A stretch of DNA of 64,000 nucleotides. Source: an uncultured Eubacteriales bacterium. GTDB lineage: Bacteria > Bacillota > Clostridia > Oscillospirales > UBA644. The translations under genes were made by a program, and so were the position numbers. Positions 1 through 64,000 of this stretch are shown piece after piece. The DNA is taken from contig CAKSTW010000003.1 in assembly GCA_934501435.1 (NCBI GenBank), forward strand, positions 67,842 to 131,841. Reading direction: 5' to 3'. The notes under the pieces are model-generated. The model did not search any database, had not been told where the DNA came from, and saw only the letters and a program-made list of their open reading frames with translations. How positions within the stretch are numbered: position 1 is the first letter of the stretch; the number at the start of each line of letters is the position of its first letter.

Positions 1-809
1 AGCATTGCGAGCTTGTCGGGCTTTGTTTTTGCAAGCCCGTCGACAATATCGAATGCGAAATTGAATTTCTCGGTGTTTTTGAATTTTATCTCGGTCGGAG
101 TTCCGTTTTCGTCCTCTTTGACGTCGATAAACTTCTTATATATTCTGTCCTCACTGTCTTTATAGGGAGACGAGGTGTCGGAAACCGCTTTCGGAACGGA
201 AAATTCGGGAATGGGTTCGCCTGTCGGGTTTAAGACTATCGCATAGAAAATACAGTCTTTGCCGTTGACGGCTATCATTCCGTGAGGAGTCGAACTGTCG
301 TAATAAATGCTGTCGCCGGGACCGAGAACTTCTTTATGCTCGCCGACCTGAACCATGAGGTTGCCCTCGATAACGAGGTCGCATTCCTGACCTGCGTGGG
401 TGGTGAGTTCGATATCCTTATGCTGCGCTTCTTCCGAATACTCGCTTTTAACGTAAAGAGGCTCGGCTATCCTGTTCTGAAAGGCGTAGGCAAGGTTATA
501 ATAAACCATTCCGTGGGCTTTTGCTATTTCCTGTCCCGCGCCAGAACGGGTCACGGTGTAGGATTTCAGCGTCGGGCTGTAACCTTCGATAATGTCGGTA
601 ACGTTTACCGAAAGCGCAAGCGCGCAGCGATAGATAAACGCGAAATTGAGGTCGCTTTTGCCTTCTTCGCAGCGAAGATATTCCTCCGTGGTGACGTCGG
701 TTTTTTCCGCCATCTGTTCGGGAGAAATACCTTCGATCTCGCGAAGAGCTCTTATTCTTCCCGCCATCTCCTTGATCTTGTAGTCAAGAGCAGTAATAGT
801 AGTATTCAT
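1..809 (-). CDS. HTH(XRE)-cupin-AMP-dependent acyl-CoA synthetase paralog, N-terminal part (3' end lies outside the window)
   Basis: The ORF runs off the left edge, so it is absent from the ORF track. My minus-strand translation starts at ATG 809, with SD AGGAGGAAG upstream. It gives MNTTITALDYKIKEMAGRIRALREIEGISPEQMAEKTDVTTEEYLRCEEGKSDLNFAFIYRCALALSV...GDSIYYDSSTPHGMIAVNGKDCIFYAIVL...FNFAFDIVDGLAKTKPDKLAML. This is colinear with the N-terminus of the 1177..3444 product. Confidence 0.8.
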   Translation of the reverse strand, partial: MNTTITALDYKIKEMAGRIRALREIEGISPEQMAEKTDVTTEEYLRCEEGKSDLNFAFIYRCALALSVNVTDIIEGYSPTLKSYTVTRSGAGQEIAKAHGMVYYNLAYAFQNRIAEPLYVKSEYSEEAQHKDIELTTHAGQECDLVIEGNLMVQVGEHKEVLGPGDSIYYDSSTPHGMIAVNGKDCIFYAIVLNPTGEPIPEFSVPKAVSDTSSPYKDSEDRIYKKFIDVKEDENGTPTEIKFKNTEKFNFAFDIVDGLAKTKPDKLAM

Positions 810-834
810 TCTTCTTCCTCCTAAGACGGGACAG

Positions 835-1115
835 GTAAAAAAGAACACCCGTCCCAAAGTATGTAGAACTTTGAGACGAGTGTTAAAATACACCCGCGGT
901 ACCACTCAAATTGCAGTATAAAAACTGCCTCTTATCGAAGTCAGACAACTTCTATGCATTAACGCAGCAATCACGGAGAGGGTCTACTCGTAAAAACTTT
1001 CTTCCTCCCGACTCGGAAGCTACAGGTATAAAAGTCGTACCAACGGCTCGCACCAACCGCCGTCTCTCTTTAAGCCGTACTCAAATACCACTCTTCGTCA
1101 ACGTCTTTTTATTTG
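835..1115 (-). promoter_or_regulatory. T-box riboswitch leader B (apparent specifier GUA, Val)
   Basis: All elements are on the minus strand. K-turn GACGAAG.../...CUUCCGAGUC. AGAGAGA box. Distal loop GGUUGGUGCGAGCC. T-box sequence AAUUUGAGUGGUACCGCGGGUG at 891-912. Terminator arms AACACUCGUCUCAAAG / CUUUGGGACGGGUGUU followed by a U-run (836-886). GUA plus purine G lies directly 5' of the CUUC helix (1020-1023). Confidence 0.85.
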
Positions 1116-1120
1116 AGAGT

Positions 1121-1149
1121 ATTCTACCATATCTTAGGAGTTATGTCAA
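1121..1149 (-). promoter_or_regulatory. sigmaA-type promoter for T-box leader B
   Basis: Minus strand TTGACA (1144-1149), 17 nt spacer, TGgTAGAAT (-10 at 1121-1126). Confidence 0.6.
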
Positions 1150-1176
1150 CTGTTTTTTTTCAAAATTTCTGTGACA

Positions 1177-3444
1177 TCAAAGTTTGTTTCTCTGGATCTT
1201 TCCGCTTATAGTCTTCGGAAGTTCGTCCTTAAAGACGACTATACGCGGATATTTGTAAGGCGCAGTATTTTCCTTGACGTACTGCTGAATTTCCTTCTTG
1301 AGTTCTTCGGTAGGCTCGGTCCCTTTTACAAGCACTATGCTCGCCTTAACGACCTGACCTCTTACTTCGTCGGGGGCTGCGGAAACTCCGCATTCGAGGA
1401 CGTAAGGAAGTTCCATTATGACGCTTTCTATTTCGAAAGGCCCTATACGGTAGCCCGAAGACTTGATAACGTCGTCGACGCGTCCGACATACCAGTAAAA
1501 TCCGTCTTCATCGCGCCATGCGGTGTCTCCGGTATGGTAAAGTCCGTCGTGCATGACTTCCGCGGTCTTCTCGGCATTTCTGTAATAGCCCGCAAACAGT
1601 CCGCAGGGACGTTTTTTGTCGATACGGACGACTATCTCGCCGACTTCGCCGTCGGGAACGGGATTTCCGTCCGGATCAACGATGTCGATATCGTAAAGAG
1701 GAACGGGACGTCCCATGGAACCGACTTTATGACTTCTGCCCATAAGGTTTGCAATGGCAAGGGTAAGTTCGGTCTGACCGAAGCCCTCCATTATACTTAA
1801 ACCCGTCGCCTTTTTGAATTGACGGTAAACTTCGGGGTTAAGCGCTTCTCCCGCGGTCGTCATGTGTTTTATCGACGAAAGGTCGTATTTTGAGATATCT
1901 TCCTTTATCATCATGCGGAGCATTGTCGGGGGCGCGCAGAAAGTCGTGATATGATATTTCGCGAACATCGGAAGAATATCCGCGGCGGAAAAACGGTCGA
2001 AATCGTAAGTGAAGACCGCGCCTTCGCAGAGCCACTGTCCGTAGAGTTTGCCCCACAGTGCTTTTCCCCAGCCGGTGTCGGAGATAGTAAAGTGAAGTCC
2101 GTCGTCAGAAACGCCGTGCCAGTATTTCGCGGTGATATAATGTCCGAGCGGATATTTATATGTATGAGCGGCGATCTTCGGATAGCCCGTCGTTCCCGAA
2201 GTGAAGAACATAAGCATTAAATCGTCTCCGCAGGGAGCGTCTTCGGGGCGGTGATAATGAGCGGAATAAAGCGGAAATTCCTCGTTGAAATTTCTCCAGC
2301 CTTCGCGGCTGCCGCCGACCATGAGTTTATTTTTGAGGGACGGACAGTCCGCCGCCGCAAGATCAACCTGATGAGCAACGTCTCCGTCTGCGGTACAGAT
2401 TATGGTGGAGACTTCCGCGGCGTTAAAGCGATATTCTATATCGTGTTTCTGCAGCTGATAGGTTGCCGGAATTGCTATAGCTCCGAGCTTATGCAGGGCG
2501 ATTATCGCATACCAGAACTGATAGTGTCTTTTTAAAATAAGCATTACTCTGTCGCCTCTTTTTATTCCGAGGCTCTTGAAGTAGTTTACGCACTGGTTGC
2601 TTCCCCTCTTCATGTCGTTAAAGGTAAAGCGACGTTCGGTTTTATCTTTTGCGACATGGATCATCGCAAGTTTATCGGGATTTTTCGCGGCGATTGCGTC
2701 AACGACGTCGAAAGCAAAATTGAATTTGTCTTCGTTTTTGAAATCGATCGTTTCGAGACTTCCGTTTTTGTCTTCGGTCGTTATGATAAACTTTTCGCTG
2801 ACCATTTCCTTTTTCGGAATATGGAGCGGCGGCATTGTTTCGTGAACGACTTCGTCTTCAACATCTTCGCCCGAAAGAACCATTGCAAGGAAAACGCAGT
2901 CTTCGCCGCCGACGGCTATCATTCCGTGAGGAGTCGAACTGTTATAGTAGATACTGTCGCCTTCTTCGAGATATTCAACGTGTTCGCCGACCTGAACTTT
3001 GAGTTTTCCGCTGACGACAAGGTCGAATTCCTGACCGTTATGCTTCGTTAAATGTATCGGCGCGTTCTGGAGTTTCTCGCTGTATTCGTAACGGACGTAA
3101 TACGGTTCGCCGAGTTTTTTGCGGAAGAGCGGCGCAAGGTTTCTTATTTCGATACCGTCTTCTTTCGCGGTCTGCTGTCCCTGTCCCTTACGGGTAACGG
3201 TATAGGAAGAAAGATGAGCGCTCTGACCTTCCATAAGGTCGGTTATTCCTATTCCGAACGCAAGCGAGCATTTATGAATAAAGGTAAACGGAAAATCCGC
3301 GTTTCCGCTTTCATAAAGGCGGTATTCTTCGGGGGTAACTTCCGTTTTTTCAGCCATAGTCTCTTCCGAGAAACCGCATATTTCGCGCATTTCTCTGATT
3401 CTGACGGCTATTTCTCTCAGTTTTTCACTTTCTGTTGTTGCCAT
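1177..3444 (-). CDS. HTH(XRE)-cupin-AMP-dependent acyl-CoA synthetase (ANL superfamily, medium-chain acyl-CoA synthetase-like)
   Basis: This is track ORF 1177..3531. The upstream part of that ORF is the T-box terminator, so the start is trimmed to ATG 3444 (MATTESEKLREIAVRIREMREICGFS), 6 nt after SD GAGGAGA. Motifs: XRE HTH; cupin GDSIYYNSSTPHGMIAV; adenylation FTSGTTGYPK, YHTGDTAWRDEDGFYWYVGRVDD, SGKIQRNKL. Confidence 0.9.
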   Translation of the reverse strand: MATTESEKLREIAVRIREMREICGFSEETMAEKTEVTPEEYRLYESGNADFPFTFIHKCSLAFGIGITDLMEGQSAHLSSYTVTRKGQGQQTAKEDGIEIRNLAPLFRKKLGEPYYVRYEYSEKLQNAPIHLTKHNGQEFDLVVSGKLKVQVGEHVEYLEEGDSIYYNSSTPHGMIAVGGEDCVFLAMVLSGEDVEDEVVHETMPPLHIPKKEMVSEKFIITTEDKNGSLETIDFKNEDKFNFAFDVVDAIAAKNPDKLAMIHVAKDKTERRFTFNDMKRGSNQCVNYFKSLGIKRGDRVMLILKRHYQFWYAIIALHKLGAIAIPATYQLQKHDIEYRFNAAEVSTIICTADGDVAHQVDLAAADCPSLKNKLMVGGSREGWRNFNEEFPLYSAHYHRPEDAPCGDDLMLMFFTSGTTGYPKIAAHTYKYPLGHYITAKYWHGVSDDGLHFTISDTGWGKALWGKLYGQWLCEGAVFTYDFDRFSAADILPMFAKYHITTFCAPPTMLRMMIKEDISKYDLSSIKHMTTAGEALNPEVYRQFKKATGLSIMEGFGQTELTLAIANLMGRSHKVGSMGRPVPLYDIDIVDPDGNPVPDGEVGEIVVRIDKKRPCGLFAGYYRNAEKTAEVMHDGLYHTGDTAWRDEDGFYWYVGRVDDVIKSSGYRIGPFEIESVIMELPYVLECGVSAAPDEVRGQVVKASIVLVKGTEPTEELKKEIQQYVKENTAPYKYPRIVVFKDELPKTISGKIQRNKL

Positions 3445-3464
3445 TTCCATTCTCCTCTTCAGAT

Positions 3465-3745
3465 AATAAAAAAACACACCTGTCTCAAATTTCTTTGAGA
3501 CGGGTGTGTGAAAATACACTCGCGGTACCACTCAAATTGCAGTATGAATACTGCCCCTCTTCGAAGTCAAACAACTTCTATGCACTGACGCGGCAATCAC
3601 GGGAAACACTACTTGCAAACGCTTTCGCATATTCCGGCTCGGAAGTGATGGGTTTAAGAAATTCAACTATCGGCTCTCAGCAAATACCGACTCTCTGTGA
3701 GTTTAGGTTCTGACCGTCTTCGTCGCAGCCTTTGTTATTTAATTT
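3465..3745 (-). promoter_or_regulatory. T-box riboswitch leader A (apparent specifier AUC, Ile)
   Basis: All elements are on the minus strand. K-turn GGCUGCGACGAAG.../...CUUCCGAGCC. ACAGAGAGU box. T-box sequence AAUUUGAGUGGUACCGCGAGUG at 3517-3538. Terminator CACACACCCGUCUCAAAG / UUUGAGACAGGUGUGU followed by a U-run (3468-3510). AUC plus purine A lies directly 5' of the CUUC helix (3646-3649). Confidence 0.85.
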
Positions 3746-3751
3746 AGTATT

Positions 3752-3780
3752 ATGATAGCAATTTTTTTTCGGTTTGTCAA
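3752..3780 (-). promoter_or_regulatory. sigmaA-type promoter for T-box leader A
   Basis: Minus strand TTGACA (3775-3780), 17 nt spacer, TGcTATCAT (-10 at 3752-3757). Confidence 0.6.
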
Positions 3781-3807
3781 GCGGTTATTTGTGAACTTTC
3801 CGAAACA

Positions 3808-5223
3808 TTATTTTTCGGCGGAAAGTTTTTCGTCGATAGCCTTTGCCGCGGTCTTGCCCGCGCCCATCGCAAGAATAACCGTTGCGGCTCCCGTTACGGC
3901 GTCGCCGCCCGCATATACGTTTTCTCTTGTCGTCTCCCCTGTTTCTTCGGTTACGGCAAGCCCTCCGCGCCTTGTCGTTTCAAGACCCGAAGTCGTCGAA
4001 CGGATAAGAGGGTTGGGGCTTGTCCCGACGGCGATTATCACGCAGTCGACGTCAAGCACGAATTCCGAACCCTCGACGGGAACGGGACGGCGTCTGCCTG
4101 AAGCGTCGGGTTCTCCGAGTTCCATTTTTATACATTTCATACCGACAACGGTTCCGTTTTTAATGTCGCGGCAATCGTCGGGATTATTATAACCGAGGAT
4201 CTCGGTCGGATTGCAAAGCAAACGGAAATCGACGCCCTCCTCCATTGCGTGCCCGACTTCTTCGCGGCGCGCGGGAAGTTCCTCCATACCGCGGCGATAG
4301 ACGATATACACTTTTTCGGCGCCGAGACGGAGAGAAGTTCTCGCGGCGTCCATCGCGACGTTTCCTCCTCCGACGACCGCAACTCTCTTTGCCCTGAAAA
4401 CGGGGGTTTTTGCATTTTCCCCGTATGCTTTCATAAGGTTTACGCGTGTTAAAAACTCGTTTGCGGAAAATACGCCTTTAAGGCTTTCGCCGGGGATATT
4501 CATAAAGTTCGGAAGACCCGCTCCGCTTCCTATAAAGACCGCCGAAAATCCCTTTTCAAAAAGTTCGTCTACGGTAAGGGTTTTTCCGATGATGACGTTC
4601 TTTTCTATTTTAACTCCGAGTTTTTCAAGAGTACTTACTTCTTTTTTGACTATCGACTTCGGGAGACGGAATTCGGGAATTCCGTAGACAAGAACGCCGC
4701 CCGCAAGGTGCAGCGCCTCGAAAACGGTCACGTCATATCCCTTTTTCGCAAGGTCTCCGGCGCAGGTAAGCCCCGAAGGGCCCGAACCGACAACGGCGAC
4801 TTTTTTGCCGTTTTTTTCGGGAACTTTTATTTCGGTCTCTTCTTTTGCGATTGCTCTGTCGGCGACAAATCTTTCAAGTCTGCCGATACCGACGGGTTCG
4901 CCCTTTATCCCTCTCACACATTTTGCTTCGCACTGGTTTTCCTGCGGACATACTCTTCCGCAAACGGCGGGAAGAGAGGACGATTCGGAAATAACGGCAT
5001 AAGCGCCGTCGTAATCTTTTTCCCTTATTTTTGCGATAAACGCGGGAATTCTGATATTTACGGGGCAGCCCGAAACGCAGGGCATATTTTTGCAGTTTAA
5101 GCAGCGGTCGGCTTCGAGAAGAGCGGTTTCTTCCGAATATCCGAGAGCGACTTCTTCAAAACAGCGTTTTCTTACTTCCGCAGAAAGGGACGGCATCGGA
5201 TTTTTCTTCGGTGAATTGTTCAT
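3808..5223 (-). CDS. nfnB: NADPH-dependent GltD-like FAD/Fe-S oxidoreductase (NfnB / SudA-type large subunit)
   Basis: 471 aa. N-terminal Cys clusters CLNCKNMPCVSGCP. Two Rossmann GxGxxG motifs (VAVVGSGPSGL, VAVVGGGNVAMD). Overlaps the upstream PyrK-like subunit gene by 4 nt. Confidence 0.75.
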   Translation of the reverse strand: MNNSPKKNPMPSLSAEVRKRCFEEVALGYSEETALLEADRCLNCKNMPCVSGCPVNIRIPAFIAKIREKDYDGAYAVISESSSLPAVCGRVCPQENQCEAKCVRGIKGEPVGIGRLERFVADRAIAKEETEIKVPEKNGKKVAVVGSGPSGLTCAGDLAKKGYDVTVFEALHLAGGVLVYGIPEFRLPKSIVKKEVSTLEKLGVKIEKNVIIGKTLTVDELFEKGFSAVFIGSGAGLPNFMNIPGESLKGVFSANEFLTRVNLMKAYGENAKTPVFRAKRVAVVGGGNVAMDAARTSLRLGAEKVYIVYRRGMEELPARREEVGHAMEEGVDFRLLCNPTEILGYNNPDDCRDIKNGTVVGMKCIKMELGEPDASGRRRPVPVEGSEFVLDVDCVIIAVGTSPNPLIRSTTSGLETTRRGGLAVTEETGETTRENVYAGGDAVTGAATVILAMGAGKTAAKAIDEKLSAEK

Positions 5224-6065
5224 TTCGTCGCCCCCTTAAAGAGATTACATTCTTTTTCATAAGCGTGTTTTTCGAAATCGCGGTAGATCGACGAACGGGA
5301 GATCGCTTCGTCGAAATCTACGGCGTATCCGTCGAATTCGGGGCCGTCGACGCAGGCGAAATGCGTTTTCCCGCCGACCGTAAGACGGCAGCCGCCGCAC
5401 ATACCCGTTCCGTCGATCATTATCGGGTTCATCGAAACAACAGTCGGCACTCCGAACGGGCGACAGGTCTCAACAACGAATTTCATCATGACGAGAGGAC
5501 CTATCGCGATCACTTTATCGTATTTTTTACCGCTTTCGAGCATTTCTTTAAGCGGTTCGGTAACAAGCCCTTTTCTTCCCGCTGTTCCGTCGTCGGTCAT
5601 TAAAGTAAAGGTATTCGACGACTTCTTGAATTCGTCTTCCAGAATAACAAGGTCTTTATTCCTGAAGCCGACGACAGCGTCGACCTCACAGCCTTTTGCA
5701 AAAAGTTTGCGCGCTATCGGAAGAGCGATAGCACAGCCGACGCCGCCGCCGACAACGCACACTCTTTCAAGTCCGTCGGTTTCGGTAGGTCTGCCGAGAG
5801 GACCCGAAAAATCTTCTATTTCCTCGCCCTCGTTTTTAAGGCTGAGTTCAAAAGTCGTTGCGCCGACCGTCTGGAAAATAATATTTACCGTACCTTTTTC
5901 TCTGTCAAAGCCGGCGACGGTAAGGGGAATTCTCTCTCCGTCGTCGGTCACTCTCAGGATTATGAACTGCCCCGCCTCGGCTTTTGCCGCGACATAAGGA
6001 GCAAGAATATCCATCTGAGTTACGGTATCGTTAAGTTTTCGTTTTGAAATTATTTTATAACCCAT
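5220..6065 (-). CDS. nfnA: PyrK/ferredoxin-NADP reductase-like FAD, 2Fe-2S subunit (NfnA / SudB-type)
   Basis: Track ORF 5220..6125, trimmed to ATG 6065 (MGYKIISKRKLNDT), which is preceded by SD GGAGAG. C-terminal CGGCRLTVGGKTHFACVDGPEF is a 2Fe-2S motif. Paired with the GltD-like gene. Confidence 0.75.
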   Translation of the reverse strand: MGYKIISKRKLNDTVTQMDILAPYVAAKAEAGQFIILRVTDDGERIPLTVAGFDREKGTVNIIFQTVGATTFELSLKNEGEEIEDFSGPLGRPTETDGLERVCVVGGGVGCAIALPIARKLFAKGCEVDAVVGFRNKDLVILEDEFKKSSNTFTLMTDDGTAGRKGLVTEPLKEMLESGKKYDKVIAIGPLVMMKFVVETCRPFGVPTVVSMNPIMIDGTGMCGGCRLTVGGKTHFACVDGPEFDGYAVDFDEAISRSSIYRDFEKHAYEKECNLFKGATK

Positions 6066-6164
6066 TTTTATCTCTCCGATTTCTTCATTACAGTTTATAA
6101 TATACCTTTTTATAAAAATAGTCAAGTCAAAATCACGGGTTTTCCCGTTTTATTCGGAAAGATG

Positions 6165-7586
6165 TTACCTGTTGACCATATAATTTTCCGTTATTTTCCT
6201 TACGGTCGGGGCAAGGAAAAAGAGTCCGACAAGGTTCGGAAGAGCCATAAGTCCGTTGAAAATATCCGAAATATCCCACGCCGCCCGCAGAGAGACCGCA
6301 GCCCCGATAACGGTAAACGAAACAAAGACAAAACGATAGACGGCAAAGGAAGAAACCCCGAAAATGTATTCGCATGCCTTTATCCCGTACTGCGACCAGC
6401 CGAGTAGTGTCGTAAAGGAAAAAAGAAGAGAGGAAACGGAAACGAATATTGCCGCCGCGTCGCCCATCGACGACGAAAAAGCCGAAACGACGAGCGCCGT
6501 ACCCTCAAGAGACGAAAGACATCTGCCCGTTTCAAGGTCTATATTTCCCGAAACGAGAACGACGAGCGCGGTAAGGGTACAGATAACAAAAGTATCGGCA
6601 AAAACCTCGAAAATTCCCCACATTCCCTGACCGACAGGCTCTGAAACAGAGGAAGACGACGTCACCGTCACGGAAGAAGCAAGTCCCGCCTCGTTTGAAA
6701 AGACGCCCCTTTTTATACCCGTTTTTACGGTTTGGGAAATAAGAAAACCGACACCGCCGCCGCAGACGGGAAGAAAGCCGAAAGCCCCTTTGAAAACAGA
6801 AACAAACGCCGCGGGAAGAAGCGATATATGCGAAAAAATAATATAAAGACAGCCCGCAATATACATAATTGCCATACCGGGAACAAGCGCTTCCGTTATT
6901 TTGCCGACGCCCGAAAGCCCGCCCGACAGACAGACGTAAGTCACCGCGGCAAGCAAAAGCCCGACAACAAAACAGGGACTTAAAACTATCCCGAAAACGC
7001 TTTTCGGCAAAAGAGAAAAGAGAGAAACCGCCGTCACGGCAATATTGTTCGCCTGCACGGCGTTGCCTATTCCGAAAGAGGCGAAAATGCAGAAAAACGC
7101 AAATATAAAAGACAGGGGCTTTGCGATTCTGCAAACGCAGGGAACCGTCGAAAGCCCGTCCCGAAGATAATACATCGCGCCGCCCGAAAATTCACCTTTT
7201 TCGTTTTTACGGCGATAGTATATTCCGAGAACGTTTTCCGAAAATTTTGTCGCCATGCCGAAAAACGCGGCGACCCACATCCAGAAGACCGCCCCCGGTC
7301 CGCCTATACATACAGCCGACGCAACGCCCGTTATATTTCCCGTACCTACCGTTGCGGCAAGGGACGAACAAACCGCCCGAAACGGAGAAATAGCCCCTTT
7401 TTTATCGCATTTTTTTGCTTTTCCAACTGAAAACAGCGTTTCTTTAAGCCAAAGAGAACATTTCGTAAACTGAAAAAATTTCAACTTAAAAGAAAGAAAA
7501 ACGCCCGCCCCCAGAATCAGAATAAGGGACGGCGTTCCCCAGACGATATCGGAAATGAAAGAAACGGCGCCGGACAGAAAACGCAT
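6165..7586 (-). CDS. alanine/glycine:cation symporter (AGCS family)
   Basis: 473 aa polytopic membrane protein. Contains ISPFRAVCSSLAATVGTGNITGVA and FSNEAGLASS, which are typical of AGCS. It lies directly downstream of a glycine riboswitch. Confidence 0.85.
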   Translation of the reverse strand: MRFLSGAVSFISDIVWGTPSLILILGAGVFLSFKLKFFQFTKCSLWLKETLFSVGKAKKCDKKGAISPFRAVCSSLAATVGTGNITGVASAVCIGGPGAVFWMWVAAFFGMATKFSENVLGIYYRRKNEKGEFSGGAMYYLRDGLSTVPCVCRIAKPLSFIFAFFCIFASFGIGNAVQANNIAVTAVSLFSLLPKSVFGIVLSPCFVVGLLLAAVTYVCLSGGLSGVGKITEALVPGMAIMYIAGCLYIIFSHISLLPAAFVSVFKGAFGFLPVCGGGVGFLISQTVKTGIKRGVFSNEAGLASSVTVTSSSSVSEPVGQGMWGIFEVFADTFVICTLTALVVLVSGNIDLETGRCLSSLEGTALVVSAFSSSMGDAAAIFVSVSSLLFSFTTLLGWSQYGIKACEYIFGVSSFAVYRFVFVSFTVIGAAVSLRAAWDISDIFNGLMALPNLVGLFFLAPTVRKITENYMVNR

Positions 7587-7621
7587 TATATCACCCCGTC
7601 AAAAATATTCGGGGGAAAATA

Positions 7622-7647
7622 AAAAAAGAACCGCGAAGGGTTCTTTG
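7622..7647 (-). terminator. intrinsic terminator (expression platform of the glycine riboswitch)
   Basis: Minus strand AAAGAACCCUUCGCGGUUCUUUUUUU, between the aptamers and the AGCS start codon. Confidence 0.6.
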
Positions 7648-7659
7648 AATATTGTTGCT

Positions 7660-7815
7660 AAAAGGAATGTTCTCCGTCCTTTTGCCTGAGAGATTGCAAA
7701 GCTTACACCTTCGGCACCCGCAAGGGTTTCTCCGGAGTTTCGTCCACCGTCAGTCTTTATCTTTCGACGCCTGAGAGTTTTACTCCTTCGGCAGGCAACG
7801 CCTTTTCCTGACGAC
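7660..7815 (-). promoter_or_regulatory. tandem glycine riboswitch
   Basis: Two aptamers on the minus strand. Aptamer 1 is GGAAAAGGCGUUGCCUGCCGAAGGAGUAAAACUCUCAGGCGUCGAAAGAUAAAGAC. Aptamer 2 is GGACGAAACUCCGGAGAAACCCUUGCGGGUGCCGAAGGUGUAAGCUUUGCAAUCUCUCAGGCAAAAGGACGGAG. Family hallmarks present are CCGAAGG and CUCUCAGGCAAAAGGAC. Confidence 0.85.
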
Positions 7816-7847
7816 TTCAACCGAACAAAAGTTTTAGCAAAATTATA

Positions 7848-8876
7848 TTAGCACATTTTTTCGGGTTTGTCAACCCTTTTATCGGCAGGATACACAATAT
7901 TGCCGTTTTTTCTTATTTCGTCGATGATTTCCGCGCCGATAAGGGAAAGAGAATGGTCAAAAGTTATCGGCTCGGGCAGTTTTTTTTCGATACATTCGAA
8001 AAATTCGGAGATCTCGTAATACATATTGTATTTTTTCTGCGGAAGAGAAAACGTCTCTCTTTTGCCGCCCGAAATAACTTCTATCTTTGTCGGGTCGTTT
8101 ATGTTGTCTATAAGAATTGTCCCCTCTTCGCCCTGAATTTCGGACGCGGAATAACCGAAAGAAACTTTTGATGTATTGACCGTCGCGATAAAGGAACCGT
8201 AATCGAAAATGGCGGAGGTAACGCCGTCGGTTATCGGATATTCCTCTTCGTTCGTGCCGACGGGAAGAGACATCGAAACCGTACGACGGGGTCTTCCGAA
8301 CAGAATAAGCAGAGGATAAAGCAGATAAATTCCGATATCAGCCATTGCCCCGCCTCCGAAAGAGGCTTTGAAGGTGTTGACGTTTTCTCCCCTTTTATGC
8401 GCGTCGTAGCGGGTGGAATATTTCGAAAGAGTGAAAAGCACGTTCCTTATTTCCCCTACTTTATGGAGATGCTCTTTTATCTGAAAAAGGTTAGGGACAA
8501 GGAATGTTTTATACGCTTCCATTAAAAACGAACCGCTTTCCTTTGCCGCTGCTATCATTTCTCGGACTTCTTCGGCGTTCGTTCCGAGCGGCTTTTCGCA
8601 AAGTACGTTTTTGCCGCCGCGCAGAAGAGCTACGGTCTGGCTGCAGTGCAGCGAGTTCGGGGACGCAACATAGACGCAGTTTATTTTTTCGTCCGCGATA
8701 ATTTCGTCAAGCGTCGTGTAAACCTTATTGCAGCCGTATTTTTCGGCGAATTCTTTCCCGTTTTCGGCATTGCGCGAATAGACGGCTTCAAGATGAAAAT
8801 TGTCAAAATATCGGGCAGCCGACAAAAACGACGAAACTATTTTTCCTCTTCCTATTGTTGCAAAATAAAATTCCAT
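7848..8876 (-). CDS. Gfo/Idh/MocA family oxidoreductase
   Basis: 342 aa. N-terminal Rossmann region (ATIGRGKIVSSF ... AVYSRNAENGKEFAEKYG) and the EKPL motif (VLCEKPLG). Confidence 0.75.
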   Translation of the reverse strand: MEFYFATIGRGKIVSSFLSAARYFDNFHLEAVYSRNAENGKEFAEKYGCNKVYTTLDEIIADEKINCVYVASPNSLHCSQTVALLRGGKNVLCEKPLGTNAEEVREMIAAAKESGSFLMEAYKTFLVPNLFQIKEHLHKVGEIRNVLFTLSKYSTRYDAHKRGENVNTFKASFGGGAMADIGIYLLYPLLILFGRPRRTVSMSLPVGTNEEEYPITDGVTSAIFDYGSFIATVNTSKVSFGYSASEIQGEEGTILIDNINDPTKIEVISGGKRETFSLPQKKYNMYYEISEFFECIEKKLPEPITFDHSLSLIGAEIIDEIRKNGNIVYPADKRVDKPEKMC

Positions 8877-8933
8877 ACCGTACCTCTTTCTTTATATTAA
8901 GTTACCATATTCCGCGGGCAAAGTCAAGGGATA

Positions 8934-8962
8934 TTGACAACTCTGACAAATTGTGGTATGAT
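8934..8962 (+). promoter_or_regulatory. sigmaA-type promoter for the abrB-like/ABC operon
   Basis: TTGACA (8934-8939), 17 nt spacer, TGgTATGAT (-10 at 8957-8962). Confidence 0.6.
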
Positions 8963-9004
8963 TTGCAGGAAAAGTATAACTATTCATACCGAAAGGAGAT
9001 AAAT

Positions 9005-9220
9005 ATGCCGAAAGGAAAATATGCATGGACCGCAAAGGTCGGAGAAAAAGGACAGATAGTCATTCCGAAAGAAGCGAGAGAGGTTTTCGGGATAAGCCCC
9101 GGCGACACCCTGCTTTTGCTCGGTGACGAGAAAAAAGGGATAGCCATAGTCAAAAACGACGTTTATCTCAAATTTGCAAAAGCGATATTCAAAGCGCAGG
9201 AAGAAAGTGAAGAAGAATGA
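9005..9220 (+). CDS. AbrB/MazE/SpoVT family DNA-binding protein
   Basis: Track ORF 8855..9220, trimmed to ATG 9005 after SD AAAGGAG. The sequence MPKGKYAWTAKVGEKGQIVIPKEAREVFGISPGDTLLLL is a SpoVT-AbrB swapped-hairpin motif. Its stop overlaps the ABC ATPase start (ATGA). Confidence 0.75.
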   Translation: MPKGKYAWTAKVGEKGQIVIPKEAREVFGISPGDTLLLLGDEKKGIAIVKNDVYLKFAKAIFKAQEESEEE

Positions 9221-9957
9221 AAACCGCGGTAAAATGCGAAAAATTAACAAAGAAATTCAAGGATAAAACAGCGGTTTCGGAAATGGACCTCGAAATTTGC
9301 GAAGGAGAACTGTTTTCTTTATTGGGAGTCAACGGCGCGGGAAAATCAACGACGGTAAGAATGCTTTCCTGCCTTACTTCGCCGACATCGGGAGACGCCG
9401 AAATTTTCGGAAAAAGCATTGTTTCAAAACCTCTCGAAGTCAAGAAGAAAATTGCGGTATGCCCGCAGGAAACGGCGGTCGCAAAGAATCTTACGGTAAA
9501 GGAAAACCTTGTTTTCACCGCAAATATCTACTTTCCGAAAGAAGAAGCACAGAAAAAAGCCGACGAAATTTTTAAGATATTTTTTAAGGAAGACGAAGCA
9601 AAAAAGCGCGCGAAAACGCTTTCGGGCGGGCAGCAGAGAAAACTTTCTATCGCAATGGCTCTGATTTCGGAACCGAAAGTCCTTTTCCTCGACGAACCGA
9701 CTTTGGGGCTTGACGTTATCGCAAGACGCGAACTCTGGAACTTTATAAAAACGCTGAAAGGAAAGATGACTATTCTCCTTACGACCCACTACATGGAAGA
9801 GGCGGAACACCTTTCCGACAGAGTGGCTGTCATGCGCGAGGGAGAAATAAAAACCGTCGGAACGCCCGCCGAAATCATAGAAAAATCGGGCAAAAACACC
9901 TTTGAAGAGGCGTTCGTTCATTTCGCCGCGGGAGGATACTCTTATGAAAATGCTTAA
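9217..9957 (+). CDS. ABC transporter ATP-binding protein
   Basis: Walker A GVNGAGKST, signature LSGGQQRKL, Walker B LFLDEPT. Confidence 0.9.
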   Translation: MKTAVKCEKLTKKFKDKTAVSEMDLEICEGELFSLLGVNGAGKSTTVRMLSCLTSPTSGDAEIFGKSIVSKPLEVKKKIAVCPQETAVAKNLTVKENLVFTANIYFPKEEAQKKADEIFKIFFKEDEAKKRAKTLSGGQQRKLSIAMALISEPKVLFLDEPTLGLDVIARRELWNFIKTLKGKMTILLTTHYMEEAEHLSDRVAVMREGEIKTVGTPAEIIEKSGKNTFEEAFVHFAAGGYSYENA

Positions 9958-10666
9958 TTTTGCAAAAAGAAACACAAAAGAGATGTTAAGAGATCCGCTG
10001 ATGTTCATTTTCGCTCTCGGCTTTCCTTTGGTGCTGCTCGTCCTGATGTCGGCGATAAACGCAAGTGTCCCCGTCGATCTTTTCGCAATAGAAAACCTCG
10101 CTCCGGGAATTGCCGTTTTCGGGCTTTCCTTCGTTTCCCTGCTTTCTGGGACTTTGCTTGCGACCGACCGCACGACGGCGTTTCTTTCCCGTCTTTTTTC
10201 GACCCCGATGACCTCGGCTGATTTCGTTTTCGGATATATCCTGCCGTCGCTTTTGCTTTCGTTTTTACAAACGCTTATCTGCTATGCGGCGTCCCTCTTT
10301 TTCGGGCTTGAATTTTCGGCAAAAATTCTGTTTTCGGCAACAGTCTCTATTCCCTCCGCCCTTCTCTTTGTCTCAATAGGGCTTTGTCTCGGATGTCTTG
10401 TATCGGAAAAGGCGGTCGGCGGGCTTTCCTCCGTCATAATAAACCTTGCGGCATGGCTTTCGGGAATATGGTTCGATATCGGGCTTATCGGCGGAGTTTT
10501 CGAAAAGATATGCAACGTTCTGCCCTTTATTCACGCGAAAGAATCGGTCGCCGCAGCGCTTAACGGGAATTTTTCGGATATTCTCCCCCACCTTTTTTGG
10601 GTCGGTGCCTATGCCGTGGTTTTCACAGTGCTTTCTGTCGTACTTTTCAGGAAAAAAATGAAATAA
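9944..10666 (+). CDS. ABC-2 type transporter permease
   Basis: Track ORF 9902..10666. The likely start is MKMLNFAKRNTKEMLRDP at 9944, overlapping the ATPase stop. It is a multi-pass hydrophobic protein. Confidence 0.75.
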   Translation: MKMLNFAKRNTKEMLRDPLMFIFALGFPLVLLVLMSAINASVPVDLFAIENLAPGIAVFGLSFVSLLSGTLLATDRTTAFLSRLFSTPMTSADFVFGYILPSLLLSFLQTLICYAASLFFGLEFSAKILFSATVSIPSALLFVSIGLCLGCLVSEKAVGGLSSVIINLAAWLSGIWFDIGLIGGVFEKICNVLPFIHAKESVAAALNGNFSDILPHLFWVGAYAVVFTVLSVVLFRKKMK

Positions 10667-10733
10667 TCTTATTGACATTGAAGCCCCGGTAAACTATAAT
10701 ATACAGGAAAAGAAAATTGCGGAGGATAAGAAA

Positions 10734-11873
10734 ATGATTTTCAGAAATGCGGAAATTTACAATGAAAATTTCGACCTTGTAAAAGCCGATATTGCGGTTA
10801 AAGGCGAAAAAATAGAAAAGATAGGCGAAAAACTCGACGGAGACGGTTTTGACCTTTCGGGGCTCACCGTTCTTCCCGGACTTATAGATATACATATCCA
10901 CGGCTGCGCGGGCGCAGATACCGGAGACGCGACGCCCGAAGCGCTTGAAGCGATGAGCGAATGTCTCGTAAAAAGAGGCGTCACATCGTTCTGTCCGACT
11001 TCAATGACCCTTTCTTTCGAAGAGCTGACAAAGATCTTTGCAAACGTTTCGGATATGAAAGACAAAGTTAAGGGGGCATACATCCACGGCGTCAATATGG
11101 AAGGACCTTACATTGCGATGTCGAAAAAAGGAGCGCAGAACGCCGCTTACGTAAGAAACCCCGACAAGGAAGAATTCAAACGTCTCTATGACGGCTGCGG
11201 CGGAAACATCAAGGTCGTCGATATCGCCCCCGAATGCGACGGCGCGGAGGAATTCATAAAGGAAGTCGAGCCTTACTGCCCCGTTTCGGTCGCGCACACC
11301 GCGGCAGGCTATGACGAAACAATAAAGGCGTTCGACCTCGGCGTAAGACACATAACCCACCTTTATAACGCACAGAGCGGACTTTCCCACCGTGCCCCCG
11401 GCGTTGTCGGAGCGGTCTTTGACAGAGCGAAAAAAGACGGCGTTCAGGCGGAGATTATCTGCGACGGATTCCATATCCACCCGGCGGCTCTCCGCATAGC
11501 GTTCGCAATGCTCGGCGAAGACAACAGCATTATAATCAGCGACTCGATGAGAGCGGCGGGACATTTCGACGGAGAATACGACCTCGGAGGTCAGACCGTT
11601 TACGTTAAGGACGGCAAAGCGTTGCTTGCCGACGGAACGATAGCGGCGTCAACGTCGAACGTATATGAAGAACTCAAAAACGTTATAAACTTCGGAATTC
11701 CCGTTAAACAGGCGATAAAATCTGCGACGATAAACCCCGCGAGATCGATAAGAGCCGACAACGAAACAGGCTCGATAAAAGAGGGCAAAAACGCCGACCT
11801 GCTGGTTGTTGACAGGGATATGAACATTAAACTTGTCGTAGTCAGGGGCGAAGTTAAAGTTAATAATTTATAA
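10734..11873 (+). CDS. nagA: N-acetylglucosamine-6-phosphate deacetylase
   Basis: 379 aa. Contains LPGLIDIHIHGCAGAD, the HLYNAQS region and other amidohydrolase metal ligands typical of NagA. Confidence 0.85.
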   Translation: MIFRNAEIYNENFDLVKADIAVKGEKIEKIGEKLDGDGFDLSGLTVLPGLIDIHIHGCAGADTGDATPEALEAMSECLVKRGVTSFCPTSMTLSFEELTKIFANVSDMKDKVKGAYIHGVNMEGPYIAMSKKGAQNAAYVRNPDKEEFKRLYDGCGGNIKVVDIAPECDGAEEFIKEVEPYCPVSVAHTAAGYDETIKAFDLGVRHITHLYNAQSGLSHRAPGVVGAVFDRAKKDGVQAEIICDGFHIHPAALRIAFAMLGEDNSIIISDSMRAAGHFDGEYDLGGQTVYVKDGKALLADGTIAASTSNVYEELKNVINFGIPVKQAIKSATINPARSIRADNETGSIKEGKNADLLVVDRDMNIKLVVVRGEVKVNNL

Positions 11874-11909
11874 TTGAAGAAAAAACGACAGTCTCTTTTT
11901 CGGAGGCTG

Positions 11910-12146
11910 TCATTTTTCATTTTCGATTTCTTCTTCTATAAGTTCTACAAGTTTGCTCACGGGGATATCAAGCGCTTCCGCGATTTTCCAGAGGGTCTCG
12001 AAATTTGCCTGTTTATATCCGCTTTCTATCATTGCGATATGGCTTCTCGCCATTCCCGCAAGCCCGGAAAGCACCTCCTGGGAAAGTCCTCTTTTCTTTC
12101 GCAAAGTCCGGATAACTTTCCCGACTGCATATTTGTCATATTCGAT
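11910..12146 (-). CDS. XRE-family HTH transcriptional regulator (start codon uncertain)
   Basis: The track ORF starts at TTG 12104. The HTH_3-like sequence continues in frame upstream (IEYDKYAVGKVIRTLRKKRGLSQEVLSGLAGMARSHIAMIESG). No ATG, GTG or TTG is available there. SD GGGGGAG sits about 6 nt before an ATC at 12146. Confidence 0.7.
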   Translation of the reverse strand: MEYDKYAVGKVIRTLRKKRGLSQEVLSGLAGMARSHIAMIESGYKQANFETLWKIAEALDIPVSKLVELIEEEIENEK

Positions 12147-12207
12147 AAGGCACTCCCCCTTTCTTTATAGTATAATAAAGAAAGGATACAATTACTGTCT
12201 ACGATAG

Positions 12208-12236
12208 TTGACAAAACCGAAATTTAATGGTAAAAT
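12208..12236 (+). promoter_or_regulatory. sigmaA-type promoter, divergent from the XRE gene
   Basis: TTGACA (12208-12213), 17 nt spacer, TGgTAAAAT (-10 at 12231-12236). It is followed by an AT-rich leader of about 120 nt. Confidence 0.6.
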
Positions 12237-12359
12237 ATAAGAAAAAGTAAAAAAATAACCGATAAAAAAGTTATGTACCAAATTCGGGACGAACATATAT
12301 GTATAATCTAATTGTGTTAAAGACACAACAAAAAATAAAATTAAAGGGGAGAACCTGAC

Positions 12360-12836
12360 ATGGGAAAATGGAAATTGATTTGGTGCATAGCACGCTTCGG
12401 AGACGAGGAGGAGTTCGACACTTTTGAAGAGGCAAAATCTGTTTTCAGAAAAAAGATAAGTCGGGAAGTCAGTGACGAGTGGGAGGAGATTTTCGATTTC
12501 CTCGAAAAAGAGTTGGAAGAAGAAACAGACGGTGAGGAAATAATGAATTTTCTCAAAAAATTCGCCGACAACGAATTAGAAGAATCAGATGTTATTGAAA
12601 CGGAATATCACGGAAAATTCCATCTTACAATCAATGCTGACGGCATTGATATGGCCGAGGATGAGGATTACGGACAACAAGTATATCCGACAATTTCCTC
12701 TAACTTTATTTTTATGGACGATCCGAATATATTTTATCATTTCACATTTATTGATTACTATGATCCCGATTTGATGCCCGGGACGGAGTATAACGGTTAC
12801 GGATATTTCATTACTTTAAACAAAGTGACAGATTAA
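12360..12836 (+). CDS. hypothetical, strongly acidic protein
   Basis: 158 aa, with SD AAAGGGGAG upstream. Runs of D/E occur, for example DEEEFDTFEEA, EKELEEETDGEE and NELEESDVIETE. No motif recognised. It lies 26 nt upstream of the GmrSD-like gene. Confidence 0.7.
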   Translation: MGKWKLIWCIARFGDEEEFDTFEEAKSVFRKKISREVSDEWEEIFDFLEKELEEETDGEEIMNFLKKFADNELEESDVIETEYHGKFHLTINADGIDMAEDEDYGQQVYPTISSNFIFMDDPNIFYHFTFIDYYDPDLMPGTEYNGYGYFITLNKVTD

Positions 12837-12862
12837 ACTGATTAAGAAATGAGGTAAAAAAA

Positions 12863-14644
12863 ATGCCAGAGTATATGCCAACTAAACGCATCGCAGAAAT
12901 AATTGAACTGGTCGAAAAATCAGAATGGATTTTGCCGACTTTTCAAAGAAAATATGTGTGGGACCAAGAACAAATATGTGATTTGTTCGATTCCATCATG
13001 CGGAGCTATCCAATTAGTACATTTATGATTTGGAAAGTTAATAAAACCACAGCTGGCGAAAATAAATTTTACAAGTTTATTCAGGATTATCAGGAGTGGT
13101 GGCGTGAGATTGGAGAACCTTTTTTACCCAAAATAGACGACTATTATTACGCTGTAATTGATGGTCAACAGAGAATAAATTCCTTATATATTGGCTATCA
13201 TGGCAGTTACGCCGTAAGGCTTCCAGGAAAACGCAAGAAAAAAGCATATGATGAATCTATTCAGCCAAAAACTTATTTGTATCTTAATTTACTTGAAAAT
13301 GCAGACGAGAGCACTTCGAGATGTTACGATTTTAGATTCTTTTCTGATGTGGAGATGAATAATCAAGATAACAAGAAAAAGTGGTATCGTGTTGGAGATA
13401 TTCTTGACTATTCATACTTGGAAAATGATGATGTCGATGATAGTCTACCTAATCTTATTGATGAAAAGGAAATACTAAAAGATTTTACTGATGACGAAAG
13501 AAAAACTGCATTGAAAAAACTAAAAATGCTGTATAAAAAGACTTTTAACACACCAGTTATAAATTACTATCAAGAAGAAACTCAAAATCTTGAGCGTGTG
13601 GTGGACGTTTTCCTGCGTGCAAATGGTGGCGGTACGCCGTTGGAATTCTCCGATTTAGTAATGTCTGTCACAACTAGTCAGTGGCCAGAGTCAAGGGATA
13701 AAATTGAAGAACTGATAAAACTGATATACGCTGAAACCGGTATAACTCTTAATAAAGATTTTGTCTTGAAAGTTTTCCTTGTTCTATTTTCTGGAGATAT
13801 AAGTTTCAAAGTTAAAAATTTTGAAGATTCAACAACAGATTTAGTAAATAAGGCAAAAACGAATTTTGATAAGATTTATCAAGTAATACTCGGAACCTGT
13901 AAATTCGCAAATCAAATTGGATTAAACAATGAGACCTTGCGATCTAAATACGCATTGATTCCGATTATTTATTATTCCTATAAGAACGATTTCGAAATAG
14001 ACAACATTTCAAAAGGAAAAGATAACAAAAAACTGATTGAAGTGTGGATAAAATCCGCATTATTAAAAAGTATGTTTGGCGGTAAGCCAGATGCGGTATT
14101 GACAACTATTAAAAAGATTATTGATACCAATGCCGGCAATTTCCCAACCAAAGAGATTATTGCAGAGTATAAGAACAAGACCAAAGATATTTCGATAGAT
14201 AGAGATTTTATAGAAGATCGAATTGAGACATCTCACTATGGTTCTCCAGAGGCTTATCTGCTCTTGTCTCTTGCCATAAACCTTGATCCGCAGCAAAGAT
14301 ATAATGTTGACCATATGTATCCCAAAGATATGTTTAAGAAAACAGAGCTAAACAAATTGTCTTACTTATCAACAGATAAAGCCCTTTACGATTACTATGC
14401 AAACAAAGCAAACTGGAATACGGTCGGCAATCTGCAATTGCTTAATGACTCCGAAAACAAGTCAAAAAACAAAACCAAATTGTCGGAATGGACAAGAGGA
14501 ACGACTACATACACGTGGTCTGACTATTTTATTCCCAAGGATGATTCTGGAAATTATATTGTGCAGGATGATAAGTTTAAAGAATTCGTTGAACTGAGAA
14601 AGAAACTCCTCGCTGATGCGATAATGAATACACTTACAGTTTAA
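12863..14644 (+). CDS. GmrSD-like type IV restriction enzyme (DUF262 + DUF1524/HNH-like)
   Basis: N-terminus: ILPTFQRKYVWDQEQICDLFDSIMRSYPISTF and VIDGQQRINSLYIG (DUF262, DGQQR motif). C-terminus: VDHMYPK...GNLQLLNDSENKSKNK (DUF1524 His-Me finger). Confidence 0.85.
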   Translation: MPEYMPTKRIAEIIELVEKSEWILPTFQRKYVWDQEQICDLFDSIMRSYPISTFMIWKVNKTTAGENKFYKFIQDYQEWWREIGEPFLPKIDDYYYAVIDGQQRINSLYIGYHGSYAVRLPGKRKKKAYDESIQPKTYLYLNLLENADESTSRCYDFRFFSDVEMNNQDNKKKWYRVGDILDYSYLENDDVDDSLPNLIDEKEILKDFTDDERKTALKKLKMLYKKTFNTPVINYYQEETQNLERVVDVFLRANGGGTPLEFSDLVMSVTTSQWPESRDKIEELIKLIYAETGITLNKDFVLKVFLVLFSGDISFKVKNFEDSTTDLVNKAKTNFDKIYQVILGTCKFANQIGLNNETLRSKYALIPIIYYSYKNDFEIDNISKGKDNKKLIEVWIKSALLKSMFGGKPDAVLTTIKKIIDTNAGNFPTKEIIAEYKNKTKDISIDRDFIEDRIETSHYGSPEAYLLLSLAINLDPQQRYNVDHMYPKDMFKKTELNKLSYLSTDKALYDYYANKANWNTVGNLQLLNDSENKSKNKTKLSEWTRGTTTYTWSDYFIPKDDSGNYIVQDDKFKEFVELRKKLLADAIMNTLTV

Positions 14645-14930
14645 TAATCATTCCGCGTAACAAAAAAGAGGTCGTAAGAGCACTGTCTTTTTTGTTGCGT
14701 TGAAGCACAAACAGCGGTTTTATCGGTCAGGTTGGTTGGACAGAACAGAAACTTAAGATACAAAGAGGAAATCCCGGCAAAAGACCGTGAATACAAACAC
14801 ACAGGAAAAGGGATGAAGAAAGTTGAAAAGGACAGTAGAACCGAAAAACCGTTACAAAAATTGATTTCAAAGCCACAAACAACGTAATATTTGAAAATCG
14901 GATAATTCCATAAGAGGTTCTCTTCAATGC

Positions 14931-14962
14931 AAAAAGCCGCAACATCACAGTTGCGGCTTTTT
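14931..14962. terminator. bidirectional intrinsic terminator
   Basis: AAAAAGCCGCAAC-ATCACAG-TTGCGGCTTTTT. The stem is flanked by an A-run and a T-run. It lies immediately after the ECF S-component stop codon. Confidence 0.8.
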
Positions 14963-14975
14963 GTTTATTATCTGA

Positions 14976-15563
14976 TTACTGTTTTTTCGTTATTTTAAGT
15001 GAGCCGGCGATTATCGGGCAGAGGATCACGTTTATTAAGAATTCGACAATGAAGTTTATGCCGATAAGTCCGGTGAAGACGTAAACGAGGACGTCCGAGC
15101 CGCCCGCCCACGCTTTCAAGGTTTCGGTATAGAAAAGAGCCATGGCAAGGCAGAAAATTCCGGTGTTTACAACGGGGGCGGACGCCGCCGCAACGATTAT
15201 TCCCGCAACGCCGTTTTTCTTTGCGACAAGGCGGTAAAGAAGTCCTGCGACAAGTCCTGCGGCAATGCCTTTAACAAAGCAGAGGGCTATTGTCAGAACG
15301 GGATTTGCGGCAAGAAGCATTGCTCCGCCGAAATCAAGACCTATAATGCAGCCGACCGAAGTTATAATTCCGAAAACGCCGCCGAGGAACGCTCCGCAGG
15401 AGGGTCCGTAGAGAGACGCTCCGATAACGACGGGGACGAGAACGAGAGAAATGCTGACGTTCGTTTTAATGACATAACCGAGGAACTGCAAAATAATGAT
15501 AATAACCGACAAAACCGCGGTCGTTACGAGTTTACGCGTCGCGAAACTGTTGTTTTTTCTCAT
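14976..15563 (-). CDS. ECF transporter S component (substrate unknown)
   Basis: 195 aa with about 5-6 TM segments, Gly-rich helices and the N-terminal TRKLVTTAVLSVIIIILQF pattern typical of ECF S components. SD AAAGGAGAAG. Confidence 0.65.
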   Translation of the reverse strand: MRKNNSFATRKLVTTAVLSVIIIILQFLGYVIKTNVSISLVLVPVVIGASLYGPSCGAFLGGVFGIITSVGCIIGLDFGGAMLLAANPVLTIALCFVKGIAAGLVAGLLYRLVAKKNGVAGIIVAAASAPVVNTGIFCLAMALFYTETLKAWAGGSDVLVYVFTGLIGINFIVEFLINVILCPIIAGSLKITKKQ

Positions 15564-15612
15564 AATATCTTCTCCTTTTGTATAAAATCAATACGGAAAG
15601 GACGGAGCGGAT

Positions 15613-15843
15613 ATGGGATTTGAAGCAATATTTCTCGCAATGCTTTTTTCCGTATTTTTTATCTTTTCAAAAAAAGAGCGGAAAGCAAAAATTGCGGCAA
15701 ATACAGTCTCGGGGCTTGTATGTCTCATACTTTTCAATCTTTTCGCTCCGATAAAGCCGGGGTTCGGCTTTTTTCCGATAACCATGGCGTCGCTTCTCGG
15801 AGTTCCCGCAGTGCTTGCCATGGTCGTCGTCAAAATTTTCTGA
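15613..15843 (+). CDS. BofA-like small membrane protein (pro-sigmaK processing inhibitor family)
   Basis: 76 aa, two TM segments. NTVSGLVCLILFNLFAP...ASLLGVPAVLAMVVV resembles BofA. SD AAAGGACGGAG. Confidence 0.5.
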   Translation: MGFEAIFLAMLFSVFFIFSKKERKAKIAANTVSGLVCLILFNLFAPIKPGFGFFPITMASLLGVPAVLAMVVVKIF

Positions 15844-17496
15844 TTATTCAACCGGTTTATAGCTGCCTTTAAGACCGACAGTAAGATTAAAGACGTTGTC
15901 GTCCTTTGAGTCTTTGCAGAAATAGCCGGTGCGGACAAACTGGAATTTATCGCCCGCTTTCGCCTCGGCAAGAGACGGCTCTGTTTTCGCGTCTTTATAG
16001 ACGGTGAGAGAATCGGGGTCAACATAGTCCATATACGATTTGTCTTCGGGGATATCGAAAACGTTTTCAAGAGTAAACATTCTGCCGTACTCTCTTATTT
16101 CGGTATCCTTTGCGTAATCTGCGGAAAGCCAATGAACGGTTCCTTTTATCTTTCTTCCGTCGGCAGGGTTTCCGTTGCCCGTTTCAAGGTCGCAGGTGCA
16201 GAGAAGTTCGGTAACGTTTCCGTTTTCGTCCTTTATAACGTCTTCGCATTTAAGGATATACGAACCCATAAGTCTGACTTCCCCGCCCGGTTTTAAGCGG
16301 TGGAACTTCGGCGGCGGAACTTCCGCAAAATCGTCTCTTTCGATATAGAGATTTTTTGTGAACGGAACTTTTCTTTTGCCCGCGTTTTCGTCCTGCGGGT
16401 TATTTTGCAGTTCGAAATATTCGGTTTTTCCGTCGGGATAGTTTGTCACGGTGACTTTAAGAGGTTTAAGCACCGCAACTCTTCTCGGAGCGACGGCGTT
16501 CTGTTCTTCTCTTATACAATGTTCGAGAAGTCCTATATCAACGATACTGTACGCTTTTGCAACGCCCGCGCGCTTAACGAATTCGATTATCGACGTCGGA
16601 GTGTAGCCTCTTCTGCGAAGTCCGCAGAGAGTCGGCATACGGGGGTCGTCCCAGCCGTCGACCTTGCCCGTTTCGACAAGTTCGCGCAGAAAACGCTTGC
16701 TCATTACGGTATAGGTAAGGTTGAGTCTTGCGAATTCGTACTGATGCGGTTTTTTCTCAAAACCGATATTGTCGACTACCCAGTTATAAAGGGGTCTGTG
16801 GTTTTCAAATTCGATAGAGCAAAGCGAATGGGTAATTCCCTCCAATGCGTCCTGAATGGGGTGCGCAAAGTCGTAAAGGGGGTAAATGCACCATTTGTTG
16901 CCCTGTCTGTGGTGAGAAGTATGGAGAATACGGTAAATTGCGGGGTCTCTCATATTCATATTCGGCGAAGACATATCAATTTTTGCACGGAGAGTATGGG
17001 TCCCGTCCGCAAATTCGCCGTTTTTCATTCTTTCGAAAAGATCGAGATTTTCTTCGACCGAACGGTTTCTGTAAGGGCTTTCCTTACCCGGTTCGGTAAG
17101 GGTTCCGCGGTATTCTCTCATTTCGTCGGCTGAAAGGTCGCAGACGTACGCCTTGCCGTCTTTTATGAGTTTTACGGCGTATTCGTAGCATTTATCGAAA
17201 TAGTCGGAACCGTAATATATTCCGCCGTTAGGCTCTGCCCCGAGCCAACGAAGGTCTTCTTCGATGGAACGGACGTATTCGTCGTCTTCCTTGACGGGGT
17301 TCGTATCGTCATAACGGAGATTGAAAAGTCCGCCGTATTTCTGCGCCGTGCCCGCGTTTATCCATATAGCCTTCGCACTGCCGATATGGAGATATCCGTT
17401 CGGTTCGGGCGGAAAACGGGTGTGAATTTTCTCGACTCTGCCCTCCGCAAGGTCCTTATCTATAATGTCGTGTATGAAGTTGGAGGTGTTTTCCAT
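15844..17496 (-). CDS. glnS: glutaminyl-tRNA synthetase
   Basis: RFPPEPNGYLHIGSAKAI (HIGH motif), VMSKR (KMSKS motif), and a C-terminal anticodon-binding beta-barrel region. Confidence 0.9.
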   Translation of the reverse strand: MENTSNFIHDIIDKDLAEGRVEKIHTRFPPEPNGYLHIGSAKAIWINAGTAQKYGGLFNLRYDDTNPVKEDDEYVRSIEEDLRWLGAEPNGGIYYGSDYFDKCYEYAVKLIKDGKAYVCDLSADEMREYRGTLTEPGKESPYRNRSVEENLDLFERMKNGEFADGTHTLRAKIDMSSPNMNMRDPAIYRILHTSHHRQGNKWCIYPLYDFAHPIQDALEGITHSLCSIEFENHRPLYNWVVDNIGFEKKPHQYEFARLNLTYTVMSKRFLRELVETGKVDGWDDPRMPTLCGLRRRGYTPTSIIEFVKRAGVAKAYSIVDIGLLEHCIREEQNAVAPRRVAVLKPLKVTVTNYPDGKTEYFELQNNPQDENAGKRKVPFTKNLYIERDDFAEVPPPKFHRLKPGGEVRLMGSYILKCEDVIKDENGNVTELLCTCDLETGNGNPADGRKIKGTVHWLSADYAKDTEIREYGRMFTLENVFDIPEDKSYMDYVDPDSLTVYKDAKTEPSLAEAKAGDKFQFVRTGYFCKDSKDDNVFNLTVGLKGSYKPVE

Positions 17497-17497
17497 A

Positions 17498-19162
17498 TTA
17501 TTTTCCGCCTTCCGAAATTGATTTGCAAGCCGCTTTTATTCTTTCGTCAACTTTCTTTGCACCGAGAATTTTCATGACGGCGTAAGTATCGGGAGAAACC
17601 GTTTTACCCGTGACCGCGATACGGAGAACCATTGCGATATCCGCGACGCTTCCCTTGAAGTTTTCGGGATTTTTCTTGTATTCTTTCATATCTGCGGCGT
17701 ATCCGAGAGAGGAAGCGAGTTCCTTTATCTTATTGAACCAGACGTCCTGTTCGTCGTTTTCGTCGTAAATTTCGGGATATTTTTCAAGAATAACAACGGC
17801 GTCTTCTGCCGAAATATTTTCGGGCAGAGAATGAGCCGGAACGAAATATTTATCGTAGAAAAAGCCCATGTAGTCCTTGACGCCGCTCCAGACCGCGATA
17901 TCTTTACGGGGCTTTTTGCCACCTCTGCCGATCGCGAGAATTTCTTTTGCGTAATCGGGTGCGGCTTTGAGTTCGGAGGCGAATTCGGGGTCGTATTCCT
18001 CCGCCCATTTTTCAACATCGTCAAAGACTTCTTCGGCGGTCATCCTCGAAATGACGTTCTTTGAAATATCGAGAACTTTATCCATATCGAAAAGAGCGCC
18101 CGATGAACTCATTTTATTGACGGAGAATTTGAATTCTTCGTAGTTTTTATCGGGGTTCTGAAGTCGCCATTCCTCGAAATTCGAGTTGAGAATGGTTAAA
18201 AGATATTCGATAATGGCTTTCGGAGAAAAGCCCTCTTTATTGTAATATTCAATTCCGAATTCGGGATCTTTGCGTTTCGAAAGTTTGCGTTTGCCCTCGC
18301 CGTCCTGCTTTAACATGTGGGCGGTATGTATGAATTTCGGAGGTTTCCAGCCGATATATTCGAAAAGCTGGAGATGCCACGGGAAAGTCGAAAGCCATTC
18401 TTCGCCGCGGACGACATGGGTCGTTCTCATGAAATGGTCGTCGACGACGTGCGCAAAATGATAAGTCGGGATACCGTCCGATTTGAGAAGAACGATATCG
18501 GCGTTGTTTTCGGGGAATTCAAGTTCGCCTTTGATAAGGTCGCGAGCCTTTACCGTTTTTTCGGGATTTCCGACCGAACGGAGACGGAGAACGTAGGGTT
18601 TTCCCTCTTTAACATACCGTTCGACGGTCTCGTAAGGCAGATCCCTGTATTTTGCCCATTTGCCGTAGTAGCCGGGGTTTTCGCCCGCCGCCGCCTGCGC
18701 GTTTCTTATTTCCTCAAGTTCTTCTTCGGTGCAGAAGCAGGGGTACGCAAGACCTCTTTCGACAAGATTTTTCGCGACGATATGATAGATTTCCGCTCTT
18801 TCCTGCTGACGGTAAGGCCCGTAGTCGCCGAACCCGCCGTCTTCGGTATACCCCTCGTCAAAAGTAAGACCGTAGCGTTTGAAGGTGTCGATTATGAGTT
18901 CGACCGCGCCGTCGACCTTTCTTTTCTGGTCGGTATCCTCTATACGGAGATAGAAAACGCCGCCGCTCTGATGAGCAAGACGCTCATCGACAAGCGCCCC
19001 GAAAAGGTTTCCGATATGGATAAATCCCGTCGGGCTGGGGGCTATTCTTGTTACTTTCGCGCCCTCCGGCAAATTTCTCGGAGGATATTTTTTTTCAAGA
19101 TCGTCAACCGTTTCGGTAACGTCGCCGAATAGAAGTTCGGCTGTTTTTTTTGAGTCGGTCAT
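17498..19162 (-). CDS. gltX: glutamyl-tRNA synthetase
   Basis: RIAPSPTGFIHIGNLFGAL (HIGH motif) and KLSKRK (KMSKS motif). 554 aa. Confidence 0.9.
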   Translation of the reverse strand: MTDSKKTAELLFGDVTETVDDLEKKYPPRNLPEGAKVTRIAPSPTGFIHIGNLFGALVDERLAHQSGGVFYLRIEDTDQKRKVDGAVELIIDTFKRYGLTFDEGYTEDGGFGDYGPYRQQERAEIYHIVAKNLVERGLAYPCFCTEEELEEIRNAQAAAGENPGYYGKWAKYRDLPYETVERYVKEGKPYVLRLRSVGNPEKTVKARDLIKGELEFPENNADIVLLKSDGIPTYHFAHVVDDHFMRTTHVVRGEEWLSTFPWHLQLFEYIGWKPPKFIHTAHMLKQDGEGKRKLSKRKDPEFGIEYYNKEGFSPKAIIEYLLTILNSNFEEWRLQNPDKNYEEFKFSVNKMSSSGALFDMDKVLDISKNVISRMTAEEVFDDVEKWAEEYDPEFASELKAAPDYAKEILAIGRGGKKPRKDIAVWSGVKDYMGFFYDKYFVPAHSLPENISAEDAVVILEKYPEIYDENDEQDVWFNKIKELASSLGYAADMKEYKKNPENFKGSVADIAMVLRIAVTGKTVSPDTYAVMKILGAKKVDERIKAACKSISEGGK

Positions 19163-20094
19163 AAATTCTCCTCGGTGACTGTAAGCCCGTTCTTTTCTAT
19201 GTCAAGTTTTTTAATAAGCCAGAAATTATCGAGTTTTGAAACGGTTTCTTCAAGTTTTCCGGCAATACTGTTGCCCTTTTTATTGACTATCATAAGGGTC
19301 GGACCCGCGCCGCTCAGATATCCGCCGTAAGCGCCGGAATTTTCGGCAGCCGACAGTATTTCTTCCATTCCGGGAATAAGTTTTTTGCGGTAGGGCTGGT
19401 GGATACGGTCCTGCACCGCAAGAGACAGCGCGTCGAAATTTCCCGACATTATCGAAGCGGTAAGCAGCGCCGCTCTCGAAATATTAAAGACAACCTCTTT
19501 ACGGGTATAGTTTTCGGGCAGAACTCCCCTCGCCTCTTTGGTCGAAAGAGAAAAGTCGGGGATAAGCACGATAAATTCGAGTTTATCGGAAACATCGGCT
19601 CTCACATATTCGAGCCGCTCGCCGTCGAACGCTCCGACGACGAAATCGCCCAGAAGTGCGGGCGCGACATTATCGGGGTGTCCCTCAAGTTTTACCGCCA
19701 TTGCAAGCAGATCTTCTTTTGAAAAAGCGTTTCCCGTAAGTCGGTTTGCCGCGGCAAGCCCTGCGGTAATGCAGGCGGCGGAACTTCCGAGTCCTCTTGC
19801 GAGAGGAATTTCGTCGGTCTGCTTAAAATAAAACGGCGGCACTTTTTTGCCTGTCGTTTTTTCAAATTCCTTTACCGTTCTGTAAAGAAGATTTCTTTCG
19901 TCGGTCGGAACAGTCTGTCCCGCTCTTATTCTTTCGTCGATATTGTTGACGCTTTCGATATGAAAATCGCCGTCAAACTTTTTCTCGTCGCGCGTGAAGA
20001 CTTCAACCGTATTGTATAAAGACAGAGCAACGCCCGCAGTATCGAAAGCGGGGCCCATATTCGCGGAGGTCGCGGGAACTTTTATTCTGAACAT
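19159..20094 (-). CDS. thrB: homoserine kinase
   Basis: MFRIKVPATSANMGPAFDTAGVAL and the GHMP kinase motif PLARGLGSSAA. Confidence 0.9.
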   Translation of the reverse strand: MFRIKVPATSANMGPAFDTAGVALSLYNTVEVFTRDEKKFDGDFHIESVNNIDERIRAGQTVPTDERNLLYRTVKEFEKTTGKKVPPFYFKQTDEIPLARGLGSSAACITAGLAAANRLTGNAFSKEDLLAMAVKLEGHPDNVAPALLGDFVVGAFDGERLEYVRADVSDKLEFIVLIPDFSLSTKEARGVLPENYTRKEVVFNISRAALLTASIMSGNFDALSLAVQDRIHQPYRKKLIPGMEEILSAAENSGAYGGYLSGAGPTLMIVNKKGNSIAGKLEETVSKLDNFWLIKKLDIEKNGLTVTEENL

Positions 20095-20105
20095 AGTTGC
20101 CTTTC

Positions 20106-21170
20106 TTAACGGAAAAGTCCTCTGAGAGCCTCAATATCCGTGTCGTAGTGTTTGATGAGTTTTACGGTGTCGTCGTTTACTATTACCGACGGATCTTTGA
20201 GCCCGTTTCCGGTAAGAACGCAGACGATATCGAGGGGCTTGTCTTTTGCGATTTTGCCCTCCTGTGCGGTTTTAATAAAGCCCGCTATCGACGCGCAGGA
20301 AGCGGGTTCGGCAAAGATACCCTCTTCGGAGCAGAGAAGTTTCTGGGCTGCAAGTATTTCTTCGTCTGTTACTTTGTCGATACTTCCGTGGGATTCGTCT
20401 CTTGCGGCGACGGCTTTATCCCATGAAGCGGGGTTTCCTATACGGATAGCGGTCGCTACCGTTTCGGGGTGTTCAAAAACTCTGTTTTCGACTATTGGAG
20501 CCGCTCCCGCCGCCTGAAAGCCTGTCATTTTCGGAAGATTGGCAACGATTTTATTTGCATAATATTCTTTGAAACCCATCCAGTAAGCGGAGATGTTTCC
20601 CGCGTTGCCGACCGGGAGCATAAGGTAGTCGGGCGCTCTGCCGAGGTCGTCGCAGATTTCGAACGCCGCGGTCTTCTGTCCCTGTAAGCGGTAGGGATTT
20701 ACAGAGTTTACGAGAGTTACGTCTTCGGTCTCGGAGAGTTTTCTTACCATTGTGAGAGCGTCGTCGAAATTGCCGTTTATCGCGATGACTTCGGCGCCGT
20801 AAGCAATGGCCTGAGCAAGTTTGCCCATCGCTATTTTGCCGTCGGGTATAAGTACGTACGCTTTCATTCCCGCAGACGCCGCATAAGCCGCCGCGGAAGC
20901 GGAAGTGTTGCCTGTCGACGCGCAGATAACGGCTTTCGAGCCGTTTTCGTTGGCGTTCGTTACAGCCATGGTCATACCTCTGTCCTTAAAGGACCCCGTG
21001 GGGTTAAGACCTTCGAATTTGACGTAAAGATTTACGTTTTTCAGTCCGACAAGCGCCGGAATCTTGGAAAGTTTGAGGAAGAGAGTTCTTCCTTCGTTCA
21101 AAGTGACTATTTTCGATTCGTCGCGAAGAGGAAGATAGTCGCGGTATTTTCTGATAAGTCCCTGATACAT
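20106..21170 (-). CDS. thrC: threonine synthase
   Basis: [16 protein letters not shown] contains the PLP lysine. 354 aa. Confidence 0.9.
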
Positions 21171-21248
21171 AATAATTCTTTTCCTTCCGTTTATAGTTGT
21201 AAAGGACGGAATATTCCGTCCTTATTTTCGATTGAAAGACCCGACGGA

Positions 21249-21545
21249 TCAGATTTCCTTGAGCGCTCTGTCAAGCCATATTGCGGCGATCTCCATCGCC
21301 TGAGCCATATCGGGTTTCTCGGTCTCTTTAACGATCCTGTCTTTTACGTCGCCGTTAAGCTGAAGCTGGATAGTTACCTTTGTCGCTTTTTTATCGGGAA
21401 GATCTTTTGAATAGTCCTCCTCGTCGATAACCTGCATCATTATGATATATTTATCGGTGACGCTTCCGTAGAAAATTATATTACCGAAACGGACAAGAGG
21501 GTGTCCTTTGAACATAAGAAACTCTTTGTTTTCGTTTTCCGCCAT
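21249..21545 (-). CDS. hypothetical protein
   Basis: Track ORF 21249..21641, trimmed to ATG 21545 (MAENENKEFLMF) after SD GAAAGGAG. A promoter-like TTTACA-17-TATACT lies upstream. Confidence 0.6.
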   Translation of the reverse strand: MAENENKEFLMFKGHPLVRFGNIIFYGSVTDKYIIMMQVIDEEDYSKDLPDKKATKVTIQLQLNGDVKDRIVKETEKPDMAQAMEIAAIWLDRALKEI

Positions 21546-21830
21546 GGCCGACTCCTTTCTCAGAGAAAATTTCCGATTCTTAATTATATTATATATAGTC
21601 AGTATAACATAAAAAAAACGGCTTGTAAAGATATTTTTCAATAGTTTTCAAAAGAGTTGAAATATGTACGCCGGGCAGGAAGAGCAGAAAAGATCTTTTA
21701 TCGCCCGGCGCAGGCTCTGTTCGGTAATTTTCCCTTTTTCACCCTGTCCGGCATCACGCAAAGTCTGGACGGAAATCAATCCGTTAAAACCGATAAGAGT
21801 CCGATTCCTCTCTGTCTGTCCGACGGTCGG

Positions 21831-22010
21831 TCAGAACATATTTTCTACGCCCTGTTTTACCATATTCCCGACGTTCATCGCTTCTTTTTTGAGTTTTTTG
21901 CAAAGGCACTTATCGTTCATCAGGCAGACCGCGCCCATGACGGTCATTCCGACAGCGACGCCCGCGAACACAGAAGCCGCCCAATGCGATTTTTTCTTCT
22001 GAAAAAACAT
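21831..22010 (-). CDS. small membrane protein (59 aa), hypothetical
   Basis: Below the track length cutoff. SD GAGGTG lies 7 nt before ATG 22010. My translation is MFFQKKKSHWAASVFAGVAVGMTVMGAVCLMNDKCLCKKLKKEAMNVGNMVKQGVENMF, with one TM segment. It sits directly downstream of the ger operon. Confidence 0.4.
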   Translation of the reverse strand: MFFQKKKSHWAASVFAGVAVGMTVMGAVCLMNDKCLCKKLKKEAMNVGNMVKQGVENMF

Positions 22011-22019
22011 ATTATCACC

Positions 22020-23129
22020 TCATAACTTATTATCGGCTTTATTAACGATTTTATTCCCGTTTTTTTTCAGTTTTATTTCCGCGGTTATCCACATTATAAC
22101 GGGGAAAAACTGCAGCGCCGCCGCGATATGAACATAACCGCCGAGAAATTTCGGAAGTTCGATTATATTCGGAAACAGAAGTTCGGAAATTACGGCGACG
22201 GCAAGCGAAACAAAAAAGATAACAAGCGTCTTTTTTTTCTTCCCGGAAAAGGAAAAACAGGTTTTTATCCCGAGAGACGAAATATAAACGGACAGACTTC
22301 CTTTCAAAATCCCCGCTGTAAAAAACAGAGCGGACGCGATTATTTCGAGCCTTCGCACGACCCCTATCTCGATAAGGGACACCGCGGCGTAGGTCGGATA
22401 GAAAAGTTTTGTCATCGTCGGAACGCCGAGAGAAAGAATGTTGTTAAGCGCCGCCGCGACCATCAGAACAAGAGAAAAAGCAAAGACCGCAAAATATACT
22501 TTTTTCCGCTCTCCTTTTTCTGCCTTCACTCCGAGATTCATAAGGACCATTGCCTCCGTCGCCGGGAAAACAAGGTTGACGTAAGCGTTACGGAAAAGTT
22601 TCTGCGGGTCGTCGACCGTAAAAGGTTCGAGATTGTTGAAATTCCAGATATTAAAAGAACAGACGAAAAAGACGATAAGCACAGCGGCGAAAACGGGCAG
22701 GAAAAGAGCCGAAAACTTCGCGATGACTTCAAGCCCGTGGACGGCAACGTAAAAGCAGACGAATACGCAGACGGCTATAATAAATATCCGCGGCGTCCTG
22801 TCAAGAGAGACTATCCCCGTGAATTCGGAGATATTCCGAACGGCGATCGCCGCGGCAATGACGTAATAAAGAGTATAAACGGCGGACAAACTTCTGCCGA
22901 AAGTTTTCCCGAATATCTCCGACAGCATTCCGAAAATGTTTTTTTCGGGATATATCCCGGAAAGTCTTGCGTAAATAAAATAAAACGGCGCTGCGGCGGC
23001 AAAAGAAATCATATATGAAAGCCAGAGGCTTCTGCCCGCGACGGAATACCCCGAAAGAATGGGAATACCGCTTACGACAAAAAGCGCGGAAATACAGATC
23101 GCCTGTTTTTTTGATATTTTTTCTTCCAT
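22020..23129 (-). CDS. spore germination protein, GerAB/GerKB family (APC-like permease)
   Basis: 369 aa with about 10 TM segments. N-terminal KISKKQAICISALFVVSG is typical of GerxB. It is the last gene of an A-C-B germination operon. Confidence 0.8.
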   Translation of the reverse strand: MEEKISKKQAICISALFVVSGIPILSGYSVAGRSLWLSYMISFAAAAPFYFIYARLSGIYPEKNIFGMLSEIFGKTFGRSLSAVYTLYYVIAAAIAVRNISEFTGIVSLDRTPRIFIIAVCVFVCFYVAVHGLEVIAKFSALFLPVFAAVLIVFFVCSFNIWNFNNLEPFTVDDPQKLFRNAYVNLVFPATEAMVLMNLGVKAEKGERKKVYFAVFAFSLVLMVAAALNNILSLGVPTMTKLFYPTYAAVSLIEIGVVRRLEIIASALFFTAGILKGSLSVYISSLGIKTCFSFSGKKKKTLVIFFVSLAVAVISELLFPNIIELPKFLGGYVHIAAALQFFPVIMWITAEIKLKKNGNKIVNKADNKL

Positions 23130-23133
23130 ACCG

Positions 23134-24243
23134 TCACCTGTCCGAAACCGCGTTTTGCGGAGTTCTGCCCGAGTCGATTATTTCGCATTCGCATACGATC
23201 TCAAGCGACGCCGCGCTGAAAACGTCCCGCCAGCCGTCTTTGATATTTTCCCATTCCGACGGCATTTTCCGATATATCATATTACCGAAAGCAAAGACGT
23301 CGCTGCGGAAATTCCGTTTTATTTCATCAAACGTTTCCGACAGTTCTTCTTCAATCGCTCTTTCCGTTTCTTTCTGAAGATATTCTTTGCATTTCGGATC
23401 GGAAAGGTCGCAATTTTCGGGAAGCTGCCGCGCCGCCGCCTTTATCTTCACTTTTGTTTCAAACGCAGCCGGATAAGTTTCGATCCTGCTTTCAGTCGAA
23501 ATATCACGGATCTCGAAAGAAACGTATTCCCCGCCGACGGAAAGCGTCATATCCCCGCCCGCAAGTTTTCCCATCAGAGTCAGATAGCGTCTTGCCTTTT
23601 CGGAAGAAATGTTTCCGACCGCTCTGTCGTCCCTGAAAACAGTCATTCCCGAATAAAAAATTTCTTTATCGTTTATCGAAAGTCTCGGTAATATCAGGTC
23701 TTTTCCTTTATTTTCAAGAGTGTTCAGACAGGCGTAAGCCTGCGCCGACGGGTAGACTGCCGACCCGGGGTTATCCTGCTTCATCATATCGAATATCCCG
23801 TAGGAAACGATATCGTAAAGCGGCAGTTCGCAGTCAAAAACGGTCGAAGAAAGTCCGCCTCCGACAGTAACGAAAAGAACCGTAAGCCGCAGAGTATTGT
23901 AGTGAAAAACCATATCCAGGATTTCCGATATCCCGTTTTCCGCAGTCTTTTCGCCGACAAAAATAACCTGACAATGACTGAAATCAAAAGGTTTTCCGCT
24001 TGCATTTTTAAGTCCTTCCATCGCTTCGAAAACGGTCTTTCCCTCGGAAAAGACGGTTTCCGATTTTACCGACGCCTCGGAAGACGAACCGGGGGCTATT
24101 GTTTCGGCGACGACGGAATATCCGTTTTCGTTTTTGTCAAGCGCCATGCCCGCAACAACGACGACGTCCTCGACATCCGCGTAATTGTAACATCCCGTAA
24201 ATGTTAAAAGTACGAATATCAGCGCAAAAATCACTTTTTTCAT
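23134..24243 (-). CDS. spore germination lipoprotein, Ger(x)C family
   Basis: Track ORF trimmed to MKKVIFALIFVLLTFTGC (lipobox LTFTGC) at 24243. This overlaps the GerxA stop as ATGA. Confidence 0.8.
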   Translation of the reverse strand: MKKVIFALIFVLLTFTGCYNYADVEDVVVVAGMALDKNENGYSVVAETIAPGSSSEASVKSETVFSEGKTVFEAMEGLKNASGKPFDFSHCQVIFVGEKTAENGISEILDMVFHYNTLRLTVLFVTVGGGLSSTVFDCELPLYDIVSYGIFDMMKQDNPGSAVYPSAQAYACLNTLENKGKDLILPRLSINDKEIFYSGMTVFRDDRAVGNISSEKARRYLTLMGKLAGGDMTLSVGGEYVSFEIRDISTESRIETYPAAFETKVKIKAAARQLPENCDLSDPKCKEYLQKETERAIEEELSETFDEIKRNFRSDVFAFGNMIYRKMPSEWENIKDGWRDVFSAASLEIVCECEIIDSGRTPQNAVSDR

Positions 24244-25844
24244 TTTGTTCTGCCCGCTTTTTGTCTGTATTTCTGCGCGGTGATATCCTCGGGAAAAGTG
24301 ACCATCGCCCACCACGGCGCGCGGACTATATAATCCTTGTTTTTAAGAGGGGTCGAGAAGGGACTGTATGAGAAATAATCCGTGCCGAAACTTTTGAGAG
24401 AGAAAAGGTGCGCGGTCATAATAAATGAGGCGAGAAGAAAACCGTAAGCGCCGAGGACCGACGAAAACGCAAGAAACAGGAGCCTGTAAAACAGTATCGA
24501 ATTTTTGGTATTCTGAACCATAAGCCCCGCAAGGCAGGAAACGGCAACCGCAATAAGCATCGGCGCGCTTGTATACCGCGCGGAAATGGCGGCGTCTCCC
24601 AAGACAAGCGCCCCGACGATACTCAAAGGCTGACCGATGCTTTCGGGGACCCTGAGCGCCGTCTCCCTTAAAATTTCAAATGCGAAAAGGAGCGCCGAAC
24701 ATTCTATTATCGACGGGAACGGAACGCCCTGTCTTGCGGAAATAAAGGACATTACAAGTTCGGTCGGCAGCATATAACTGTGAAAGGCGATAAGCGCGAC
24801 GAAAAGCCCCGGAAGAGAAACCGCCATAAAATAGCAGACTATACGCAATATCCTCATAAACGAGGCGTAAAACGAACTTGTATAATAGTCGTCAGCCGCC
24901 TGAAAACTTTCAACGGCAAGATAAGGGACGGTTATGACCGACGGACAGCCGTTTACAATTACCGCAATTCTCCCCTCCGCTATTTTTGCGGCGGCGGTAT
25001 CGGGACGTTCGGTGTCTCCGACGGTGCGGAAACTGCTCAGGGGGCTGTCTGAAATGAATTCTTCGAGATAATTGCTGTCGAGAACAGCGTCGATATCAAT
25101 ATTTTCAAGCCTTTCGTAAAGAAGAGAAAGCGCCTTTTTATTCACGACCGACGCAAGATAGCAGACCGCCGTTTTAGTGTTGCTGCGTCTGCCGAAAGAA
25201 AAAAAACGCACCTTGAGATCTGGAGTGCGGAGTTTTCGCCGCAGCAGCGAAAGATTTACCATAATATCTTCGACAAACCCCTCGCGCGGACCTTTGAGCG
25301 CCTTTTCGGTATACGGTTCCTCGACGGAACGGCGGCTGTAATTTTTCGTGTCGGCGACAAGCGCGTTTTCCGTTCCGTCGATAAAGATTACCGTATCCCC
25401 CGAAAGGACAGCCGTCACTATTTCCGAAAATTTGTTTTCGGTCGAAATATCGCCGCCGTATATCGCTTTTTCAAGCGTTTTTTCGGCGGTGAACGCTTTC
25501 GGAAAGTCTTCGGGATAAGTCATCAGAGGCTTTATGAACTGCTCGGAAACGGCGTCGGTATTCGACATTCCGTCAAGGAAAAACGCCGCGCATTTCACAT
25601 TGTTGCGGAAAGCAAAAAACCGCCGTGAAATTATCATCGGGTCATTTTCGAAAAGGTCCGATATATATTTGAAGTTTTTTTCAATATCACTGAAGACAAC
25701 GGGTTCGTCCCCGTTTTTTTCAAGTTCTTTTTCCGATATATAATAAGGTTTTTCGGGAATACCGTCGTTTTTCGGAATAAGTTTTTTCAGGCGGAGAAAA
25801 GCGTTCCCCTTTTCGTCTATTTTCTGTTTTTTCACATAATTCAC
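24240..25844 (-). CDS. spore germination protein, GerAA/GerKA family
   Basis: 534 aa. The soluble N-terminal domain plus the C-terminal TM region (PLSIVGALVLGDAAISA) are typical of GerxA. Confidence 0.8.
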   Translation of the reverse strand: MNYVKKQKIDEKGNAFLRLKKLIPKNDGIPEKPYYISEKELEKNGDEPVVFSDIEKNFKYISDLFENDPMIISRRFFAFRNNVKCAAFFLDGMSNTDAVSEQFIKPLMTYPEDFPKAFTAEKTLEKAIYGGDISTENKFSEIVTAVLSGDTVIFIDGTENALVADTKNYSRRSVEEPYTEKALKGPREGFVEDIMVNLSLLRRKLRTPDLKVRFFSFGRRSNTKTAVCYLASVVNKKALSLLYERLENIDIDAVLDSNYLEEFISDSPLSSFRTVGDTERPDTAAAKIAEGRIAVIVNGCPSVITVPYLAVESFQAADDYYTSSFYASFMRILRIVCYFMAVSLPGLFVALIAFHSYMLPTELVMSFISARQGVPFPSIIECSALLFAFEILRETALRVPESIGQPLSIVGALVLGDAAISARYTSAPMLIAVAVSCLAGLMVQNTKNSILFYRLLFLAFSSVLGAYGFLLASFIMTAHLFSLKSFGTDYFSYSPFSTPLKNKDYIVRAPWWAMVTFPEDITAQKYRQKAGRTK

Positions 25845-25904
25845 CCGAAAATATTTTTACATAAAAAAAATAAAGGATACATACCAGATGTATCCTTTTT
25901 TGAT

Positions 25905-27293
25905 TCAGAGCGAATTTACTATGTTTTTGAAATGTTTGCCTCTCGCCTCGAAATTCGGATAAAGGTCGAAACTTGCCGACGCGGGGCTTAAATAGACCCT
26001 GTCGCCTTTCTTCGAATTTTCGACCGCCGCTTTTATGGCGTCTTCCATCGTCTCAACCTCGACTATCTTCGTTTTTTCGGGAGAATATTTATCGCAGTTA
26101 AGCAACGCCTCCTTGATTTTCGGAGCGGTCTTTCCCATAAGGATAAGAACCTTCACTTTTTCGGCAAGGTAAGGCGCCAGCGGCTCGTAAGGTATCTTTT
26201 TATCGTAGCCGCCCGCTATCATCACTATCGGTTCGGTCTGCGATTTAAGGCAGGCAATGCTTCTTGTCGGAGACGTCCCTATCGAATCGTTATAGTAAGA
26301 AACGCCGTTATATTCGCGGACGAATTCCATACGATGCTCGACGCCACCGAAATGCTCGGCGATATCTCTTATTTTTTCGACGGGGCAAAGTCCCCACACG
26401 GCGGATATCGCGGTCATATAGTTATCCACGTTATGGTCGCCCGGAATTCTTATAAGACTGCGGTTCATGACCGTTTCTTCTTTTCCGTTTTCCGAATGGA
26501 TTATGTCGCCGTTTTCTGCAAGGTAAGTACCGTTCCCGACCTTATCGGTAAGAGAAAAGAAACAGACGTTTGCTTTCGCCTTTTTCGCAAAATTTCTTGT
26601 TATGTCGTTATTGTAATTGAGGACAAGTCTTGCGTCGGGGTTCTGATTTATGAAAATATGTTCCTTTGCCTCGATATATTCGTCCATTCCCGTATGCCAG
26701 TCGAGGTGGTTCGGCGCGACGTTCGTCACGACCGCGATATCGGGCGACGGAATAAAGGACGAAAGTTGGAAAGACGAAAGTTCGATTACGGCGAAATCGT
26801 TTTCCTTTATTTTCTCGATTTCGGGGAGCAGCGGTTTGCCTATATTCCCGCCGAGGTGGCAGGTATAGCCCGCCTTTTCGAGCATTTTGCAGATAAGGGT
26901 CGTGGAGGTCGTTTTACCGTCGCTTCCGGTGACCGACGCGATTTTACAGGGGCAGAGACGGAAAAATTCTTCCATTTCCGAAGTGATTCTGCTGCCGCGG
27001 TTTTTTGCATCGACATAAACTTTATTATCGGGTCTCATTCCGGGGGTTCTGAAAACGACGTCTCCCGAAACGCCGTCAAGATAGTTTTCGCCGAGGACGA
27101 ATTTTATATCTTTGCCCTCGTATTCCTTTAATACGTCAGCCATCTGTTCCGGCGTTTTTTTATCGTGGACGATGACAGAAACGCCGTGCGACAGAAACAT
27201 ATCCGCAACGGGTCGGTGACTTACGCCGAAACCGATAAGGGAAACTGTCTTTCCTTTGAGATTTTCAAAATATTCGCTTATTTTGCTGTTCAT
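25905..27293 (-). CDS. murD: UDP-N-acetylmuramoylalanine--D-glutamate ligase
   Basis: VTGSDGKTTSTTL (Mur ligase P-loop), NVAPNHLDWH, 462 aa. Confidence 0.9.
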   Translation of the reverse strand: MNSKISEYFENLKGKTVSLIGFGVSHRPVADMFLSHGVSVIVHDKKTPEQMADVLKEYEGKDIKFVLGENYLDGVSGDVVFRTPGMRPDNKVYVDAKNRGSRITSEMEEFFRLCPCKIASVTGSDGKTTSTTLICKMLEKAGYTCHLGGNIGKPLLPEIEKIKENDFAVIELSSFQLSSFIPSPDIAVVTNVAPNHLDWHTGMDEYIEAKEHIFINQNPDARLVLNYNNDITRNFAKKAKANVCFFSLTDKVGNGTYLAENGDIIHSENGKEETVMNRSLIRIPGDHNVDNYMTAISAVWGLCPVEKIRDIAEHFGGVEHRMEFVREYNGVSYYNDSIGTSPTRSIACLKSQTEPIVMIAGGYDKKIPYEPLAPYLAEKVKVLILMGKTAPKIKEALLNCDKYSPEKTKIVEVETMEDAIKAAVENSKKGDRVYLSPASASFDLYPNFEARGKHFKNIVNSL

Positions 27294-27306
27294 AAAAAAT
27301 CTTCTT

Positions 27307-28977
27307 TCAGATATTTTTGATAACCGGTAAGATCATCGGTTTGCGTTTTGTCTGATCGTAAATAAATTTCGAAAGGTCGTCTCTGACCTTACTCTTTGCG
27401 TTGTAGACCCATTCGCCCGAACCCTCTTTCGCGCAGTTTTCAATGCTCTGGGCGGTGCGTTCCTTTATTCTTTCGGTAAGGTTCTGGTTTTCCTTGACGT
27501 AGACAAATCCTCTTGTCAGAATCTCGGGCTCGGCAAGAAGTTCTTTCGTTTCGTCGTCTACGACTGCGACAACGACGATAAGTCCGTCCTGCGAAAGGTG
27601 GCGTCTGTCGCGCAAAACGATGTTTCCGACGTCCCCTACCCCGAGACCGTCGACAAGGACTTTACCCGCGGGGACCGTTCCTACGGTTTTTATAGACTTC
27701 GAAGTAAGCTCGATTATGTTGCCTATATCGGTTACCATGATATTGTTCTCGGGTATTCCCATCGATTTTGCGATAAGGGCGTGCTTTTTAAGGTGACGGT
27801 ATTCGCCGTGAACGGGAATGAAAAATTTCGGTCTTGCAAGTCCGAAAATGAGTTTTAATTCCTCCTGGCAGGCGTGTCCCGAAACGTGAACTTCGGCAAT
27901 GGAGGAAGAGACGACCTCCGCGCCCGAACGGAAAAGTTCGTTTATGACTCTGTTGACGAGTTTCTCGTTGCCGGGGATCGCGGTCGCGGAAATTACGACA
28001 AGGTCGTTTGAGGTTATTTCAACGGTTTTATGATCGGAATAAGCCATTCTGTAAAGAGCGCTCATCGGTTCTCCCTGACTTCCCGTCGTTATGATTACCA
28101 TTTTTTCGGGGGGATACTGATTTACGTTTGCTATATCGACAAGCGTATTTTCGGGAATATTCATATATCCGAGCTGGTCGGCGACTTCAAGGGTCGTCAC
28201 CATGCTTCTGCCGACGACCGCTACTTTACGCTTGTATTTTTTCGCGATATTGAGAATCTGCTGAACGCGGTCGACGTTCGAAGAAAACGTCGCGATGATA
28301 ATTCTCTTTTTCGCCGCTTTCATAAATATCTCGGAAAGCGTCTCTCCGACCTTCCTTTCGCTCATCGCAAAGCCCGGTCTTTCGGCGTTTGTCGAGTCCA
28401 TGAGAAGCGCGAGAAGCCCCCCTTTGCCGAGTTCGCCTATTCTTGCAAGGTCGATCATTCTGTCGCTTATCGGAGTTGTGTCTATCTTGAAGTCCCCGGT
28501 ATGAAGAACCGTTCCGCAGGGAGTATGCAGAGCGATCGCCGCGGCGTCCGCAATAGAATGGTTGACATGAATATATTCGACTTTGAAAGTCCCGCAGTCG
28601 ATAGTGTCTCCGGGCGCGACTTCGACAAGTTCCGCTTTCTTTTCAAGATGAAATTCCTTGAGTTTGTTATAAATAAGACCGAGAGTAAGTCTCGTTCCGT
28701 AAACGGGAACGTTGACCTGCCTTAAAAGATACGGGATACCTCCGATATGGTCTTCGTGACCGTGGGTTATGAAAAGAGCCTTGAAACGGTCCTGGTTTTT
28801 TATAAGATACTGCATATCGGGGATAACGTAGTCGACTCCCGGCATATCGTCGTCGGGGAAAAGAAGTCCGCAGTCTATTGCGATTATGTCTTTTCCGCAT
28901 TCGAAGACCGTAAGGTTCTTGCCTATCTCATTAAGACCGCCGAGCGGTATTATTCTCAGTTTTTCTGCTTTTTTCAA
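27307..28977 (-). CDS. rnj: ribonuclease J
   Basis: IIPLGGLNEIGKNL and ITHGHEDHIGG (metallo-beta-lactamase/beta-CASP). 556 aa. Confidence 0.9.
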   Translation of the reverse strand: MKKAEKLRIIPLGGLNEIGKNLTVFECGKDIIAIDCGLLFPDDDMPGVDYVIPDMQYLIKNQDRFKALFITHGHEDHIGGIPYLLRQVNVPVYGTRLTLGLIYNKLKEFHLEKKAELVEVAPGDTIDCGTFKVEYIHVNHSIADAAAIALHTPCGTVLHTGDFKIDTTPISDRMIDLARIGELGKGGLLALLMDSTNAERPGFAMSERKVGETLSEIFMKAAKKRIIIATFSSNVDRVQQILNIAKKYKRKVAVVGRSMVTTLEVADQLGYMNIPENTLVDIANVNQYPPEKMVIITTGSQGEPMSALYRMAYSDHKTVEITSNDLVVISATAIPGNEKLVNRVINELFRSGAEVVSSSIAEVHVSGHACQEELKLIFGLARPKFFIPVHGEYRHLKKHALIAKSMGIPENNIMVTDIGNIIELTSKSIKTVGTVPAGKVLVDGLGVGDVGNIVLRDRRHLSQDGLIVVVAVVDDETKELLAEPEILTRGFVYVKENQNLTERIKERTAQSIENCAKEGSGEWVYNAKSKVRDDLSKFIYDQTKRKPMILPVIKNI

Positions 28978-29215
28978 ATATGTTCCTCCTTTTTCATTAT
29001 AAAAAGATACAGTTATGTAGCGACATCGCCTTTTCCGCCGTAAAAACCCGAAAAACCGTTTTCACTGCCATAAAAAAGCGGCGCCGCCCGTTTATTTTGT
29101 TCCGCCGTTATGCGGAAAAGTATGAAAAAGGCGCGCCTCGCCGCCGTATCCATACTTAAATATTCAATTTATATATAATAAATTTTATATTTCGGAATTA
29201 TTTTATTATATTATA

Positions 29216-31393
29216 TCATTCAGTTGTGTCATTTTTTACCTTTTCGGAAACTGTTTTTATTTTATTTACATAAAATTCACACAATGCGCGCGCGGTCTCG
29301 GCGTTTGCCGCCTCCGCCGTGATCTTAAAGCCGCGCCTGTCGGCAGTCGGGAAGATCGATGCGTTTCCGCGTTGAGGCGAAGATATCCTTATCGCGCCGA
29401 AACGCCGTTTTGCACCGGGAAGAGACGAAAGTTCCGATATTATCCTCGCTTTGTCCCGCCCGACAAAAAGCCTTTCGGCGGAAACCGAAATTTCGGGAAA
29501 ACGGCGCAGAATATCGCGAAAAGCCTCTCCGCTTTCGGAAATATACGACATAAGTTCCGCAGCGCAGAAAACGGGGTCGAGAAAATTATACATAAGGTAT
29601 CTGTCCCCGTCCGAAAAAGAAATGCGGCGGACCGTAAAGCCGTTTTCGGCGGCTGTTTTTTCGGCGACGGAACTGAAATATTCGGGAATAAAGACCTTTT
29701 TTCTGCGTTTTCCGAACGCGTAAAAACAGGCAAGACGCACGTCGTTTTCGGAATATTCCCCGCCGTCCGCCGTAAAAATTTTCAATTTGTCGCCCGAAAG
29801 CACTGCCTTTTCCCCGCTCTTCAGGGTAAAGGAGGGATAATCGGACAGATTTTCCCCGAACAACTGCGAAAGATGATGTCCGTAAACTGTAAGAAACCCG
29901 TCGAAGACCTTTAGTTTTCCGCCTCCGCCGTATATAAAATCGCGGGAAAGATATTTTGAAAGCACCGTTTTTGCCTTTTGCGGGGAAATGAGCAGCCCGT
30001 CCTCATCGACAAGCGTCGCACCTCCGTCTTTCATATAAACGCCGCCCTGAAATCCGAAATTTCTGACGATATACTTAAGCGCCGAAAGGTCGGTCCGGAC
30101 AAGAAGATATACGTTGCTGCCGCAGTCCCTGACTGCCGATGAAAAGGTCTGCGCGGCGGCGGTATACGCTTTTTTCGGAAGCGCAAGCGCAATATTTCCG
30201 TCGAACGTTCTTCCGCAGGCGTATCCCCAGCGCAAAGCGTCCGAAAGACCGTTTTGAAGATCAAACCCTCCGCATATAATATCCGGGCGCCCGACAGCCG
30301 ACATTATTCTGCCCGAAAGAGACGAACCTTCGGCAAAAGAACACCCGCCCGAAACGACGCTGCCCGAAGAAACGACCGAGCCCGCGCCGACAGCCGTTTT
30401 TTTTCCGATAACGCTCCCGTCGCCGACCGACGAATTTTCCCCGACGGCTGATCTTTCGCAAAGTACGCTTCTTCGTATAAAAGCGTTTTTGCCTACCGAA
30501 ACGCCGTCAAAAAGAACGCTCCCGTCGATTTTCGCGCCGTCTTCGATAATACAGCCGTCGCCTATTACCGAGAAAGGGCCTATTTCCGCCTTGCCTATCC
30601 TGCAATTTTTGCCGATAACGCACGGAGAAACGATTTTTGCTTCCGGAATATCTTCCGGCTTTTCAAATTTACAGTCCCTGACCTTTCCGTTCAGAATATC
30701 CCTGTTCGCGCGCAGAAACTTTTCGCAGGTTCCGATGTCCTCCCAATAGAAATCAAAACATTTCGCATATATCGGAATATGTTTTTTCAGAAGCAGAGGA
30801 AAAAGATCTTTTGAAAAATCAAACGGAACGTTTTCGGGGATAAAATCAAAAATTTCTTTTTTGAAAATATAGATGCCCGCGTTTATTTCCGTCGTAAAAA
30901 CTCTCGACCAATCGGGTTTTTCAACAAATTCGCAGACCCTGTTTTTTTCGTCGGTTATCACGGTTCCGTATTCCGTCGGGTCGTCTCTTTCGGCAAGAAT
31001 TACGGTCGCCGTTCCGTTTTTTTCTTTATGAAAATTCACGGCGTCCGCAATATCGAGATCGCAAAGGCAGTCGCCGCTCATAACGATAAAATCGCCGTCG
31101 AAAAAGTCTCTTGCCGCGCCGACCGACCCTGCCGTTCCGAGGGGCGTTTCTTCGTTAAAAAAAGTAAAAGAAACATTCGGAAAACGGTTTTCAAGACATT
31201 CTTTTATTTTTTCGCCCATAAACATCGTCGTGACGGCAATTTCCGTTATTCCGTATTTCATAAGAAGTTCCGCCGCGCGCACGATACATTCTTTCCCTGC
31301 CAATGGTACAAGGGGCTTAGGCAGAGAGTCTGTTATCGGGCGGAGCCTCACACCCTTTCCTCCCGCGGTTATAACGGCTTTCAATTCTGACAT
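29216..31393 (-). CDS. sugar-phosphate nucleotidyltransferase fused to a phosphohexomutase-like C-terminal region
   Basis: Start trimmed to ATG 31393 (MSELKAVITAGGKGVRLRPITDSLPKPLVPL) after SD AGGAGAG. Contains the NTP-transferase G-loop, hexapeptide repeats (left-handed beta-helix) and a long C-terminal domain. Confidence 0.75.
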   Translation of the reverse strand: MSELKAVITAGGKGVRLRPITDSLPKPLVPLAGKECIVRAAELLMKYGITEIAVTTMFMGEKIKECLENRFPNVSFTFFNEETPLGTAGSVGAARDFFDGDFIVMSGDCLCDLDIADAVNFHKEKNGTATVILAERDDPTEYGTVITDEKNRVCEFVEKPDWSRVFTTEINAGIYIFKKEIFDFIPENVPFDFSKDLFPLLLKKHIPIYAKCFDFYWEDIGTCEKFLRANRDILNGKVRDCKFEKPEDIPEAKIVSPCVIGKNCRIGKAEIGPFSVIGDGCIIEDGAKIDGSVLFDGVSVGKNAFIRRSVLCERSAVGENSSVGDGSVIGKKTAVGAGSVVSSGSVVSGGCSFAEGSSLSGRIMSAVGRPDIICGGFDLQNGLSDALRWGYACGRTFDGNIALALPKKAYTAAAQTFSSAVRDCGSNVYLLVRTDLSALKYIVRNFGFQGGVYMKDGGATLVDEDGLLISPQKAKTVLSKYLSRDFIYGGGGKLKVFDGFLTVYGHHLSQLFGENLSDYPSFTLKSGEKAVLSGDKLKIFTADGGEYSENDVRLACFYAFGKRRKKVFIPEYFSSVAEKTAAENGFTVRRISFSDGDRYLMYNFLDPVFCAAELMSYISESGEAFRDILRRFPEISVSAERLFVGRDKARIISELSSLPGAKRRFGAIRISSPQRGNASIFPTADRRGFKITAEAANAETARALCEFYVNKIKTVSEKVKNDTTE

Positions 31394-31474
31394 AAAAAAC
31401 TCTCCTGACAAAAAAATAAGTCTGATTTTCTCAGACTTATTATTTCCCTTTTAAGGCGGAGTATTCCGTTTTTT

Positions 31475-32194
31475 CTATGAAAGAATATTTTCGATGAGTT
31501 TTTCGGCGTTAGCGAATTCCGCTTTTTTCTGATCAGACATCTGCGCAAGAGTTCCGCTAAAGACGCGAAGACCTATATAAATGGGAATATCTTCTTCTCC
31601 CCTGCCTATCTTTTCGCCGAGTCTGTCGTTTAGCAGAACGGCTTTTCCGTCATAATAAAGAGGCAGTGAAGTAATTGAGGACAGGTCTTCGAGAGCTTCG
31701 GCCTCCGAAAGAAAGTCCATACCTACGGTATCTCCGAGCAGTATCATACATTCGCCGGTCCGCAGAGCCGTCAGTATCTGTTCTTTATGTTTCTGAATTT
31801 CGGTCGCGGTCTCCCTGTTCCCCTCGATATTTATATAATTTATCGAAACGGTCACTTTTCCGTCGCCGTTAAGGTCTTCGCCGACGCTTTCGAGATACCG
31901 TTTGAGATAATCGGAATCTTCTTCGTAGATATATGTTTTGCCGTCGCCGTCCGAAAGATAATCGCCGTTTTCCCTTGTTATAACGGGATTCTGCAAAACG
32001 CATATCATTTCATAGTCGTATTTTTCTTTCATAACAAGAGACGTCGAAAGATAGATAAGAACGGCGACCGCAGCCACGGCGATCATGACGTGATATTTGT
32101 GGTAATACCAGAAATTCGAAAGTTTATCCGCGAAAGTCGCGTTCGGGTCTTTATACTTATCGGCTTCCCTGACCCATTTTTTTTCTTGTTCCAA
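31475..32194 (-). CDS. hypothetical membrane-anchored protein
   Basis: 239 aa with a single N-terminal TM segment (HVMIAVAAVAVLIYLSTSLV). No motif recognised. Confidence 0.6.
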   Translation of the reverse strand: MEQEKKWVREADKYKDPNATFADKLSNFWYYHKYHVMIAVAAVAVLIYLSTSLVMKEKYDYEMICVLQNPVITRENGDYLSDGDGKTYIYEEDSDYLKRYLESVGEDLNGDGKVTVSINYINIEGNRETATEIQKHKEQILTALRTGECMILLGDTVGMDFLSEAEALEDLSSITSLPLYYDGKAVLLNDRLGEKIGRGEEDIPIYIGLRVFSGTLAQMSDQKKAEFANAEKLIENILS

Positions 32195-32209
32195 AATTTC
32201 CTCCGCAGG

Positions 32210-32629
32210 TCATTTATCCGAAAGTTTTTTCTTTATATCGGCGCTTGAAATTCCGTTCGTATGCGGCAGATACTCTACTGCGACGCCGTGTTTTCCGAGT
32301 TTCTTCTCAATATCGTTATATAATTCGGTTCCTTTCCAGTCGTCTCCGTGGAAAAGCGCGTCAAAATGCAGTTTTTCCCATGCTTCGATTTTATCCAGAG
32401 AAGTCTGAGGCACGACATCGTCCACATATCTTATCGCCTGAACAATGGCCTTTCTCTCTTCAAAAGAGATGAGCGGGCATCTGTGTTTGTATTCTTTTAC
32501 CAGCTCGTCGGTACTGACCCCGACGATAAGGTATTCGCACTGTTCTTTCGCATTGCGAAGAAGGTTGAGATGTCCTATATGAAACAGGTCGAATACTCCG
32601 GTGGTATAGCCGATGTTGTACTTTTTCAT
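32210..32629 (-). CDS. tagD: glycerol-3-phosphate cytidylyltransferase
   Basis: YTTGVFDLFHIGHLNLLRNAK (HxGH cytidylyltransferase motif). 139 aa. Confidence 0.85.
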   Translation of the reverse strand: MKKYNIGYTTGVFDLFHIGHLNLLRNAKEQCEYLIVGVSTDELVKEYKHRCPLISFEERKAIVQAIRYVDDVVPQTSLDKIEAWEKLHFDALFHGDDWKGTELYNDIEKKLGKHGVAVEYLPHTNGISSADIKKKLSDK

Positions 32630-33438
32630 GATTCACCTTTCCGAGTATCAAAACTTATTCTGAGGGGTTTATGCGTTCTCCTTTTTTCCTCCGGAGGAAG
32701 TTCCGCATAATTTTTACCGAAAATCCGCGTAAGCACATATTCGTAATCTTTCGGCGCAAAATAACTGTTCTTTTCGAATTCTACAAGGCTCGCAGGTTCA
32801 TATACGCTTTTCGGCATCGTCTGTCTGACAGAATCATAGTTGCTGCCGTAATTAGTGTAAAACGCTCCGCCCCTGCCGCTGTTTTTGCTCATCAACCGGA
32901 TCTGAAACTTCTGAAGTTTTTCGATAGAAAACGGAAAAGCGAAGAAAACGGCGATTTTTCTGATAATATCGTTTTTCCGCAGCCCTTTTTTGCTTATTAT
33001 CAGAACATTTATGCTCTTGATTATTTTCGTACGGAACTTCTTTTCGAAAGAAGTCTCCGAAAATTCCTCATCAAGAGGAAATACGTCGACAAAAATTCCC
33101 TTCGGAACATCAAGCCCCGCAATGTTTTCTTCATCGAAAAGAGTATGTTTTTTCCGGATCTTCGAAAAAGGAAGCCAATATTCCTTGTCGGTTTTTATAC
33201 TGTGAAGATAGAAGTTATCGTTTAACTCCGTTTCGCAGAGGTCGAGGAACCTGTTATATTCGGCACGTGGCATCGCAATATCAAGGTCGTCGTCCCACGG
33301 AATAAAGCCCTTATGCCTTATTGCGCCGAGAAGCGTTCCGCCTATAAGAAAATACGAAAGACCGTTTTCGGAACAGATCCGGTGTATTTCATTGAGAATT
33401 TCCAATTCGGTAAGCTGCAGTTCTCTTAAATATTCCAT
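32626..33438 (-). CDS. licD: LicD family phosphocholine/phosphotransferase
   Basis: Start trimmed to MEYLRELQL at 33438 after SD AAGGGG. LIGGTLLGAIRHKGFIPWDDDLDIAMPR is the LicD signature. Confidence 0.8.
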   Translation of the reverse strand: MEYLRELQLTELEILNEIHRICSENGLSYFLIGGTLLGAIRHKGFIPWDDDLDIAMPRAEYNRFLDLCETELNDNFYLHSIKTDKEYWLPFSKIRKKHTLFDEENIAGLDVPKGIFVDVFPLDEEFSETSFEKKFRTKIIKSINVLIISKKGLRKNDIIRKIAVFFAFPFSIEKLQKFQIRLMSKNSGRGGAFYTNYGSNYDSVRQTMPKSVYEPASLVEFEKNSYFAPKDYEYVLTRIFGKNYAELPPEEKRRTHKPLRISFDTRKGES

Positions 33439-33510
33439 AGATATTACCCCTTCTCGGAAACTCAATGACTTGTATATTATAATATATTTCACACAAATTT
33501 GCAAGACTCT

Positions 33511-33612
33511 TCACAGAAAAAGCCCAAATTTACCGAAAATCAAAAACACGGCGGCAAATATGCCGCCGATAGAGAGGGCTGTGCTGTTTATAAGTGTTCC
33601 GAGCCGTATCAT
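33511..33612 (-). CDS. possible 33-aa hydrophobic peptide
   Basis: Below the track cutoff. SD GGGGG lies 7 nt before ATG 33612. My translation is MIRLGTLINSTALSIGGIFAAVFLIFGKFGLFL. There is no other support. Confidence 0.25.
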   Translation of the reverse strand: MIRLGTLINSTALSIGGIFAAVFLIFGKFGLFL

Positions 33613-33678
33613 TACCAAACCCCCTTTTTGGGGCTGCATAGTTAAAGGACGGAATCCGATATGGGATCCCGTCCTTTT

Positions 33679-34713
33679 TTATCTTTGTCCCGTCAATATT
33701 CTTCTCAGGCAGGGAATCCGTCGCAGTACAATATCAAACAGATATATAAATACAACGGTTAACACAATAGTAAGAACATAATTGACCGGAGCAAAGTATA
33801 CAGACTTCGGCATGGCAAGATAAAGAAGTTTCGTAAATACCGCACCGACATTCAGATGCATGGCAAAAACCAGAAATGAAATCGTTTCGAAATCGTGATA
33901 GCCGTCTTTCACAAAGAAATCCATAATAAGCCAAAAGGCAAAACACATTACAAGAAGTATCGGTACATGAACTGCTCCGGGAAGTATCTCCTTATATTCC
34001 GCATACAGACCGACAATGCATGCAATAAAGACAGGGACGGCAATAATTCTCACAGTCGGAGAGCTTTTTCGCTTGAACAAATCAAAACCGTATCTTCCTA
34101 TCAAAGCCCCCGCCAGATAGTAAGTCAAAGCATCGTGTCGGTAAAATATCTCTTCCGGAAGCCCGTATCCGAACATATTGAGAATTATCAGTATCAGAAA
34201 AGCAGCCGTTCCTATCTTCTTATTCTTTACGATCAGGTACAGAAGAGGACAAAACAGAGTAAAGACGATAAGATCGAAAATAAACCAGAAGGGACCGTAT
34301 GCCTTATAAAAAAATATACCGCCGAGGATATTGCCGACAGAAAGAGAAAATAACTGCCGGTTTATAAAGAACTTTGAAACAGGCGTATAGGAACACAGCA
34401 GATTGAACACTACCCAGATTATATTCCATGACAGATAAGGAATTACAAGCGACTTAAAGCGCGACTTGTATTTTTTCAGAGTCATATCCGGTTCGTAGTT
34501 CCGATAAAACAACGCTCCCGATATAATTAAAAACAAAGGGACTGCGACTTTTGCAATCATATTAAGGATCTGGGAAACAAATAAAACAGCTCCGCCGAAA
34601 TTTCCGTCCAAATTATAGTTCGGCAAAGACGGCATGTGTATAATAAAGACCAAAATCGACAGAATGAATGTCGTTTTATATTTTTTACAAGTAAAAAAAT
34701 CGGCGCGTATCAT
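33679..34713 (-). CDS. acyltransferase family 3 membrane protein (O-acyltransferase)
   Basis: Start trimmed to MIRADFF at 34713 after SD AAAGGGGAAG. The protein has about 10 TM segments. Its stop is followed at once by a hairpin, AAAAGGACGGGAUCCCAUAUCGGAUUCCGUCCUUU. Confidence 0.75.
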   Translation of the reverse strand: MIRADFFTCKKYKTTFILSILVFIIHMPSLPNYNLDGNFGGAVLFVSQILNMIAKVAVPLFLIISGALFYRNYEPDMTLKKYKSRFKSLVIPYLSWNIIWVVFNLLCSYTPVSKFFINRQLFSLSVGNILGGIFFYKAYGPFWFIFDLIVFTLFCPLLYLIVKNKKIGTAAFLILIILNMFGYGLPEEIFYRHDALTYYLAGALIGRYGFDLFKRKSSPTVRIIAVPVFIACIVGLYAEYKEILPGAVHVPILLVMCFAFWLIMDFFVKDGYHDFETISFLVFAMHLNVGAVFTKLLYLAMPKSVYFAPVNYVLTIVLTVVFIYLFDIVLRRIPCLRRILTGQR

Positions 34714-35019
34714 TTGTTTTTCTTCCCCTTTTTGACAGTTTATAATGCCTGAAACAAAGGTGGGCAAGCTGCTGTTGTCCGGTGCAGGCTCTTAAGATTA
34801 TTTCTCTCTTTTTGCCTTGAAAGGTATCCGCCCGTATGCGGAAAAAAGAATTTCCGGAGCATTTCTCGGTGCCGTGTGTCGGAGTTTTCACGGACTGTTT
34901 TTCGGCATAACGATAAAGAAACCGCAGAAAATACCGACGTATTTGCAAAATTTCCGCAAAAGTCGGGACAACCTGTCCGTCAAAACTGATAAGGATTCGT
35001 TTCTTCTCCGCCTGCCCGA

Positions 35020-35047
35020 AAACTATGATATAATTATATCATAGTTT
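35020..35047. repeat. perfect 28-bp palindrome
   Basis: AAACTATGATATAA|TTATATCATAGTTT, with 14-bp arms, no spacer and no mismatch. It lies in the 470-bp gap at the left edge of the accessory island. Confidence 0.9.
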
Positions 35048-35184
35048 CCGACAGATTTCAATCCACCCGTAAGAAAAAGGAAGAAAGAACCTCCGCAAAG
35101 CAGGTTTTTCCGGAATCGCCGCTCTGCTCTTCGGTTCTTAACTTTCAGTAAGTTCAAACTGTAACATTGAAAAGCAGCCCGTTT

Positions 35185-36324
35185 TTATTCCTTCCCGCGC
35201 TTTTTACCGCCCGCATTTTCGCTCGCCTTGAAATTATATATCGGCTTGATGATTTTCTCGACGATTACGGTTTCTTTTATGTTATTCATTATTTCTTCCA
35301 TCGGTTTATACACCATGGGACATTCATCGATTGTATCTCTTGCGACAGAAGTGGTAAAAATGCCTTCCATTGATTTCTCGAACGCGCTCAAAGTAAAGGA
35401 ATCAAAAGCATCTTTTCGGCTCATCAATCTTCCTGCGCCGTGAGGAGCGCTGCAATTCCAGTCTTCATTTCCGAGTCCCGTGCAGATAAGGCTCCCGTCA
35501 CGCATGTTCATGGGAATCAGGAGACGCTCATCTTTTTTTGCCGACACGGCACCTTTGCGGAGGATCATCGTATTAACATCAACATAGTTGTGGATTGTTG
35601 TAAAGCTGTCATCTTCCGTTAATTTCATACCGTCGAGAATCACTTCTTTGATTACCGTCCGGTTCAGATCGGCGAAAGCCTGCATAAACTCCATGTCATG
35701 TAAATAGTCCTGCATTTCATCACCGCTGAGATATGCAAGTTCATACGGAATCTCGGTCTGATTTTTGCCGCCGCAGGCATTGTAAGCCTTTTTCTGATAG
35801 TATTCCGCAACACGCAATCCGAGATTTCGACTTCCCGTATGTATTACCAAATATAAGTTGTCCTCATGATCTTTATCTATCTCGATAAAGTGGTTGCCTC
35901 CGCCAAGAGTCCCGATGCTTTCCTTGGCGCGACGTATATCAACCTTTCCGACGCAGCGCAGGTCATAAATATCAAGGCGGCCGTGACTTCTGTGGCTTCT
36001 TTCCCGAACTTCTCTGCCATACGGAATATTTTGACGGATGAAACTGTCAAGTTTAGGCAGATCGACCCTTTTTTCTTTCAGTTTTACTGTCAGCATTCCG
36101 CATCCGATATCTACTCCGACGATGTTGGGAACGATTTTATCTTTAACTGTCATGGTTGTCCCGATAGTACAACCTTTTCCCGCGTGCACATCCGGCATAA
36201 TCCGGATTTTGGATTCAGCAGAATAAGGCTGATTACAGAATGTCCTGATCAATCCCTCGGCAGAGGCCTCAAGGGTGTCCGTAAATATTTTCGCTGTCCC
36301 GTATTGTCCTTTAATTTCTATCAT
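35185..36324 (-). CDS. rtcB: RtcB family RNA 3'-phosphate ligase
   Basis: MPDVHAGKGCTIG, GGGNHFIE, HTGSRNLG and SAPHGAGR (nucleophilic His region). 379 aa. Confidence 0.9.
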   Translation of the reverse strand: MIEIKGQYGTAKIFTDTLEASAEGLIRTFCNQPYSAESKIRIMPDVHAGKGCTIGTTMTVKDKIVPNIVGVDIGCGMLTVKLKEKRVDLPKLDSFIRQNIPYGREVRERSHRSHGRLDIYDLRCVGKVDIRRAKESIGTLGGGNHFIEIDKDHEDNLYLVIHTGSRNLGLRVAEYYQKKAYNACGGKNQTEIPYELAYLSGDEMQDYLHDMEFMQAFADLNRTVIKEVILDGMKLTEDDSFTTIHNYVDVNTMILRKGAVSAKKDERLLIPMNMRDGSLICTGLGNEDWNCSAPHGAGRLMSRKDAFDSFTLSAFEKSMEGIFTTSVARDTIDECPMVYKPMEEIMNNIKETVIVEKIIKPIYNFKASENAGGKKRGKE

Positions 36325-36385
36325 TTGTTTTCTCCGTTTCTATATATTACGTCGCGGACGGTCTTTGAAAGACGCAAAGAGCGCA

Positions 36386-36928
36386 TCATACGATTATTGT
36401 CTCCCTGAAACATGCGTTGTTGATTTGCATCTGTTCAAAAGTCACAGGTTCAAAACCGTTGATGTCTGCTCCGGCGTTCAGCAGACGCGGATTGTTTTTA
36501 ATAACCGACCGGTAAGGCAGGGGTATGTTATTGTGAATATGTCCGTGAACCATATAACTTTTCAGTTCGTGCTTCCAGCACATCAAAGGATAATGACAAA
36601 GCACGAGACTGTGTTTGCCGTCCGAAACCTCTATGAAATGGTCAACCGAAAGAAAATAGCGTGAAGCGTCCAACCTTTTTAACCAACCGCCGTCATGGTT
36701 CCCGACAACGAGCCTTTTCCTGCCTTTAAGCTGCTTTAGAATTTTTTCGGGATCTTTATGTTTGTAAAACAGGTCCCCGACTATATACACGGTATCATTC
36801 CCGGATACCCTTTCGTTCCACCGCTCAATCATAAAGCTGTCCATTTCCTTGACGCTTTTGAAAGGGCGGCGGCATAAATCGATAACGGCTCCGTGTCCGA
36901 AATGTGTGTCCGCTATAAAGAAAAGCAT
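36386..36928 (-). CDS. calcineurin-like metallophosphoesterase
   Basis: FIADTHFGH (DxH), IVGDLF (GD), VVGNHDG (GNHD), GHIH. 180 aa. Confidence 0.8.
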   Translation of the reverse strand: MLFFIADTHFGHGAVIDLCRRPFKSVKEMDSFMIERWNERVSGNDTVYIVGDLFYKHKDPEKILKQLKGRKRLVVGNHDGGWLKRLDASRYFLSVDHFIEVSDGKHSLVLCHYPLMCWKHELKSYMVHGHIHNNIPLPYRSVIKNNPRLLNAGADINGFEPVTFEQMQINNACFRETIIV

Positions 36929-36947
36929 GATTCGATCTCCGTTAATT

Positions 36948-38255
36948 TCATTTTGTTTTATTCCAATACCGGTCGATCTCCCGCTGCATATTCTCGCGTC
37001 CGACAGGGTTCATTGTATGCAGTTTAACAGGATAATGGGTTTTTCTTTCGGCAAGCCAGTCAATCAGTTTGATTCCGTCACCGCCGTCGGAAGCGTAATC
37101 TCCCAGATCATGGTCGCAGTTGATTTCATCAATAACGGCATATTCTTTTTCACACTCGATTATCTTTTTTATTGCCTCATTGACACTGCGGCAGTGACAG
37201 TATCCTTCCGGCGCTTTTCTGACATCGTCAAGCCATATTTTAATATGCTCCGGCTTGGATAATCCCGCCAGGATCATACCTGACTTCAAATAATCAAGAG
37301 GAATACTGTTTTCCGCATACCCGGCAGTGATTATCTGATGATAAGCGCGGGCGAAAAGTGCCGGATCTATTTCATCTTTCAGGAAATTACCGAGAGCAAT
37401 CAGAGTTCTTTTTGAACCGGTCAGTTCCTTATCATAGAATTCAAGATCCATATAGTTTGCCATACACTCTCCGTAAATACTGCCGTCCTCTCTTAAGAAA
37501 AATCCTCCGGCACACATGTCGGAAAAGTCGCCGTTTTTTCTGAGATTGTCTTTCAACTTATCGTTTTCGATACCGTCAAGGCAAACTCCTGTCGTCACAA
37601 ACGGACCGGCACAGATTCCATCCGGTTTATTCGGATCCCATACTATATCGCCCTTTTTAAACGGTGTCGGAAAGTCAAACCAAAGACCGTCGAAAACACC
37701 GAAAAACAAATCTTCTTCATTACTGTCAACGGGTCCGGGGTAAATGCGCAGAAAATCAAAGGAAGGGGTCAGATACGCAATTTGCCGCGAATCCAATCCA
37801 TCTATCTGCATTTTGGTGCATTGAATGGAGATAACGTCGTCTTCCGGCTCCATAATGCTTTCATATAAAGCATCAAAGCATGAAAATACCGTATCCCATT
37901 CGTATTCGGAACCGTCTTTGTAAATGTATTTGAATTTGTAAACAAACGGCTTGTCATCGTCAGAAGTGTCGGCAGGTTTCTCATCACGGAACTTGTCAAT
38001 ATACTTACTTTCAATCTCCATATACTGCTTCAGAAAAGCGTGAAGACTATCCTGCGGGACAGTGTTCAATCGTTCCGCTATCCGGCAATCCGGCATCTTT
38101 TCAATCAGTTCGTTCCACGCTTTATGCTTTTCGTCAACAGTCGCGCCGCGGCACTGATAGATAAGCCATGCAGCCTCAAGAGAATTAAATTCATAACCGA
38201 TATTTCCGAGGTATTCTCTTATATCTTCGGAATTGACAAATCTTAATATATCCAT
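36948..38255 (-). CDS. protein with a C-terminal cyclic-phosphate-processing receiver-like (CPR) domain; the N-terminal ~330 aa are unknown
   Basis: The track ORF starts at GTG 38264. ATG 38255 lies 8 nt after SD GAGGAG. The C-terminus IKIWLDDVRKAPEGY...INCDHDLGDYASDGGDGIKLIDWL...VKLHTMNPVGRENM matches my recollection of the CPR/receiver-like domain described in RtcB-centred RNA repair systems. Confidence 0.7.
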   Translation of the reverse strand: MDILRFVNSEDIREYLGNIGYEFNSLEAAWLIYQCRGATVDEKHKAWNELIEKMPDCRIAERLNTVPQDSLHAFLKQYMEIESKYIDKFRDEKPADTSDDDKPFVYKFKYIYKDGSEYEWDTVFSCFDALYESIMEPEDDVISIQCTKMQIDGLDSRQIAYLTPSFDFLRIYPGPVDSNEEDLFFGVFDGLWFDFPTPFKKGDIVWDPNKPDGICAGPFVTTGVCLDGIENDKLKDNLRKNGDFSDMCAGGFFLREDGSIYGECMANYMDLEFYDKELTGSKRTLIALGNFLKDEIDPALFARAYHQIITAGYAENSIPLDYLKSGMILAGLSKPEHIKIWLDDVRKAPEGYCHCRSVNEAIKKIIECEKEYAVIDEINCDHDLGDYASDGGDGIKLIDWLAERKTHYPVKLHTMNPVGRENMQREIDRYWNKTK

Positions 38256-38315
38256 ACGTTTCACTCCTCATATATTTATTTTTCAGGTCTGTTTCTCTAT
38301 ATATAATACAACAAT

Positions 38316-38339
38316 ATATGCACCGAAAGCGGTACATAT
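38316..38339. promoter_or_regulatory. operator-like inverted repeat (island motif, site 1)
   Basis: ATATGCACC-GAAAGC-GGTACATAT, about 60-85 nt upstream of the CPR/MPP/RtcB operon start. It overlaps a putative -35. Confidence 0.6.
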
Positions 38340-38390
38340 CGACCGATAGAATAAAGACATCGGGCAAGAGATACAAAGTTTGTATTCGAC

Positions 38391-38420
38391 TTTACAAAAC
38401 ACATTGAATTATGGTATAAT
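38391..38420 (+). promoter_or_regulatory. sigmaA-type promoter P1
   Basis: TTTACA (38391-38396), 18 nt spacer, TGgTATAAT (-10 at 38415-38420). Confidence 0.5.
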
Positions 38421-38426
38421 AGCCAC

Positions 38427-38532
38427 AGAAAGTCTTGCTACCGCAAGCCTTCGCGGCTGTCGCCTCCCCGTGCTCACGCACGGCTGCGGTATTGACGGCC
38501 TCGCAAAAATGCCCTTGCAGGCAAGCATTTTT
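38427..38532 (+). ncRNA. candidate structured small RNA or cis-regulatory leader
   Basis: A GC-rich segment lies between P1 and a terminator-like hairpin. Long-range stem UACCGCA(A)GCC / GGCUGCGGUA spans 38439-38491. An inner hairpin is CCGUGC-UCAC-GCACGG. The 3' hairpin is AAAAAUGC..CUUGCAGGCAAGCAUUUUU (38505-38532). A second TGgTATAAT follows at 38539-38547. Confidence 0.35.
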
Positions 38533-38575
38533 GCATCGTGGTATAATATATAAAATCGGGAAAGGATAAAGAGAC

Positions 38576-38779
38576 ATGGACGAATTGAAGGATAATCAAA
38601 ATGTCGAAACAAAAGAATTGGTCAGGCAGTATCTAAAGAAAAAATATCACGATGATCAATTTTCAGATGCGGATTTGAAATTTCTTGCAAGGTTTTCTGT
38701 AAAAAAGGAACCCAAAGAAAGCGAAATAATGAAAAGCCTTGGCCTCATCAGCGACAAGGGAAGGGTGCAAGACTATTGA
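38576..38779 (+). CDS. hypothetical 67-aa ORF, possibly the frameshifted N-terminus of the HNH gene
   Basis: SD GGGAAAGGA lies upstream of ATG 38576. The ORF overlaps the next ORF by 41 nt in another frame, near the run AAGGGAAGGG. Confidence 0.4.
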   Translation: MDELKDNQNVETKELVRQYLKKKYHDDQFSDADLKFLARFSVKKEPKESEIMKSLGLISDKGRVQDY

Positions 38780-39206
38780 AGCCGTTAAAAAGGCAAAGGA
38801 TTGTATCCAAAAAATCTATGAGCGCTTTAGCACCAAAAGAAATAGCCAAACGAAAAAGGAAAAACCCGTAAATGTTTTTGACGATGACTTCGAAACTTTT
38901 TTGGCTTGGTGGTGCGAAAAAACGCCTGAGGACGGAATACGGCATTGTTGTTATTGCGGGATTGATGAAAACACGCTAAAAAATGCTTTTGAAAATGGGG
39001 TAGTTATCTCTAAAAAACCATCTTTCAGCGGAGAATTACAGATTGAGCGTAAGGATCCCAACGGGGATTACTGCCATGATAACTGTGAGTTTGCCTGCGT
39101 GATCTGCAACAACGCAAAAAGCGATATGATCTCTGCGGAGGACTTCACAACATACTTTATTCTGGGTATTAAAGAATACTGGGAACATATCAATGGAAAA
39201 TTATAG
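38739..39206 (+). CDS. HNH endonuclease domain protein
   Basis: CCYCGIDENTL...ELQIERKDPNGDYCHDNCEFACVICNNAKSD is a Cys-box HNH. The track start is a TTG with no SD, so the real N-terminus is unclear. Confidence 0.6.
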   Translation: MASSATREGCKTIEAVKKAKDCIQKIYERFSTKRNSQTKKEKPVNVFDDDFETFLAWWCEKTPEDGIRHCCYCGIDENTLKNAFENGVVISKKPSFSGELQIERKDPNGDYCHDNCEFACVICNNAKSDMISAEDFTTYFILGIKEYWEHINGKL

Positions 39207-39263
39207 TGCTTGCGGTGAAAATCTCATTATTCTTTTAACGCAAGGCACAAGGAGGCCTTTTCT

Positions 39264-40775
39264 ATGATTTACTTGTCAAAATCAAAATATTGCGGACTTT
39301 GGCAATGCCCCAAAATTGCATGGATGAAAAAATACAAACCGGAAGAACTGCGGCTGGACGAAAGCGTCGTTTCCCGCATGGAAGCCGGCAACGAGGTCGG
39401 CGATCTGGCTATGGGGCTTTTCGGAGACTATGTTGAGGTGACAGCGTATAACAACGAAAAACCTGACCTTTCCAAAATGATTGAAACCACAAAAGCGGAA
39501 ATGCAAAAAGGCACGCCGGTCATCTGCGAGGCTTCTTTTGAGTATAACGGGCTCTATTGCGCTGTGGACATCCTAAAAAAGGAGGGGAACGGCTGGTCAA
39601 TTTATGAGGTCAAAAGTTCCGCAAAACACGAAGATAAAAAGGATGATAAGCCGGTATACATTGCGGATGTCGCTTATCAGAAATATGTGCTGGAAAACTG
39701 CGGCATAAAACTCACCGGGACATATCTTGTCTGCCTGAACGGAGATTATATATTTGACGGAGTCCTTGACATCAATCGTTTATTCACTGTTTCTGACATA
39801 TCAGAAGCCGTATCTGTTGAAGAAAAAAATATTTCTGCAAATCTGTCTGTTGCCGAAAAATTGCTTAACTCTTCCGATGAGCCGGATATAGATATATCAG
39901 CAAATTGCAAAAAGCCGTACCTTTGCGGATTTTGGGATTATTGCGCAAAAAACATCCCAAAACAATCGGTATTCAACTTGTATAAAATGAGGTTCAGCAG
40001 AAAGATAAAGTTCTATAAAAAAGGGATTATTACATACCGGGAATTGTTGAACAGCCCCGAAATCACCAACGAAAAACATCTTCGACAGATCGAGTTCTCA
40101 TTGCAGGATAAAGGAACCTATATCGAAAAAGAAAATATCCGTAAATTTCTTTCAACTCTCTCTTATCCGCTCTACTTTCTCGATTTTGAAACAATTCAGC
40201 CTGTCATTCCGAAATATGCAGGAACAAAACCTTATGCGCAAATACCGTTTCAGTATTCGCTGCACTGTATCGAAACAGAGGGCGGAGAGTTAAAACACAA
40301 AGAATTTCTCGCAGAATCCGGTACCGATCCGAGAAGAAAACTCGCCGAACAGCTTTGCTCGGACATTCCCATGAACGTCTGCGTTACGGTTTACAACAAA
40401 GCCTTTGAGTGCACCCGGCTTAAAGAATTGGCGGAGACATTCCCGGATTTGGCGAAGCATCTTCTCAATATACGAAAGAACATCGTCGACCTGCTTGTTC
40501 CGTTTCAATCGGGCTATTACTACAATCGGGCAATGGGCGGGTCATTTTCCATTAAAAGCGTTCTGCCTGCCATTTTCCCGGACGATCCCGAATTGAACTA
40601 TCACAACCTTGAAGGTGTGCATAACGGCGGAGAGGCAATGACGATTTTTCCGAAAATACAGTTCATGACGCCGGAGGAACAAAAGAAAGCGCGGCGCGAT
40701 CTGTTAAAGTATTGCGAACTTGATACCTATGCTATGGTTAAAGTCTGGGAAGAACTTATTCGCGCAGCAGAATAA
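39264..40775 (+). CDS. DUF2779 family protein (Cas4/RecB-like PD-(D/E)xK nuclease + DnaQ-like exonuclease region)
   Basis: MIYLSKSKYCGLWQCPKIAWMKKY; EASF...VDIL...WSIYEVKSS (D..EVK nuclease core); Cys cluster CKKPYLCGFWDYC; YPLYFLDFETIQPVIPKYAGTKPYAQIPFQYSLH. Confidence 0.8.
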   Translation: MIYLSKSKYCGLWQCPKIAWMKKYKPEELRLDESVVSRMEAGNEVGDLAMGLFGDYVEVTAYNNEKPDLSKMIETTKAEMQKGTPVICEASFEYNGLYCAVDILKKEGNGWSIYEVKSSAKHEDKKDDKPVYIADVAYQKYVLENCGIKLTGTYLVCLNGDYIFDGVLDINRLFTVSDISEAVSVEEKNISANLSVAEKLLNSSDEPDIDISANCKKPYLCGFWDYCAKNIPKQSVFNLYKMRFSRKIKFYKKGIITYRELLNSPEITNEKHLRQIEFSLQDKGTYIEKENIRKFLSTLSYPLYFLDFETIQPVIPKYAGTKPYAQIPFQYSLHCIETEGGELKHKEFLAESGTDPRRKLAEQLCSDIPMNVCVTVYNKAFECTRLKELAETFPDLAKHLLNIRKNIVDLLVPFQSGYYYNRAMGGSFSIKSVLPAIFPDDPELNYHNLEGVHNGGEAMTIFPKIQFMTPEEQKKARRDLLKYCELDTYAMVKVWEELIRAAE

Positions 40776-40840
40776 ATCGGAAAAAATCTCTCGGCACCTT
40801 ATAATAAGCAGTAATTGTCGAACATTTTTTACAATGAAAT

Positions 40841-40893
40841 CAGCACAGCCGCCGAATCACTTTATTTCGGGGCTGTGCTGTCATTTTCTTTTT
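40841..40893. terminator. intrinsic terminator between convergent genes
   Basis: CAGCACAGCC-N20-GGCTGTGCTG followed by TCATTTTCTTTTT. Confidence 0.7.
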
Positions 40894-40965
40894 GTCCTAT
40901 TAAGTCTTTATTATTTACAGTAAAATGCTTCGGACCGCAGTTCCTCTCAAGTTTCTCTTCCGGGG

Positions 40966-41763
40966 TCACGTCTCCCAACTTATGCAATTCAAGACTCCCC
41001 CGTCCTCGGCTATACCGTTTATATTCACGGTAATTATTTCTTTATCAAAAACTTCCTTTGCACATTTTACCGCCGTTTTATCCTTTTCATTACCGAAAAT
41101 CGGCAGGAAAATATGTCTTTCTGTTTCAAGAAAATTCAAGTAACAACCGACAGCGCTTATGCCAACGGAATCAATATACGGAAAGTCAACAACCGAAATG
41201 CCGTGTTTTTCCAACGCCTTTTTAACCTTCTGCTCGTAACCGTTGCATGACAAGGCATTACCGAGAATCGTGTTTTCATCTATAAATCGCACTACGCCGT
41301 CCGCATGACCTGTCATATCGCTTTTAAGCGACGGAATAATAATTATCCCGGCTTCAAGCAAGTTTTCAAGTTCGGTTAAAAGAGTGTTTTTATCATATTC
41401 GGGATTTTCCGAAAACACTCTGTCCGAGATAACTGCTTTTGTTTTAGAGGGTGAAAACACAACATTTCCGCCGTCAAGATTGATGTTTGAATATGTAATC
41501 GGCAAACCGAAATGCGGCGCGATATCGACTTTAAAATTTGTTCTTAATTGCGGATAGCCCGCAAGGTACCCCGGCTCATACCGAAACGATATATATTTAC
41601 CGCTTTGGGTTTTGACCGGCATATAATCTCTTGCCCAGATATCCTTTGCTCCGTCAAAAAGAGTAAATTGTTCGCCGTGATCGGATAAAGCAGAAAACAA
41701 ATTCTCCGCCGATAACGAATATTGGGGGTTGGTTTTCAGAAGTGATGAAAAATATAATCTCAT
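40966..41763 (-). CDS. agmatine deiminase / PAD_porph-like guanidino-group-modifying enzyme (pentein superfamily)
   Basis: DIWARDYMP (D.W.RD..P); NLDGGNVV; MTGHADGVVRF (TGH.D); CYLNFLETERHIFLPIFGNEKDKTAVKCAKEVF; C-terminal DGGVLNCISWE (GG..HC.T-type Cys nucleophile). Its ATG shares 1 nt with the upstream stop (TAATG). Confidence 0.75.
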   Translation of the reverse strand: MRLYFSSLLKTNPQYSLSAENLFSALSDHGEQFTLFDGAKDIWARDYMPVKTQSGKYISFRYEPGYLAGYPQLRTNFKVDIAPHFGLPITYSNINLDGGNVVFSPSKTKAVISDRVFSENPEYDKNTLLTELENLLEAGIIIIPSLKSDMTGHADGVVRFIDENTILGNALSCNGYEQKVKKALEKHGISVVDFPYIDSVGISAVGCYLNFLETERHIFLPIFGNEKDKTAVKCAKEVFDKEIITVNINGIAEDGGVLNCISWET

Positions 41764-42314
41764 TATTTAAAAGTAACTTCAGCAGAATAGTTGAATTTTA
41801 AATGTTCATTGCTATCTATATTTACTCTCTCTTCTGTATTAAATGAGAGCGTGTCAATTTTATCGCTCAAAAGCAGAGAACATCCATAAAGAGAAAATTT
41901 TCCGTGACAATCACAATAATCAGGTTTACTCTTATACAAATGCAATTCCTTTGCTATGCCGTCAGGTCCAAAGCATATCCCGTTTTCATCTTGAATTTCC
42001 TTTATCAGGACATTGTCAGAGTAAACATTATCGGTGACCGATAAAAGCAATTGACCGCCATATACACACCATGTTCCCGGTGTTGAAAACAATGGCGCAG
42101 AAACAGCATTTTGCGCTTCAGCCTTTGTCTTTTCAGCACCATAACATATTTTCTTTCCTTTATTATCATATTCTTCATGGTAATAAGCTTCTGTGGATGT
42201 AATCATATATTTTTTTATTCGGTTGCCTCGCTGAAAAGTAATTGTCGCTCCCAACAAACCCTTGGCAACAGTAGCAGCATCTTCCTTAAAAAAATCTTGT
42301 GTAAATTTGCTCAT
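41763..42314 (-). CDS. divergent AAG/Mpg-fold (3-methyladenine DNA glycosylase-like) protein
   Basis: FFKEDAATVAKGLLGATI...YMITSTEAYYHEE matches the LLG...IVETEAY motif. TPGTWCVYGGQLLLSV...NVLIKEI matches the G..YVY..YG...LN.V...VLIRA motif. GPDGIAKEL matches GPGKL. An insertion follows the TEAY motif. TGgTATAAT and SD AAAGGGAG lie upstream. Confidence 0.65.
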   Translation of the reverse strand: MSKFTQDFFKEDAATVAKGLLGATITFQRGNRIKKYMITSTEAYYHEEYDNKGKKICYGAEKTKAEAQNAVSAPLFSTPGTWCVYGGQLLLSVTDNVYSDNVLIKEIQDENGICFGPDGIAKELHLYKSKPDYCDCHGKFSLYGCSLLLSDKIDTLSFNTEERVNIDSNEHLKFNYSAEVTFK

Positions 42315-42409
42315 TTCAAATTTCTCCCTTTGTTTTTACTCCATTATACCACGCTTAAACAGCCTACCGTCCGCGGCGATTTCTAAGGTGATTTAACTGT
42401 CAAAAGGTA

Positions 42410-43351
42410 TCACGCATCGGTCGTTTTACCGCAAAGTTTTTCTTTGATCCGGGTTTTATACCCGATAAACTCCGAATTATTCGGGTCAACAGAAAGCACA
42501 TAGTTTATCCGTCCCAGCAGTTTCCTCAAATAAACAGTCTCGTTATCCGTATTTCCTTTCTTTTCAAGATGACTCCTGATTCCGTATTTTTTACAATAGT
42601 ACATCTCCTGTCGGACATTCTTTCTGTACGATGCTGCCACATTCGGTTTTTGATTGACAACGATCCCGGTAACAGACATTTTTTGTCCATTACATACACA
42701 AACCGTCTTTTTTTCATTTAAGAAAAAACCGAGTTTTCCGAGTTCGCCTGATACAAAACATTTCAAAACCGACGGTTCAAAGACCCCCGAAAAAGTCATA
42801 TCGTCACAGTAGCGTGTATAGGTTATTCCTCTTTCACGGCACCAACTGCCGACAGTATTATCAAAATCCCGCATAATGATATTGGATATTGCCGGAGATG
42901 ACGGTGCGCCCTGCGGCAGACAGCCTTTATAACAGCACAAGACAGACAGCAGAACCCCGTTCGACTCGGAAAAAATTCTGTCATTGAAAACAATATTTCT
43001 GACAAGCGCATAGGTAATTTTATCAAAGAAATGCCGGATATCAAGTTTCAGCAACATCGCGTGTCCTGCATGCGGCTTTGCATTTTTCAAAGGGCTGCCG
43101 CCGAATCGGTATGCGGTTGCATACGGAGAAAGTTCGATTCGGTTCAGAATGACATTCGTAATTTTCTTTTGCACCGCTTTAAGCTCTTCATCCGGAACAA
43201 ACAGTTTGCGGTATTCGCCGTTTCCTTTGGGAACAGACGTTTCATGATAATGCGAATTGATTGTATTGCTGAGAGTGTACAACATTTTTGCCGAGCATCC
43301 GAGATCGGTTTCGAGGGAGGAATGCTCCCGATAGATAATCATATTTGGCAA
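42410..43351 (-). CDS. retron-type reverse transcriptase
   Basis: 313 aa. LKNAKPHAGH (NAxxH); LLKLDIRHFFDKI (motif A); LPQGAPSSPAISN (motif B); YCDDMTFSG (motif C); MSVTGIVVNQKPNV (retron VTG motif). SD GAGGGAGG. A structured non-coding region lies immediately upstream. Confidence 0.9.
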   Translation of the reverse strand: MPNMIIYREHSSLETDLGCSAKMLYTLSNTINSHYHETSVPKGNGEYRKLFVPDEELKAVQKKITNVILNRIELSPYATAYRFGGSPLKNAKPHAGHAMLLKLDIRHFFDKITYALVRNIVFNDRIFSESNGVLLSVLCCYKGCLPQGAPSSPAISNIIMRDFDNTVGSWCRERGITYTRYCDDMTFSGVFEPSVLKCFVSGELGKLGFFLNEKKTVCVCNGQKMSVTGIVVNQKPNVAASYRKNVRQEMYYCKKYGIRSHLEKKGNTDNETVYLRKLLGRINYVLSVDPNNSEFIGYKTRIKEKLCGKTTDA

Positions 43352-43368
43352 TCCTCCCTCTTTTTAAG

Positions 43369-43597
43369 TAACGGAACAAAACAATGAGTATATCGAAGTT
43401 GTGGAGCTGATGAATCGTGCACATGAAGTGTGCCTAGCATCAGTGGAATCAACTTTGATTGAGCATAGCGAATGCCTGTAAATATCGCTGTCCCGATAAC
43501 GACTCGCCATCGGTGTCAATATATTCGCGGTAATACGATGTCCATTGACCTGCACTAATGTTCCGTTATCCTTTTAATCGGTTTTTAATGTTCAGGC
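43369..43597 (-). ncRNA. retron msr-msd non-coding RNA (predicted)
   Basis: Read on the minus strand. a1 UAACGGAACA (43559-43568) is complementary to a2 UGUUCCGUUA (43369-43378, 18 nt before the RT ATG). UUAGUG with a candidate branching G follows a1. Internal hairpins are CCGAU..AUCGG, AGCGA..UCGCU, AAUCAA-AG-UUGAUU and CUGAUG..GCACA-CUUCA-UGUGC..CAUCAG. Confidence 0.7.
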
Positions 43598-43603
43598 AAT
43601 TAC

Positions 43604-43632
43604 ATTATACCACCCTTTTGTTATTTTGACAA
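43604..43632 (-). promoter_or_regulatory. sigmaA-type promoter of the retron
   Basis: Minus strand TTGTCA (43627-43632), 17 nt spacer, TGgTATAAT (-10 at 43604-43609). Confidence 0.65.
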
Positions 43633-43656
43633 GTATTTTTGATATTCTCTGAATAT

Positions 43657-44895
43657 TCAACTGAATTTCGGATAATTATGCTGCATTATATTGATGTCGT
43701 GTTCAAAAATTTTCACTCGGGTGTCCGGCGCACAGACCTCCCCGATACGCAATATGTCCAGAACGGAATTCATATAAACCGATTCGTATTCCTGCGATAC
43801 ATCGGGTGAAAATCTCTTGACAATAAATCCGGCGGTAAGTTCGTTCGGCTCACTCATCGACTTATATGTTTCGTAAAACGACGGAAGCGAAAGAAACACT
43901 CCCATCAGTTCGGTTTGAAAAGATGAAGTTTCTTTTTCGGGATTTTTCAAACGCTCAACCGTATAAACAGTTCCCCGCTTTTCGCTTTTGAACTTTGCAA
44001 GAAACTCGTCTTCTGCGGCAATCATTTCCGAAAGCAAGGCGTGGACTCCCGCGATGCCTTCAGACAGAAAGCCCGTGGCGTCAACTGAAGTGTCGGGAAT
44101 ATCGGCGATTATATTTTTCAACTCCGCATGCTTTTCTTCAAGAGTCAGCCAACTGCAATTATGCACAATCACCGCCGCCTCGCCGGAGTCGAACTCATAG
44201 CGTTCATCGTCCAGGCGCTTGCGCACGCCGTCATTTTCAATCAAACGCAGCGTATTTTTTCTGATTCTTTCGGATTTATCGTCGATCCCGTTTATCAACT
44301 CTTTTTCCTTGATTCGGGAAAACAGGGCGTATTCATAAGAAAACTCTTCGAACAGCGTTTTTCTGCGGGGAAACGCTGCCGCAAGGGCAAACTCATGAAG
44401 CGTTTGCGAAAAACACGACAAATTCTCATTTTTCTTTGATTTGGAATAACTCTTGTAATCGCCGCTGTAAACAAGGTCGGTAAAAAACAGAGCCTTCTCC
44501 TTTTCACAGCCTGTCGAAATAAGGAATTCGTAAAAATCTTCCCCATACCATATATCAGCGCCGAGAAAAGCCCGTACCTGCCTGTTTACGCAACCGACCC
44601 CTTTTTGTTTCGCGTAGCGGACGTATGCCTCTGCGGCGGTTAACGGCTTCTTTATTGCTTCTTTAAGCGTTCTTACCCTTGCATCATAAAGGTCAAACTT
44701 ATGAAACAGCGTCCATACCGGACGGTGCAATACCGTACAATTCTCCTTGCCTCTCAGATATTCCAGAAACTCCAGACATTCTTTTTTTGTCGGAGCCTCT
44801 GCCGGGTCGAATGGTTTTTGGCGGCAAGAAAACGGATCCTCTTTATAAAAAGTGATATTTCCGTTTTCTCTGACACAGTAACAGCTTACTGACAT
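43657..44895 (-). CDS. hypothetical protein (412 aa)
   Basis: Track ORF 43657..44940, trimmed to ATG 44895 (MSVSCYCVRENG), 6 nt after SD GGAGGGGG. No motif recognised. Confidence 0.65.
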   Translation of the reverse strand: MSVSCYCVRENGNITFYKEDPFSCRQKPFDPAEAPTKKECLEFLEYLRGKENCTVLHRPVWTLFHKFDLYDARVRTLKEAIKKPLTAAEAYVRYAKQKGVGCVNRQVRAFLGADIWYGEDFYEFLISTGCEKEKALFFTDLVYSGDYKSYSKSKKNENLSCFSQTLHEFALAAAFPRRKTLFEEFSYEYALFSRIKEKELINGIDDKSERIRKNTLRLIENDGVRKRLDDERYEFDSGEAAVIVHNCSWLTLEEKHAELKNIIADIPDTSVDATGFLSEGIAGVHALLSEMIAAEDEFLAKFKSEKRGTVYTVERLKNPEKETSSFQTELMGVFLSLPSFYETYKSMSEPNELTAGFIVKRFSPDVSQEYESVYMNSVLDILRIGEVCAPDTRVKIFEHDINIMQHNYPKFS

Positions 44896-45045
44896 TTTTA
44901 TCCCCCTCCGTGTTTTTTCGGTTTCGGTAACCGCCCGCATTGATAATACTTTGGCTCATTATATTCCGGCAGGCGCCGAGAAACGAACTTTTATCGCCCG
45001 TCACAGACCCTTTCCGGTGATTTCCCTTTTTAAACATCTGAAAAT

Positions 45046-45423
45046 TCAGCAAAAATATCGGTAGTGTTCAGATCCGTCACTCTTTATCGTTATTGATCGC
45101 AGTTCCTTTACATTGTTTAACTCAAAGCAATCAAATATCATTTTGACGACATCTTCGTTGTTGATATCCGGATTAAGGTATATTGTCGCTTTTCCGTTTT
45201 TGATCTCAACACGTCCTCTCGGATAATAATTGTAAGGTAAACCGTTGGTAACTCTTCGATCAAGTTGCTGCCATTCGGTTTTATGATTAAAGTTATCTCC
45301 GCATTTTGAACTGTATTTAACAAACGAATCAGAATTGCCGGATGCAGAACAAGTTGTTGACACCGTTATCAATGCAGGCTGCGCGGAATCAGAATTTTTG
45401 ACCCAAAAGATACCTTTTTTCAT
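45046..45423 (-). CDS. hypothetical protein (125 aa)
   Basis: SD AAGAGG is present. Contains GDNFNHKTEW...LPYNYYPRGRVEI, which I cannot assign to a family. Confidence 0.6.
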   Translation of the reverse strand: MKKGIFWVKNSDSAQPALITVSTTCSASGNSDSFVKYSSKCGDNFNHKTEWQQLDRRVTNGLPYNYYPRGRVEIKNGKATIYLNPDINNEDVVKMIFDCFELNNVKELRSITIKSDGSEHYRYFC

Positions 45424-45465
45424 TCATCAACCTCTTTTCCGATAACCTCTGATATTTCAGGCGGT

Positions 45466-46335
45466 TTAATCTTTCAGGTCCGGGCATAAGCATTTTTTCT
45501 CATTTCGTTCCGTACTGCTTTTGCAGATAAACACCTGCCGGTTTAACGCCAGCGTTTTTTCGATGTAGTCACTCAACTCTACTGTCTCATCGGTTCGTTC
45601 ACACAAATCAAAAACGACGAGCGGCCAATTTATATGATTGAAATCTCTGATTTCTTCGACCTTTTGCCAAAACTGATTGATACTGAGATAGCACAGATAT
45701 TCAAACAAGACCGAATCGGATTCGCTTAAAACATCTCGACTGCACCTGCCGGCAGAGGAGACAATAACAGTTTCACCGTTTTCTTTGATACGAATTTGAT
45801 TGGTGTCCGTTGCTCCCGAGTTTCGGTTGTTCCATTCCTTAATATGATTATTCAGACACGATCGAAATGATCTTGTATTGCCGATACCGTCTGTCTGTTT
45901 CGAAAAATCGGTTTTGGAATAATACTTTTCAGCGTCCTTATAGTTCCTGAATCTATCTGAAAACCTGTCGCTGCTGCTGAAGGAAAAACATGACAGATGC
46001 TCCTCTTCCGAGCTTTGGTGAATCATACGGTAAAAGTCTTCGCGCAATTCGGCATCCTCGGTTTTTACAGTGTAAGCGAACCCCTGTTTATTCTTCAATC
46101 CCGACGCAGTTATGAAGTATTTCTTTCCCGATATTTCAATCTCGACTTTAATGTTCGTTCTTTCCGCCGCTTTAACTTTTTCTCCGACAAGAGATCTGCT
46201 TTTCAGAACAACACCTAACGCTTTTTTGATAACTTCTGCGTTTTCCGGGGACAGAACGACAAGTTGAGAGTCAAAAGAAGATTCATAACGGACTGTGTTT
46301 TCAAAATCTTCAATTTGTATTCTCCTGACGATCAA
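45466..46335 (-). CDS. hypothetical protein, possibly a degenerate ABC/SMC-like ATPase fold
   Basis: Track ORF 45466..46422. The best initiation signal is SD AAAGGAGAA 8 nt before TTG 46335, giving (M)IVRRIQIEDFENT. ATG 46404 is an alternative. The N-terminus resembles the M.I..I.I.NF start of RecF/SMC-type ATPases but has no GK[ST] P-loop. The C-terminal PLVVFDLCE...NRQVFICKS resembles a decayed Walker B/D-loop. Confidence 0.55.
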   Translation of the reverse strand: MIVRRIQIEDFENTVRYESSFDSQLVVLSPENAEVIKKALGVVLKSRSLVGEKVKAAERTNIKVEIEISGKKYFITASGLKNKQGFAYTVKTEDAELREDFYRMIHQSSEEEHLSCFSFSSSDRFSDRFRNYKDAEKYYSKTDFSKQTDGIGNTRSFRSCLNNHIKEWNNRNSGATDTNQIRIKENGETVIVSSAGRCSRDVLSESDSVLFEYLCYLSINQFWQKVEEIRDFNHINWPLVVFDLCERTDETVELSDYIEKTLALNRQVFICKSSTERNEKKCLCPDLKD

Positions 46336-46406
46336 CGAGTCGCTTCTCCTTTCACTTTGATCTGTTTTTACTTTGTCTCTTGCCGATAACCCAATCCGGC
46401 GCATGA

Positions 46407-48431
46407 TTATTCCGCAACACAAAATCCTATCGGATTTTTGCGTTTTTTTGCGGCGGCGGGAGGGTCTTCAATGTCTTCGGCGCAAATTGTGATAATGTCA
46501 TCTTTTGCAATATGATCAAAATCCATTTGAAGCAATCTGGTTGCCTGCGCCATTTTTGCTTTTTCAATCACATTACGGGCATAACGTCCGTTGCCGAACT
46601 CGCTTTCTTCTTTGGCAAAATCAAACAAACCGGTCAGTTTTTCACGGGCGTCTTCCGTTAATTTCATGCCTTTTTTCTTTGCAATCAGATTTGCGATCTT
46701 GCAGAGTTCATCAGTATTATAATCGGCAAAAGGAACATGAAAAGCGATTCTGGATCTTAAACCGGGATTCTTTTGAAGGAACTTTTCCATTTTATCGGGA
46801 TAGCCTGCAAAGATTACGACAACATCGTCCCTATGATTTTCCATTTCCTGAACGATCGTATTGATTGCCTCGTCTCCATAGGAACCGTCCCTGTCATCAA
46901 CGAGAGAATATGCTTCATCTATGAAAAGCACGCTGCCTTGAGCTTCGCGGAATTTCTTTTGAATCGTGGGAGCAGTCCATCCCACAAACTTGCCGACAAG
47001 ATCGCCGCGCCCGACCTCGATAAGTTTTCCTTTGGAAAGCAAATCGTTTTCCTTCATGATTCGGGAAAAGAGTCTGGCAACAGTTGTTTTTGCAGTACCG
47101 GGATTCCCGCTGAAGACCATATGCATGGCAGGTCTGTCTCTCATCATAGCCTTGTCTGCAAAGAGTTTCTGCGCCTTGTAATAATTCAACGCCTGAATTA
47201 TTACTTTTTTAGCCTCATCAACTCCGATCATTTCCATCAGTTCATCGTAAGCGGATCCCTTCGGAGCCGCCTTTACAACTTCGCGCTTTGCAGTCATAAT
47301 GTCTTTATACTGGGGGAAAACACCGGTTTTGAGTTTATTATTGAACCATTCGTCAAATATCTCGTGAAGATCCGGAGCCAAATACCCTTTCTCATTTTCA
47401 AGCGCTGAAAACAATTTCTTATCAGGTCTGATTCCATTGTCTTTTGCGAGCATTTTCAGAAACCGTTCCGCACGCTCCCCTGAAACAAAGTCTTCTTTCA
47501 ATTCAATGAAACTGATATTTCCGAGCTTCTCGCAGAACATTTCTTTTGACTTTGTACATTCGCGAGGAAGACAGAACACCGTAAGTACCAGGTTGCGGTA
47601 TTTTCTCATTATTTCACAAAGGGTTTCGATTGTATCCCTGCCGCAAGACGCGTGTTCGTTTTCTCTGTCATCGTTCGCAAGATATCTGACGATGACCGCT
47701 CCGCCTATACTGCTTTTGTAAAGGCAGTCATAAGCATCGGAAGAAAAATCATCGCCGGGCTTAAAATCAAGGAAGCAGTATCTTTTGCTGCGCAGCCTTC
47801 CGTTTAAATAAAGAGACTGAAGAAGAAGCCTATACATACTCTTGCGTGTTTCGCGATCATCGGTTTGCACAAAATAGTGCACGGGATGCCCAAAGGCACG
47901 GCGCATACTTTTTCCCGCAAATATCCGATCGAGTTCGGGAATGACAGAGTCTCTCGCAAGAAAACGGTCGGCTTCTTTATAGATTTCATCTCTTTTCGAC
48001 TCATCCAGAAGGTTTTCGCCGTATTCAACATTTCTTTCGTTTCTTCCGGTAAGCTTATCTAAACCGAAAAGTTCAAGGACCTCATCATCGTCTTCGATAT
48101 AATCGTTTTTGTCTGCACAAAAGAGCATATTCCGCGTGGCGCTCAAAGTAGTCTCTTCAATATATATGTCTTTTAAACTGATTTCAATCGCAGCCAAAAA
48201 CGATGATATCTGTTTATCAAGATTGGCAGGCTCACGGCAAATAACTCCAATGGTTGCAGTGTCTTCAGATACGCTAATAATATAGAAGAAATTTCTTTTT
48301 TTCTGCTTTTGGTTAAACGCATTTCCTTTCATGGCAATCTTGCGGACGTTTTCACGCATTATATGTCTGTTATTATATCTTTCCGACCAATCCTCATCAG
48401 TTATGATACCGTTGGCTTTGAAAAACTGCAT
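46407..48431 (-). CDS. SpoVK/CbbX-type AAA+ ATPase with a ~400-aa unknown N-terminal region
   Basis: Walker A FSGNPGTAKTTVARL, Walker B VLFIDEAYSL, VVIFAGY (sensor 1 region), NPGLRSRIAFHVPFADY. SD GGAGG. Confidence 0.85.
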   Translation of the reverse strand: MQFFKANGIITDEDWSERYNNRHIMRENVRKIAMKGNAFNQKQKKRNFFYIISVSEDTATIGVICREPANLDKQISSFLAAIEISLKDIYIEETTLSATRNMLFCADKNDYIEDDDEVLELFGLDKLTGRNERNVEYGENLLDESKRDEIYKEADRFLARDSVIPELDRIFAGKSMRRAFGHPVHYFVQTDDRETRKSMYRLLLQSLYLNGRLRSKRYCFLDFKPGDDFSSDAYDCLYKSSIGGAVIVRYLANDDRENEHASCGRDTIETLCEIMRKYRNLVLTVFCLPRECTKSKEMFCEKLGNISFIELKEDFVSGERAERFLKMLAKDNGIRPDKKLFSALENEKGYLAPDLHEIFDEWFNNKLKTGVFPQYKDIMTAKREVVKAAPKGSAYDELMEMIGVDEAKKVIIQALNYYKAQKLFADKAMMRDRPAMHMVFSGNPGTAKTTVARLFSRIMKENDLLSKGKLIEVGRGDLVGKFVGWTAPTIQKKFREAQGSVLFIDEAYSLVDDRDGSYGDEAINTIVQEMENHRDDVVVIFAGYPDKMEKFLQKNPGLRSRIAFHVPFADYNTDELCKIANLIAKKKGMKLTEDAREKLTGLFDFAKEESEFGNGRYARNVIEKAKMAQATRLLQMDFDHIAKDDIITICAEDIEDPPAAAKKRKNPIGFCVAE

Positions 48432-48477
48432 ATTGATACCTCCGTACTCTTTTCTTTACGGTTATACTATAACGCAA

Positions 48478-48503
48478 GTAAAGCACCGTTTTTGGTGCTT
48501 TAC
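48478..48503. promoter_or_regulatory. operator-like inverted repeat (island motif, site 2)
   Basis: GTAAAGCACC-GTTTTT-GGTGCTTTAC with perfect 10-bp arms, 47-72 nt upstream of the AAA+ ATG. Confidence 0.6.
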
Positions 48504-48743
48504 TGTCAATAAGAATAATTTTGTCAATCGATCGTATGTTGACCGGAATATCATCCTGCGTCCGTTCAAAAAGTGTCCGGGAGAATAACTGACAAGATAT
48601 CACGGCGAATATCAGCGATAAGGATAGTCCACTCGTCAAATACTTTCCCGCAGATTGCGCATTAAATCTTTGCGGCTCCCGATCTGCTTTTTTCTTCTGT
48701 ATAATCTCCTGTAACTTCATTCAATTCTTTATAATTTATTTTT

Positions 48744-49241
48744 TCACCAACTTAAGTCAGGATAGATATAGATTAAATCCCTGAAAGCCTTTTCCGTTGA
48801 TTTTTTAAGTTCTTCGTCAGAGACAGCACCGTCAAAGTAATAATTTTCAATCAATCGTCTGAGATCATCAAATTCGTCGGCGACCCTATTAACGGTATCT
48901 TCCCATCTCCCGGCGAAGTCGATCGTTTCGGATTCCGATGCTTCAAAATAGTTTAATCCCTCCGGATTATCAATCAGAACACAGTTTCCGATTGCCGGAG
49001 TTTTTTTAATAAAAAACCTGAGATAATCACGAATTATAATCGCAAGAATCCTGTCCGTTTGCCAGTGAACGTCCCAGTCGATTTTCTCGATGTGGAAAGA
49101 TTCATCATCGGCATCTTTTTTATTTCTGACAAGTTTGCCGATTTTCAGATGATTAAGCTTATAATCATCATATTTTTCTTTTATTCGATATATAAAACGG
49201 CAGATTTGATGTTTTACTCTTAATTTATACATATTTTTCAC
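48744..49241 (-). CDS. hypothetical protein (165 aa)
   Basis: A long ORF, but with a GTG start (ATG alternative at 49232) and no convincing SD. No motif recognised. Confidence 0.45.
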   Translation of the reverse strand: MKNMYKLRVKHQICRFIYRIKEKYDDYKLNHLKIGKLVRNKKDADDESFHIEKIDWDVHWQTDRILAIIIRDYLRFFIKKTPAIGNCVLIDNPEGLNYFEASESETIDFAGRWEDTVNRVADEFDDLRRLIENYYFDGAVSDEELKKSTEKAFRDLIYIYPDLSW

Positions 49242-49464
49242 ACTTAGATAAAGAGCAGTCTATAACCGTACTTCGACTGCTCGGGGAAAGTTTTTGTCAA
49301 TGCTTTATCGCTGTTGAAAACTCATAATTTTTTGCAAATCTTTAACCTTATACTTTCACTTGAAAATACTAAATAACACACAAAGAACGCAATAAAAATT
49401 AACGATAAACAATCAAGTACTCTGACCTTTGCAAGAGCAAAAAGCACTGACGGCGGAAAGTTCT

Positions 49465-49968
49465 TCACATATCAATATCAATGACTGCCGTATGATTGAT
49501 TAAGTCGAGCGCGAGCTGCGCATTGGAAAGTTCTTCCGTTACGGCGTCAAGGTCGTTCCTGACGGTGACAAGGTCGTAATTTATATACTTATAGTCGATG
49601 ATATTCGTTCTCTCATAGCTTTCATATCGAGACTTGGGGAGAGTATCTGCCATTTCTTTAAGTTTTGCTTTCTTCCTTGACAACTGAGGAATATAAATCA
49701 ACATCTCATCAATCGTCATATTAAAATCGGGAATAACGGTAGTTGTGTTGAAAGTGTTGATCGCATGTTTAATCTTTCTGATTTTCCTCTCAAGAGCAGA
49801 AAGCCGGTCTTTGGTAGTTTCATAGTTGTACTCGGGACGGACAGACTCGACGTCTTCTCCTATGCTTGCCAGAAATGTTTTGGAGTTTCCTTCCTGCATT
49901 GCAATTCTTTCATAGTCCTGCTGAAGTTTGGAAAGCGCTTTTGCCGCCTGTGCAGATGTGTAGTTCAT
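49465..49968 (-). CDS. hypothetical coiled-coil protein (167 aa)
   Basis: Track ORF 49465..50037, trimmed to ATG 49968 (MNYTSAQAAKALSKLQ) after SD AAGGAGAG. Its promoter region carries two copies of the island inverted repeat. Confidence 0.65.
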   Translation of the reverse strand: MNYTSAQAAKALSKLQQDYERIAMQEGNSKTFLASIGEDVESVRPEYNYETTKDRLSALERKIRKIKHAINTFNTTTVIPDFNMTIDEMLIYIPQLSRKKAKLKEMADTLPKSRYESYERTNIIDYKYINYDLVTVRNDLDAVTEELSNAQLALDLINHTAVIDIDM

Positions 49969-50015
49969 AATCAAATCTCTCCTTCTTTTTATGTCTATGA
50001 ATATTATAACCCTCA

Positions 50016-50039
50016 CAATGCACCTAATATGGTGCATTG
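50016..50039. promoter_or_regulatory. operator-like inverted repeat (island motif, site 3)
   Basis: CAATGCACC-TAATAT-GGTGCATTG with perfect 9-bp arms. It lies just upstream of a TATAAT on the minus strand. Confidence 0.6.
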
Positions 50040-50086
50040 CGCAGTCCCCGTTACAGGTTCTTTTTTCGGTATCATTATATCAGCGA

Positions 50087-50110
50087 CAATGCACCGAAAA
50101 CGGTGCGTTG
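50087..50110. promoter_or_regulatory. operator-like inverted repeat (island motif, site 4)
   Basis: CAATGCACC-GAAAAC-GGTGCGTTG, with one mismatch between the arms. Confidence 0.55.
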
Positions 50111-50203
50111 AAACGAAACCGAATCGCAGGATACGATTCGGTCTGTTTTCAAAATTAAAACCGGATAAGTTCCTGCGCCGTTGCAGGTCCTGCCTTTCCG
50201 CGA

Positions 50204-51205
50204 CTATTTGACATTTTTATTCTCATTATATTTCTTCAGTCCGCTATCCAAGATTTCTTTCATTCGATTTCTTAAGGATTCCGGTGAAACTATCTCCACA
50301 TGGTTTATGTACTGCATTGCCCAAAGTTCCATGGCGGTTGGGCTTGCTTTAACACCGACTCTGACTTTTCCTTCTTCGTTTGATTTCATGATGCGAATGT
50401 CCTTTCCGAACCAGTCGACAATTTGATCAACTATCCCCTCGTCGGCAATAAAATCAATGTATTCGGGTTTATCAGAATACATATACGGCATCGTTGAAGA
50501 TAATTCTTTATAATTGATGCCGTTTTCATAACCCGGCACGTTTTTAAGCGGAGTTGCTTTTCGGGCTGTGATTGTCATATTGCTGATACGGTCAAGTCGG
50601 TGAAATACAATATTGTGCCAGTATTCACTGTATGCCATCAAATAATAGCGTTGATTGTGCAAAATCATCAAATACGGGCTGACATATTGCTGCGAAGTCT
50701 TGTGCAGTTTTTTATCAACTCCGTATTTATTGTAATCGTAATGTATCTGTTTCCCTTCTTCTATGGCGGCATCAATTAACTCAATATTATAGAACAACGC
50801 CTGATTGTCTGTTTTGCTCCAGTCGTTCACCGAGTGGATATGTTTAACGCTTGACCTGAAATACTTGTTCGACAGAGCGCAAATACGATCAATCAGATCC
50901 TGCGAGTGGCGGGCTGTAATGTGCTTACTGCTCAACACGCCGTCAATCAGCATATGGAGTTCCGAATCTTCAAAATCGCGGCTGTCCAAATAGCTGCCGG
51001 ATCTTCGGGATTCGATTTCTATCCCGGATTCTTTTAACAAAGAAATATTACGGCTGATTGCTTTTCTTTCAATGACTATCCCGTATTCATTTTCCAGCTT
51101 TCGTGCAATATCCTCCTGCGTCATGGGATGGTCATAGTCACTGTTTTCTTTGAGTATTTGCCAAATCCTTATCAATGCAAGTTTTTTCGGTTCAAAGCTC
51201 TCCAT
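50204..51205 (-). CDS. WYL-domain transcriptional regulator (wHTH-WYL-WCX architecture; BrxR/CapW-like)
   Basis: N-terminal wHTH (LIRIWQILKENSDYDHPMTQEDIARKL). WYL core (SPYLMILHNQRYYLMAYSEYWHNIVFHRLDRISNMTI). C-terminal extension. SD AAGGAG. Confidence 0.8.
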   Translation of the reverse strand: MESFEPKKLALIRIWQILKENSDYDHPMTQEDIARKLENEYGIVIERKAISRNISLLKESGIEIESRRSGSYLDSRDFEDSELHMLIDGVLSSKHITARHSQDLIDRICALSNKYFRSSVKHIHSVNDWSKTDNQALFYNIELIDAAIEEGKQIHYDYNKYGVDKKLHKTSQQYVSPYLMILHNQRYYLMAYSEYWHNIVFHRLDRISNMTITARKATPLKNVPGYENGINYKELSSTMPYMYSDKPEYIDFIADEGIVDQIVDWFGKDIRIMKSNEEGKVRVGVKASPTAMELWAMQYINHVEIVSPESLRNRMKEILDSGLKKYNENKNVK

Positions 51206-51802
51206 ATTATAGCTCCTTGTCGTTTTCCGTATGTTAAAAACATAATCTTAAACAGATTATACCGTACCATAAAAGTCACGCCCGTTTTTGGTACATTTCA
51301 TTCTTTTATTTGCCCGCAATAATATTTATATCAACAAACACGCGGAAGGTCACCTTGATTACCGGGTCCGCATTTTATTTCTTTCCGGTCTTTTTAGGTT
51401 TTCCATTGTTCCGTAACGGTTGCCGAAGCTTTAACTTTGGCAACAAACCGATTACAATCACCTTTTACTTTATTATACTCATTTTTGAAATACGAGTCAA
51501 GACCTTAAAATTCAGGCTTTATCAAATTCACCGTAATACGACGCAGAGGAAATATCTTTTATCTTCCGGTTTCAGGATATCCGCAACTGTAAAAAGCCCT
51601 TTGCGAAAAGGATTTCTCCTCTCGCAAAGGGAAAGCTGACGAGTAAAATTTTACAGTACGGTTTTTCACAATAAAATGATACCGGAAGCAATGTACCGGT
51701 TTTGATGCCCCGCCGTTCAATTTCAATCGGTTCAAAGTTTTCTCTGCCATACCTGTCAAACATACAACGCCGCTCACATTTGTGTCTCTTCAGATCCTGA
51801 CT

Positions 51803-53785
51803 TTATTCTTCTTCGGCTACCGCGCTCTCGGATAGCATCTTTGCGAAATGTCCTTCGGTAATAATCTTCGTTCCATAGTTCAATGCAGTTGAAAGTTTTT
51901 TTGTTCCCGGCGCTTCACCGACGATCAGATAGGTTGTATTTTTCGTCACGGAATCATTTACATTTGCTCCGAGGAGTTTCAAAAGTTCGGTGATATCCTT
52001 GCGGTTCATACCGTTCACGGTACCGGTCACCACAACATTGGCATTCACAAACGGATTACCCTCTTCCCCGATTTTAACGGGCTGGTCAATAAAGGTAATT
52101 TCTTTCAAAACAGGTTTCCACAGTTTTGCTTCCGTCTCATCAGCGTACCATTTATAAATATTTCTGCTTAATGTTTGGGAAACGCCGGCAATATGAAAGA
52201 AACAAAACTCCTCTTTGATTGCTTTCTCGAAATCGTCCCACGATCCGAGAAAATATTCGTCAATCGCTCTGGCATTATTGGGTCCCATAAGCGGAATGCC
52301 GACTGCAACCAGAAACTGCGCCAGATGGCATCGTCTGCTGTTCTCAACGGCTGATATTAGTTTATCATAAGTCCCATAGCCAAATCCGGGCGTTGTCAAA
52401 ATCCTCTCGCGGTACTTTTCCAGATCATACAGATCCGCAAAGGTTTTTACAAATCCGTATGCCATCAACTTTTCGAGAACAGAGGCATTGAAGCCTTCCA
52501 TATTCATTGCATTTTTATCGCAGAATCTTGCGATTTTCTGAGCGTTTCTGGCAATACATTCTTCATTGGGACAATATAGGTTTTTTGTACCGCCGGAAGC
52601 GATCTTAAGTTCAAGTTCACTTCCGCAGCAGGGGCATCTGTCGGGAAGTTTATATGTCCCGCTCCGGGTAACGTTTTCCGAAATCTGAGGGACAATCATA
52701 TTGGCTTTATATACTTTAATTGTGTCGCCGATTCCGAATTCATACTTCTCAAAATTACTGAGAGAATGAATATCTGCCCGCTTAACATAAGAACCGTCAA
52801 TCAACACCGGATCGAATTCGGCGCAAAGAGTTATCATTCCGTTTCTTGTTGTAGCAAGTTCCACTCCACGGAAGACCGTCTCGTATTCGTCATCCTCCCA
52901 CTTAAGGGCAAGCATTCTGTTCTCATGGTGCGCAGTGGCTCCGAGGCTTTTGCCGAATGAAAGATCATTATATTCAAAAATGAGCCCGTCAACAGGATAA
53001 TCGTATTTTTCGGGATTAAAACTTTCAATGGTTTTTTTAAGCGCCGTCTCTCCGGAAAACGCATGAATAAGTGTATGTTCAACTACATCAAAGCCGTTTG
53101 CCGAGAGAAAGTCCAACTGTTCCTCTTTCGTAGTTCCGCCATCACCGGGAAGGATCAGTTCAAATGCGTAGAAATCCATATGAGAAAGGTTTCCCTTGTC
53201 GGGGGTCAGGCTTCTCACAAGCCCGGCGGCAACGTTTCGAGGGTGACTCGGTGAATTATCTCTGTTGAGCAGTTGATAATCTGCCCATGAAACAACTCCT
53301 TCACCCCGAACCTCAAAACTCTTTCTGCAATTCACTTTTTTCGGTATGTTACGGAGATATCTGACCGTATTGGTAATATCCTCGCCCACAAGCCCCTCTT
53401 CGCCTCTGGTAACGGCTTGCTTAAAGTTCCCGTCCTCATATCTCAGTACAAGAGTAAGTCCGTCCATTTTCCAGGATAACATAACATCGTTTCCGGCAGC
53501 AAAGTGAGCGACATCATCAACTGACTTTGTTTTCTTAGCCGAAAGCATAGGTCTGGAATGCTCAACTTTTTTCAGTTCGGTCTTATTACAGCCGCCGACC
53601 CGCTTTGTCGGAGAGTTTGCAAATACAATACCGGTGACGGCTTCCAATGTTTTCAGTTCATCCATTAAGGCATCGTACTCCCTGTCCGTCATGACAGGAT
53701 TGTCTTCGCCGTAATATGCTTTATCGGCGTCCTTAATAATTGAAATCAGTTCTTTAATTCTTGAAACATTATTTTTTTCCTCCAT
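51803..53785 (-). CDS. ligA: NAD-dependent DNA ligase (LigA family), divergent island-borne copy
   Basis: Domain Ia YYGEDNPVMTDREYDALMDEL; adenylation lysine SWKMDGLT; TRGEEGLVGEDIT; Zn finger CPCCGSEL...YCPNEEC; HhH region; C-terminal BRCT (VVVTGTVNGMNRKDITELL...YLIVGEAPGTKK). Confidence 0.85.
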   Translation of the reverse strand: MEEKNNVSRIKELISIIKDADKAYYGEDNPVMTDREYDALMDELKTLEAVTGIVFANSPTKRVGGCNKTELKKVEHSRPMLSAKKTKSVDDVAHFAAGNDVMLSWKMDGLTLVLRYEDGNFKQAVTRGEEGLVGEDITNTVRYLRNIPKKVNCRKSFEVRGEGVVSWADYQLLNRDNSPSHPRNVAAGLVRSLTPDKGNLSHMDFYAFELILPGDGGTTKEEQLDFLSANGFDVVEHTLIHAFSGETALKKTIESFNPEKYDYPVDGLIFEYNDLSFGKSLGATAHHENRMLALKWEDDEYETVFRGVELATTRNGMITLCAEFDPVLIDGSYVKRADIHSLSNFEKYEFGIGDTIKVYKANMIVPQISENVTRSGTYKLPDRCPCCGSELELKIASGGTKNLYCPNEECIARNAQKIARFCDKNAMNMEGFNASVLEKLMAYGFVKTFADLYDLEKYRERILTTPGFGYGTYDKLISAVENSRRCHLAQFLVAVGIPLMGPNNARAIDEYFLGSWDDFEKAIKEEFCFFHIAGVSQTLSRNIYKWYADETEAKLWKPVLKEITFIDQPVKIGEEGNPFVNANVVVTGTVNGMNRKDITELLKLLGANVNDSVTKNTTYLIVGEAPGTKKLSTALNYGTKIITEGHFAKMLSESAVAEEE

Positions 53786-53858
53786 ATCCGCACCTCTTCT
53801 TTTCTTTATACACGAATTATAGCAACAGTAATGTACCGATTATATCCCGCTGAAAATT

Positions 53859-54476
53859 TCATGCTTCCTGTTGATGCTTTTGCATTTCGTTTTCTTTGAT
53901 AAGTTTCATATACCAACCGTCAACGCAAAGTCTGAGGATCGAACATTCATAATTTATTGCGGAATATGTGCATGAGTCTTCCAAACAAGCGGTTTTAATG
54001 GCCAATGAAGAAGTAAGCAATTTGAATTTCTCGTCATTGATATAGAATACTTCTCCCGGAGTCAAATCGCCTTTAATATCGTCAATAACAATAACCGGCC
54101 GTATTCTGCCGCCCGTATCTCCGTCATAAGACCGGTTTGCGTTGTTGTTTGAAACGCAATAATGCTCGTATAACCACCAGTTATCTTTTGTGTCCGGAAG
54201 ATTGTTGCATAACAAATCAAAATCATGCCTTGTTAAAAGTGAAGCTCCGACGGTTTTAACGGTTCCTTCTTTTTTCCCTTTTCCGACATAACGGAGAGTT
54301 GCCTCACAACGTTCGGTAGTAGTAAGGAGCCTGGCTTTTTCTCCTTTTTCTTTATTATTCTTTTTATATACTGCAGATCTGCAGCCATTGAGGGTATTGA
54401 TGGTTTTTTCAATTTCCTCTTCGGACATAGAGGACAAAAGTTCTTTCAGTTCATTTGTAAAATCATTCTTATTCAT
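53859..54476 (-). CDS. hypothetical protein (205 aa)
   Basis: Track ORF 53859..54494, trimmed to ATG 54476 (MNKNDFTNELKEL), 6 nt after SD AAGGAG, which overlaps the upstream stop codon. No motif recognised. Confidence 0.6.
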   Translation of the reverse strand: MNKNDFTNELKELLSSMSEEEIEKTINTLNGCRSAVYKKNNKEKGEKARLLTTTERCEATLRYVGKGKKEGTVKTVGASLLTRHDFDLLCNNLPDTKDNWWLYEHYCVSNNNANRSYDGDTGGRIRPVIVIDDIKGDLTPGEVFYINDEKFKLLTSSLAIKTACLEDSCTYSAINYECSILRLCVDGWYMKLIKENEMQKHQQEA

Positions 54477-54486
54477 TGTGAACTCC

Positions 54487-56013
54487 TTACTCATCGACTT
54501 TTATTCTGCCGATCTTTCCCCACGGCGGATTTCTGTCTTCGTTATTGATTAACCAAAGGACAGGGATACCTCCCGCCTCACTTTCGGCAGGAAACTCGTC
54601 GTAGCCATCTGTAATTATGATGATATATGCCGGCGGCTCATCTGTCATGTTTTCGTTCATATAGCGGAAAATAGCAGAAAAGTCATTTCCACCGCCGCCG
54701 ACCGGCTTAATTTCCATGACATCCTCAACTGACGAGAACGGTATTGGCACCGTAACGTAACTTTCCGTAAAACTTAACCAGCCCTCCAGTTTCCCGTTAA
54801 ATTGATCAATTGCAGCACATATCTCGCTGTAAGCAGCACGGATAGCATTGTCCCCGATAGATCCTGAGGTATCTATCAGAAACCATATATTTTTGACACC
54901 GGACTCTTTTTCATTAAAGTCGGGTAAAAGAAACATACTGTCCTGAAAGCGCCTGTCCGGTGGATTAAAAGAATAATCGTTTATTTCTTCCTGAACAAAA
55001 TCCTGTAAAACTTCTCTCCAGTCGGTTTGCGGTTCTGTTAATTCCATGAGAATTCTTTGAGCCATCAAAGGTGGTCCGCCATAACCTTCATGACTATCTT
55101 TGATACTGATTATTCTGTTTGCGATTGTAGTAGCTTCAATCATTCTCTGAAGCCAGATATCTTTTGAATATCCATCATCTGTTTCGCTCTTATTATATGC
55201 GCTGCAATGGTTTGATTCATATTCTTCTCCATATTCATTACAGCTTTGCCCCGGTGACCCCGTATCACCCATACCCCAGTAGGTGTGATCATCAAAGCCG
55301 CCGTCAAAACGCGCGGGACCGGTGCCGCCTTCACCGCTGCCGCCTTCATCACTGTCGCCATCACCACTGCCGCCTTCATCATTGCCGCCTTCATCACTGT
55401 CGCCATCACCACTGCCGCCTTCATCACTGTCTCCTTCACCACTGCCGCCTTCATCACTGTCGCCTTCATCACTGTCTCCTTCACCACCGCCGCCTTCATC
55501 ACTGCCGCCTTCATCATTGCCGCTGTTCATGGGATTATTTTTCTTTTTTTCAGTCTCATTACAACTATGAACTAGTTTGTATACTTCTTCTGCCGAATAC
55601 TCGTAACCTTCCTTTCCGTCAGGAGCAATATGCATGCTCTCACCGTAATTTTTTAAAGTGATTTTCGAGAGATCCATATCAAAGGAATACAGAATATTGG
55701 AATTAACCACTATGTCACAAGCTGTATTAAAATCATCGAAGTCATAAGAATCCGATTTTCTGTTGCAATGGTTCAGCGCGGCATGGAGTACTTCATGCAT
55801 AAGAACAAATTCAAGTTCTTCATCCGATAGGGAATCTATAAAATCCGGACAGAAAACGATCCGGCTCCCGTCTGTGTAGGCAGTCTCGCACATAGGGTCA
55901 AGTGAGAATTGCATATGAAGAAGAAGTACCGCATAGAACGGCTGCTTTCTCATCAAAGAAAGCCGAGACGCCTGCAGTCTCTTTACAATTTTCAATACTT
56001 CTTTACTGAACAT
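54487..56013 (-). CDS. HExxH metallopeptidase-like domain + acidic repeat linker + vWA (MIDAS) domain protein (DUF2201-like)
   Basis: N-terminus [12 protein letters not shown]...[16 protein letters not shown] (HExxH). Central (G/S/D/E) repeats. C-terminal v[13 protein letters not shown] (MIDAS DxSxS) ...IIIITDGYD. Overlaps the MoxR gene by 11 nt. Confidence 0.8.
55321..55525. repeat. imperfect tandem repeat (units of about 15-30 nt) inside the vWA gene
   Basis: Repeating ACTGCCGCCTTCATCACTGTCGCCATCACC-like units encode [10 protein letters not shown]-type acidic repeats on the minus strand. Confidence 0.9.
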
Positions 56014-57121
56014 TTCCGTTTCTTAACCTTCCTCTTTTTTCGGCATATTCCAGATATTCCGGTACAGACCGAAGAAACTTCTCGTAATCCTTTTCAAAAA
56101 TTTTATAGTTTTGAATCAAAAGTTCGCCAAAATCCGCAGGAAGCCGTTTTGCATAAGAAATTGAATTACCGATGGCTACTGAATCATATCTATGTTCACT
56201 TGCATAAGCCGTCATGGAGGATACGAGCGCATACTTTGCGTCTGCTCCTTTCGGAACATCAATTGTCGTTCCGGAAAAAACAGCATCCATAGTCGGAAGA
56301 TCGTTATAAACCTTACACCACGCTCTGAATTCAACAGCCGCCCCAGAACCGATCAGACCGGCAATCATCGGATACATAGTTGCCACATTATCCTTTACGT
56401 TATTAAGCAGGCAACTTACCATTTCCCATGAACGGGGTGTAGGAAATGCCAAATCATCATTTGTTGCATCAAACCCGAAAAGTCTGTCATTCCGAAAAGA
56501 GAGGTATCCGAGGACCTGACTGTTGATACCGACTTTTACCGCCCATTTTCTCCATGATTCAAAGCTGCCTTCAATTTCAATATGAAGAAGACGATTTGCA
56601 AGAGCTTTCGGCATTTTGAAAGATACCGACTTATCCGTGACCCGGTTTCCGGCAGCAATTACAATACAGTTATCAGGCAGTTTGTGCTCACCGACGACTC
56701 TGTCCAGCGTGATCTGATAAGCAGCAGCCTGAACCGATTGAGGCGCTGCCGATATTTCATCGAGAAACAGAATGTTTATAACATTGTTCCCGGGATCCAT
56801 TTGAAAGATTTTCGGCTTCAGCCAAACAGCAAGCGTTCTATCCTCACTTGCAACAGGGATGCCCCGAAGGTCAATCGGATTAAAAAGGAGAAGCCGCACA
56901 TCAATAATTTCAACATGTTTGCCCGTATCTGCTTCGATCGTTTTTGCAATCTGACGGACAGCCTGAGATTTACCGACACCGGGAGGTCCCCAAAGCATCA
57001 CGGAGGGTAATACTTTCGGGGAAAGCCCCGCCTTTATGACGCTCAGATACGATTTGCTGAGCATATTTACGGTTTTGTCAATAGATAATATCGGAAGATT
57101 TGTGGATACTGTACTTTCCAT
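56003..57121 (-). CDS. MoxR-like AAA+ ATPase (AAA_5-type)
   Basis: Walker A LWGPPGVGKSQ, Walker B ILFLDEISAA, IVIAAGN (sensor 1), PKALANRLLHIEI. Confidence 0.85.
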   Translation of the reverse strand: MESTVSTNLPILSIDKTVNMLSKSYLSVIKAGLSPKVLPSVMLWGPPGVGKSQAVRQIAKTIEADTGKHVEIIDVRLLLFNPIDLRGIPVASEDRTLAVWLKPKIFQMDPGNNVINILFLDEISAAPQSVQAAAYQITLDRVVGEHKLPDNCIVIAAGNRVTDKSVSFKMPKALANRLLHIEIEGSFESWRKWAVKVGINSQVLGYLSFRNDRLFGFDATNDDLAFPTPRSWEMVSCLLNNVKDNVATMYPMIAGLIGSGAAVEFRAWCKVYNDLPTMDAVFSGTTIDVPKGADAKYALVSSMTAYASEHRYDSVAIGNSISYAKRLPADFGELLIQNYKIFEKDYEKFLRSVPEYLEYAEKRGRLRNGNVQ

Positions 57122-60100
57122 TATGATGCCACTCCTAATTCTTCATTCAGTTCTTTCAGTTCATTTCTTAATTTGTCAATTTCGTCCGCGTAACCCTTGA
57201 TTTCTTTATTCAGTTCTTCTTCTGTAATCTTAAGTTTTGTTTCAAGACTCAGAAGAACATCTTCGTACTTTGCTTTCTGTTCATTAAGACTTTCAAGAAA
57301 ATTATTCAGCCTTGCAGTAATACCGGACTCGGATTCGATCTCAAGGTAGTAAGTATTATTTTTGATAAGGTGTACGTATGGAATCGGCTTTCTTGCCACA
57401 GAAATATCTTCGCCGGAGCCCTGTGCGTCCTTTCTTCTTTCCGGCCTTCTCGGAACCATGTATGCCGGAACAACAACCTTGAATCCCTGAAAAGTCAAAA
57501 CTTCAACAGGTTCAGGATTATTACTGTGAGACTGAACCGCTCTGTAAATTGCTTCACGGATCGCCTTCTGGTCTTCGTACTTCATTGATTTGTAATCAAT
57601 CTTTTCTTTTTGGTACGCATCAATGTCCATTTGACATTTGGCAATTCTCTCCTTCTGTTTCTCAATTTTGGTCGGCAGTTCTCTGACAATCTGTTCCTTC
57701 TTCCTGTGATTATCCATATAATCTTTCTGAAGGATCCTGTACTTATCCAGTTCGTTGCACACTTCAACTCTGCGTTTGATTTTCGGATTACCGACCGCAA
57801 GGGCTTTCACTTCAGCATAATTCAGAACCGTGTCGTCAATATCGGTTCCGTCTCGCATAGTTGCCTCTCCTGCCATAATCTGACTGATAAATCTCTGTTT
57901 TGTTTCAAGAAGCTGCCAGGAATATGCATCAAAACTTGCTTTGGTAATATATCTGAAGATTTGTACCTTCTTATTATCATTTCCCCGGCGAAGAATCCTG
58001 CCTTCCCTCTGGACCATATCAGAAGGTCTCCACGGCACATCGAGGTGATGAATAGCCGAGAGACGCTTCTGAACATTCATACCATGTCCCATCTTTGCAG
58101 TGGAACCAACGAGTACGGCAATTTCACCCGCACACATTGCCTTGAAAAGATCCTGCCGCTGAATGTCGGTATCTGCATCGTGAATGAATGCAATTTCCTT
58201 TTCGGGCATTCCCATGGCAATGAGCAGAGTTTTCAGTTCATCATAAAGATTAAATCCTTCCTTGGGCGTAGAAATATCACAAAACACAAGCTGTGTTCCT
58301 TTGGTATCTCTGGTGTTTTGATAGACCTCGTAAACATTTTCAGCGCAGCGAATAACTTTAGAATTGAGATCCAGACCGAAAGCTGTATCAATAAGGCGCA
58401 TATCAAGCGCGGCTTTTCTCCCGTCGGAAGTTACTTTCAGCATATTGTCTTCTTTGATGGTTACGCGTTTCTGCCTGATATCATCGGCACGATTGCCGAT
58501 CTCCCGCAGATAATCCCTGAAGTCGTCGGACCCTTCCCGCAACGAATCTTTGTATCCCTCCAGTTCGGGAATTCCGGCTGTTTTATCAACCTTATGAAAA
58601 TCCGCAACGGAAGCAAGCGTCGCCGTCAACTCCGGAATGTTGCAAAATCTCGAAAAACGCGTAACGAGGTGATAACTGTTTGTATCAACGTCAATCTCAA
58701 AATCTGTCGTCTTTTCGGCATACATTCCTGCCCATGCATCAAAATTCTGGATTTCCTGAAATTCAAGTTCGCCTTCCTGAAGATACTTCTGTATGACAAA
58801 GATATCGGAAAGTGAGTTTGTTACCGGAGTACCGGTTGCAAATACAATTCGGCCTCCGTCATTCATCCGTTGAATGCAGTGAACCTTATCCATCATACCG
58901 TTACCTTTTGCAGCTCCGCCGCTTCCGAGGCCTCTTACTTTTGAAATTCTGCTTTCCAGATCAATGTTCTTATAGTTATGTGCCTCGTCAAGAAACAAAG
59001 TATTGATTCCCAACTCATCAAAAGGCATGGTTTTAGGTGTTTTTCTGTATGAAAGCTGAAGTTTGTTCAGCGACTCCCGAATATGCCTGCGTTTTTTTTC
59101 AATCGTTGTTTTCGAGTAAAAGTTCTTTGTTGCCTTTTCCAGTAATTCAAGGCGTTCTTTATACAACATGATATAATATCTGTCCGAAAGCGAAAGCATA
59201 TCGAAACAGCTGTAAGTCATCAGGATCGCGTCAAAATCCTCATTCTTAATTTGATTGAGCGTCTCGCTGCGCTTATGGGGTCCGAAATTTTTGATGCTGA
59301 CGGTAAAAATATTTGCATCAGGGTACATGGTTTTAAAAATACTTTCCCACTGACCTATAAGGTTATTCGGCACAACATAGAGGTTCTTCTTTGACTTGCC
59401 GAGCCTTCTGAGTTCCATACCTGCCGCAATCATAATATAGGTCTTCCCTGAGCCGACGTCATGGGCAAGAAGCGTGTTCGGAGAAAAGAGTATCCTTGCT
59501 ACTGCATTCTTCTGATAATCATAAAGTTTGACTTTATCGCTAAGCCCCGGAAGTTCAAGAAAAGAACCGTCATAAGTTCTCTTTTTAATGTTTCCGTATT
59601 TTCTGCAATAAGCAGCCTGCAATCTTTTCTTTCGGGCTTCATCTTCCCAAACCCAATTTCGGAAGATATCGATCATATATTTCTGCTTTTCAAGAAGTTT
59701 TACTGTTTCATCCTGATTTATGACTCTTACTTTACAATTGGGATCGCTCGGATCCTTGGAATCAGACACAGAAAGAGTCTTCATATTAAGAGTATTTTCC
59801 AAAACATAAAGCATGTCCATTCGATCCGTTCCGTAAATTTTATAATTGACCTCTTCAAACATGCCGTGAAAATGACTTGTCCGGAAACGCGTCTTTTCGG
59901 GGATTTCCCAATATCCCGTATACTCATCATGGCGAACGGCATAGTCGTTCTCCTGACTGATGCAGTAATATTCTTTGGCTTCCTTGCTGTTAAGATTCCC
60001 TCCGAAAGCCATGTATGCAATAAAGTCATCAATAACATCAGTCGGAACCCACGGAGAACCAAGCGTTACATAGATATCTTCTGTTTCGATGTCAGGTTCC

Positions 60101-61068
60101 AGTATCCCTTCAAGCGCCGTAACATTATTCTGAAAATATCCGTTATAATTTTCATTGGCCTCTTTAGCCACTTTATATTTGTGCATAAGGTTACCGGAAA
60201 GATACTCGTCTGCGGTTTCCCATCCCTTATAAAAAACCTCATTCCAATGAAGAGGATTCTGATAAATAGACCCTCTCAGGGTTTCAATGACCGTTTTCAT
60301 ATCTTCGCCTGTTACTGATGCGATAAATTCAATGTCAACAAGTCCGAGCATATCCAGAGACATCATAAGGGCGTCGGACATGGAATCACAGCGTTCGGAG
60401 GCTCTGGCATCATCGTCATAGGCATTAACGAAGTCTATGGGAAGGTCCATTCGCGTGACCTCATTTACATGCTCAATGCGTTTCTTTTCACGACGCGCTG
60501 CCGCACGTCTGGCTGCAGCCTGTCTGCGCTTATTCCATGCTTCGATTTCTTTCTTCCTTTTTTCCGCTTCCTCTTCAAGTTTCCGTCGTGTTTCTTTTTC
60601 ACGAGCCTCAAGACCGGCGACCTTCAGAGATTCAATGGCGATATCAAGATCTTCAAAGGAAAGGACCTCTCCGACATCTTTCAGTGCATTAAAGAAGTTG
60701 TCCATGCGTTCATTGCGGATTTTCGCGGCGGAAACAAGGTCAATGTACTGATACTTTGAATAATCCGTTGAAACTTTTTCATTGCTCATATGATGGAATG
60801 CGCGAACTTTATAATAATAGGATCTCCCGTCCGGAACATAAAATTCTATTACGGGCGAAGCACTGCTCCCCACTTTGACGTACTTCCCGCGCGGCGTCTC
60901 GCTCTGATACACTTCATAGATTTCAGCGCCTACTATGGCTTTTATTCTTACAAGAACCTGCGTTCCGCTTACAAAGAACGAAAACTCCGGAACCACAACT
61001 TTAAAAGTGTCCTCTGCGTATTCCGGCTTTTCCCCCTCAATGATATTAGTAACATCTGCCTTTTTCAT
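57121..61068 (-). CDS. SNF2-family helicase (1315 aa) with a long N-terminal extension
   Basis: Motif I LLAHDVGSGKTY, motif II LFLDEAHNYKN, motif III FATGTPVTNS, motifs V-VI LVGSTAKMGHGMNVQ and QREGRILRRGN. The pre-helicase segment (EYLSGNLMHKYKVAKEA...VTLGSPWVPTDVIDDFI...YDGSFLELPGL) resembles, from memory, the helicase half of large plasmid/phage methylase-helicase proteins. I see no NPPY/DPPY methyltransferase motif. Confidence 0.85.
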   Translation of the reverse strand: MKKADVTNIIEGEKPEYAEDTFKVVVPEFSFFVSGTQVLVRIKAIVGAEIYEVYQSETPRGKYVKVGSSASPVIEFYVPDGRSYYYKVRAFHHMSNEKVSTDYSKYQYIDLVSAAKIRNERMDNFFNALKDVGEVLSFEDLDIAIESLKVAGLEAREKETRRKLEEEAEKRKKEIEAWNKRRQAAARRAAARREKKRIEHVNEVTRMDLPIDFVNAYDDDARASERCDSMSDALMMSLDMLGLVDIEFIASVTGEDMKTVIETLRGSIYQNPLHWNEVFYKGWETADEYLSGNLMHKYKVAKEANENYNGYFQNNVTALEGILEPDIETEDIYVTLGSPWVPTDVIDDFIAYMAFGGNLNSKEAKEYYCISQENDYAVRHDEYTGYWEIPEKTRFRTSHFHGMFEEVNYKIYGTDRMDMLYVLENTLNMKTLSVSDSKDPSDPNCKVRVINQDETVKLLEKQKYMIDIFRNWVWEDEARKKRLQAAYCRKYGNIKKRTYDGSFLELPGLSDKVKLYDYQKNAVARILFSPNTLLAHDVGSGKTYIMIAAGMELRRLGKSKKNLYVVPNNLIGQWESIFKTMYPDANIFTVSIKNFGPHKRSETLNQIKNEDFDAILMTYSCFDMLSLSDRYYIMLYKERLELLEKATKNFYSKTTIEKKRRHIRESLNKLQLSYRKTPKTMPFDELGINTLFLDEAHNYKNIDLESRISKVRGLGSGGAAKGNGMMDKVHCIQRMNDGGRIVFATGTPVTNSLSDIFVIQKYLQEGELEFQEIQNFDAWAGMYAEKTTDFEIDVDTNSYHLVTRFSRFCNIPELTATLASVADFHKVDKTAGIPELEGYKDSLREGSDDFRDYLREIGNRADDIRQKRVTIKEDNMLKVTSDGRKAALDMRLIDTAFGLDLNSKVIRCAENVYEVYQNTRDTKGTQLVFCDISTPKEGFNLYDELKTLLIAMGMPEKEIAFIHDADTDIQRQDLFKAMCAGEIAVLVGSTAKMGHGMNVQKRLSAIHHLDVPWRPSDMVQREGRILRRGNDNKKVQIFRYITKASFDAYSWQLLETKQRFISQIMAGEATMRDGTDIDDTVLNYAEVKALAVGNPKIKRRVEVCNELDKYRILQKDYMDNHRKKEQIVRELPTKIEKQKERIAKCQMDIDAYQKEKIDYKSMKYEDQKAIREAIYRAVQSHSNNPEPVEVLTFQGFKVVVPAYMVPRRPERRKDAQGSGEDISVARKPIPYVHLIKNNTYYLEIESESGITARLNNFLESLNEQKAKYEDVLLSLETKLKITEEELNKEIKGYADEIDKLRNELKELNEELGVAS

Positions 61069-61113
61069 TCAAGCACCTCTGATTTGTTCTTATACCTGTA
61101 TTATACAAAATGT

Positions 61114-61135
61114 AATGTCCCGTTTTCGGTGCAAC
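61114..61135. promoter_or_regulatory. operator-like inverted repeat (island motif, site 5, degenerate)
   Basis: AATGTCCC-GTTTTC-GGTGCAAC, 46-67 nt upstream of the SNF2 ATG. It lies next to a TGTATAAT -10 on the minus strand. Confidence 0.5.
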
Positions 61136-61244
61136 CATATTTGAGTTGAGAATTTGTAGAAATATGTTAAACATGAGGAATTCTTTCATCTTATGCCGAT
61201 ATGCACAATACTTAATGCAGGCTGTTCGGTGAAAACTAACAGTC

Positions 61245-61279
61245 AAAAAAAAAGACCCACTACCTTTCGATAGTGAGTC
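61245..61279 (-). terminator. intrinsic terminator downstream of lysS
   Basis: Minus strand GACUCACUA-UCGAAAGG-UAGUGGGUC followed by U9. Confidence 0.8.
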
Positions 61280-61402
61280 TCGTGTGAAAATACGGTAACT
61301 TATAAAATTCTATGTGATTTTACAAAAAATCACAATTCTGTTTACTCCGAATCGGAGATTTTCGGATACCGAATCGGCTTTTTCGCCTTTTTACAGCTCG
61401 GA

Positions 61403-63881
<2,479 letters not shown>

Positions 63882-63907
63882 CTGAAAGTCTCCTGTCTGA
63901 AAAATAT

Positions 63908-64000
63908 TTATTGCAAAGTTTTTAATACTTCGATTGCCTTTTTGAGTTGCGCGTCGGTCGTTTCGTCGGCGGAATAGATATTCACGTCCGTTTCGACATT
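63908..64000 (-). CDS. 3' end of an unidentified gene (5' part outside the window)
   Basis: Open minus-strand frame ending ...NVETDVNIYSADETTDAQLKKAIEVLKTLQ*. Only 26 nt separate its stop from the greA start. Confidence 0.35.
   Translation of the reverse strand, partial: NVETDVNIYSADETTDAQLKKAIEVLKTLQ

Follow-up and report, generated by a model that had tools for sequence, protein, structure and literature searches.

An Ec107-like retron beside an AAG-fold/pentein gene pair in gut Clostridia, read as two adjacent cassettes

In the stretch of DNA analysed here (the window, 64,000 nucleotides), a retron reverse transcriptase (RT) gene and its non-coding RNA lie next to two genes encoding an AAG-fold protein and a pentein, and the matches obtained for the three proteins place these elements far beyond chance. 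An earlier, sequence-only reading had taken the two enzymes for the effector of the retron and the whole for a candidate new retron type; every element was found on the minus strand, at the position which that reading had assigned to it. The explanation towards which we lean, if only slightly, is that of two adjacent, separately evolving cassettes, a complete retron and an autonomous AAG-fold/pentein operon. Cassette 1 would consist of promoter, msr-msd RNA and 310-aa RT, with msDNA production being presumed; cassette 2 would be an operon with an extended -10 promoter of its own, in which a base-flipping, N-glycosylase-like protein of the AAG fold is translationally coupled to a short pentein hydrolase. 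The retron at the locus is genuine and normally free-standing, while the AAG-fold/pentein pair is an autonomous, hitherto unannotated and widespread module of gut Clostridia, and it is this module which is the more novel finding. For the window, simple adjacency of retron and pair is more likely than an obligate partnership.

The retron and its relatives

The retron promoter (43604..43632, minus strand) comprises TTGTCA, a 17-nt spacer and a TATAAT box extended by a preceding TG, and with 11 of 12 positions on consensus the strong promoter described before is borne out. The same holds true for the structured non-coding RNA with a1/a2 repeats, as the msr-msd ncRNA (43367..43570, minus strand) possesses a fold z-score of -3.4 and, in an alignment with 25 RT relatives, compensatory changes in 21 of 27 consensus pairs. 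A covariance model (R1) recognised the window ncRNA with 161 bits (E = 4.5e-33), and no Rfam family was found to match the msr-msd sequence. Its 10-nt a1/a2 pair is formed by TAACGGAACA (a1, 43568-43559) and TGTTCCGTTA (a2, 43378-43369) and its msd hairpin is CTGATG...CATCAG, while the alignment of relatives suggests the conserved branching G to be position 43555, residing within an invariant UUAG.

The RT gene (42410..43342, minus strand, with the open reading frame extending to a TTG at 43351) encodes a protein that matched the PADLOC model RT_Ec107-like with E = 1.1e-125, followed by RT_III-A as next-best RT model (E = 1e-97), and RVT_1 with E = 1e-18; its identification as a retron RT is hereby confirmed. 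The motifs NAKPH, YCDD and VTGIVVN, among them the NAxxH and VTG motifs of the retron RT clade, are readable in the translation as had been claimed, whereas the length of 313 aa was not upheld. Only 1 nt separates the listed TTG start from the GGGAGG Shine-Dalgarno sequence, whereas the spacing is proper for the ATG at 43342, and gene callers give a 310-aa RT on contigs that are 94-96% identical; the RT is therefore 310 aa in length.

Relatives of the RT were considered as a set of 80 species-level loci with 49-81% identity to the window RT. Searches with tblastn and profile HMMs, the positive controls of which worked, identified neither of the two AAG-fold families (AAG-A and AAG-B, see below) nor the pentein within 6 kb of the RT at any of these 80 loci. 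Likewise, the RT relatives have no conserved neighbour, as each neighbour family occurs at six loci at most and random housekeeping genes are found downstream of the 80 RTs. The window RT is nested within this effector-less clade, whose members are free-standing units of ncRNA and RT, scattered beside unrelated housekeeping genes and without a dedicated effector. The Ec107 branch had already been termed unassociated by Mestre et al. 2020 (PMC7736814), who reported 59 RTs lacking a protein partner, and linkage to an effector, in the sense in which retron types were defined there, is absent across the RT clade. The sequence-only reading had itself named missing linkage among homologous RTs as an outcome speaking against it, and for the clade of this RT precisely this was found.

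The AAG-fold/pentein module

The gene following the RT (41763..42314, minus strand) encodes a 183-aa protein of the family AAG-A, which comprises 88 clusters. PF02245 matched its N-terminal part with 35.3 bits over just 68 of 181 positions, and a profile of the AAG-like family retrieved no PDB sequence at E <= 0.1. The AF2 model of the protein reached a pLDDT of 91.8, and a Foldseek search against the PDB returned human AAG as hits 1 to 9 (E = 1.7e-9 to 1.5e-7, query-normalised TM 0.65-0.73), the best of which (TM 0.70-0.73, E of about 1e-9, 16-19% identity) confirm the AAG/Mpg fold that had been assigned by eye. The catalytic residues E42 and Y44 are invariant among 48 AAG-A sequences and align with the ETEAY segment of human AAG. 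Of the further AAG motifs listed before, TEAY, VLIK and GP.G..K.L are present in the 183-aa protein, while the one given as G..Y.YG turned out to be G..C.YG (GTWCVYG). The gain of an insertion and the loss of the D.A.H motif were described correctly, as NGK..CYG stands in place of the D.A.H segment; the other lesion-pocket and DNA-wedge residues (His136 of D.A.H, Tyr162 and Asn169) are not conserved in AAG-A. Alignment by motif suggests that PGTWCVYGGQLLLSV of AAG-A puts a Gln at the wedge-Tyr position of YIIYG. The pI of the AAG-fold proteins is acidic to near neutral, an odd property for a protein that binds the DNA backbone.

The AAG stop codon overlaps the start codon of the next gene (TAATG), an overlap that re-reading confirmed, and this gene (40966..41763, minus strand) encodes a short, 265-aa pentein of the agmatine-deiminase/PAD_porph family. 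It matched PF04371 with 74 bits (cut-off 25) over profile positions 73-319 of 321, and its alignment to H. pylori AguA (3hvm) begins at residue 77 of the latter, meaning that about 70 N-terminal residues of the full-length domain are absent. Within this alignment WARD, GHAD and NC fall on the catalytic Asp, His and Cys, and W43, R45, D46, D97-N100, H153, D155 and C260 are invariant among 28 diverse family members. Hence, the catalytic Cys, His and two Asp are retained, and the W.RD, TGH.D and GG..NC motifs attributed to the pentein are all present and invariant across the family. No polyamine-pathway genes were identified among the neighbours, which instead are AAG-fold, Sel1, WYL, DUF2779 and similar genes. 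A possible intrinsic terminator (40840..40855, minus strand), situated some 110 nt past the pentein stop, is weakly indicated by a consensus scan hit alone.

In other genomes, an AAG gene followed by a pentein gene occurs without RT at 38-91% identity, in contexts of relaxase/NikA, housekeeping genes or FtsK/Toprim, and the usual order of the module is Sel1-repeat protein, 54-aa protein, AAG-fold protein and pentein. When neighbours were ranked over 20 independent lineages, the pentein was found in 16, the 54-aa protein in 13, Sel1 in 12, the RT in 6 and WYL and DUF2779 in 4 each. The second partner family, AAG-B, likewise possesses the AAG fold and the same layout, with no detectable sequence similarity between AAG-A and AAG-B. 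As the pentein tree cuts across AAG type and the AAG-fold gene was exchanged at least three times between AAG-A and AAG-B against near-identical penteins, it behaves as an exchangeable specificity cassette. AAG-fold proteins were always found coupled to a pentein or to a CPCC protein and in conflict contexts, and the module family is patchily distributed and confined to variable islands and conjugative-element contexts. The window locus itself resides within a variable conflict island of about 26 kb on a gut Clostridia chromosome, with genes for RtcB, Metallophos, cREC_REC, DUF2779/Cas4-like, SpoVK-like AAA and WYL proteins, next to LigA-like, DUF2201-VWA, MoxR and SNF2 genes.

The joint and the question of an effector

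Between RT stop and AAG start lie 95 nt, a distance stated before and confirmed from the sequence, and terminator prediction between the two genes of the window returned none. Homology to the nearest RT relative (L014) runs from 43623 to 42425 and ends there, whereas homology to the RT-less AAG-pentein loci L096 and L097 (79-85% at the nucleotide level) starts at 42352-42356, i.e., at the AAG -10 box. These boundaries locate the joint to 42357..42424 (minus strand) and point to the joining, over some 60 nt, of two cassettes whose histories are separate. The separate promoter of the pair had been noticed already and is indeed present: the extended -10 element TGgTATAAT (TGGTATAAT, 42343..42351, minus strand) is conserved in RT-less loci, TGTGGTATAAT upstream of the AAG gene is also found in both L096 and L097, and comparable TGTG-TATAAT boxes occur in L001, L117, L008 and L013. 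The closest relatives of the enzyme pair (77-91% identity) have no retron and keep the same promoter. The junction of retron and pair is evolutionarily recent, and several independent metagenome samples retain this arrangement stably, at 94-96% identity.

The claim that the pair is the effector of this retron is therefore unsupported, given that none of the 80 RT relatives is linked to it and that its own nearest relatives are without RT. The claim of a new retron type fared better in part, as no published retron class and no PADLOC model covers an AAG-fold/pentein pair, while the missing linkage across the RT clade speaks against it; since the pair usually exists without any retron, a new type is possible but not established. 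This rival explanation, to which we assign a tentative standing, assumes a true tripartite retron in which RT-msDNA sequesters or licenses the two enzymes as effector, to be released upon phage perturbation of the msDNA, whereby retrons would have taken over a stand-alone system gated by Sel1/54-aa, just as type I-A retrons did with Septu; PMC12819146 provides precedent for retrons co-opting stand-alone defence modules. In line with it, the pair is immediately adjacent to the RT, co-oriented and not separated from it by a predicted terminator in the window, and Ec107-like retrons were found within about 1.3 kb of the module in 6 of 20 independent lineages, making the RT its commonest non-core neighbour, although WYL, DUF2779 and AAA genes are nearly as frequent. 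All six module-linked RTs are Ec107-like and nearly all have their own ncRNA. The order RT, AAG-fold protein, pentein occurs independently, with the other AAG-fold family, in L137, a tight operon of ncRNA, RT, AAG-B (25 nt after the RT) and pentein with no promoter between RT and AAG-B; in L136 the RT is followed by AAG-B, and the RTs of L103, L136 and L137 form one subclade, each adjoining a module. The window, L136 and L137 have the retron in the slot usual for Sel1 and the 54-aa gene, which looks like the swap of a sensor module, whereas in L102-type loci, L117 and L139 the retron is located downstream of the pair. Gene order is thus variable, as the RT may precede the module or follow it behind C6 or WYL, and within three of the six RT-linked lineages the RT is present at some loci and absent from others, as exemplified by L103 and L107, which differ by presence or absence of a 1,416-bp ncRNA+RT segment between flanks of 96% identity. 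Moreover, the RT-linked cases were collected starting from the module, hence their sampling is biased. Chance alone is nevertheless insufficient for six juxtapositions, because the free-standing retrons of the clade otherwise land beside random genes, and with 6 of 20 lineages adjoining and L137 being operonic, facultative recruitment of the pair as retron effector stays alive as a real, if lesser, possibility.

Improbable in our view is that the pair, together with Sel1 and the 54-aa protein, constitutes a counter-defence or establishment module of conjugative or integrative elements instead of a host defence effector, with the retron being unrelated cargo of the same accessory regions. Loci beside NikA and relaxase (L008/9), a T4SS coupling protein and RepA_N (L007) or FtsK/Toprim/Sel1 (L013) and the occurrence of PcfJ-like proteins fit this idea, as does a Flammeovirga plasmid on which a related, short pentein neighbours Rep/ParA/ParB and is coupled to a small ORF preceding it; related penteins are likewise found in Bacteroides phages, and plasmid leading regions are known to be rich in anti-defence genes (PMC11541004). 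The AAG-like family is, however, absent from 72,556 PLSDB plasmids, 50,697 phage records and IMG/VR contigs, several loci are chromosomal and lie between housekeeping genes, and neither relaxase nor T4SS genes are found within 64 kb at the island of the window. Hardly conceivable is that an ordinary housekeeping Mpg (alkylation repair) and AguA (putrescine synthesis) lie beside the retron by chance. Both proteins exceed the Pfam gathering thresholds and some sources label members '3-methyladenine DNA glycosylase' or 'agmatine deiminase family'; yet just a third of PF02245 is spanned, identity to AAG and the PDB profile search are as low and as empty as described, the truncated pentein has conflict-type rather than polyamine-pathway neighbours, and the pair is strictly coupled, patchy, swapped between two AAG-fold families and located in variable islands or conjugative contexts. 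The housekeeping reading is thereby effectively refuted, in agreement with what had been supposed before.

Returning to the two-cassette explanation, the biochemical mechanism of the AAG-fold/pentein pair can purely be inferred, and each of the following steps is put forward with low confidence. The AAG-fold subunit might select and excise, or bind, a purine-type base, the target being a nucleic acid or nucleotide that would belong to an invader or, in the case of a toxic act, to the host itself. The pentein might hydrolyse a guanidino or amidino group carried either by this substrate or by a target protein. Together, both proteins may serve as a conflict effector in defence or counter-defence, and whichever partner lies upstream, be it Sel1/54-aa, cREC, an ATPase or, in some cases, a retron, may gate the pair.

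Comparison with known systems

With Retron-Eco5 (Ec107) and the Ec107-like retrons, i.e., clade 2 of Mestre et al. 2020, the window retron shares the clade HMM match (E = 1e-125), the upstream msr-msd with a1/a2 repeats and the branching G within the invariant UUAG, and the lack of a conserved effector (80 relatives here, 59 RTs in Mestre et al.). It differs from Retron-Eco5 in its host, which is of the gut Clostridia and not E. coli, and in an msr-msd without Rfam match, while the window retron and its counterparts in a few further lineages stand out among Ec107-like retrons by abutting an AAG-fold/pentein operon. Type III-A retrons (RT, PRTase-like effector and wHTH; e.g., Retron-Eco11) provide the next-best RT model and their clade is sister to the Ec107-like RTs, but the window is without a PRTase or wHTH gene and its adjacent enzymes are of unrelated folds. 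The likeness to type II-A retrons (Retron-Eco1/Sen2, NDT-like N-glycosidase) is a conceptual analogy, an N-glycosidic-bond hydrolase fold residing beside a retron; there, the fold is nucleoside deoxyribosyltransferase-like, as opposed to AAG/FMT-C-like in the window, the RT belongs to another clade and effector linkage is conserved across that clade, unlike in the clade of the window RT.

The AAG/Mpg glycosylases (PF02245; human AAG, B. subtilis YxlJ) have the fold, the N-terminal F..A..LLG, TEAY and PGT in common with the window family, which in turn is set apart by 16-19% identity, the NGK..CYG insertion, the missing D.A.H, a wedge Tyr that by motif alignment is apparently replaced by Gln, an acidic-to-neutral pI, coupling to a pentein or CPCC protein and its conflict contexts. 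Agmatine deiminase and Porphyromonas-type PAD (PF04371; H. pylori AguA, 3hvm) share the Cys/His/Asp set and the WxRD, DGGN, GHxD and GGxxNC motifs with the window pentein, which is shorter by about 70 N-terminal residues, without polyamine context, translationally coupled to AAG-fold proteins and represented by homologs on plasmids and phages. Finally, Brig1 and Dag1/Dag2 are defence-associated DNA glycosylases (PMC11078745; 10.1101/2025.10.29.685425). These are single genes of UDG-like or other folds, none of them being AAG-fold or pentein-paired, and no PADLOC model matches the AAG-fold/pentein pair. The window pair resembles them by context only, namely in a repair-type glycosylase fold repurposed in variable or defence loci and in the plausible logic of targeting modified bases.

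The retron and the two enzymes downstream of it

The order of promoter, ncRNA, RT, 183-aa gene and 265-aa gene, as proposed earlier from the sequence alone, proved to be accurate apart from small details. A near-consensus promoter (TTGTCA-17-TG-TATAAT, 43632-43604, minus strand) precedes the RT, and the non-coding stretch of about 200 nt between both is closed by a 10-nt inverted repeat, the arms of which, a1 and a2, locate to 43568-43559 and 43378-43369 (minus strand), respectively. The fold of this ncRNA was found to beat 200 of 200 shuffles (z = -3.4), and the regions upstream of the RTs of relatives (49-81% identity) align with it, whereby RNAalifold predicted the a1/a2 stem, two msr hairpins and the tip of an msd hairpin. 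Compensatory changes in at least one sequence were identified at 21 of the 27 pairs, with one a1/a2 pair being CG in 13 sequences and UA in 10, and the G of the UUAG just 3' of a1, i.e., the usual branching position, is invariant among the relatives. A covariance model built from these relatives matched the window at 43367-43570 (161 bits). At the locus, neither a retron nor any other family came up in the Rfam search of window and ncRNA region; a T-box leader (869-1110, minus strand, 100.6 bits) and a glycine riboswitch aptamer (7664-7745, minus strand, 51.5 bits), both ordinary Firmicutes regulatory RNAs, are the sole gathering-level matches in the window. The RT ORF spans 42410-43351 (minus strand), and as the spacing of its GGGAGG Shine-Dalgarno sequence is correct for the ATG at 43342 and gene callers report 310 aa on near-identical contigs, the RT most likely starts there and comprises 310 aa instead of the 313 aa assumed previously. 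In the PADLOC run, which had been suggested as a check, the RT was assigned to RT_Ec107-like (E = 1.1e-125) with type III-A models ranking second, and no model was found for either enzyme, nor for p427 (the 427-aa ORF upstream of the retron), the Sel1-repeat and 54-aa proteins, the neighbour gene cluster C6 or the AAG-B family described below. The RT_Ec107-like match, the covarying ncRNA and the invariant branching G bear out the retron as such: it is genuine and complete, and an ordinary member of the known Ec107-like clade.

The 183-aa gene (41763-42314, minus strand) starts 95 nt past the RT stop, with TGGTATAAT upstream of it; its stop overlaps the start of the 265-aa gene (40966-41763, minus strand) in a TAATG, the two enzymes hence being translationally coupled and equipped with a promoter of their own. 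The 183-aa protein passes the PF02245 threshold through its N-terminal third only and belongs to a family (AAG-A) of 88 clusters sharing 37-90% identity, nearly all of about 180 aa, in which E42 and Y44 of ETEAY, CYG, PGTWC.YGGQLLLS and DNVLIK are invariant; a motif formerly read as G..Y.YG is G..C.YG. Its confident AlphaFold model (pLDDT 91.8) has human AAG as all of its top nine PDB matches (query-normalised TM 0.65-0.73, E 1.7e-9 to 1.5e-7, 16-19% identity), and the family profile matched no PDB chain at E <= 0.1. The 265-aa protein matches PF04371 with 74 bits from profile position 73 onwards, and alignment with the H. pylori agmatine deiminase places its WARD, GHAD and NC on the catalytic Asp, His and Cys, which are invariant among 28 diverse members. 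Thus the AAG-fold protein keeps its catalytic Glu and the pentein its full catalytic set, and the identities assigned to both in the sequence-only reading were corroborated by PF02245, PF04371 and the human AAG fold matches, both proteins being divergent.

Retron relatives, module relatives and the junction between them

The sequence-only reading had asked whether homologous RTs keep the same two neighbours. Among the best 80 species-level loci, all from gut or rumen Clostridia and with RTs 49-81% identical to that of the window, not one was found by tblastn and profile HMMs to possess an AAG-like or pentein gene within 6 kb, the positive controls of the HMMs in module loci having yielded 46, 12 and 48 matches. 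As no neighbour family is common to more than 6 of these loci and the genes just downstream of the RTs are random housekeeping genes (PLP enzymes, peptidase M13, SpoIIID, RimM, ABC transporters, GNATs), the clade consists of free-standing ncRNA-RT cassettes, which has likewise been stated for the Ec107 branch by Mestre et al. 2020 (PMC7736814). The window RT is nested deep within this effector-less clade, with the comparison loci L014 (81%) and L015 (68%) being its nearest relatives. Two other candidate effectors were rejected: p427 lacks a domain and any homolog in the 80 RT loci, and DUF2779 (Cas4-like) is absent from these loci and occurs without an RT in L001 and L097, though it follows the RT in L102, L106, L109, L124 and L117.

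The junction in the window separates two blocks of homology. Towards the nearest RT relative, L014 (82% nucleotide identity), homology begins at the promoter and breaks off at 42425, some 15 nt short of the RT stop, and towards the nearest RT-less loci, L096 and L097 (79-85%), it starts at 42352-42356, which is the TGGTATAAT box of the AAG-fold gene. This promoter is present in L096 and L097 as well, with similar boxes in several other lineages, and in another lineage the 96% identical loci L103 and L107 differ by a 1,416-bp segment corresponding exactly to ncRNA and RT. Considering these separate homology boundaries, the conserved promoter and the L103/L107 indel, the retron is a discrete cassette on which the enzyme pair depends neither for its promoter nor for its persistence. 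In L103, a direct repeat of about 45 nt was observed at 9373-9417, the 3' end of the RT gene, and at 10169-10213, some 750 nt downstream; between its copies lies an ORF of 155 aa on the minus strand, and the repeat could mark a site of recombination or a cassette boundary.

The AAG-fold/pentein pair is an autonomous module, and it is this module, not the retron, that is the novel item. Among the contexts of the AAG-like family (38-91% identity) the pentein follows the AAG-fold gene almost everywhere, mostly without an RT: the pair adjoins NikA and a relaxase in L008 and L009, lies between housekeeping genes in L010-L012, neighbours FtsK, Toprim and Sel1 genes in L013 and was found in many metagenome contigs, the pentein gene being intact in L111-L113. 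According to neighbour clustering, the module core begins with a Sel1-repeat protein (about 232 aa) and a 54-aa ORF, after which come the AAG-fold protein and the pentein; in some loci, a CPCC/DSPc-like protein of 231 aa follows. The AAG-like family was absent from PLSDB plasmids, INPHARED phages and IMG/VR viral contigs, the L137-type RT was absent from IMG/VR, and the literature search gave nothing relevant joining retron with deiminase, PAD_porph with defence, pentein with phage or agmatine deiminase with conjugation. Short penteins 30-35% identical to that of the window occur on plasmids and in large Bacteroides phages, e.g., on a Flammeovirga pectinis plasmid (L130; NZ_CP034564.1, 4561-6388), where the pentein is tightly coupled to unrelated small ORFs and adjoins Rep/ParA/ParB and an exonuclease, and in Bacteroides phage SJC03 (L131; 4704-5756).

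Exchange of the AAG-fold gene and the surrounding island

In L001 and L002, loci of a related species with 82-85% nucleotide identity over the flanking DUF2779 and cREC genes, the pentein gene is kept, and homology to the window ends 9 nt past the pentein start codon, upstream of which a 240-aa protein unrelated in sequence to AAG-A is coupled to the pentein. The respective family (AAG-B) comprises 187 clusters without a Pfam match, and its motifs VEAYYY, D.N.H, GYGGFDICLS and LSFLLKA resemble those of AAG. Between AAG-A and AAG-B, hhalign yielded a probability of 4% only, and it was structure prediction alone that revealed both families to be AAG-fold, the model of the 240-aa protein (pLDDT 93.8) having human AAG as its six best PDB matches (E ~4e-6). 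AAG-B occupies the same position (Sel1, 54-aa, AAG-B, pentein), and a variant without pentein was identified as well (cREC_REC, 56-aa, AAG-B, CPCC protein). The pentein tree cuts across both AAG types, with the L001 pentein sharing 81-87% identity with its counterparts in the window and L096, which shows that the AAG-fold gene has been exchanged at least three times in a modular fashion. The median pI of both families is near-neutral (6.1-6.5), so that nucleotides, small molecules and a protein-bound substrate are candidates just as duplex DNA is.

The island in which the module resides measures some 26 kb (roughly 35-61 kb) and is bordered by teichoic-acid/LicD genes on one side and lysyl-tRNA synthetase on the other; several of its gene families recur around the module in distant genomes in shuffled order. 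RtcB, a Metallophos phosphoesterase and cREC_REC form a conserved RNA-repair-type trio adjoining the module (35185-38264, minus strand), and in L145-L148 a cREC_REC protein occupies the position of Sel1 immediately upstream of an AAG-fold gene, both of which hint at a possible link of the module to RNA damage or repair instead of DNA. The 96-98% identical contigs L003-L005 lack a 683-bp segment (38567-39249) located between the genes for cREC_REC and DUF2779; it looks like a small mobile insertion and harbors a Cys/His-rich, HNH-like ORF of 155 aa (38739-39206, plus strand) without a Pfam match. From the retron to the SpoVK-like AAA ATPase (46407-48431), three ORFs without recognised domains follow (427, 125 and 318 aa; 43657-46422, minus strand), whereby distant genomes likewise have the 125-aa family and the ATPase close to the module and the 427-aa gene is restricted to the lineage of the window. 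Further on, a run of conflict-type genes (50204-61068, minus strand) comprises a WYL-WCX regulator, a LigA-like NAD-dependent ligase with BRCT, a 211-aa ORF, a DUF2201 metallopeptidase-VWA protein, a MoxR-like AAA protein and a 1315-aa SNF2 helicase, which may constitute a separate multi-gene system.

Recurrent adjacency and its possible meaning

When sampling started from the module, an Ec107-like retron was found within about 1.3 kb in 6 of 20 lineages (defined at 85% AAG identity). The RT precedes AAG-A and pentein in the window and AAG-B in L136; in L137, ncRNA and RT are followed after 25 nt by AAG-B and pentein with no promoter in between. In L102-type loci the order is AAG-A, pentein, C6, ncRNA, RT, in L117 it is AAG-A, pentein, WYL, ncRNA, RT, DUF2779, and in L139-L141 Sel1, 54-aa, AAG-B, pentein, RT. 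Across groups the RTs share 37-45% identity, those of L103, L136 and L137 forming one subclade (63-66%), and RT presence is polymorphic in three of the RT-linked lineages. In L139 (6583-8265; also L140 and L141) the Ec107-like RT comprises 560 aa with a C-terminal extension of about 180 aa lacking a Pfam match, and upstream of it a compact a1/a2 pair (GCAGTCGGCGG...CCGCCGACTG) and a conserved GCGAGTCG motif were observed in a region that the clade covariance model did not detect. Downstream of the L137 retron and enzyme pair (2980-7066) a WYL-WCX regulator, a GmrSD-like protein (PADLOC HEC-05, E = 1e-149) and a SpoVK-like AAA ATPase were identified, which is a clear defence-island context.

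The adjacency of retron and module does not look random: since free-standing retrons of this clade otherwise adjoin random genes, the six juxtapositions have to be accounted for. They may reflect functional recruitment, with the retron serving as an alternative sensor in the Sel1/54-aa slot, for which the recurrence and the L137 operon can be adduced. Alternatively, retron and module may belong to the same pool of mosaic-island or conjugative-element cargo. The RT-linked sample is biased, as sampling began from the module; the RT is the commonest non-core module neighbour (6 lineages), slightly above the 125-aa gene (5), WYL (4) and DUF2779 (4). For the window itself we lean, with reserve, towards two cassettes lying side by side, and a true coupling of retron and enzyme pair appears possible but less likely. 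Equally tentative is the wider proposal that Ec107-like retrons repeatedly recruited a hitherto unknown two-enzyme effector, composed of an AAG-fold N-glycosylase-like protein and a short pentein hydrolase, and that the window holds a functional new retron type. Of the sequence-only reading, the observation was hence confirmed and the interpretation partly supported: the association is recurrent and at least once operonic, yet a new retron type is not established.

If recruitment applies, the pair would form the core of a conflict system of gut Clostridia that is new and combinatorial, laid out as sensor slot, 54-aa protein, AAG-fold specificity subunit and pentein or CPCC partner, in which a retron could replace the usual Sel1-repeat sensor. 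The pair may in any case be a conflict effector, of which the AAG-fold subunit would recognise the substrate or cleave the N-glycosidic bond of a purine-type base, and hydrolysis of a guanidino or amidino group would fall to the pentein, candidate substrates being modified purines such as amidino-7-deazaguanines, ribosyl-guanidine linkages and protein arginine.

To our knowledge, Ec107-like retrons, which are among the largest retron clades, have for decades been seen as effector-less orphans without known phenotype, and no effector or biological role has been assigned to them. The module's recurrent, sometimes operonic association with these retrons is a good, testable lead and provides a first concrete candidate role for them. 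Dozens of gut Clostridia lineages have conserved the module, for which PADLOC has no model; the two families between which its AAG-fold subunit is swapped have only the fold in common, and knowledge of its substrate could uncover a new chemistry of nucleic acids or nucleotides. For genome scans a caution follows, namely that adjacency alone overstates retron-effector assignments in mosaic islands. We know of no description, in defence, counter-defence or repair, of a base-excision fold combined with a guanidino-group hydrolase. A recent precedent is given by defence glycosylases targeting modified phage bases, i.e., the Brig1 and Dag families (PMC11078745; 10.1101/2025.10.29.685425), from which the window pair differs in both of its components, as none of these glycosylases is AAG-fold and none is pentein-linked.

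Follow-up and report, generated by a model that had tools for sequence, protein, structure and literature searches.

Described Retrons and the Locus Analysed

Among the retrons already described, Retron-Eco5 (Ec107) of Escherichia coli, for which msDNA has been demonstrated experimentally, is the closest counterpart of the element considered here. Type III-A retrons, which combine the RT with a phosphoribosyltransferase (PRTase) and a winged-helix protein, form the sister group of the Ec107 branch, and Retron-Eco1 (Ec86) belongs to another RT clade (type II-A) that has a nucleoside-deoxyribosyltransferase-like effector. [quoted passage not shown] Retron Ec107 was described from a position between pyrE and slmA (PMC7736814; PMC6868368), and the YCDD box that replaces YADD in its RT is a peculiarity of Ec107 (PMC6868368). 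Retron RTs are defined by the motifs NAxxH (region X) and VTG (region Y), and retron ncRNAs feature "two opposing G residues" (PMC7736814). Our literature search for "Retron-Eco5" from 2021 onward returned nothing.

The window, that is, the whole stretch of 64,000 nucleotides analysed here, contains a segment that a preliminary description had flagged as a predicted msr-msd; all coordinates below refer to the minus-strand reading of the window. The flagged segment is very probably a genuine msr-msd gene of an Ec107-type (Retron-Eco5) retron; genes of this kind encode the RNA from which a bacterial reverse transcriptase (RT) makes small single-stranded DNA. Because the branch has been described and an "Ec107_like" model already exists, the element is a new member of an already described family and is ordinary in kind. 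The preliminary description is confirmed in substance, corrections being confined to the distance from the start codon, the branching G and the assignment of hairpins.

Layout of the Cassette

The locus is a compact and self-contained retron cassette of approximately 1.25 kb (43632–42410, minus strand), which comprises a promoter, the msr-msd and the RT gene. Its features, in order of transcription, are as follows.

43604–43632, minus strand: putative promoter, from a consensus scan (11 of 12 sigma-70 matches, with TG)
43559–43568, minus strand: a1, 5' arm of the closing inverted repeat (TAACGGAACA; UAACGGAACA), a perfect 10-bp complement of a2 with which it covaries
43555, minus strand: predicted branching guanosine, the G of UUAG and fourth nucleotide after a1, with a putative role in priming
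43514–43550, minus strand: msr hairpin 1, GGUCAAU...AUUGACA, from the minimum free energy (MFE) fold and covariation; apical part of variable length
43493–43513, minus strand: msr hairpin 2, CCGAUGGCG-AGU-CGUUAUCGG, nine pairs, the most conserved element of the family, with the core GCGAGUCGC
43383–43485, minus strand: predicted msd (template), its putative ends transferred from the alignment with Ec107
43392–43459, minus strand: msd stem-loop with outer, middle and tip stems, from the MFE fold
43382, minus strand: conserved "opposing" G, which precedes a2 by four nucleotides and marks the predicted start of reverse transcription
43369–43378, minus strand: a2, 3' arm of the closing inverted repeat (TGTTCCGTTA; UGUUCCGUUA), the perfect and covarying complement of a1
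43313–43360, minus strand: hairpin burying the ribosome-binding site of the RT gene (inverted repeat I1, 13 nt, 92% complementary)
42410–43342, minus strand: retron reverse transcriptase, 310 aa, with NAxxH, YCDD and VTG motifs (Pfam RVT_1, 1e-18)

The promoter consists of a –35 box TTGTCA (43632–43627), a 17-nt spacer and an extended –10 box TGgTATAAT (43612–43604), and 36 nt separate it from a1 downstream. This extended –10 promoter fits the transcription start from which the preliminary description had read the RNA; the promoter scan places the predicted start at approximately 43597. TATAAT boxes are also present upstream of a1 in homologues, at varying distances.

The perfect 10-bp pairing of a1 with a2 that had been claimed for the locus was recovered by a repeat finder (43568–43559 and 43378–43369; 100% complementary arms 180 nt apart), and the two arms enclose a structured RNA of approximately 200 nt between the strong promoter and the RT gene. 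A repeat of at least 10 bp in the right place also arose in 35 of 2000 dinucleotide shuffles (1.75%) of the 314-nt intergenic region; on its own, therefore, the repeat is modestly unlikely by chance and is suggestive but weak evidence. Folding of the RNA, one of the checks proposed beforehand, gave a stable structure closed by a1/a2 (43580–43360; –64.8 kcal/mol, z = –4.1), and none of 200 shuffles was as stable.

Reverse Transcriptase

The RT matches the PADLOC profile RT_Ec107-like at 2e-125 over 299 of 307 profile positions, followed by RT_III-A at 2e-96, and the best 25 PADLOC models listed for it are all retron RT models. Models of other defence RTs score far lower (Drt2, 1e-15; Drt3a, 3e-10), as do group II intron models. 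There are 3065 homologues at E ≤ 1e-20. The retron motifs are present as N87-A88-K-P-H91 (NAxxH) and V224-T225-G226 (VTG), and the YCDD box lies within RYCDDMTF; N87, A88, H91, T225 and G226 are invariant across 20 RT homologues. By profile score and YCDD box, we place the RT with Ec107.

Translation is assigned to the ATG at 43342, which is preceded by the ribosome-binding site GAGGGAGG, because homologues begin with MIVYRE and a recorded protein of 310 aa is identical; a2 thus ends 26 nt upstream of the RT gene. The preliminary description had given this distance as 18 nt, a value obtained by counting to an in-frame TTG that lies within the ribosome-binding site.

The ribosome-binding site is itself buried in a hairpin, in which GAGGGAGGAUUGC (43360–43348) pairs with GCAUUCCUCCCUC (43325–43313; RT codons 6–10) and the ATG at 43342 is enclosed. 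An equivalent stem was found in single-sequence folds of 20 of the 22 homologous loci that were folded; MAFFT and RNAalifold returned no consensus for this hairpin, the 5' arm of which shifts register. The hairpin may have a regulatory role.

Conservation and Covariation of the ncRNA

Homologous loci were assembled from 80 genome loci with RT relatives that are 42–60% identical (mostly Clostridia, Oscillospiraceae and Lachnospiraceae assemblies, and a few Enterobacteriaceae), 12 closer metagenomic loci (RT 68–94% identical) and the E. coli locus between pyrE and slmA (L093). A repeat of the a1/a2 type occurs at the same site in most of the 93 loci, the sequences of the arms varying between loci; between the end of a2 and the start of the RT gene there are 12–30 nt, and the elements are 165–250 nt long.

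Pairing was counted on a hand-written structure in an alignment of 25 ncRNAs (alignment A2; MAFFT, RNAalifold). Across the whole structure, 86% of cells are paired, compared with 32–41% when partners are slid by one to three columns; 36 pairs show double changes, and none of 500 shuffles reaches any of these measures. In 87 distinct sequences, aligned by fitting to the covariance model described below (R1), 90% of cells are paired and double changes occur at 42 of 43 pairs. The closing repeat was found to be conserved and to covary in homologous loci, which the preliminary description had singled out as a point on which its proposal would stand or fall: in the 25 sequences, a1/a2 has 96.5% of cells paired and seven of eight pairs with compensatory changes, and in the 87 it is 93% paired with all eight pairs changing.

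Covariance model R1 was built from the 25 Clostridia-type sequences, with no enterobacterial sequence in the seed. It matches the 64-kb window once (43367–43570, 165 bits) and matches directly upstream of the RT gene in approximately 90 of the 93 loci. R1 also finds the msr-msd of E. coli Ec107 between pyrE and the RT gene (L093:4009–4198; 44.8 bits, E = 8e-9), as well as four further Enterobacteriaceae loci outside the seed (L074, L080, L060 and L067). A pairwise alignment of the window element with Ec107 shares a1-AG, the GCGAGUCGC hairpin, CAAAGU...ACUUCG, the msd tip and G-a2. Rfam gave no match at the locus, either in an E-value search of 42000–45000 or in a gathering-threshold search of the whole window, and the assignment to the family rests on our own model R1 together with PADLOC. 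Elsewhere in the window, Rfam matches a T-box and a glycine riboswitch, which are unrelated. We regard this sequence comparison, rather than the repeat alone, as decisive for the element being real.

The msr and the Predicted Branching Guanosine

Directly 3' of a1 lies UUAGUG (43558–43553), as had been described. The UUAG part of this proposed branch-site context holds up; the predicted branch point is the G of UUAG (43555) and not the last G of UUAGUG. The A-G dinucleotide that follows a1 (A16 and G17 of alignment A2, G17 being window position 43555) is invariant in all 25 homologues, and the aligned counterpart of G43555 in Ec107 is the G of AAUAGCG. On the other side of the element, G43382 (G190 of alignment A2) is nearly invariant and stands symmetrically to the branching G (ACA-UUA-G vs. 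G-UUU-UGU), so that 43555 and 43382 match the pair of opposing G residues reported for retron ncRNAs.

Two hairpins make up the covarying msr. Hairpin 1 (43550–43514), which the earlier list of msr stem-loops had missed, has 91.7% of cells paired with compensatory changes at three of five pairs in the 25 sequences, and changes on both sides at all five pairs in the 87. The CCGAU/AUCGG hairpin noted previously is real and extends to the nine pairs of hairpin 2 (43513–43493), which is 97.3% paired with seven of nine pairs compensatory (25 sequences); its core positions C66, G67, G69, T70, C71 and G72 are invariant in alignment A2, and its counterpart in Ec107 is GGUCGGCGAGUCGCCGACU. Hairpin 2 may function in recognition by the RT. 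A third proposed msr stem-loop, AGCGA/UCGCU, fared poorly: with 59.7% of cells paired and two of five pairs changed on both sides (25 sequences), it was dropped from the model, and by alignment with Ec107 it probably lies within the reverse-transcribed part.

The msd and the Predicted msDNA

The msd stem has three tiers, which together with the two msr hairpins give the hairpin complement of a retron (one to three in the msr and a long one in the msd). At the base, the outer stem pairs AUCAAAGUUG (also AAUCAAAG; 43459–43450) with CAACUUCGAU (43401–43392); the middle stem is CUGAUG/CAUCAG, and the tip is GCACA-CUUCA-UGUGC (43433–43419). In the 25 sequences, the middle stem is 94.4% paired (four of five pairs compensatory), the tip 98.4% (three of five) and the outer stem 68% (nine of ten); in the 87 sequences, the middle and tip stems are 91–98% and the outer stem 77% paired, with double changes at all pairs. 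The long imperfect stem from CUGAUG to CAUCAG had therefore been read correctly (43443–43407). The small AAUCAA-AG-UUGAUU hairpin that was said to precede it is not a conserved fold, since in the MFE structure and in the 87 sequences 43459–43450 pairs with 43401–43392 instead.

The first templated base is predicted to be 43383, beside the conserved opposing G, and the far end is placed only approximately, near 43485. These ends assume that Ec107 msDNA is 107 nt long, as its name indicates, and the 3' end of the msDNA is an extrapolation from that length in a relative whose RT is only ~40% identical; the msDNA of the window locus would be approximately 100 nt. The predicted msDNA folds as an interrupted hairpin of 22 bp (dG –15, z = –3.1).

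Proposed Mechanism

The anatomy of the element, its conservation and covariation, its homology to an msDNA-making retron and the retron signature of its RT lead us to the following proposal. A single transcript from approximately 43597 would carry the ncRNA followed by the RT message. Pairing of a1 with a2 would set the invariant G43555 opposite the conserved G43382, and the msr hairpins, chiefly the family-wide GCGAGUCGC hairpin (43513–43493), would be recognized by the RT. The 2'-OH of G43555 would then serve as primer, and the RT would copy the RNA from 43383 toward approximately 43485, after which the copied template would be removed by host RNase H. The expected product is a branched RNA–DNA molecule with approximately 100 nt of DNA, which would fold into the hairpin encoded at 43459–43392. 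How the RT is primed, where exactly the msDNA ends and how much of it is made are inferred; production of msDNA by the window locus is predicted from homology to a retron for which msDNA is proven.

Comparison With Known Retrons

The window element and Retron-Eco5 share RT_Ec107-like as the best profile, the YCDD box, and the same layout of a1, AG, a hairpin, the GCGAGUCGC hairpin, a long msd hairpin, G and a2; the ncRNA lies directly upstream of the RT gene in both, and one covariance model detects both. Both also belong to small insertions without a fixed effector (Ec107 replaces 34 bp; the L109 relative replaces 24 bp). They differ in that the window RT is only ~40–45% identical to enterobacterial members (42–45% for L060, L067, L074 and L080) and comes from a Clostridia-type gut bacterium; the hosts in clade 2 have been described as mostly Gammaproteobacteria. 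In the ncRNA, a1/a2 is 10 bp in the window and 16–18 bp in Ec107; the AUA/UAU pairs beside the branching G of Ec107 are replaced by a UUA/UUU internal loop; and the msd is a single hairpin, whereas Ec107 has an extra internal hairpin. The window locus further differs in the hairpin that buries the ribosome-binding site.

Type III-A retrons share the RT architecture, as the score of RT_III-A indicates, whereas the window ncRNA fits the Ec107-like family. No PRTase or winged-helix partner was found among the genes scanned at 35185–63361 (Pfam, NCBIfam, PADLOC), and identity as a type III-A retron was rejected for want of an adjacent PRTase-like effector.

The priming site has the same geometry as that of Ec86, with a stem, UUA and then the branching G on the 5' side and, on the 3' side, a G three unpaired bases before the stem. 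The Ec86 msd is likewise a long hairpin, and RNase H-dependent maturation would be expected for both. Besides the different RT clade and effector type, Ec86 is set apart by an ncRNA without sequence similarity to that of the window, in which the Rfam models give no match.

Alternative Readings of the Structured RNA

Two alternatives to a retron ncRNA were weighed. That the repeat and its hairpins are accidents of an AT-rich intergenic region could draw on the 1.75% of shuffles that reproduce the repeat; it is refuted by the covariation in both the 25 and the 87 sequences and by the covariance-model matches, and we give it negligible weight. The fold z-score of –4.1 argues against it as well, as do covarying pairs that keep their position across dozens of loci, even where the RT is only 42% identical, and the confinement of model matches to the RT-proximal site. 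More can be said for a structured RNA that acts as a 5' leader regulating RT expression, or that is the template of a non-retron defence RT (DRT-type with its own ncRNA). The conserved hairpin sequesters the ribosome-binding site of the RT gene, so some control of translation by RNA structure is likely, and msDNA is a prediction both for the window locus and for any Clostridia member of the family. The RT, however, is a retron RT by profile and motifs, with Drt2 and Drt3a scoring far below RT_Ec107-like; the RNA is homologous to the msr-msd of Ec107, a maker of msDNA; and a1/a2, the invariant AG and the opposing G form a retron-specific geometry. We consider a leader or DRT template very improbable. 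The earlier proposal, which preferred an msDNA-producing retron to another defence RT, is thus supported by the RT profile and retron motifs, by ncRNA features that covary and by homology to Ec107.

Genomic Context and Downstream Genes

An island of ~25 kb, with lysS on one side and an RtcB RNA-repair cluster on the other, contains the retron cassette. Other products of this island are an SNF2 helicase, a MoxR-type AAA protein with a DUF2201/VWA protein, a LigA-like protein, a WYL-WCX regulator, a SpoVK-like AAA protein with three uncharacterised genes, and a DUF2779/Cas4-like protein. Two genes follow the RT gene.

41763–42314, minus strand: alkyladenine-DNA-glycosylase-fold protein, 183 aa, with its own promoter (Pfam Pur_DNA_glyco, 1e-8)
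40966–41763, minus strand: truncated agmatine/peptidyl-arginine-deiminase-family protein, 265 aa (Pfam PAD_porph, 2e-20)

A sequence-profile search of the PDB with the glycosylase-like family gave no match, and a fold search gave human AAG: the AlphaFold2 model (pLDDT 90) reaches a TM-score of 0.72 to AAG (E = 8e-9), and TEAY is invariant. The promoter of this gene, GTGGTATAATGG, is of the extended –10 type and is conserved in retron-less loci. The deiminase-like protein aligns with the agmatine deiminase of Helicobacter pylori (3hvm) and retains WxRD, H-x-D and the C-terminal Cys. PHROGs gave no match for these two proteins or for the three uncharacterised upstream proteins, no PADLOC model matches the glycosylase-like or the deiminase-like protein, and a literature search found nothing relevant linking retrons with deiminases.

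As described for the Ec107 branch, the (msr-msd)-RT cassette probably stands alone, with no neighbouring gene dedicated to it as an effector. Across ~80 diverse loci, the neighbours of the RT gene include almost no recurrent protein cluster, in agreement with the "orphan" description, and in L109 a 1412-bp block of promoter, ncRNA and RT gene replaces 24 bp of the otherwise 94–96% identical L115. It is possible, though, that the glycosylase-like and deiminase-like genes are partners of the retron. In a tripartite system of this kind, the AAG-fold protein and the deiminase-family protein would be effectors checked or triggered by the msDNA–RT complex, which would have a parallel in type II and type III retrons, whose effectors are nucleoside-deoxyribosyltransferase-like and phosphoribosyltransferase-like; N-glycosidic-bond chemistry recurs among retron effectors (PMC7736814), and both enzymes keep their catalytic motifs. 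All genes are on the same strand, the RT and glycosylase-like genes are 95 nt apart, and the two downstream genes share one base (41763). The three genes occur together in a second context, L085 (RT 84%, glycosylase-like 80% and deiminase-like 78% identical). A different order, glycosylase–deiminase–third gene–ncRNA–RT, is found in L104, L108–112, L118, L135 and L128, and L073 has deiminase–third gene–ncRNA–RT; these alternative-order loci have RTs 43–46% identical to the window RT, and model R1 confirms their ncRNAs. (A 202-aa protein of L073 shows no similarity to the glycosylase-like protein by BLASTP.) The pair adjoins Ec107-like retrons in three RT lineages that are mutually only 43–46% identical, in two gene orders, and far more commonly than random placement would give.

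Against a tripartite system stands the pair's own conserved extended –10 promoter. Most copies of the pair have no retron within 4 kb, including the closest relatives of the window's copy (87–91% identity) and a copy just after tsf, and L115 retains the pair and the third gene without a retron. A deiminase-like gene is nearby in only one of the 80 genome loci with an Ec107-like RT, and RT relatives at 68–83% identity have different neighbours or none. The absence of PADLOC matches for either protein and of a retron–deiminase link in the literature search points the same way, and a shared defence or mobile island would also explain the adjacency. On this balance, effectors governed by the msDNA–RT complex seem rather unlikely. 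We also think it improbable that "orphan" Ec107-like retrons of gut Clostridia have a module of glycosylase-fold and truncated deiminase proteins as partner, sometimes with a third gene (CPCC/phosphatase-like or a WYL regulator). A MoxR-AAA and DUF2201 pair, which adjoins the RT gene in L003, L027 and L086, was likewise considered as a partner and rejected as synteny, because the pair lies 11 kb away in the window island and at the edge of the retron-less L094 and L095.

Significance

The agreement with the preliminary description confirms that a retron ncRNA can be recognised correctly from raw sequence alone. The result is a fully annotated msr-msd from a Clostridia representative of the Ec107 family, with its predicted branching G and template start and a conserved hairpin that may serve in RT recognition, and the cassette of ~1.25 kb could be a candidate for retron-based DNA production tools. 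Among retrons for which neither an effector nor a function is known, the Ec107 family is the main group, and gut metagenomes contain it very commonly. If the partnership with the glycosylase and deiminase were true, it would constitute a new retron type, with an effector chemistry of base excision and guanidino-group modification. Members with a good annotation, natural pairs of loci with and without the retron such as L109 and L115, and the recurrent glycosylase/deiminase neighbours provide handles on what the role of a stand-alone retron may be.

Predicted Hairpin Over the Ribosome-Binding Site

The ribosome-binding site (RBS) of the retron RT gene is predicted to be buried in a hairpin:

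43313-43360, minus strand: predicted RBS-burying stem of 13 nt, GAGGGAGGAUUGC paired with GCAUUCCUCCCUC

The GCAUUCCUCCCUC arm lies within RT codons 6-10, such that the predicted stem encloses the start codon. When homologous loci were folded singly, the stem was present in a form of 11-14 bp in 20 of 22, where it co-occurs with the fixed codons GAG CUU UCC UCC CU, coding for E-L-S-S-L. More distant relatives in which these codons differ lack the stem.

Gene Neighborhood of the Retron

The retron is flanked by a gene string, a downstream module, and further genes on both sides:

43657-48431, minus strand: four-gene string immediately upstream of the retron
40966-42314, minus strand: two-gene module, tightly packed and with a promoter of its own (AAG-fold glycosylase-like gene and truncated deiminase-family gene)
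35185-40775 and 50204-61068: DUF2779/Cas4-like nuclease; cREC_REC; Metallophos phosphoesterase; RtcB RNA ligase; WYL-WCX regulator; LigA-like NAD ligase with BRCT; DUF2201/VWA metallopeptidase-like protein; MoxR AAA protein; SNF2 helicase (1315 aa), with weak similarity to DrmD, DpdE, and ZorD

The first gene of the string encodes a SpoVK/CbbX-like AAA ATPase of 674 aa; the products of the next three (318, 125, and 427 aa) have no family match. The 427-aa protein is 26-29% similar to the N-terminal portion of cREC_REC (36948-38264), and the 125-aa protein recurs in four comparison loci from other genomes or metagenomes (L073, L094, L095, and L102) that encode the deiminase-family gene, whether or not the glycosylase-like gene accompanies it.

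The glycosylase-like/deiminase-family module, examined in the window and in loci L096-L140, is very frequent in gut metagenomes, with >5000 relatives of the deiminase-like gene. Often, a Sel1-repeat gene and a gene for an AAA protein (FtsH-like or IetA-like) lie upstream of the module. For L094 and L095, the partner is a protein of 254 aa that bears a VEAYYY motif and may be a diverged glycosylase-like protein. The surrounding genes at 35185-40775 and 50204-61068 look like a conflict or defense island.

Two other RNAs in the window exceed their Rfam gathering thresholds, a T-box leader (869-1110, minus strand; 100.6 bits) and a glycine riboswitch aptamer (7664-7745, minus strand; 51.5 bits); these are routine chromosomal regulatory RNAs with no relation to the retron.

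Retron Settings in Other Genomes

In L088 (1-9700), an RT (69% identical) and ncRNA lie between a type II-A CRISPR-Cas locus (Cas9, Cas1, Cas2, and Csn2) and a prophage-like block (repressor and terminase); the 165-aa protein that follows them had no family match. In L091, Sel1-repeat, HIRAN, and SLOG (LDcluster4) genes precede the ncRNA and RT.

L109 (6014-7425) and L115 (4597-4620) constitute a natural pair with the retron present and absent, respectively: a 1412-bp block comprising promoter, ncRNA, and RT in L109 stands in place of 24 bp in L115, with flanks of 94-96% identity. The final codons of the upstream gene (231 aa) are also altered between the two. This exchange resembles that of Ec107 in E. 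coli, where the retron replaces a 34-bp intergenic palindrome.

Follow-up and report, generated by a model that had tools for sequence, protein, structure and literature searches.

What kind of system is encoded by a string of five co-oriented minus-strand genes, in which an SNF2 translocase is followed by a MoxR-like AAA+ ATPase, a zincin+vWA protein, an orphan protein and a NAD-dependent DNA ligase? The string lies in a 64-kb stretch of DNA (the window). It is the local version, enlarged by further genes, of a hitherto undescribed accessory module that occurs in Clostridia of the gut and rumen. The three-gene core of this module would most likely be an undescribed anti-invader (or DNA-repair) module, and the whole string is tentatively read here as an inducible conflict module that may derive from mobile genetic elements.

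Organization of the gene string

The component genes and the boundaries of the unit are the following:

61252..61281, minus strand: intrinsic terminator after lysS, 13-pair stem followed by a T-run; upstream boundary
57121..61068, minus strand: SNF2 translocase, 1315 aa (Pfam, PHROG, motif reading)
56003..57121, minus strand: MoxR-like AAA+ ATPase, 372 aa (AAA_3; phrog_1297, E=5e-92)
54487..56013, minus strand: zincin+vWA protein, 508 aa (DUF2201_N, DUF2201; phrog_1314, E=1e-70)
53859..54476, minus strand: orphan protein, 205 aa (the reading frame reaches 54494, with a conserved ATG start at 54476)
51803..53785, minus strand: divergent, phage-type, full-length NAD-dependent DNA ligase (LigA), 660 aa (Pfam, TIGR00575, phrog_3869)
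51597..51631, minus strand: strong intrinsic terminator, 14-pair stem followed by a T-run; downstream boundary

All five reading frames were confirmed where the original prediction had placed them, and the junctions it had described are borne out by the sequence. The SNF2 and AAA+ genes overlap by 1 nt (TAATG) and the AAA+ and vWA genes by 11 nt (ATGTTCAGTAA). A gap of 10 nt containing the ribosome binding site separates the vWA and orphan genes (TAA-GGAGTTCACA-ATG), and ligA follows after a spacing of 73 nt. The gene structure, the overlaps and the two strong flanking terminators define the string as one unit. The proposed string is genuine, conserved and co-transcribed.

A conserved three-gene core

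The comparison covered 80 species-level loci, drawn from 440 relatives detected, with flanks of 10 kb, beyond which mobility genes may lie. The SNF2–MoxR–vWA/zincin triad was found in the same order and on the same strand in ~77 of the 80 species-level genomes, which come from Clostridia of the gut and rumen. At least six further independent contigs carry the complete five-gene string, more than chance would account for. The flanks differ on these contigs, and the location of the string therefore varies between related lineages; in two relocated relatives (L004 and L007) SNF2 identity is 83-90%. The five-gene unit of the original prediction holds as a conserved string, but not as the unit of evolution, which is the SNF2-MoxR-vWA/zincin core; ligA and the 205-aa gene were added in particular clades only.

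The SNF2 translocase

From N- to C-terminus, the SNF2 protein consists of a beta-rich segment, a coil rich in Lys, Arg and Glu, a DarB-type helicase module (aa ~242-1200) and a coiled region. Pfam recognizes the SNF2-rel_dom, ResIII and Helicase_C domains. The Lys/Arg/Glu-rich stretch, already described in the N-terminal extension, can be located at residues 140-205. The suggestion that the extension recalls the helicase half of DarB-like proteins was confirmed by plasmid and phage relatives and by the PHROG family 'DarB-like antirestriction' (phrog_10089, E=8e-229, aa 226-1311).

DarB-like methylase-helicases such as P1 DarB belong to the 'polyvalent' proteins that phages and conjugative plasmids encode (Iyer et al. 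2017, PMC5512222), and their helicase half is 35-38% identical to SNF2 aa ~242-1200. In contrast to these proteins, SNF2 stands alone, measures 1.1-1.3 kaa, has another N-terminus and lacks the adenine-methylase domain or motif. Neither a Pfam match to a methyltransferase nor a (D/N/S)PP(Y/F/W/H) motif was found in it, as had been predicted. Unlike the plasmid DarB-like copies, its gene is chromosomal and translationally coupled to the MoxR-vWA pair. In the preferred reading, the protein is a DarB-type dsDNA translocase that has lost its methylase.

The MoxR-like ATPase and the zincin-vWA protein

The AAA+ protein belongs to the AAA_3 (MoxR) family of Pfam (36 bits against a cut-off of 27), with conserved Walker A (GPPGVGKS) and Walker B (LFLDE) motifs; the bpMoxR model reaches 16 bits, under its threshold of 27. 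In the partner protein, an N-terminal HExxH zincin (DUF2201_N metallopeptidase, E=3e-34) is joined by an acidic low-complexity linker to a C-terminal vWA domain with a MIDAS motif (DUF2201). Across 28 homologues, no variation is seen at the HExxH histidines, at a third His or at the MIDAS residues D381/S383/S385/T468/D469, and conservation of the HExxH Glu (E74) is 90% or more. The DUF2201_N match and these motifs substantiate the peptidase-like N-terminal domain that had been predicted. LigA and each of the three core proteins keep their catalytic motifs.

The pair had been taken for the 'classic' conflict-linked MoxR-vWA pair. Its PHROG matches and the literature (PMC7824862) identify it instead as a phage-type DUF2201 pair. 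The two-gene architecture and the domain order are the same as in the MoxR and metallopeptidase-vWA pair of N4-like and jumbo phages (DUF2201_N/DUF2201; phrog_1297, phrog_1314), with significant homology at ~30-50% identity. However, the phage pair is found among early/replication genes without an adjacent SNF2, whereas the pair described here is in an operon behind a DarB-type helicase on bacterial chromosomes.

In group 2.2 jumbo phages this architecture was proposed to act on virions as assembly chaperone and maturation protease, a function that is only predicted (PMC7824862). On this model, the pair could be the assembly chaperone and maturation protease of a large protein complex, and the string a prophage remnant that now has no function. 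Although N4-like and jumbo phages often carry the pair, this explanation is very improbable. Virion genes occur near none of the 80 loci, and the pair is tightly coupled to a DNA translocase. Moreover, the motifs and gene order of the triad are kept across ~77 species at 45-70% identity, which points to purifying selection and not to decay.

The NAD-dependent ligase and the orphan protein

LigA was predicted to be divergent and full-length, and indeed all domains are present but score low. It carries KxDG, domain Ia, the Cys4 finger, HhH, BRCT and the motif V Lys; the Pfam adenylation domain scores 121 bits, the comparison with E. coli LigA 232 bits, and the match to phrog_3869 has E=6e-153. 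The full domain set, KxDG, the motif V Lys and Cys4 are common to bacterial LigA and phage NAD ligases (phrog_3869; Clostridium phage c-st). It differs from these in being the product of an accessory, operator-controlled gene and in its motif IV, where the Lys (K290 in E. coli) is replaced by Glu in 23 of 23 triad-linked copies. The motif IV variant is also met in phage LigAs, with which the triad LigA groups at an identity of only ~36%.

The ligA gene is present at 23 of the 80 triad loci, always directly behind the vWA or the 205-aa gene. These 23 loci form one clade, in which the pairwise identities of LigA and SNF2 correlate with r=0.99: ligA joined the triad once, in one clade, and then co-diversified with it. 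A chance neighborhood, in which a housekeeping ligA lies beside unrelated genes, is hardly credible. The ligase does pass the cut-off of the NCBI LigA equivalog (TIGR00575), and the gene has its own promoter, set off from the upstream gene. However, 454 bits against a cut-off of 444 is a bare pass, and the score to E. coli LigA and the grouping with phage enzymes speak against a housekeeping gene. So do its fixed place and monophyly in a minority of loci, the correlation with SNF2, the presence of the island operator and the genes downstream of ligA, which differ between loci.

The orphan protein is built from a helical hairpin, a beta-rich domain and a C-terminal helix. It had been listed as a protein of unknown function and has no match in Pfam, PHROGs, PADLOC or NCBIfam; no fold relative was detectable. 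Its gene is confined to the closest and narrowest subclade. One variant locus retains only SNF2 and the 205-aa gene, and the protein is a partner of the SNF2 gene.

A shared operator-promoter

A palindromic operator-promoter with the consensus aTGCACC-N6-GGTGCAT, 9–10 nt, TATAAT occurs at the following positions, listed with related features:

61100..61133, minus strand: before SNF2 (GCACC-N6-GGGACAT, 9 nt, TATAAT), ~30 nt from the ATG
53816..53845, minus strand: before ligA (GGTACAT, 9 nt, TATAAT), left half-site degenerate
51676..51697, minus strand: third copy of the right half-site with a -10 element, between the ligA stop and the terminator; possibly for a very short transcript
50204..51205, minus strand: HTH-WYL-WCX regulator, candidate operator binder
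50003..50107, minus strand: two tandem operator-promoters (ATGCACC-N6-GGTGCAT, 9 nt, TATAAT)
49465-50037: 190-aa reading frame behind the tandem operator-promoters
48466..48499, minus strand: before an AAA/AAA_lid_6 gene
45466..48431, minus strand: co-regulated cassette of a SpoVK/CbbX/EccA-like AAA+ protein (674 aa) and a 318-aa partner
39264-40775: DUF2779 nuclease-like (Cas4-like) gene
38319..38352, plus strand: towards a 155-aa reading frame and the DUF2779 gene (ATGCACC-N6-GGTACAT, 9 nt, TAGAAT)

All seven operator sites of the 64-kb window fall at 38-61 kb, and no site with promoter geometry was found elsewhere in it. In all, 68 operator-promoter matches were counted against 11.7 expected from shuffles, and 46 of the 68 have the left half-site, compared with 12% of random positions. 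The distance from the sites to the genes that follow (SNF2, ligA, AAA_lid_6, FtsH-like, SUFU-like and further island genes) is 30-45 nt. Dozens of other genomes likewise have the operator-promoter before SNF2, ligA and neighboring cassettes. The operator-bearing promoter that had been assigned to ligA is real and conserved. As the string shares it with the neighboring cassettes, they would form one regulon that is switched together. Consequently, the predicted extent of 51803-61068 describes a real string but too narrow a functional entity, since the shared operator ties together cassettes at 38-61 kb.

The regulator that binds the operator is probably dimeric and either represses or activates; the HTH-WYL-WCX protein of the island is a candidate. 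At 30 of the 80 loci, a WYL gene is found within 10 kb. WYL proteins of the BrxR type bind as dimers to inverted repeats at several defence-island promoters (PMC9122601). As in the BrxR/CapW systems, an HTH-WYL-WCX gene is found in the island together with inverted-repeat boxes at several promoters; the half-sites and spacing differ, however (7-bp arms, 6-bp spacer), and the WYL genes lack the box. The operator is absent before 31 of 32 WYL genes and present before one, which makes the WYL protein a candidate binder only.

The surrounding island and a possible role in DNA repair

The module is situated in a chromosomal variable (defence-type) island, with a GC content of 0.41-0.43 compared to ~0.47 in the flanks. 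The neighbors are housekeeping genes interspersed with genes of defence type. In the window the latter are a retron reverse transcriptase (E=1e-125), the WYL regulator, DUF2779 and RtcB-cREC; at other loci they include GmrSD/SspE-like genes, PDDEXK_4, AAA_21, DarT1-associated NADAR, mad3, AriA and PDC candidates. The SpoVK/CbbX/EccA-like AAA+ recurs near the triad in 21 of 80 loci, its 318-aa partner in 18 of 80, and DUF2779 in 8.

These data can also be read as a damage-inducible repair or tolerance module and not immunity. SNF2, the AAA+ remodeller and a SprT/Wss1-like zincin would clear DNA-trapped or cross-linked proteins, comparable to SPRTN/Wss1 with p97/Cdc48; LigA would seal nicks, and control would lie with a WYL regulator that senses damage, of the PafBC/DriD type. 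For PafBC and DriD, both WYL regulators, ssDNA and damage are the signals. The zincin domain has weak SprT-like and M48 matches, and the ligase was recruited once, after which it co-diversified with the triad. An operator directly precedes the gene for an FtsH-like AAA-M41 protein, and the Cas4-like DUF2779 gene is downstream of another. The island also holds an MPG-like glycosylase gene. Two further proteins, a Pol III alpha-like fragment and one resembling ClpP, are met repeatedly in the neighborhoods, with no operator seen before either. Nevertheless, a repair role is judged unlikely. The module is patchy and shifts its location between close relatives, it is surrounded by retron, GmrSD, PARIS-like and MADS-like genes, and the operator is restricted to the island within the window. 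The SprT-like match is under threshold, and all parts stem from phage and plasmid lineages and not from cellular repair genes.

It counts against the conflict reading that the repair-like neighbors (ligase, Pol III alpha-like protein, MPG-like glycosylase) fit a damage response equally well.

Relation to mobile elements

Relatives are found in 2079 plasmid and 135 phage records. The string could be carried by an element that is, or once was, mobile and could serve this element in counter-defence or establishment, as a module composed of a DarB-like anti-restriction helicase, a phage-type MoxR-vWA chaperone-protease and a phage ligase. The operator would be the early-gene switch of the element, and the island a non-autonomous or decayed element. 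The nearest relatives of each part are found in phages and plasmids (phrog_10089, phrog_1297, phrog_1314, phrog_3869), and the LigA motif IV variant is common to phage LigAs. One operator at many promoters is a typical mobile-element circuit, the GC content of the island is lowered, and in one locus (L090) the triad adjoins ICE-type genes (serine recombinases, FtsK, sigma factor).

Even so, such a service to an element is improbable. No integrase, relaxase, T4SS or structural gene was found among the Pfam-annotated reading frames of the 23-kb island, where several have no Pfam match, and no att-like direct repeats surround it. In 77 of the 80 loci, tblastn with three large serine recombinase queries gave no recombinase within 10 kb. 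Among 2.9 million IMG/VR contigs, nine relatives were found, of which only two carry the triad, and the listed Pfam families of 148 neighbor clusters contain no phage-structural or transfer family. The block is therefore not routinely part of phage or conjugative modules. In plasmids, the relative of SNF2 is a polyvalent protein with a fused methylase; its neighbor is ArdC or SSB, and MoxR-vWA is missing. In one of the two triad-bearing IMG/VR contigs and in one genome locus, a mobilisable Mob_Pre-ParB-serine-recombinase element cuts the SNF2 gene and does not carry the module.

A further observation against the conflict reading is that each part has its closest relatives among genes that phages and plasmids use for offence or establishment.

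Proposed mode of action and comparison with known systems

Since every recognisable part comes from phage or plasmid genes, the preferred conflict reading sees in the string a toolkit of mobile elements that the host has captured for its own purposes. Infection or DNA damage would release the operator. The SNF2 motor would load on DNA and translocate until it reaches a DNA-bound foreign or stalled protein, which the vWA/MIDAS domain may then capture. The captured protein would be remodelled by the MoxR ring and cleaved by the fused zincin, while LigA, where present, could reseal nicks and so preserve the DNA of the host. Overall, the module would interfere with phage or plasmid DNA that enters the cell. 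It contains neither a nuclease nor an obvious toxic effector, which leaves the step with the protease as effector a conjecture.

The five-gene string matches no named defence system, as the original prediction had stated and PADLOC agrees. PADLOC returned only generic helicase-lobe matches and nothing for the vWA protein, known defence HMMs match none of the vWA, MoxR and 205-aa proteins, and no paper on the SNF2-MoxR-vWA/zincin triad was found. Partial DrmD-type matches (PADLOC, NCBIfam) on the C-terminal helicase lobe of SNF2 recall DISARM, but DrmA, DrmB, DrmC and a methylase are lacking here.

Peptidase effectors have been described in MoxR-vWA conflict systems (PMC7159879). The ternary NTP-dependent systems (Kaur et al. 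2020, PMC7159879; iSTAND variants, PMC12839542) share the logic of a MoxR and a peptidase-bearing vWA protein. Their third component is VMAP, iSTAND or a beta-propeller, whereas here it is an SNF2 translocase, and the peptidase role falls to an N-terminal zincin, a type seldom found among them. Helicase, ATPase and protease are also combined in the defence system ietHAS (SNF2 helicase, IetA ATPase, IetS protease; PMC13069673), which has the same three activities as the triad. The families differ, however: the IetA match is confined to the P-loop (E=2e-4), and IetS is a serine protease where the triad has a zincin-vWA protein.

Layout and conservation of the gene string

A SNF2-MoxR-vWA/zincin triad is widespread in Clostridia; in the window an orphan gene and a ligase of phage type come after it, within a mosaic island linked by a shared operator. 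The five co-oriented genes of the original prediction all lie on the minus strand where it had placed them.

The gene string and its terminators
61281-61252, minus: strong terminator 3' of lysS
57121-61068, minus: SNF2 protein, 1315 aa
56003-57121, minus: MoxR-like AAA+ protein, 372 aa
54487-56013, minus: zincin+vWA protein, 508 aa
53859-54494, minus: orphan ORF, 205 aa from the conserved start at 54476
51803-53785, minus: LigA, 660 aa
51631-51597, minus: strong terminator 3' of ligA

The predicted junctions were also found. SNF2 and the AAA+ gene overlap by 1 nt (TAATG) and the AAA+ and vWA genes by 11 nt, while 10 nt (with a GGAG inside) separate vWA from the orphan gene and 73 nt the latter from ligA. 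Given the terminators after lysS and after ligA, the string is one bounded unit with an internal promoter ahead of ligA.

At least six further contigs (L004, L007/L008, L098, L099, L100 and L101) carry this five-gene string with unrelated flanks. A scan with a vWA profile, with one genome per species, returned 440 relatives. The best 80 of these, all from gut or rumen Clostridia MAGs or isolates, were analysed by tblastn and ORF clustering.

Gene families at the best 80 of the 440 loci
vWA: 80/80
MoxR: 78/80
SNF2: 77/80
WYL regulator (within 10 kb): 30/80
ligA: 23/80
AAA/AAA_lid_6: 21/80
318-aa partner of AAA/AAA_lid_6: 18/80
SUFU-like: 14/80
FtsH-like AAA-M41 (soluble): 10/80
DUF2779: 8/80
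205-aa gene: 6/80

The triad always has the order SNF2-MoxR-vWA on a single strand, and SNF2, MoxR and LigA retain their catalytic motifs. DUF262/GmrSD-like genes are also recurrent around these loci. In a neighbor-joining tree of MoxR and SNF2, the loci with LigA group into a single clade of 19 leaves, apart from one apparent exception, a contig cut at the start of ligA, and the pairwise identities of LigA and SNF2 are correlated with r=0.99. From the locus counts, the clade and this correlation it follows that the triad is the core and that ligA was a single later acquisition, which has stayed with it; the 205-aa gene is the youngest addition. The triad is conserved, selected and co-transcribed, with intact catalytic sites, and the ligase co-evolves with it in the one clade. 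The earlier reading of a five-gene system therefore stands for the conserved string, but not for its core, to which ligA and the 205-aa gene were added later. Overall, the original observation is confirmed and its interpretation partly supported.

The SNF2 helicase

The SNF2 protein (SNF2, ResIII and Helicase_C in Pfam) is, as had been proposed, the helicase half of a DarB-like protein without the methyltransferase. Residues ~226-1311 match the PHROG 'DarB-like antirestriction' family phrog_10089 (E=8e-229), and residues 242-1200 share 35-38% identity with the helicase half of large methylase-helicase proteins of plasmids and phages (tblastn). By the same method, such proteins turned up in 2079 plasmid records and 135 phage records. 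Only close relatives share the first 240 residues of the SNF2 protein. No Pfam or NCBIfam methyltransferase match and no (D/N/S)PP(Y/F/W/H) motif is present in the protein, nor is there a methyltransferase gene within the five-gene string.

The SWI2/SNF2 helicase module is thus common to this protein and to the DarB-like antirestriction proteins. However, the latter have an N6-adenine methyltransferase fused or adjacent to them, and they are borne by phages or conjugative elements and delivered with their DNA, whereas the SNF2 gene here belongs to a chromosomal island near lysS and greA. In plasmids, the relatives are polyvalent proteins of 2000 aa encoded next to ArdC or SSB, and their vicinity has no MoxR-vWA pair. 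A PDB sequence search with the SNF2 protein, and with the WYL protein of the island, gave no match.

The MoxR-like ATPase and the zincin/vWA protein

The AAA+ protein scores above the cut-off of the MoxR-family model AAA_3 (36 bits vs 27), but only 16 bits against bpMoxR (cut-off 27) and E=0.0095 against the MoxR structure 2r44. It matches the phage family phrog_1297 (E=5e-92). Its partner combines DUF2201_N, a putative metallopeptidase domain (E=3e-34), with the DUF2201 vWA-like domain (both Pfam) and matches phrog_1314 (E=1e-70). The HExxH histidines, a third His and the MIDAS residues (DxSxS...T-D) are invariant in 28 homologues, and the HExxH Glu is kept in at least 90% of them. The AlphaFold model contains a true vWA fold, with matches that include NorD (NorQD MoxR complex, 9qhe); this domain dominates the fold search. 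A PDB sequence search with MoxR and the zincin gave marginal matches only.

The linker between zincin and vWA is an acidic G/S/D/E stretch encoded by a 15-nt tandem repeat (window 55278-55553; 13 overlapping register copies detected). Its length differs among homologues, which are proteins of 401-570 aa; P0022, a relative with 97% identity, is 15 aa shorter.

The two genes had been regarded as a conflict-system MoxR-vWA pair, and this holds in part. As in the MoxR-vWA ternary systems (Kaur 2020), the vWA partner carries a MIDAS and a fused effector, here the HExxH zincin. The third component of those systems, however, is of the VMAP, iSTAND, beta-propeller or FtsH type, while here it is a SNF2 helicase; a gene for a soluble FtsH-like protein is seen near the triad only occasionally (10/80 loci). 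By itself, the pair is commonplace in lytic phages, with 423 phage records that include N4-like phages, Bacillus phage G and cyanophage S-TIM5. Burkholderiales plasmids have it too, at only ~30% identity and with no adjacent SNF2 gene. For phages, the literature refers to it solely as a predicted assembly chaperone (PMC7824862). The function of this very widespread phage DUF2201 pair could be approached via the chromosomal relative described here.

The ligase and the orphan protein

The ligase had been described as a divergent but full-length NAD-dependent enzyme, and the domain analysis bears this out. All LigA domains are present (Ia, NTase with KxDG, OB, Zn finger, HhH and BRCT in Pfam), and the defining features of the family extend to the equivalog model TIGR00575, whose cut-off of 444.45 bits is exceeded (454.2 bits). 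The Pfam adenylation model scores 121 bits and E. coli LigA 232 bits, and the ligase aligns over its full length to 2owo. K106, D108, G109, E162, K295 and the Cys residues are kept in 23/23 copies. In the same 23/23 ligases, Glu replaces the motif IV Lys (E. coli K290); Clostridium phage c-st and a faecal phage contig have Thr or Ile at this position. This variation places the ligase with the phage-type enzymes; its phage family match is phrog_3869 (E=6e-153). An inactive ligase, as might be read from the Lys-to-Glu change, was considered and dropped because phage LigAs lack that Lys too. Indirect evidence points to an accessory paralogue and not the sole, essential replicative ligase. Every recognisable part of the string is of phage or plasmid ancestry.

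The 205-aa protein, already described as being of unknown function, has no family match in Pfam, PADLOC, PHROGs or NCBIfam. Its family is tiny (21 clusters among 5.8 billion sequences), and its confident model (pLDDT 86.8) has no fold relatives in the PDB or BFVD. On the contig of P0019, another relative (GCA_016648615.1), a SNF2 gene (1312 aa) is directly followed by the 205-aa gene, and MoxR, vWA and ligA are absent; an AAA_lid_6 ATPase and SLFN/nSTAND-like NTPases are close by. This variant locus suggests that the orphan protein is a partner of the SNF2 helicase.

Genomic surroundings and mobility

Upstream, the string is adjoined by greA and lysS. GerA-type germination genes, an RNase J gene and a Mur-ligase-family gene lie farther out, and the host is a spore-forming Firmicute of the Clostridia type. 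The GC content is 0.41-0.43 over 32-60 kb vs ~0.47 in the rest of the window. No att-like direct repeats bounding the island were found. Rfam detected no RNA family in 30-64 kb, and tRNA genes are absent. An origin of the island as a prophage or ICE was rejected, as integrase, structural and transfer genes were not found among its Pfam-annotated ORFs.

The surroundings of the triad are chromosomal, variable and of defence type. The 148 neighbour-family representatives comprise housekeeping families together with GmrSD_N, PDDEXK_4, AAA_21 and a DarT1-associated NADAR; PADLOC adds a retron RT, mad3, AriA and PDC candidates. No structural or transfer family is among the families listed for them, and tblastn with serine recombinase queries detected no recombinase within 10 kb in 77/80 loci. 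In IMG/VR nine contigs were matched: seven large ones (30-504 kb, six >150 kb) have the MoxR-vWA pair only, and two short ones have the triad, adjoining Mob_Pre, ParB, large serine recombinases and FtsK.

In L089, one of these two short contigs, and in the genome locus L040, all that this mobilisable element has left of SNF2 is the final 300 codons: the gene was cut by the element, not carried on it. The element (L040 2399-7315, L089 185-8793) stands where the first ~1000 SNF2 codons should be and encodes AAA_25, a Mob_Pre relaxase, ParB and a large serine recombinase with DUF4368; the two recombinases are 73% identical. The SNF2 gene may be an integration target of this element, which would inactivate the triad.

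The original prediction had named routine occurrence of the block in phage or conjugative-element modules as the finding that would speak against it. The few viral contigs, the recombinase-poor flanks, the neighbour families and the plasmid SNF2 relatives without MoxR-vWA show that this is not the case. A serious alternative is that the string serves a mobile element, decayed or non-autonomous, as its counter-defence cargo. Mobility genes are absent and viral contigs with the string are rare, which speaks against this reading, while the ancestry of its parts and an element-like regulatory circuit speak for it.

A shared operator and its candidate regulator

The ligA gene was expected to have its own operator-bearing promoter, and the element is seen 5' of ligA both here and in other genomes. 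In the window it reads GGTACATTAC, followed by 6 nt and TATAAT; it also precedes SNF2 and recurs 3' of ligA. The ligA upstream regions of other genomes have the full palindrome aTGCACC-N6-GGT(A/G)CAT with the -10 box 9-10 nt on, ~30-45 nt before the start codon. GGKACATTRC was initially taken for a -35-like element, an interpretation that gave way to this palindromic model when the upstream half-site had been recognised. Over 1.31 Mb of loci, the right half plus -10 box occurs 68 times vs 11.7 in shuffles, and the left half has at least 4/6 matches in 46/68 sites vs 12% at random positions. The genes that have such a site in front are SNF2, ligA, AAA/AAA_lid_6, FtsH-like, SUFU-like, several unknown ones and, in a single case, a WYL gene; L004-L088 contain 50+ sites. 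The window has seven, all in 38-61 kb.

Operator sites in the window
61100-61133, minus: before SNF2
53816-53845, minus: before ligA
51676-51697, minus: right half-site and -10 box after ligA, ~45 nt upstream of the strong terminator
50003-50107, minus: two operators before a 190-aa ORF
48466-48499, minus: before AAA/AAA_lid_6
38319-38352, plus: before the DUF2779 operon

The half-site copy after ligA (window 51597-51700) could be the promoter of a very short transcript or a decoy operator. As copies stand before the string and the neighbouring cassettes, the operator defines a predicted island-wide regulon. In experiments the operator offers direct access, whichever function the module has: the entire mosaic island should respond to a single regulator and a single signal.

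The island encodes an HTH-WYL-WCX protein (WYL and WCX in Pfam; PADLOC WYL, E=2.5e-23), the same architecture as in the BrxR/CapW-type WYL regulators beside defence genes. In defence islands, several promoters have inverted repeats to which dimers of BrxR-type WYL proteins bind (PMC9122601), which makes this protein the obvious candidate regulator. Since 31/32 WYL genes have no operator upstream, we only infer that this putative regulator binds it, and autoregulation of WYL via the operator is unsupported.

Possible function of the module

The expectation that the string corresponds to no named defence system was borne out: PADLOC, NCBIfam and PHROGs searches with all five proteins gave generic helicase matches and, for LigA, a BRCT-only match. 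DISARM consists of DrmA, DrmB (DUF1998), DrmC or DrmD and a methylase, while the string lacks DUF1998, PLD and methyltransferase; the DISARM-type matches are partial DrmD/DrmA matches on the C-terminal helicase lobe of SNF2 (E=2e-14 or weaker), where the NCBIfam Drm-type match reaches 44 bits vs a cut-off of 610. The three activities of the triad, SNF2 helicase, ATPase and protease, also come together in ietHAS (PMC13069673). In IetAS/ietHAS, however, the IetA ATPase and SNF2 IetH accompany the serine protease IetS, whereas the protease here is a zincin-vWA protein and not a subtilase, and IetA is matched over 28 residues only (E=2e-4). MoxR-vWA conflict systems with peptidase effectors have also been described (PMC7159879). 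The module has the defining features of none of these analogous systems, and no description of the triad (DUF2201; MoxR + vWA + SNF2) was found in the literature.

We infer that the string is a putative inducible conflict module. The DarB-type motor would first act on DNA, the MoxR-vWA-zincin pair would then capture, remodel and cleave a DNA-associated protein, and LigA would close nicks. A more far-reaching reading can be outlined, which we consider rather unlikely as a whole. Hundreds of gut and rumen Clostridia species would possess an inducible machine that has so far gone unrecognised: a methylase-less DarB-type translocase would bring the vWA-zincin protease, driven by MoxR, to proteins that are bound to DNA or covalently linked to it, and in one clade a dedicated phage-type NAD-ligase would reseal the DNA. 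The machine would be a single cassette in a mosaic island of a new kind, with all cassettes under one conserved palindromic operator. Its targets could be phage terminal proteins, relaxases and trapped enzymes. If true, this protease delivery would be a new bacterial defence or DNA-protein-adduct mechanism, together with a new island-wide regulon.

A damage-inducible repair module for DNA-protein adducts is another serious alternative. The co-regulated genes are of a repair-like kind and WYL regulators that sense DNA damage exist, but the distribution is patchy, mobile and of the defence-island type. Such a module would be a bacterial counterpart to SPRTN/p97-type protein removal from DNA. If the conflict module instead serves in defence, bacterial immunity would gain a nuclease-free helicase-unfoldase-protease design to which a ligase can be added. 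The Clostridia of gut and rumen from which it comes are abundant but little studied. Offensive phage and plasmid genes (DarB helicase, MoxR-vWA pair, ligase) would then have been captured for host use.

Other genes of the island and its vicinity

The island also carries a DUF2779 nuclease-like gene and a retron-type RT (PADLOC RT_Ec107-like, E=1e-125; no ncRNA by Rfam). After the RT come a fragment of an MPG-like DNA glycosylase (183 aa) and a PAD_porph-like protein of 265 aa, both possible effectors (window 40966-43351, minus, for the three genes). In L023, another triad locus, a similar RT adjoins WYL and the triad. A SpoVK/CbbX/EccA-like AAA+ protein (674 aa, AAA_lid_6) and its family-less 318-aa partner (window 45466-48431, minus) recur near the triad (21/80 and 18/80 loci) with the same operator; the pair could be a two-gene module in its own right or could belong to the triad system. 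At the island edge (window 35185-38264, minus), an RtcB RNA ligase, a calcineurin-like phosphoesterase and a cREC_REC-domain protein form an RNA-repair or conflict-type cassette.

A SUFU-family gene, absent from the window, lies directly 5' of SNF2 in several loci with its own operator copy (L004 2758-3405, L098 2856-3272, L010 401-1054, L014/L016 ~4400; 14 loci in total). Immunity proteins are frequently of the SUFU kind. Far from the main island, a GmrSD-family (DUF262) type IV restriction-like gene (window 12863-14644, plus) sits in a patch with a GC content of 0.35 at 12-14 kb. Finally, the lysyl-tRNA synthetase (window 61403-63361, minus; 652 aa) has a C-terminal tRNA_bind (Trbp111/EMAP-like) domain, a fusion that is uncommon for bacterial LysS.
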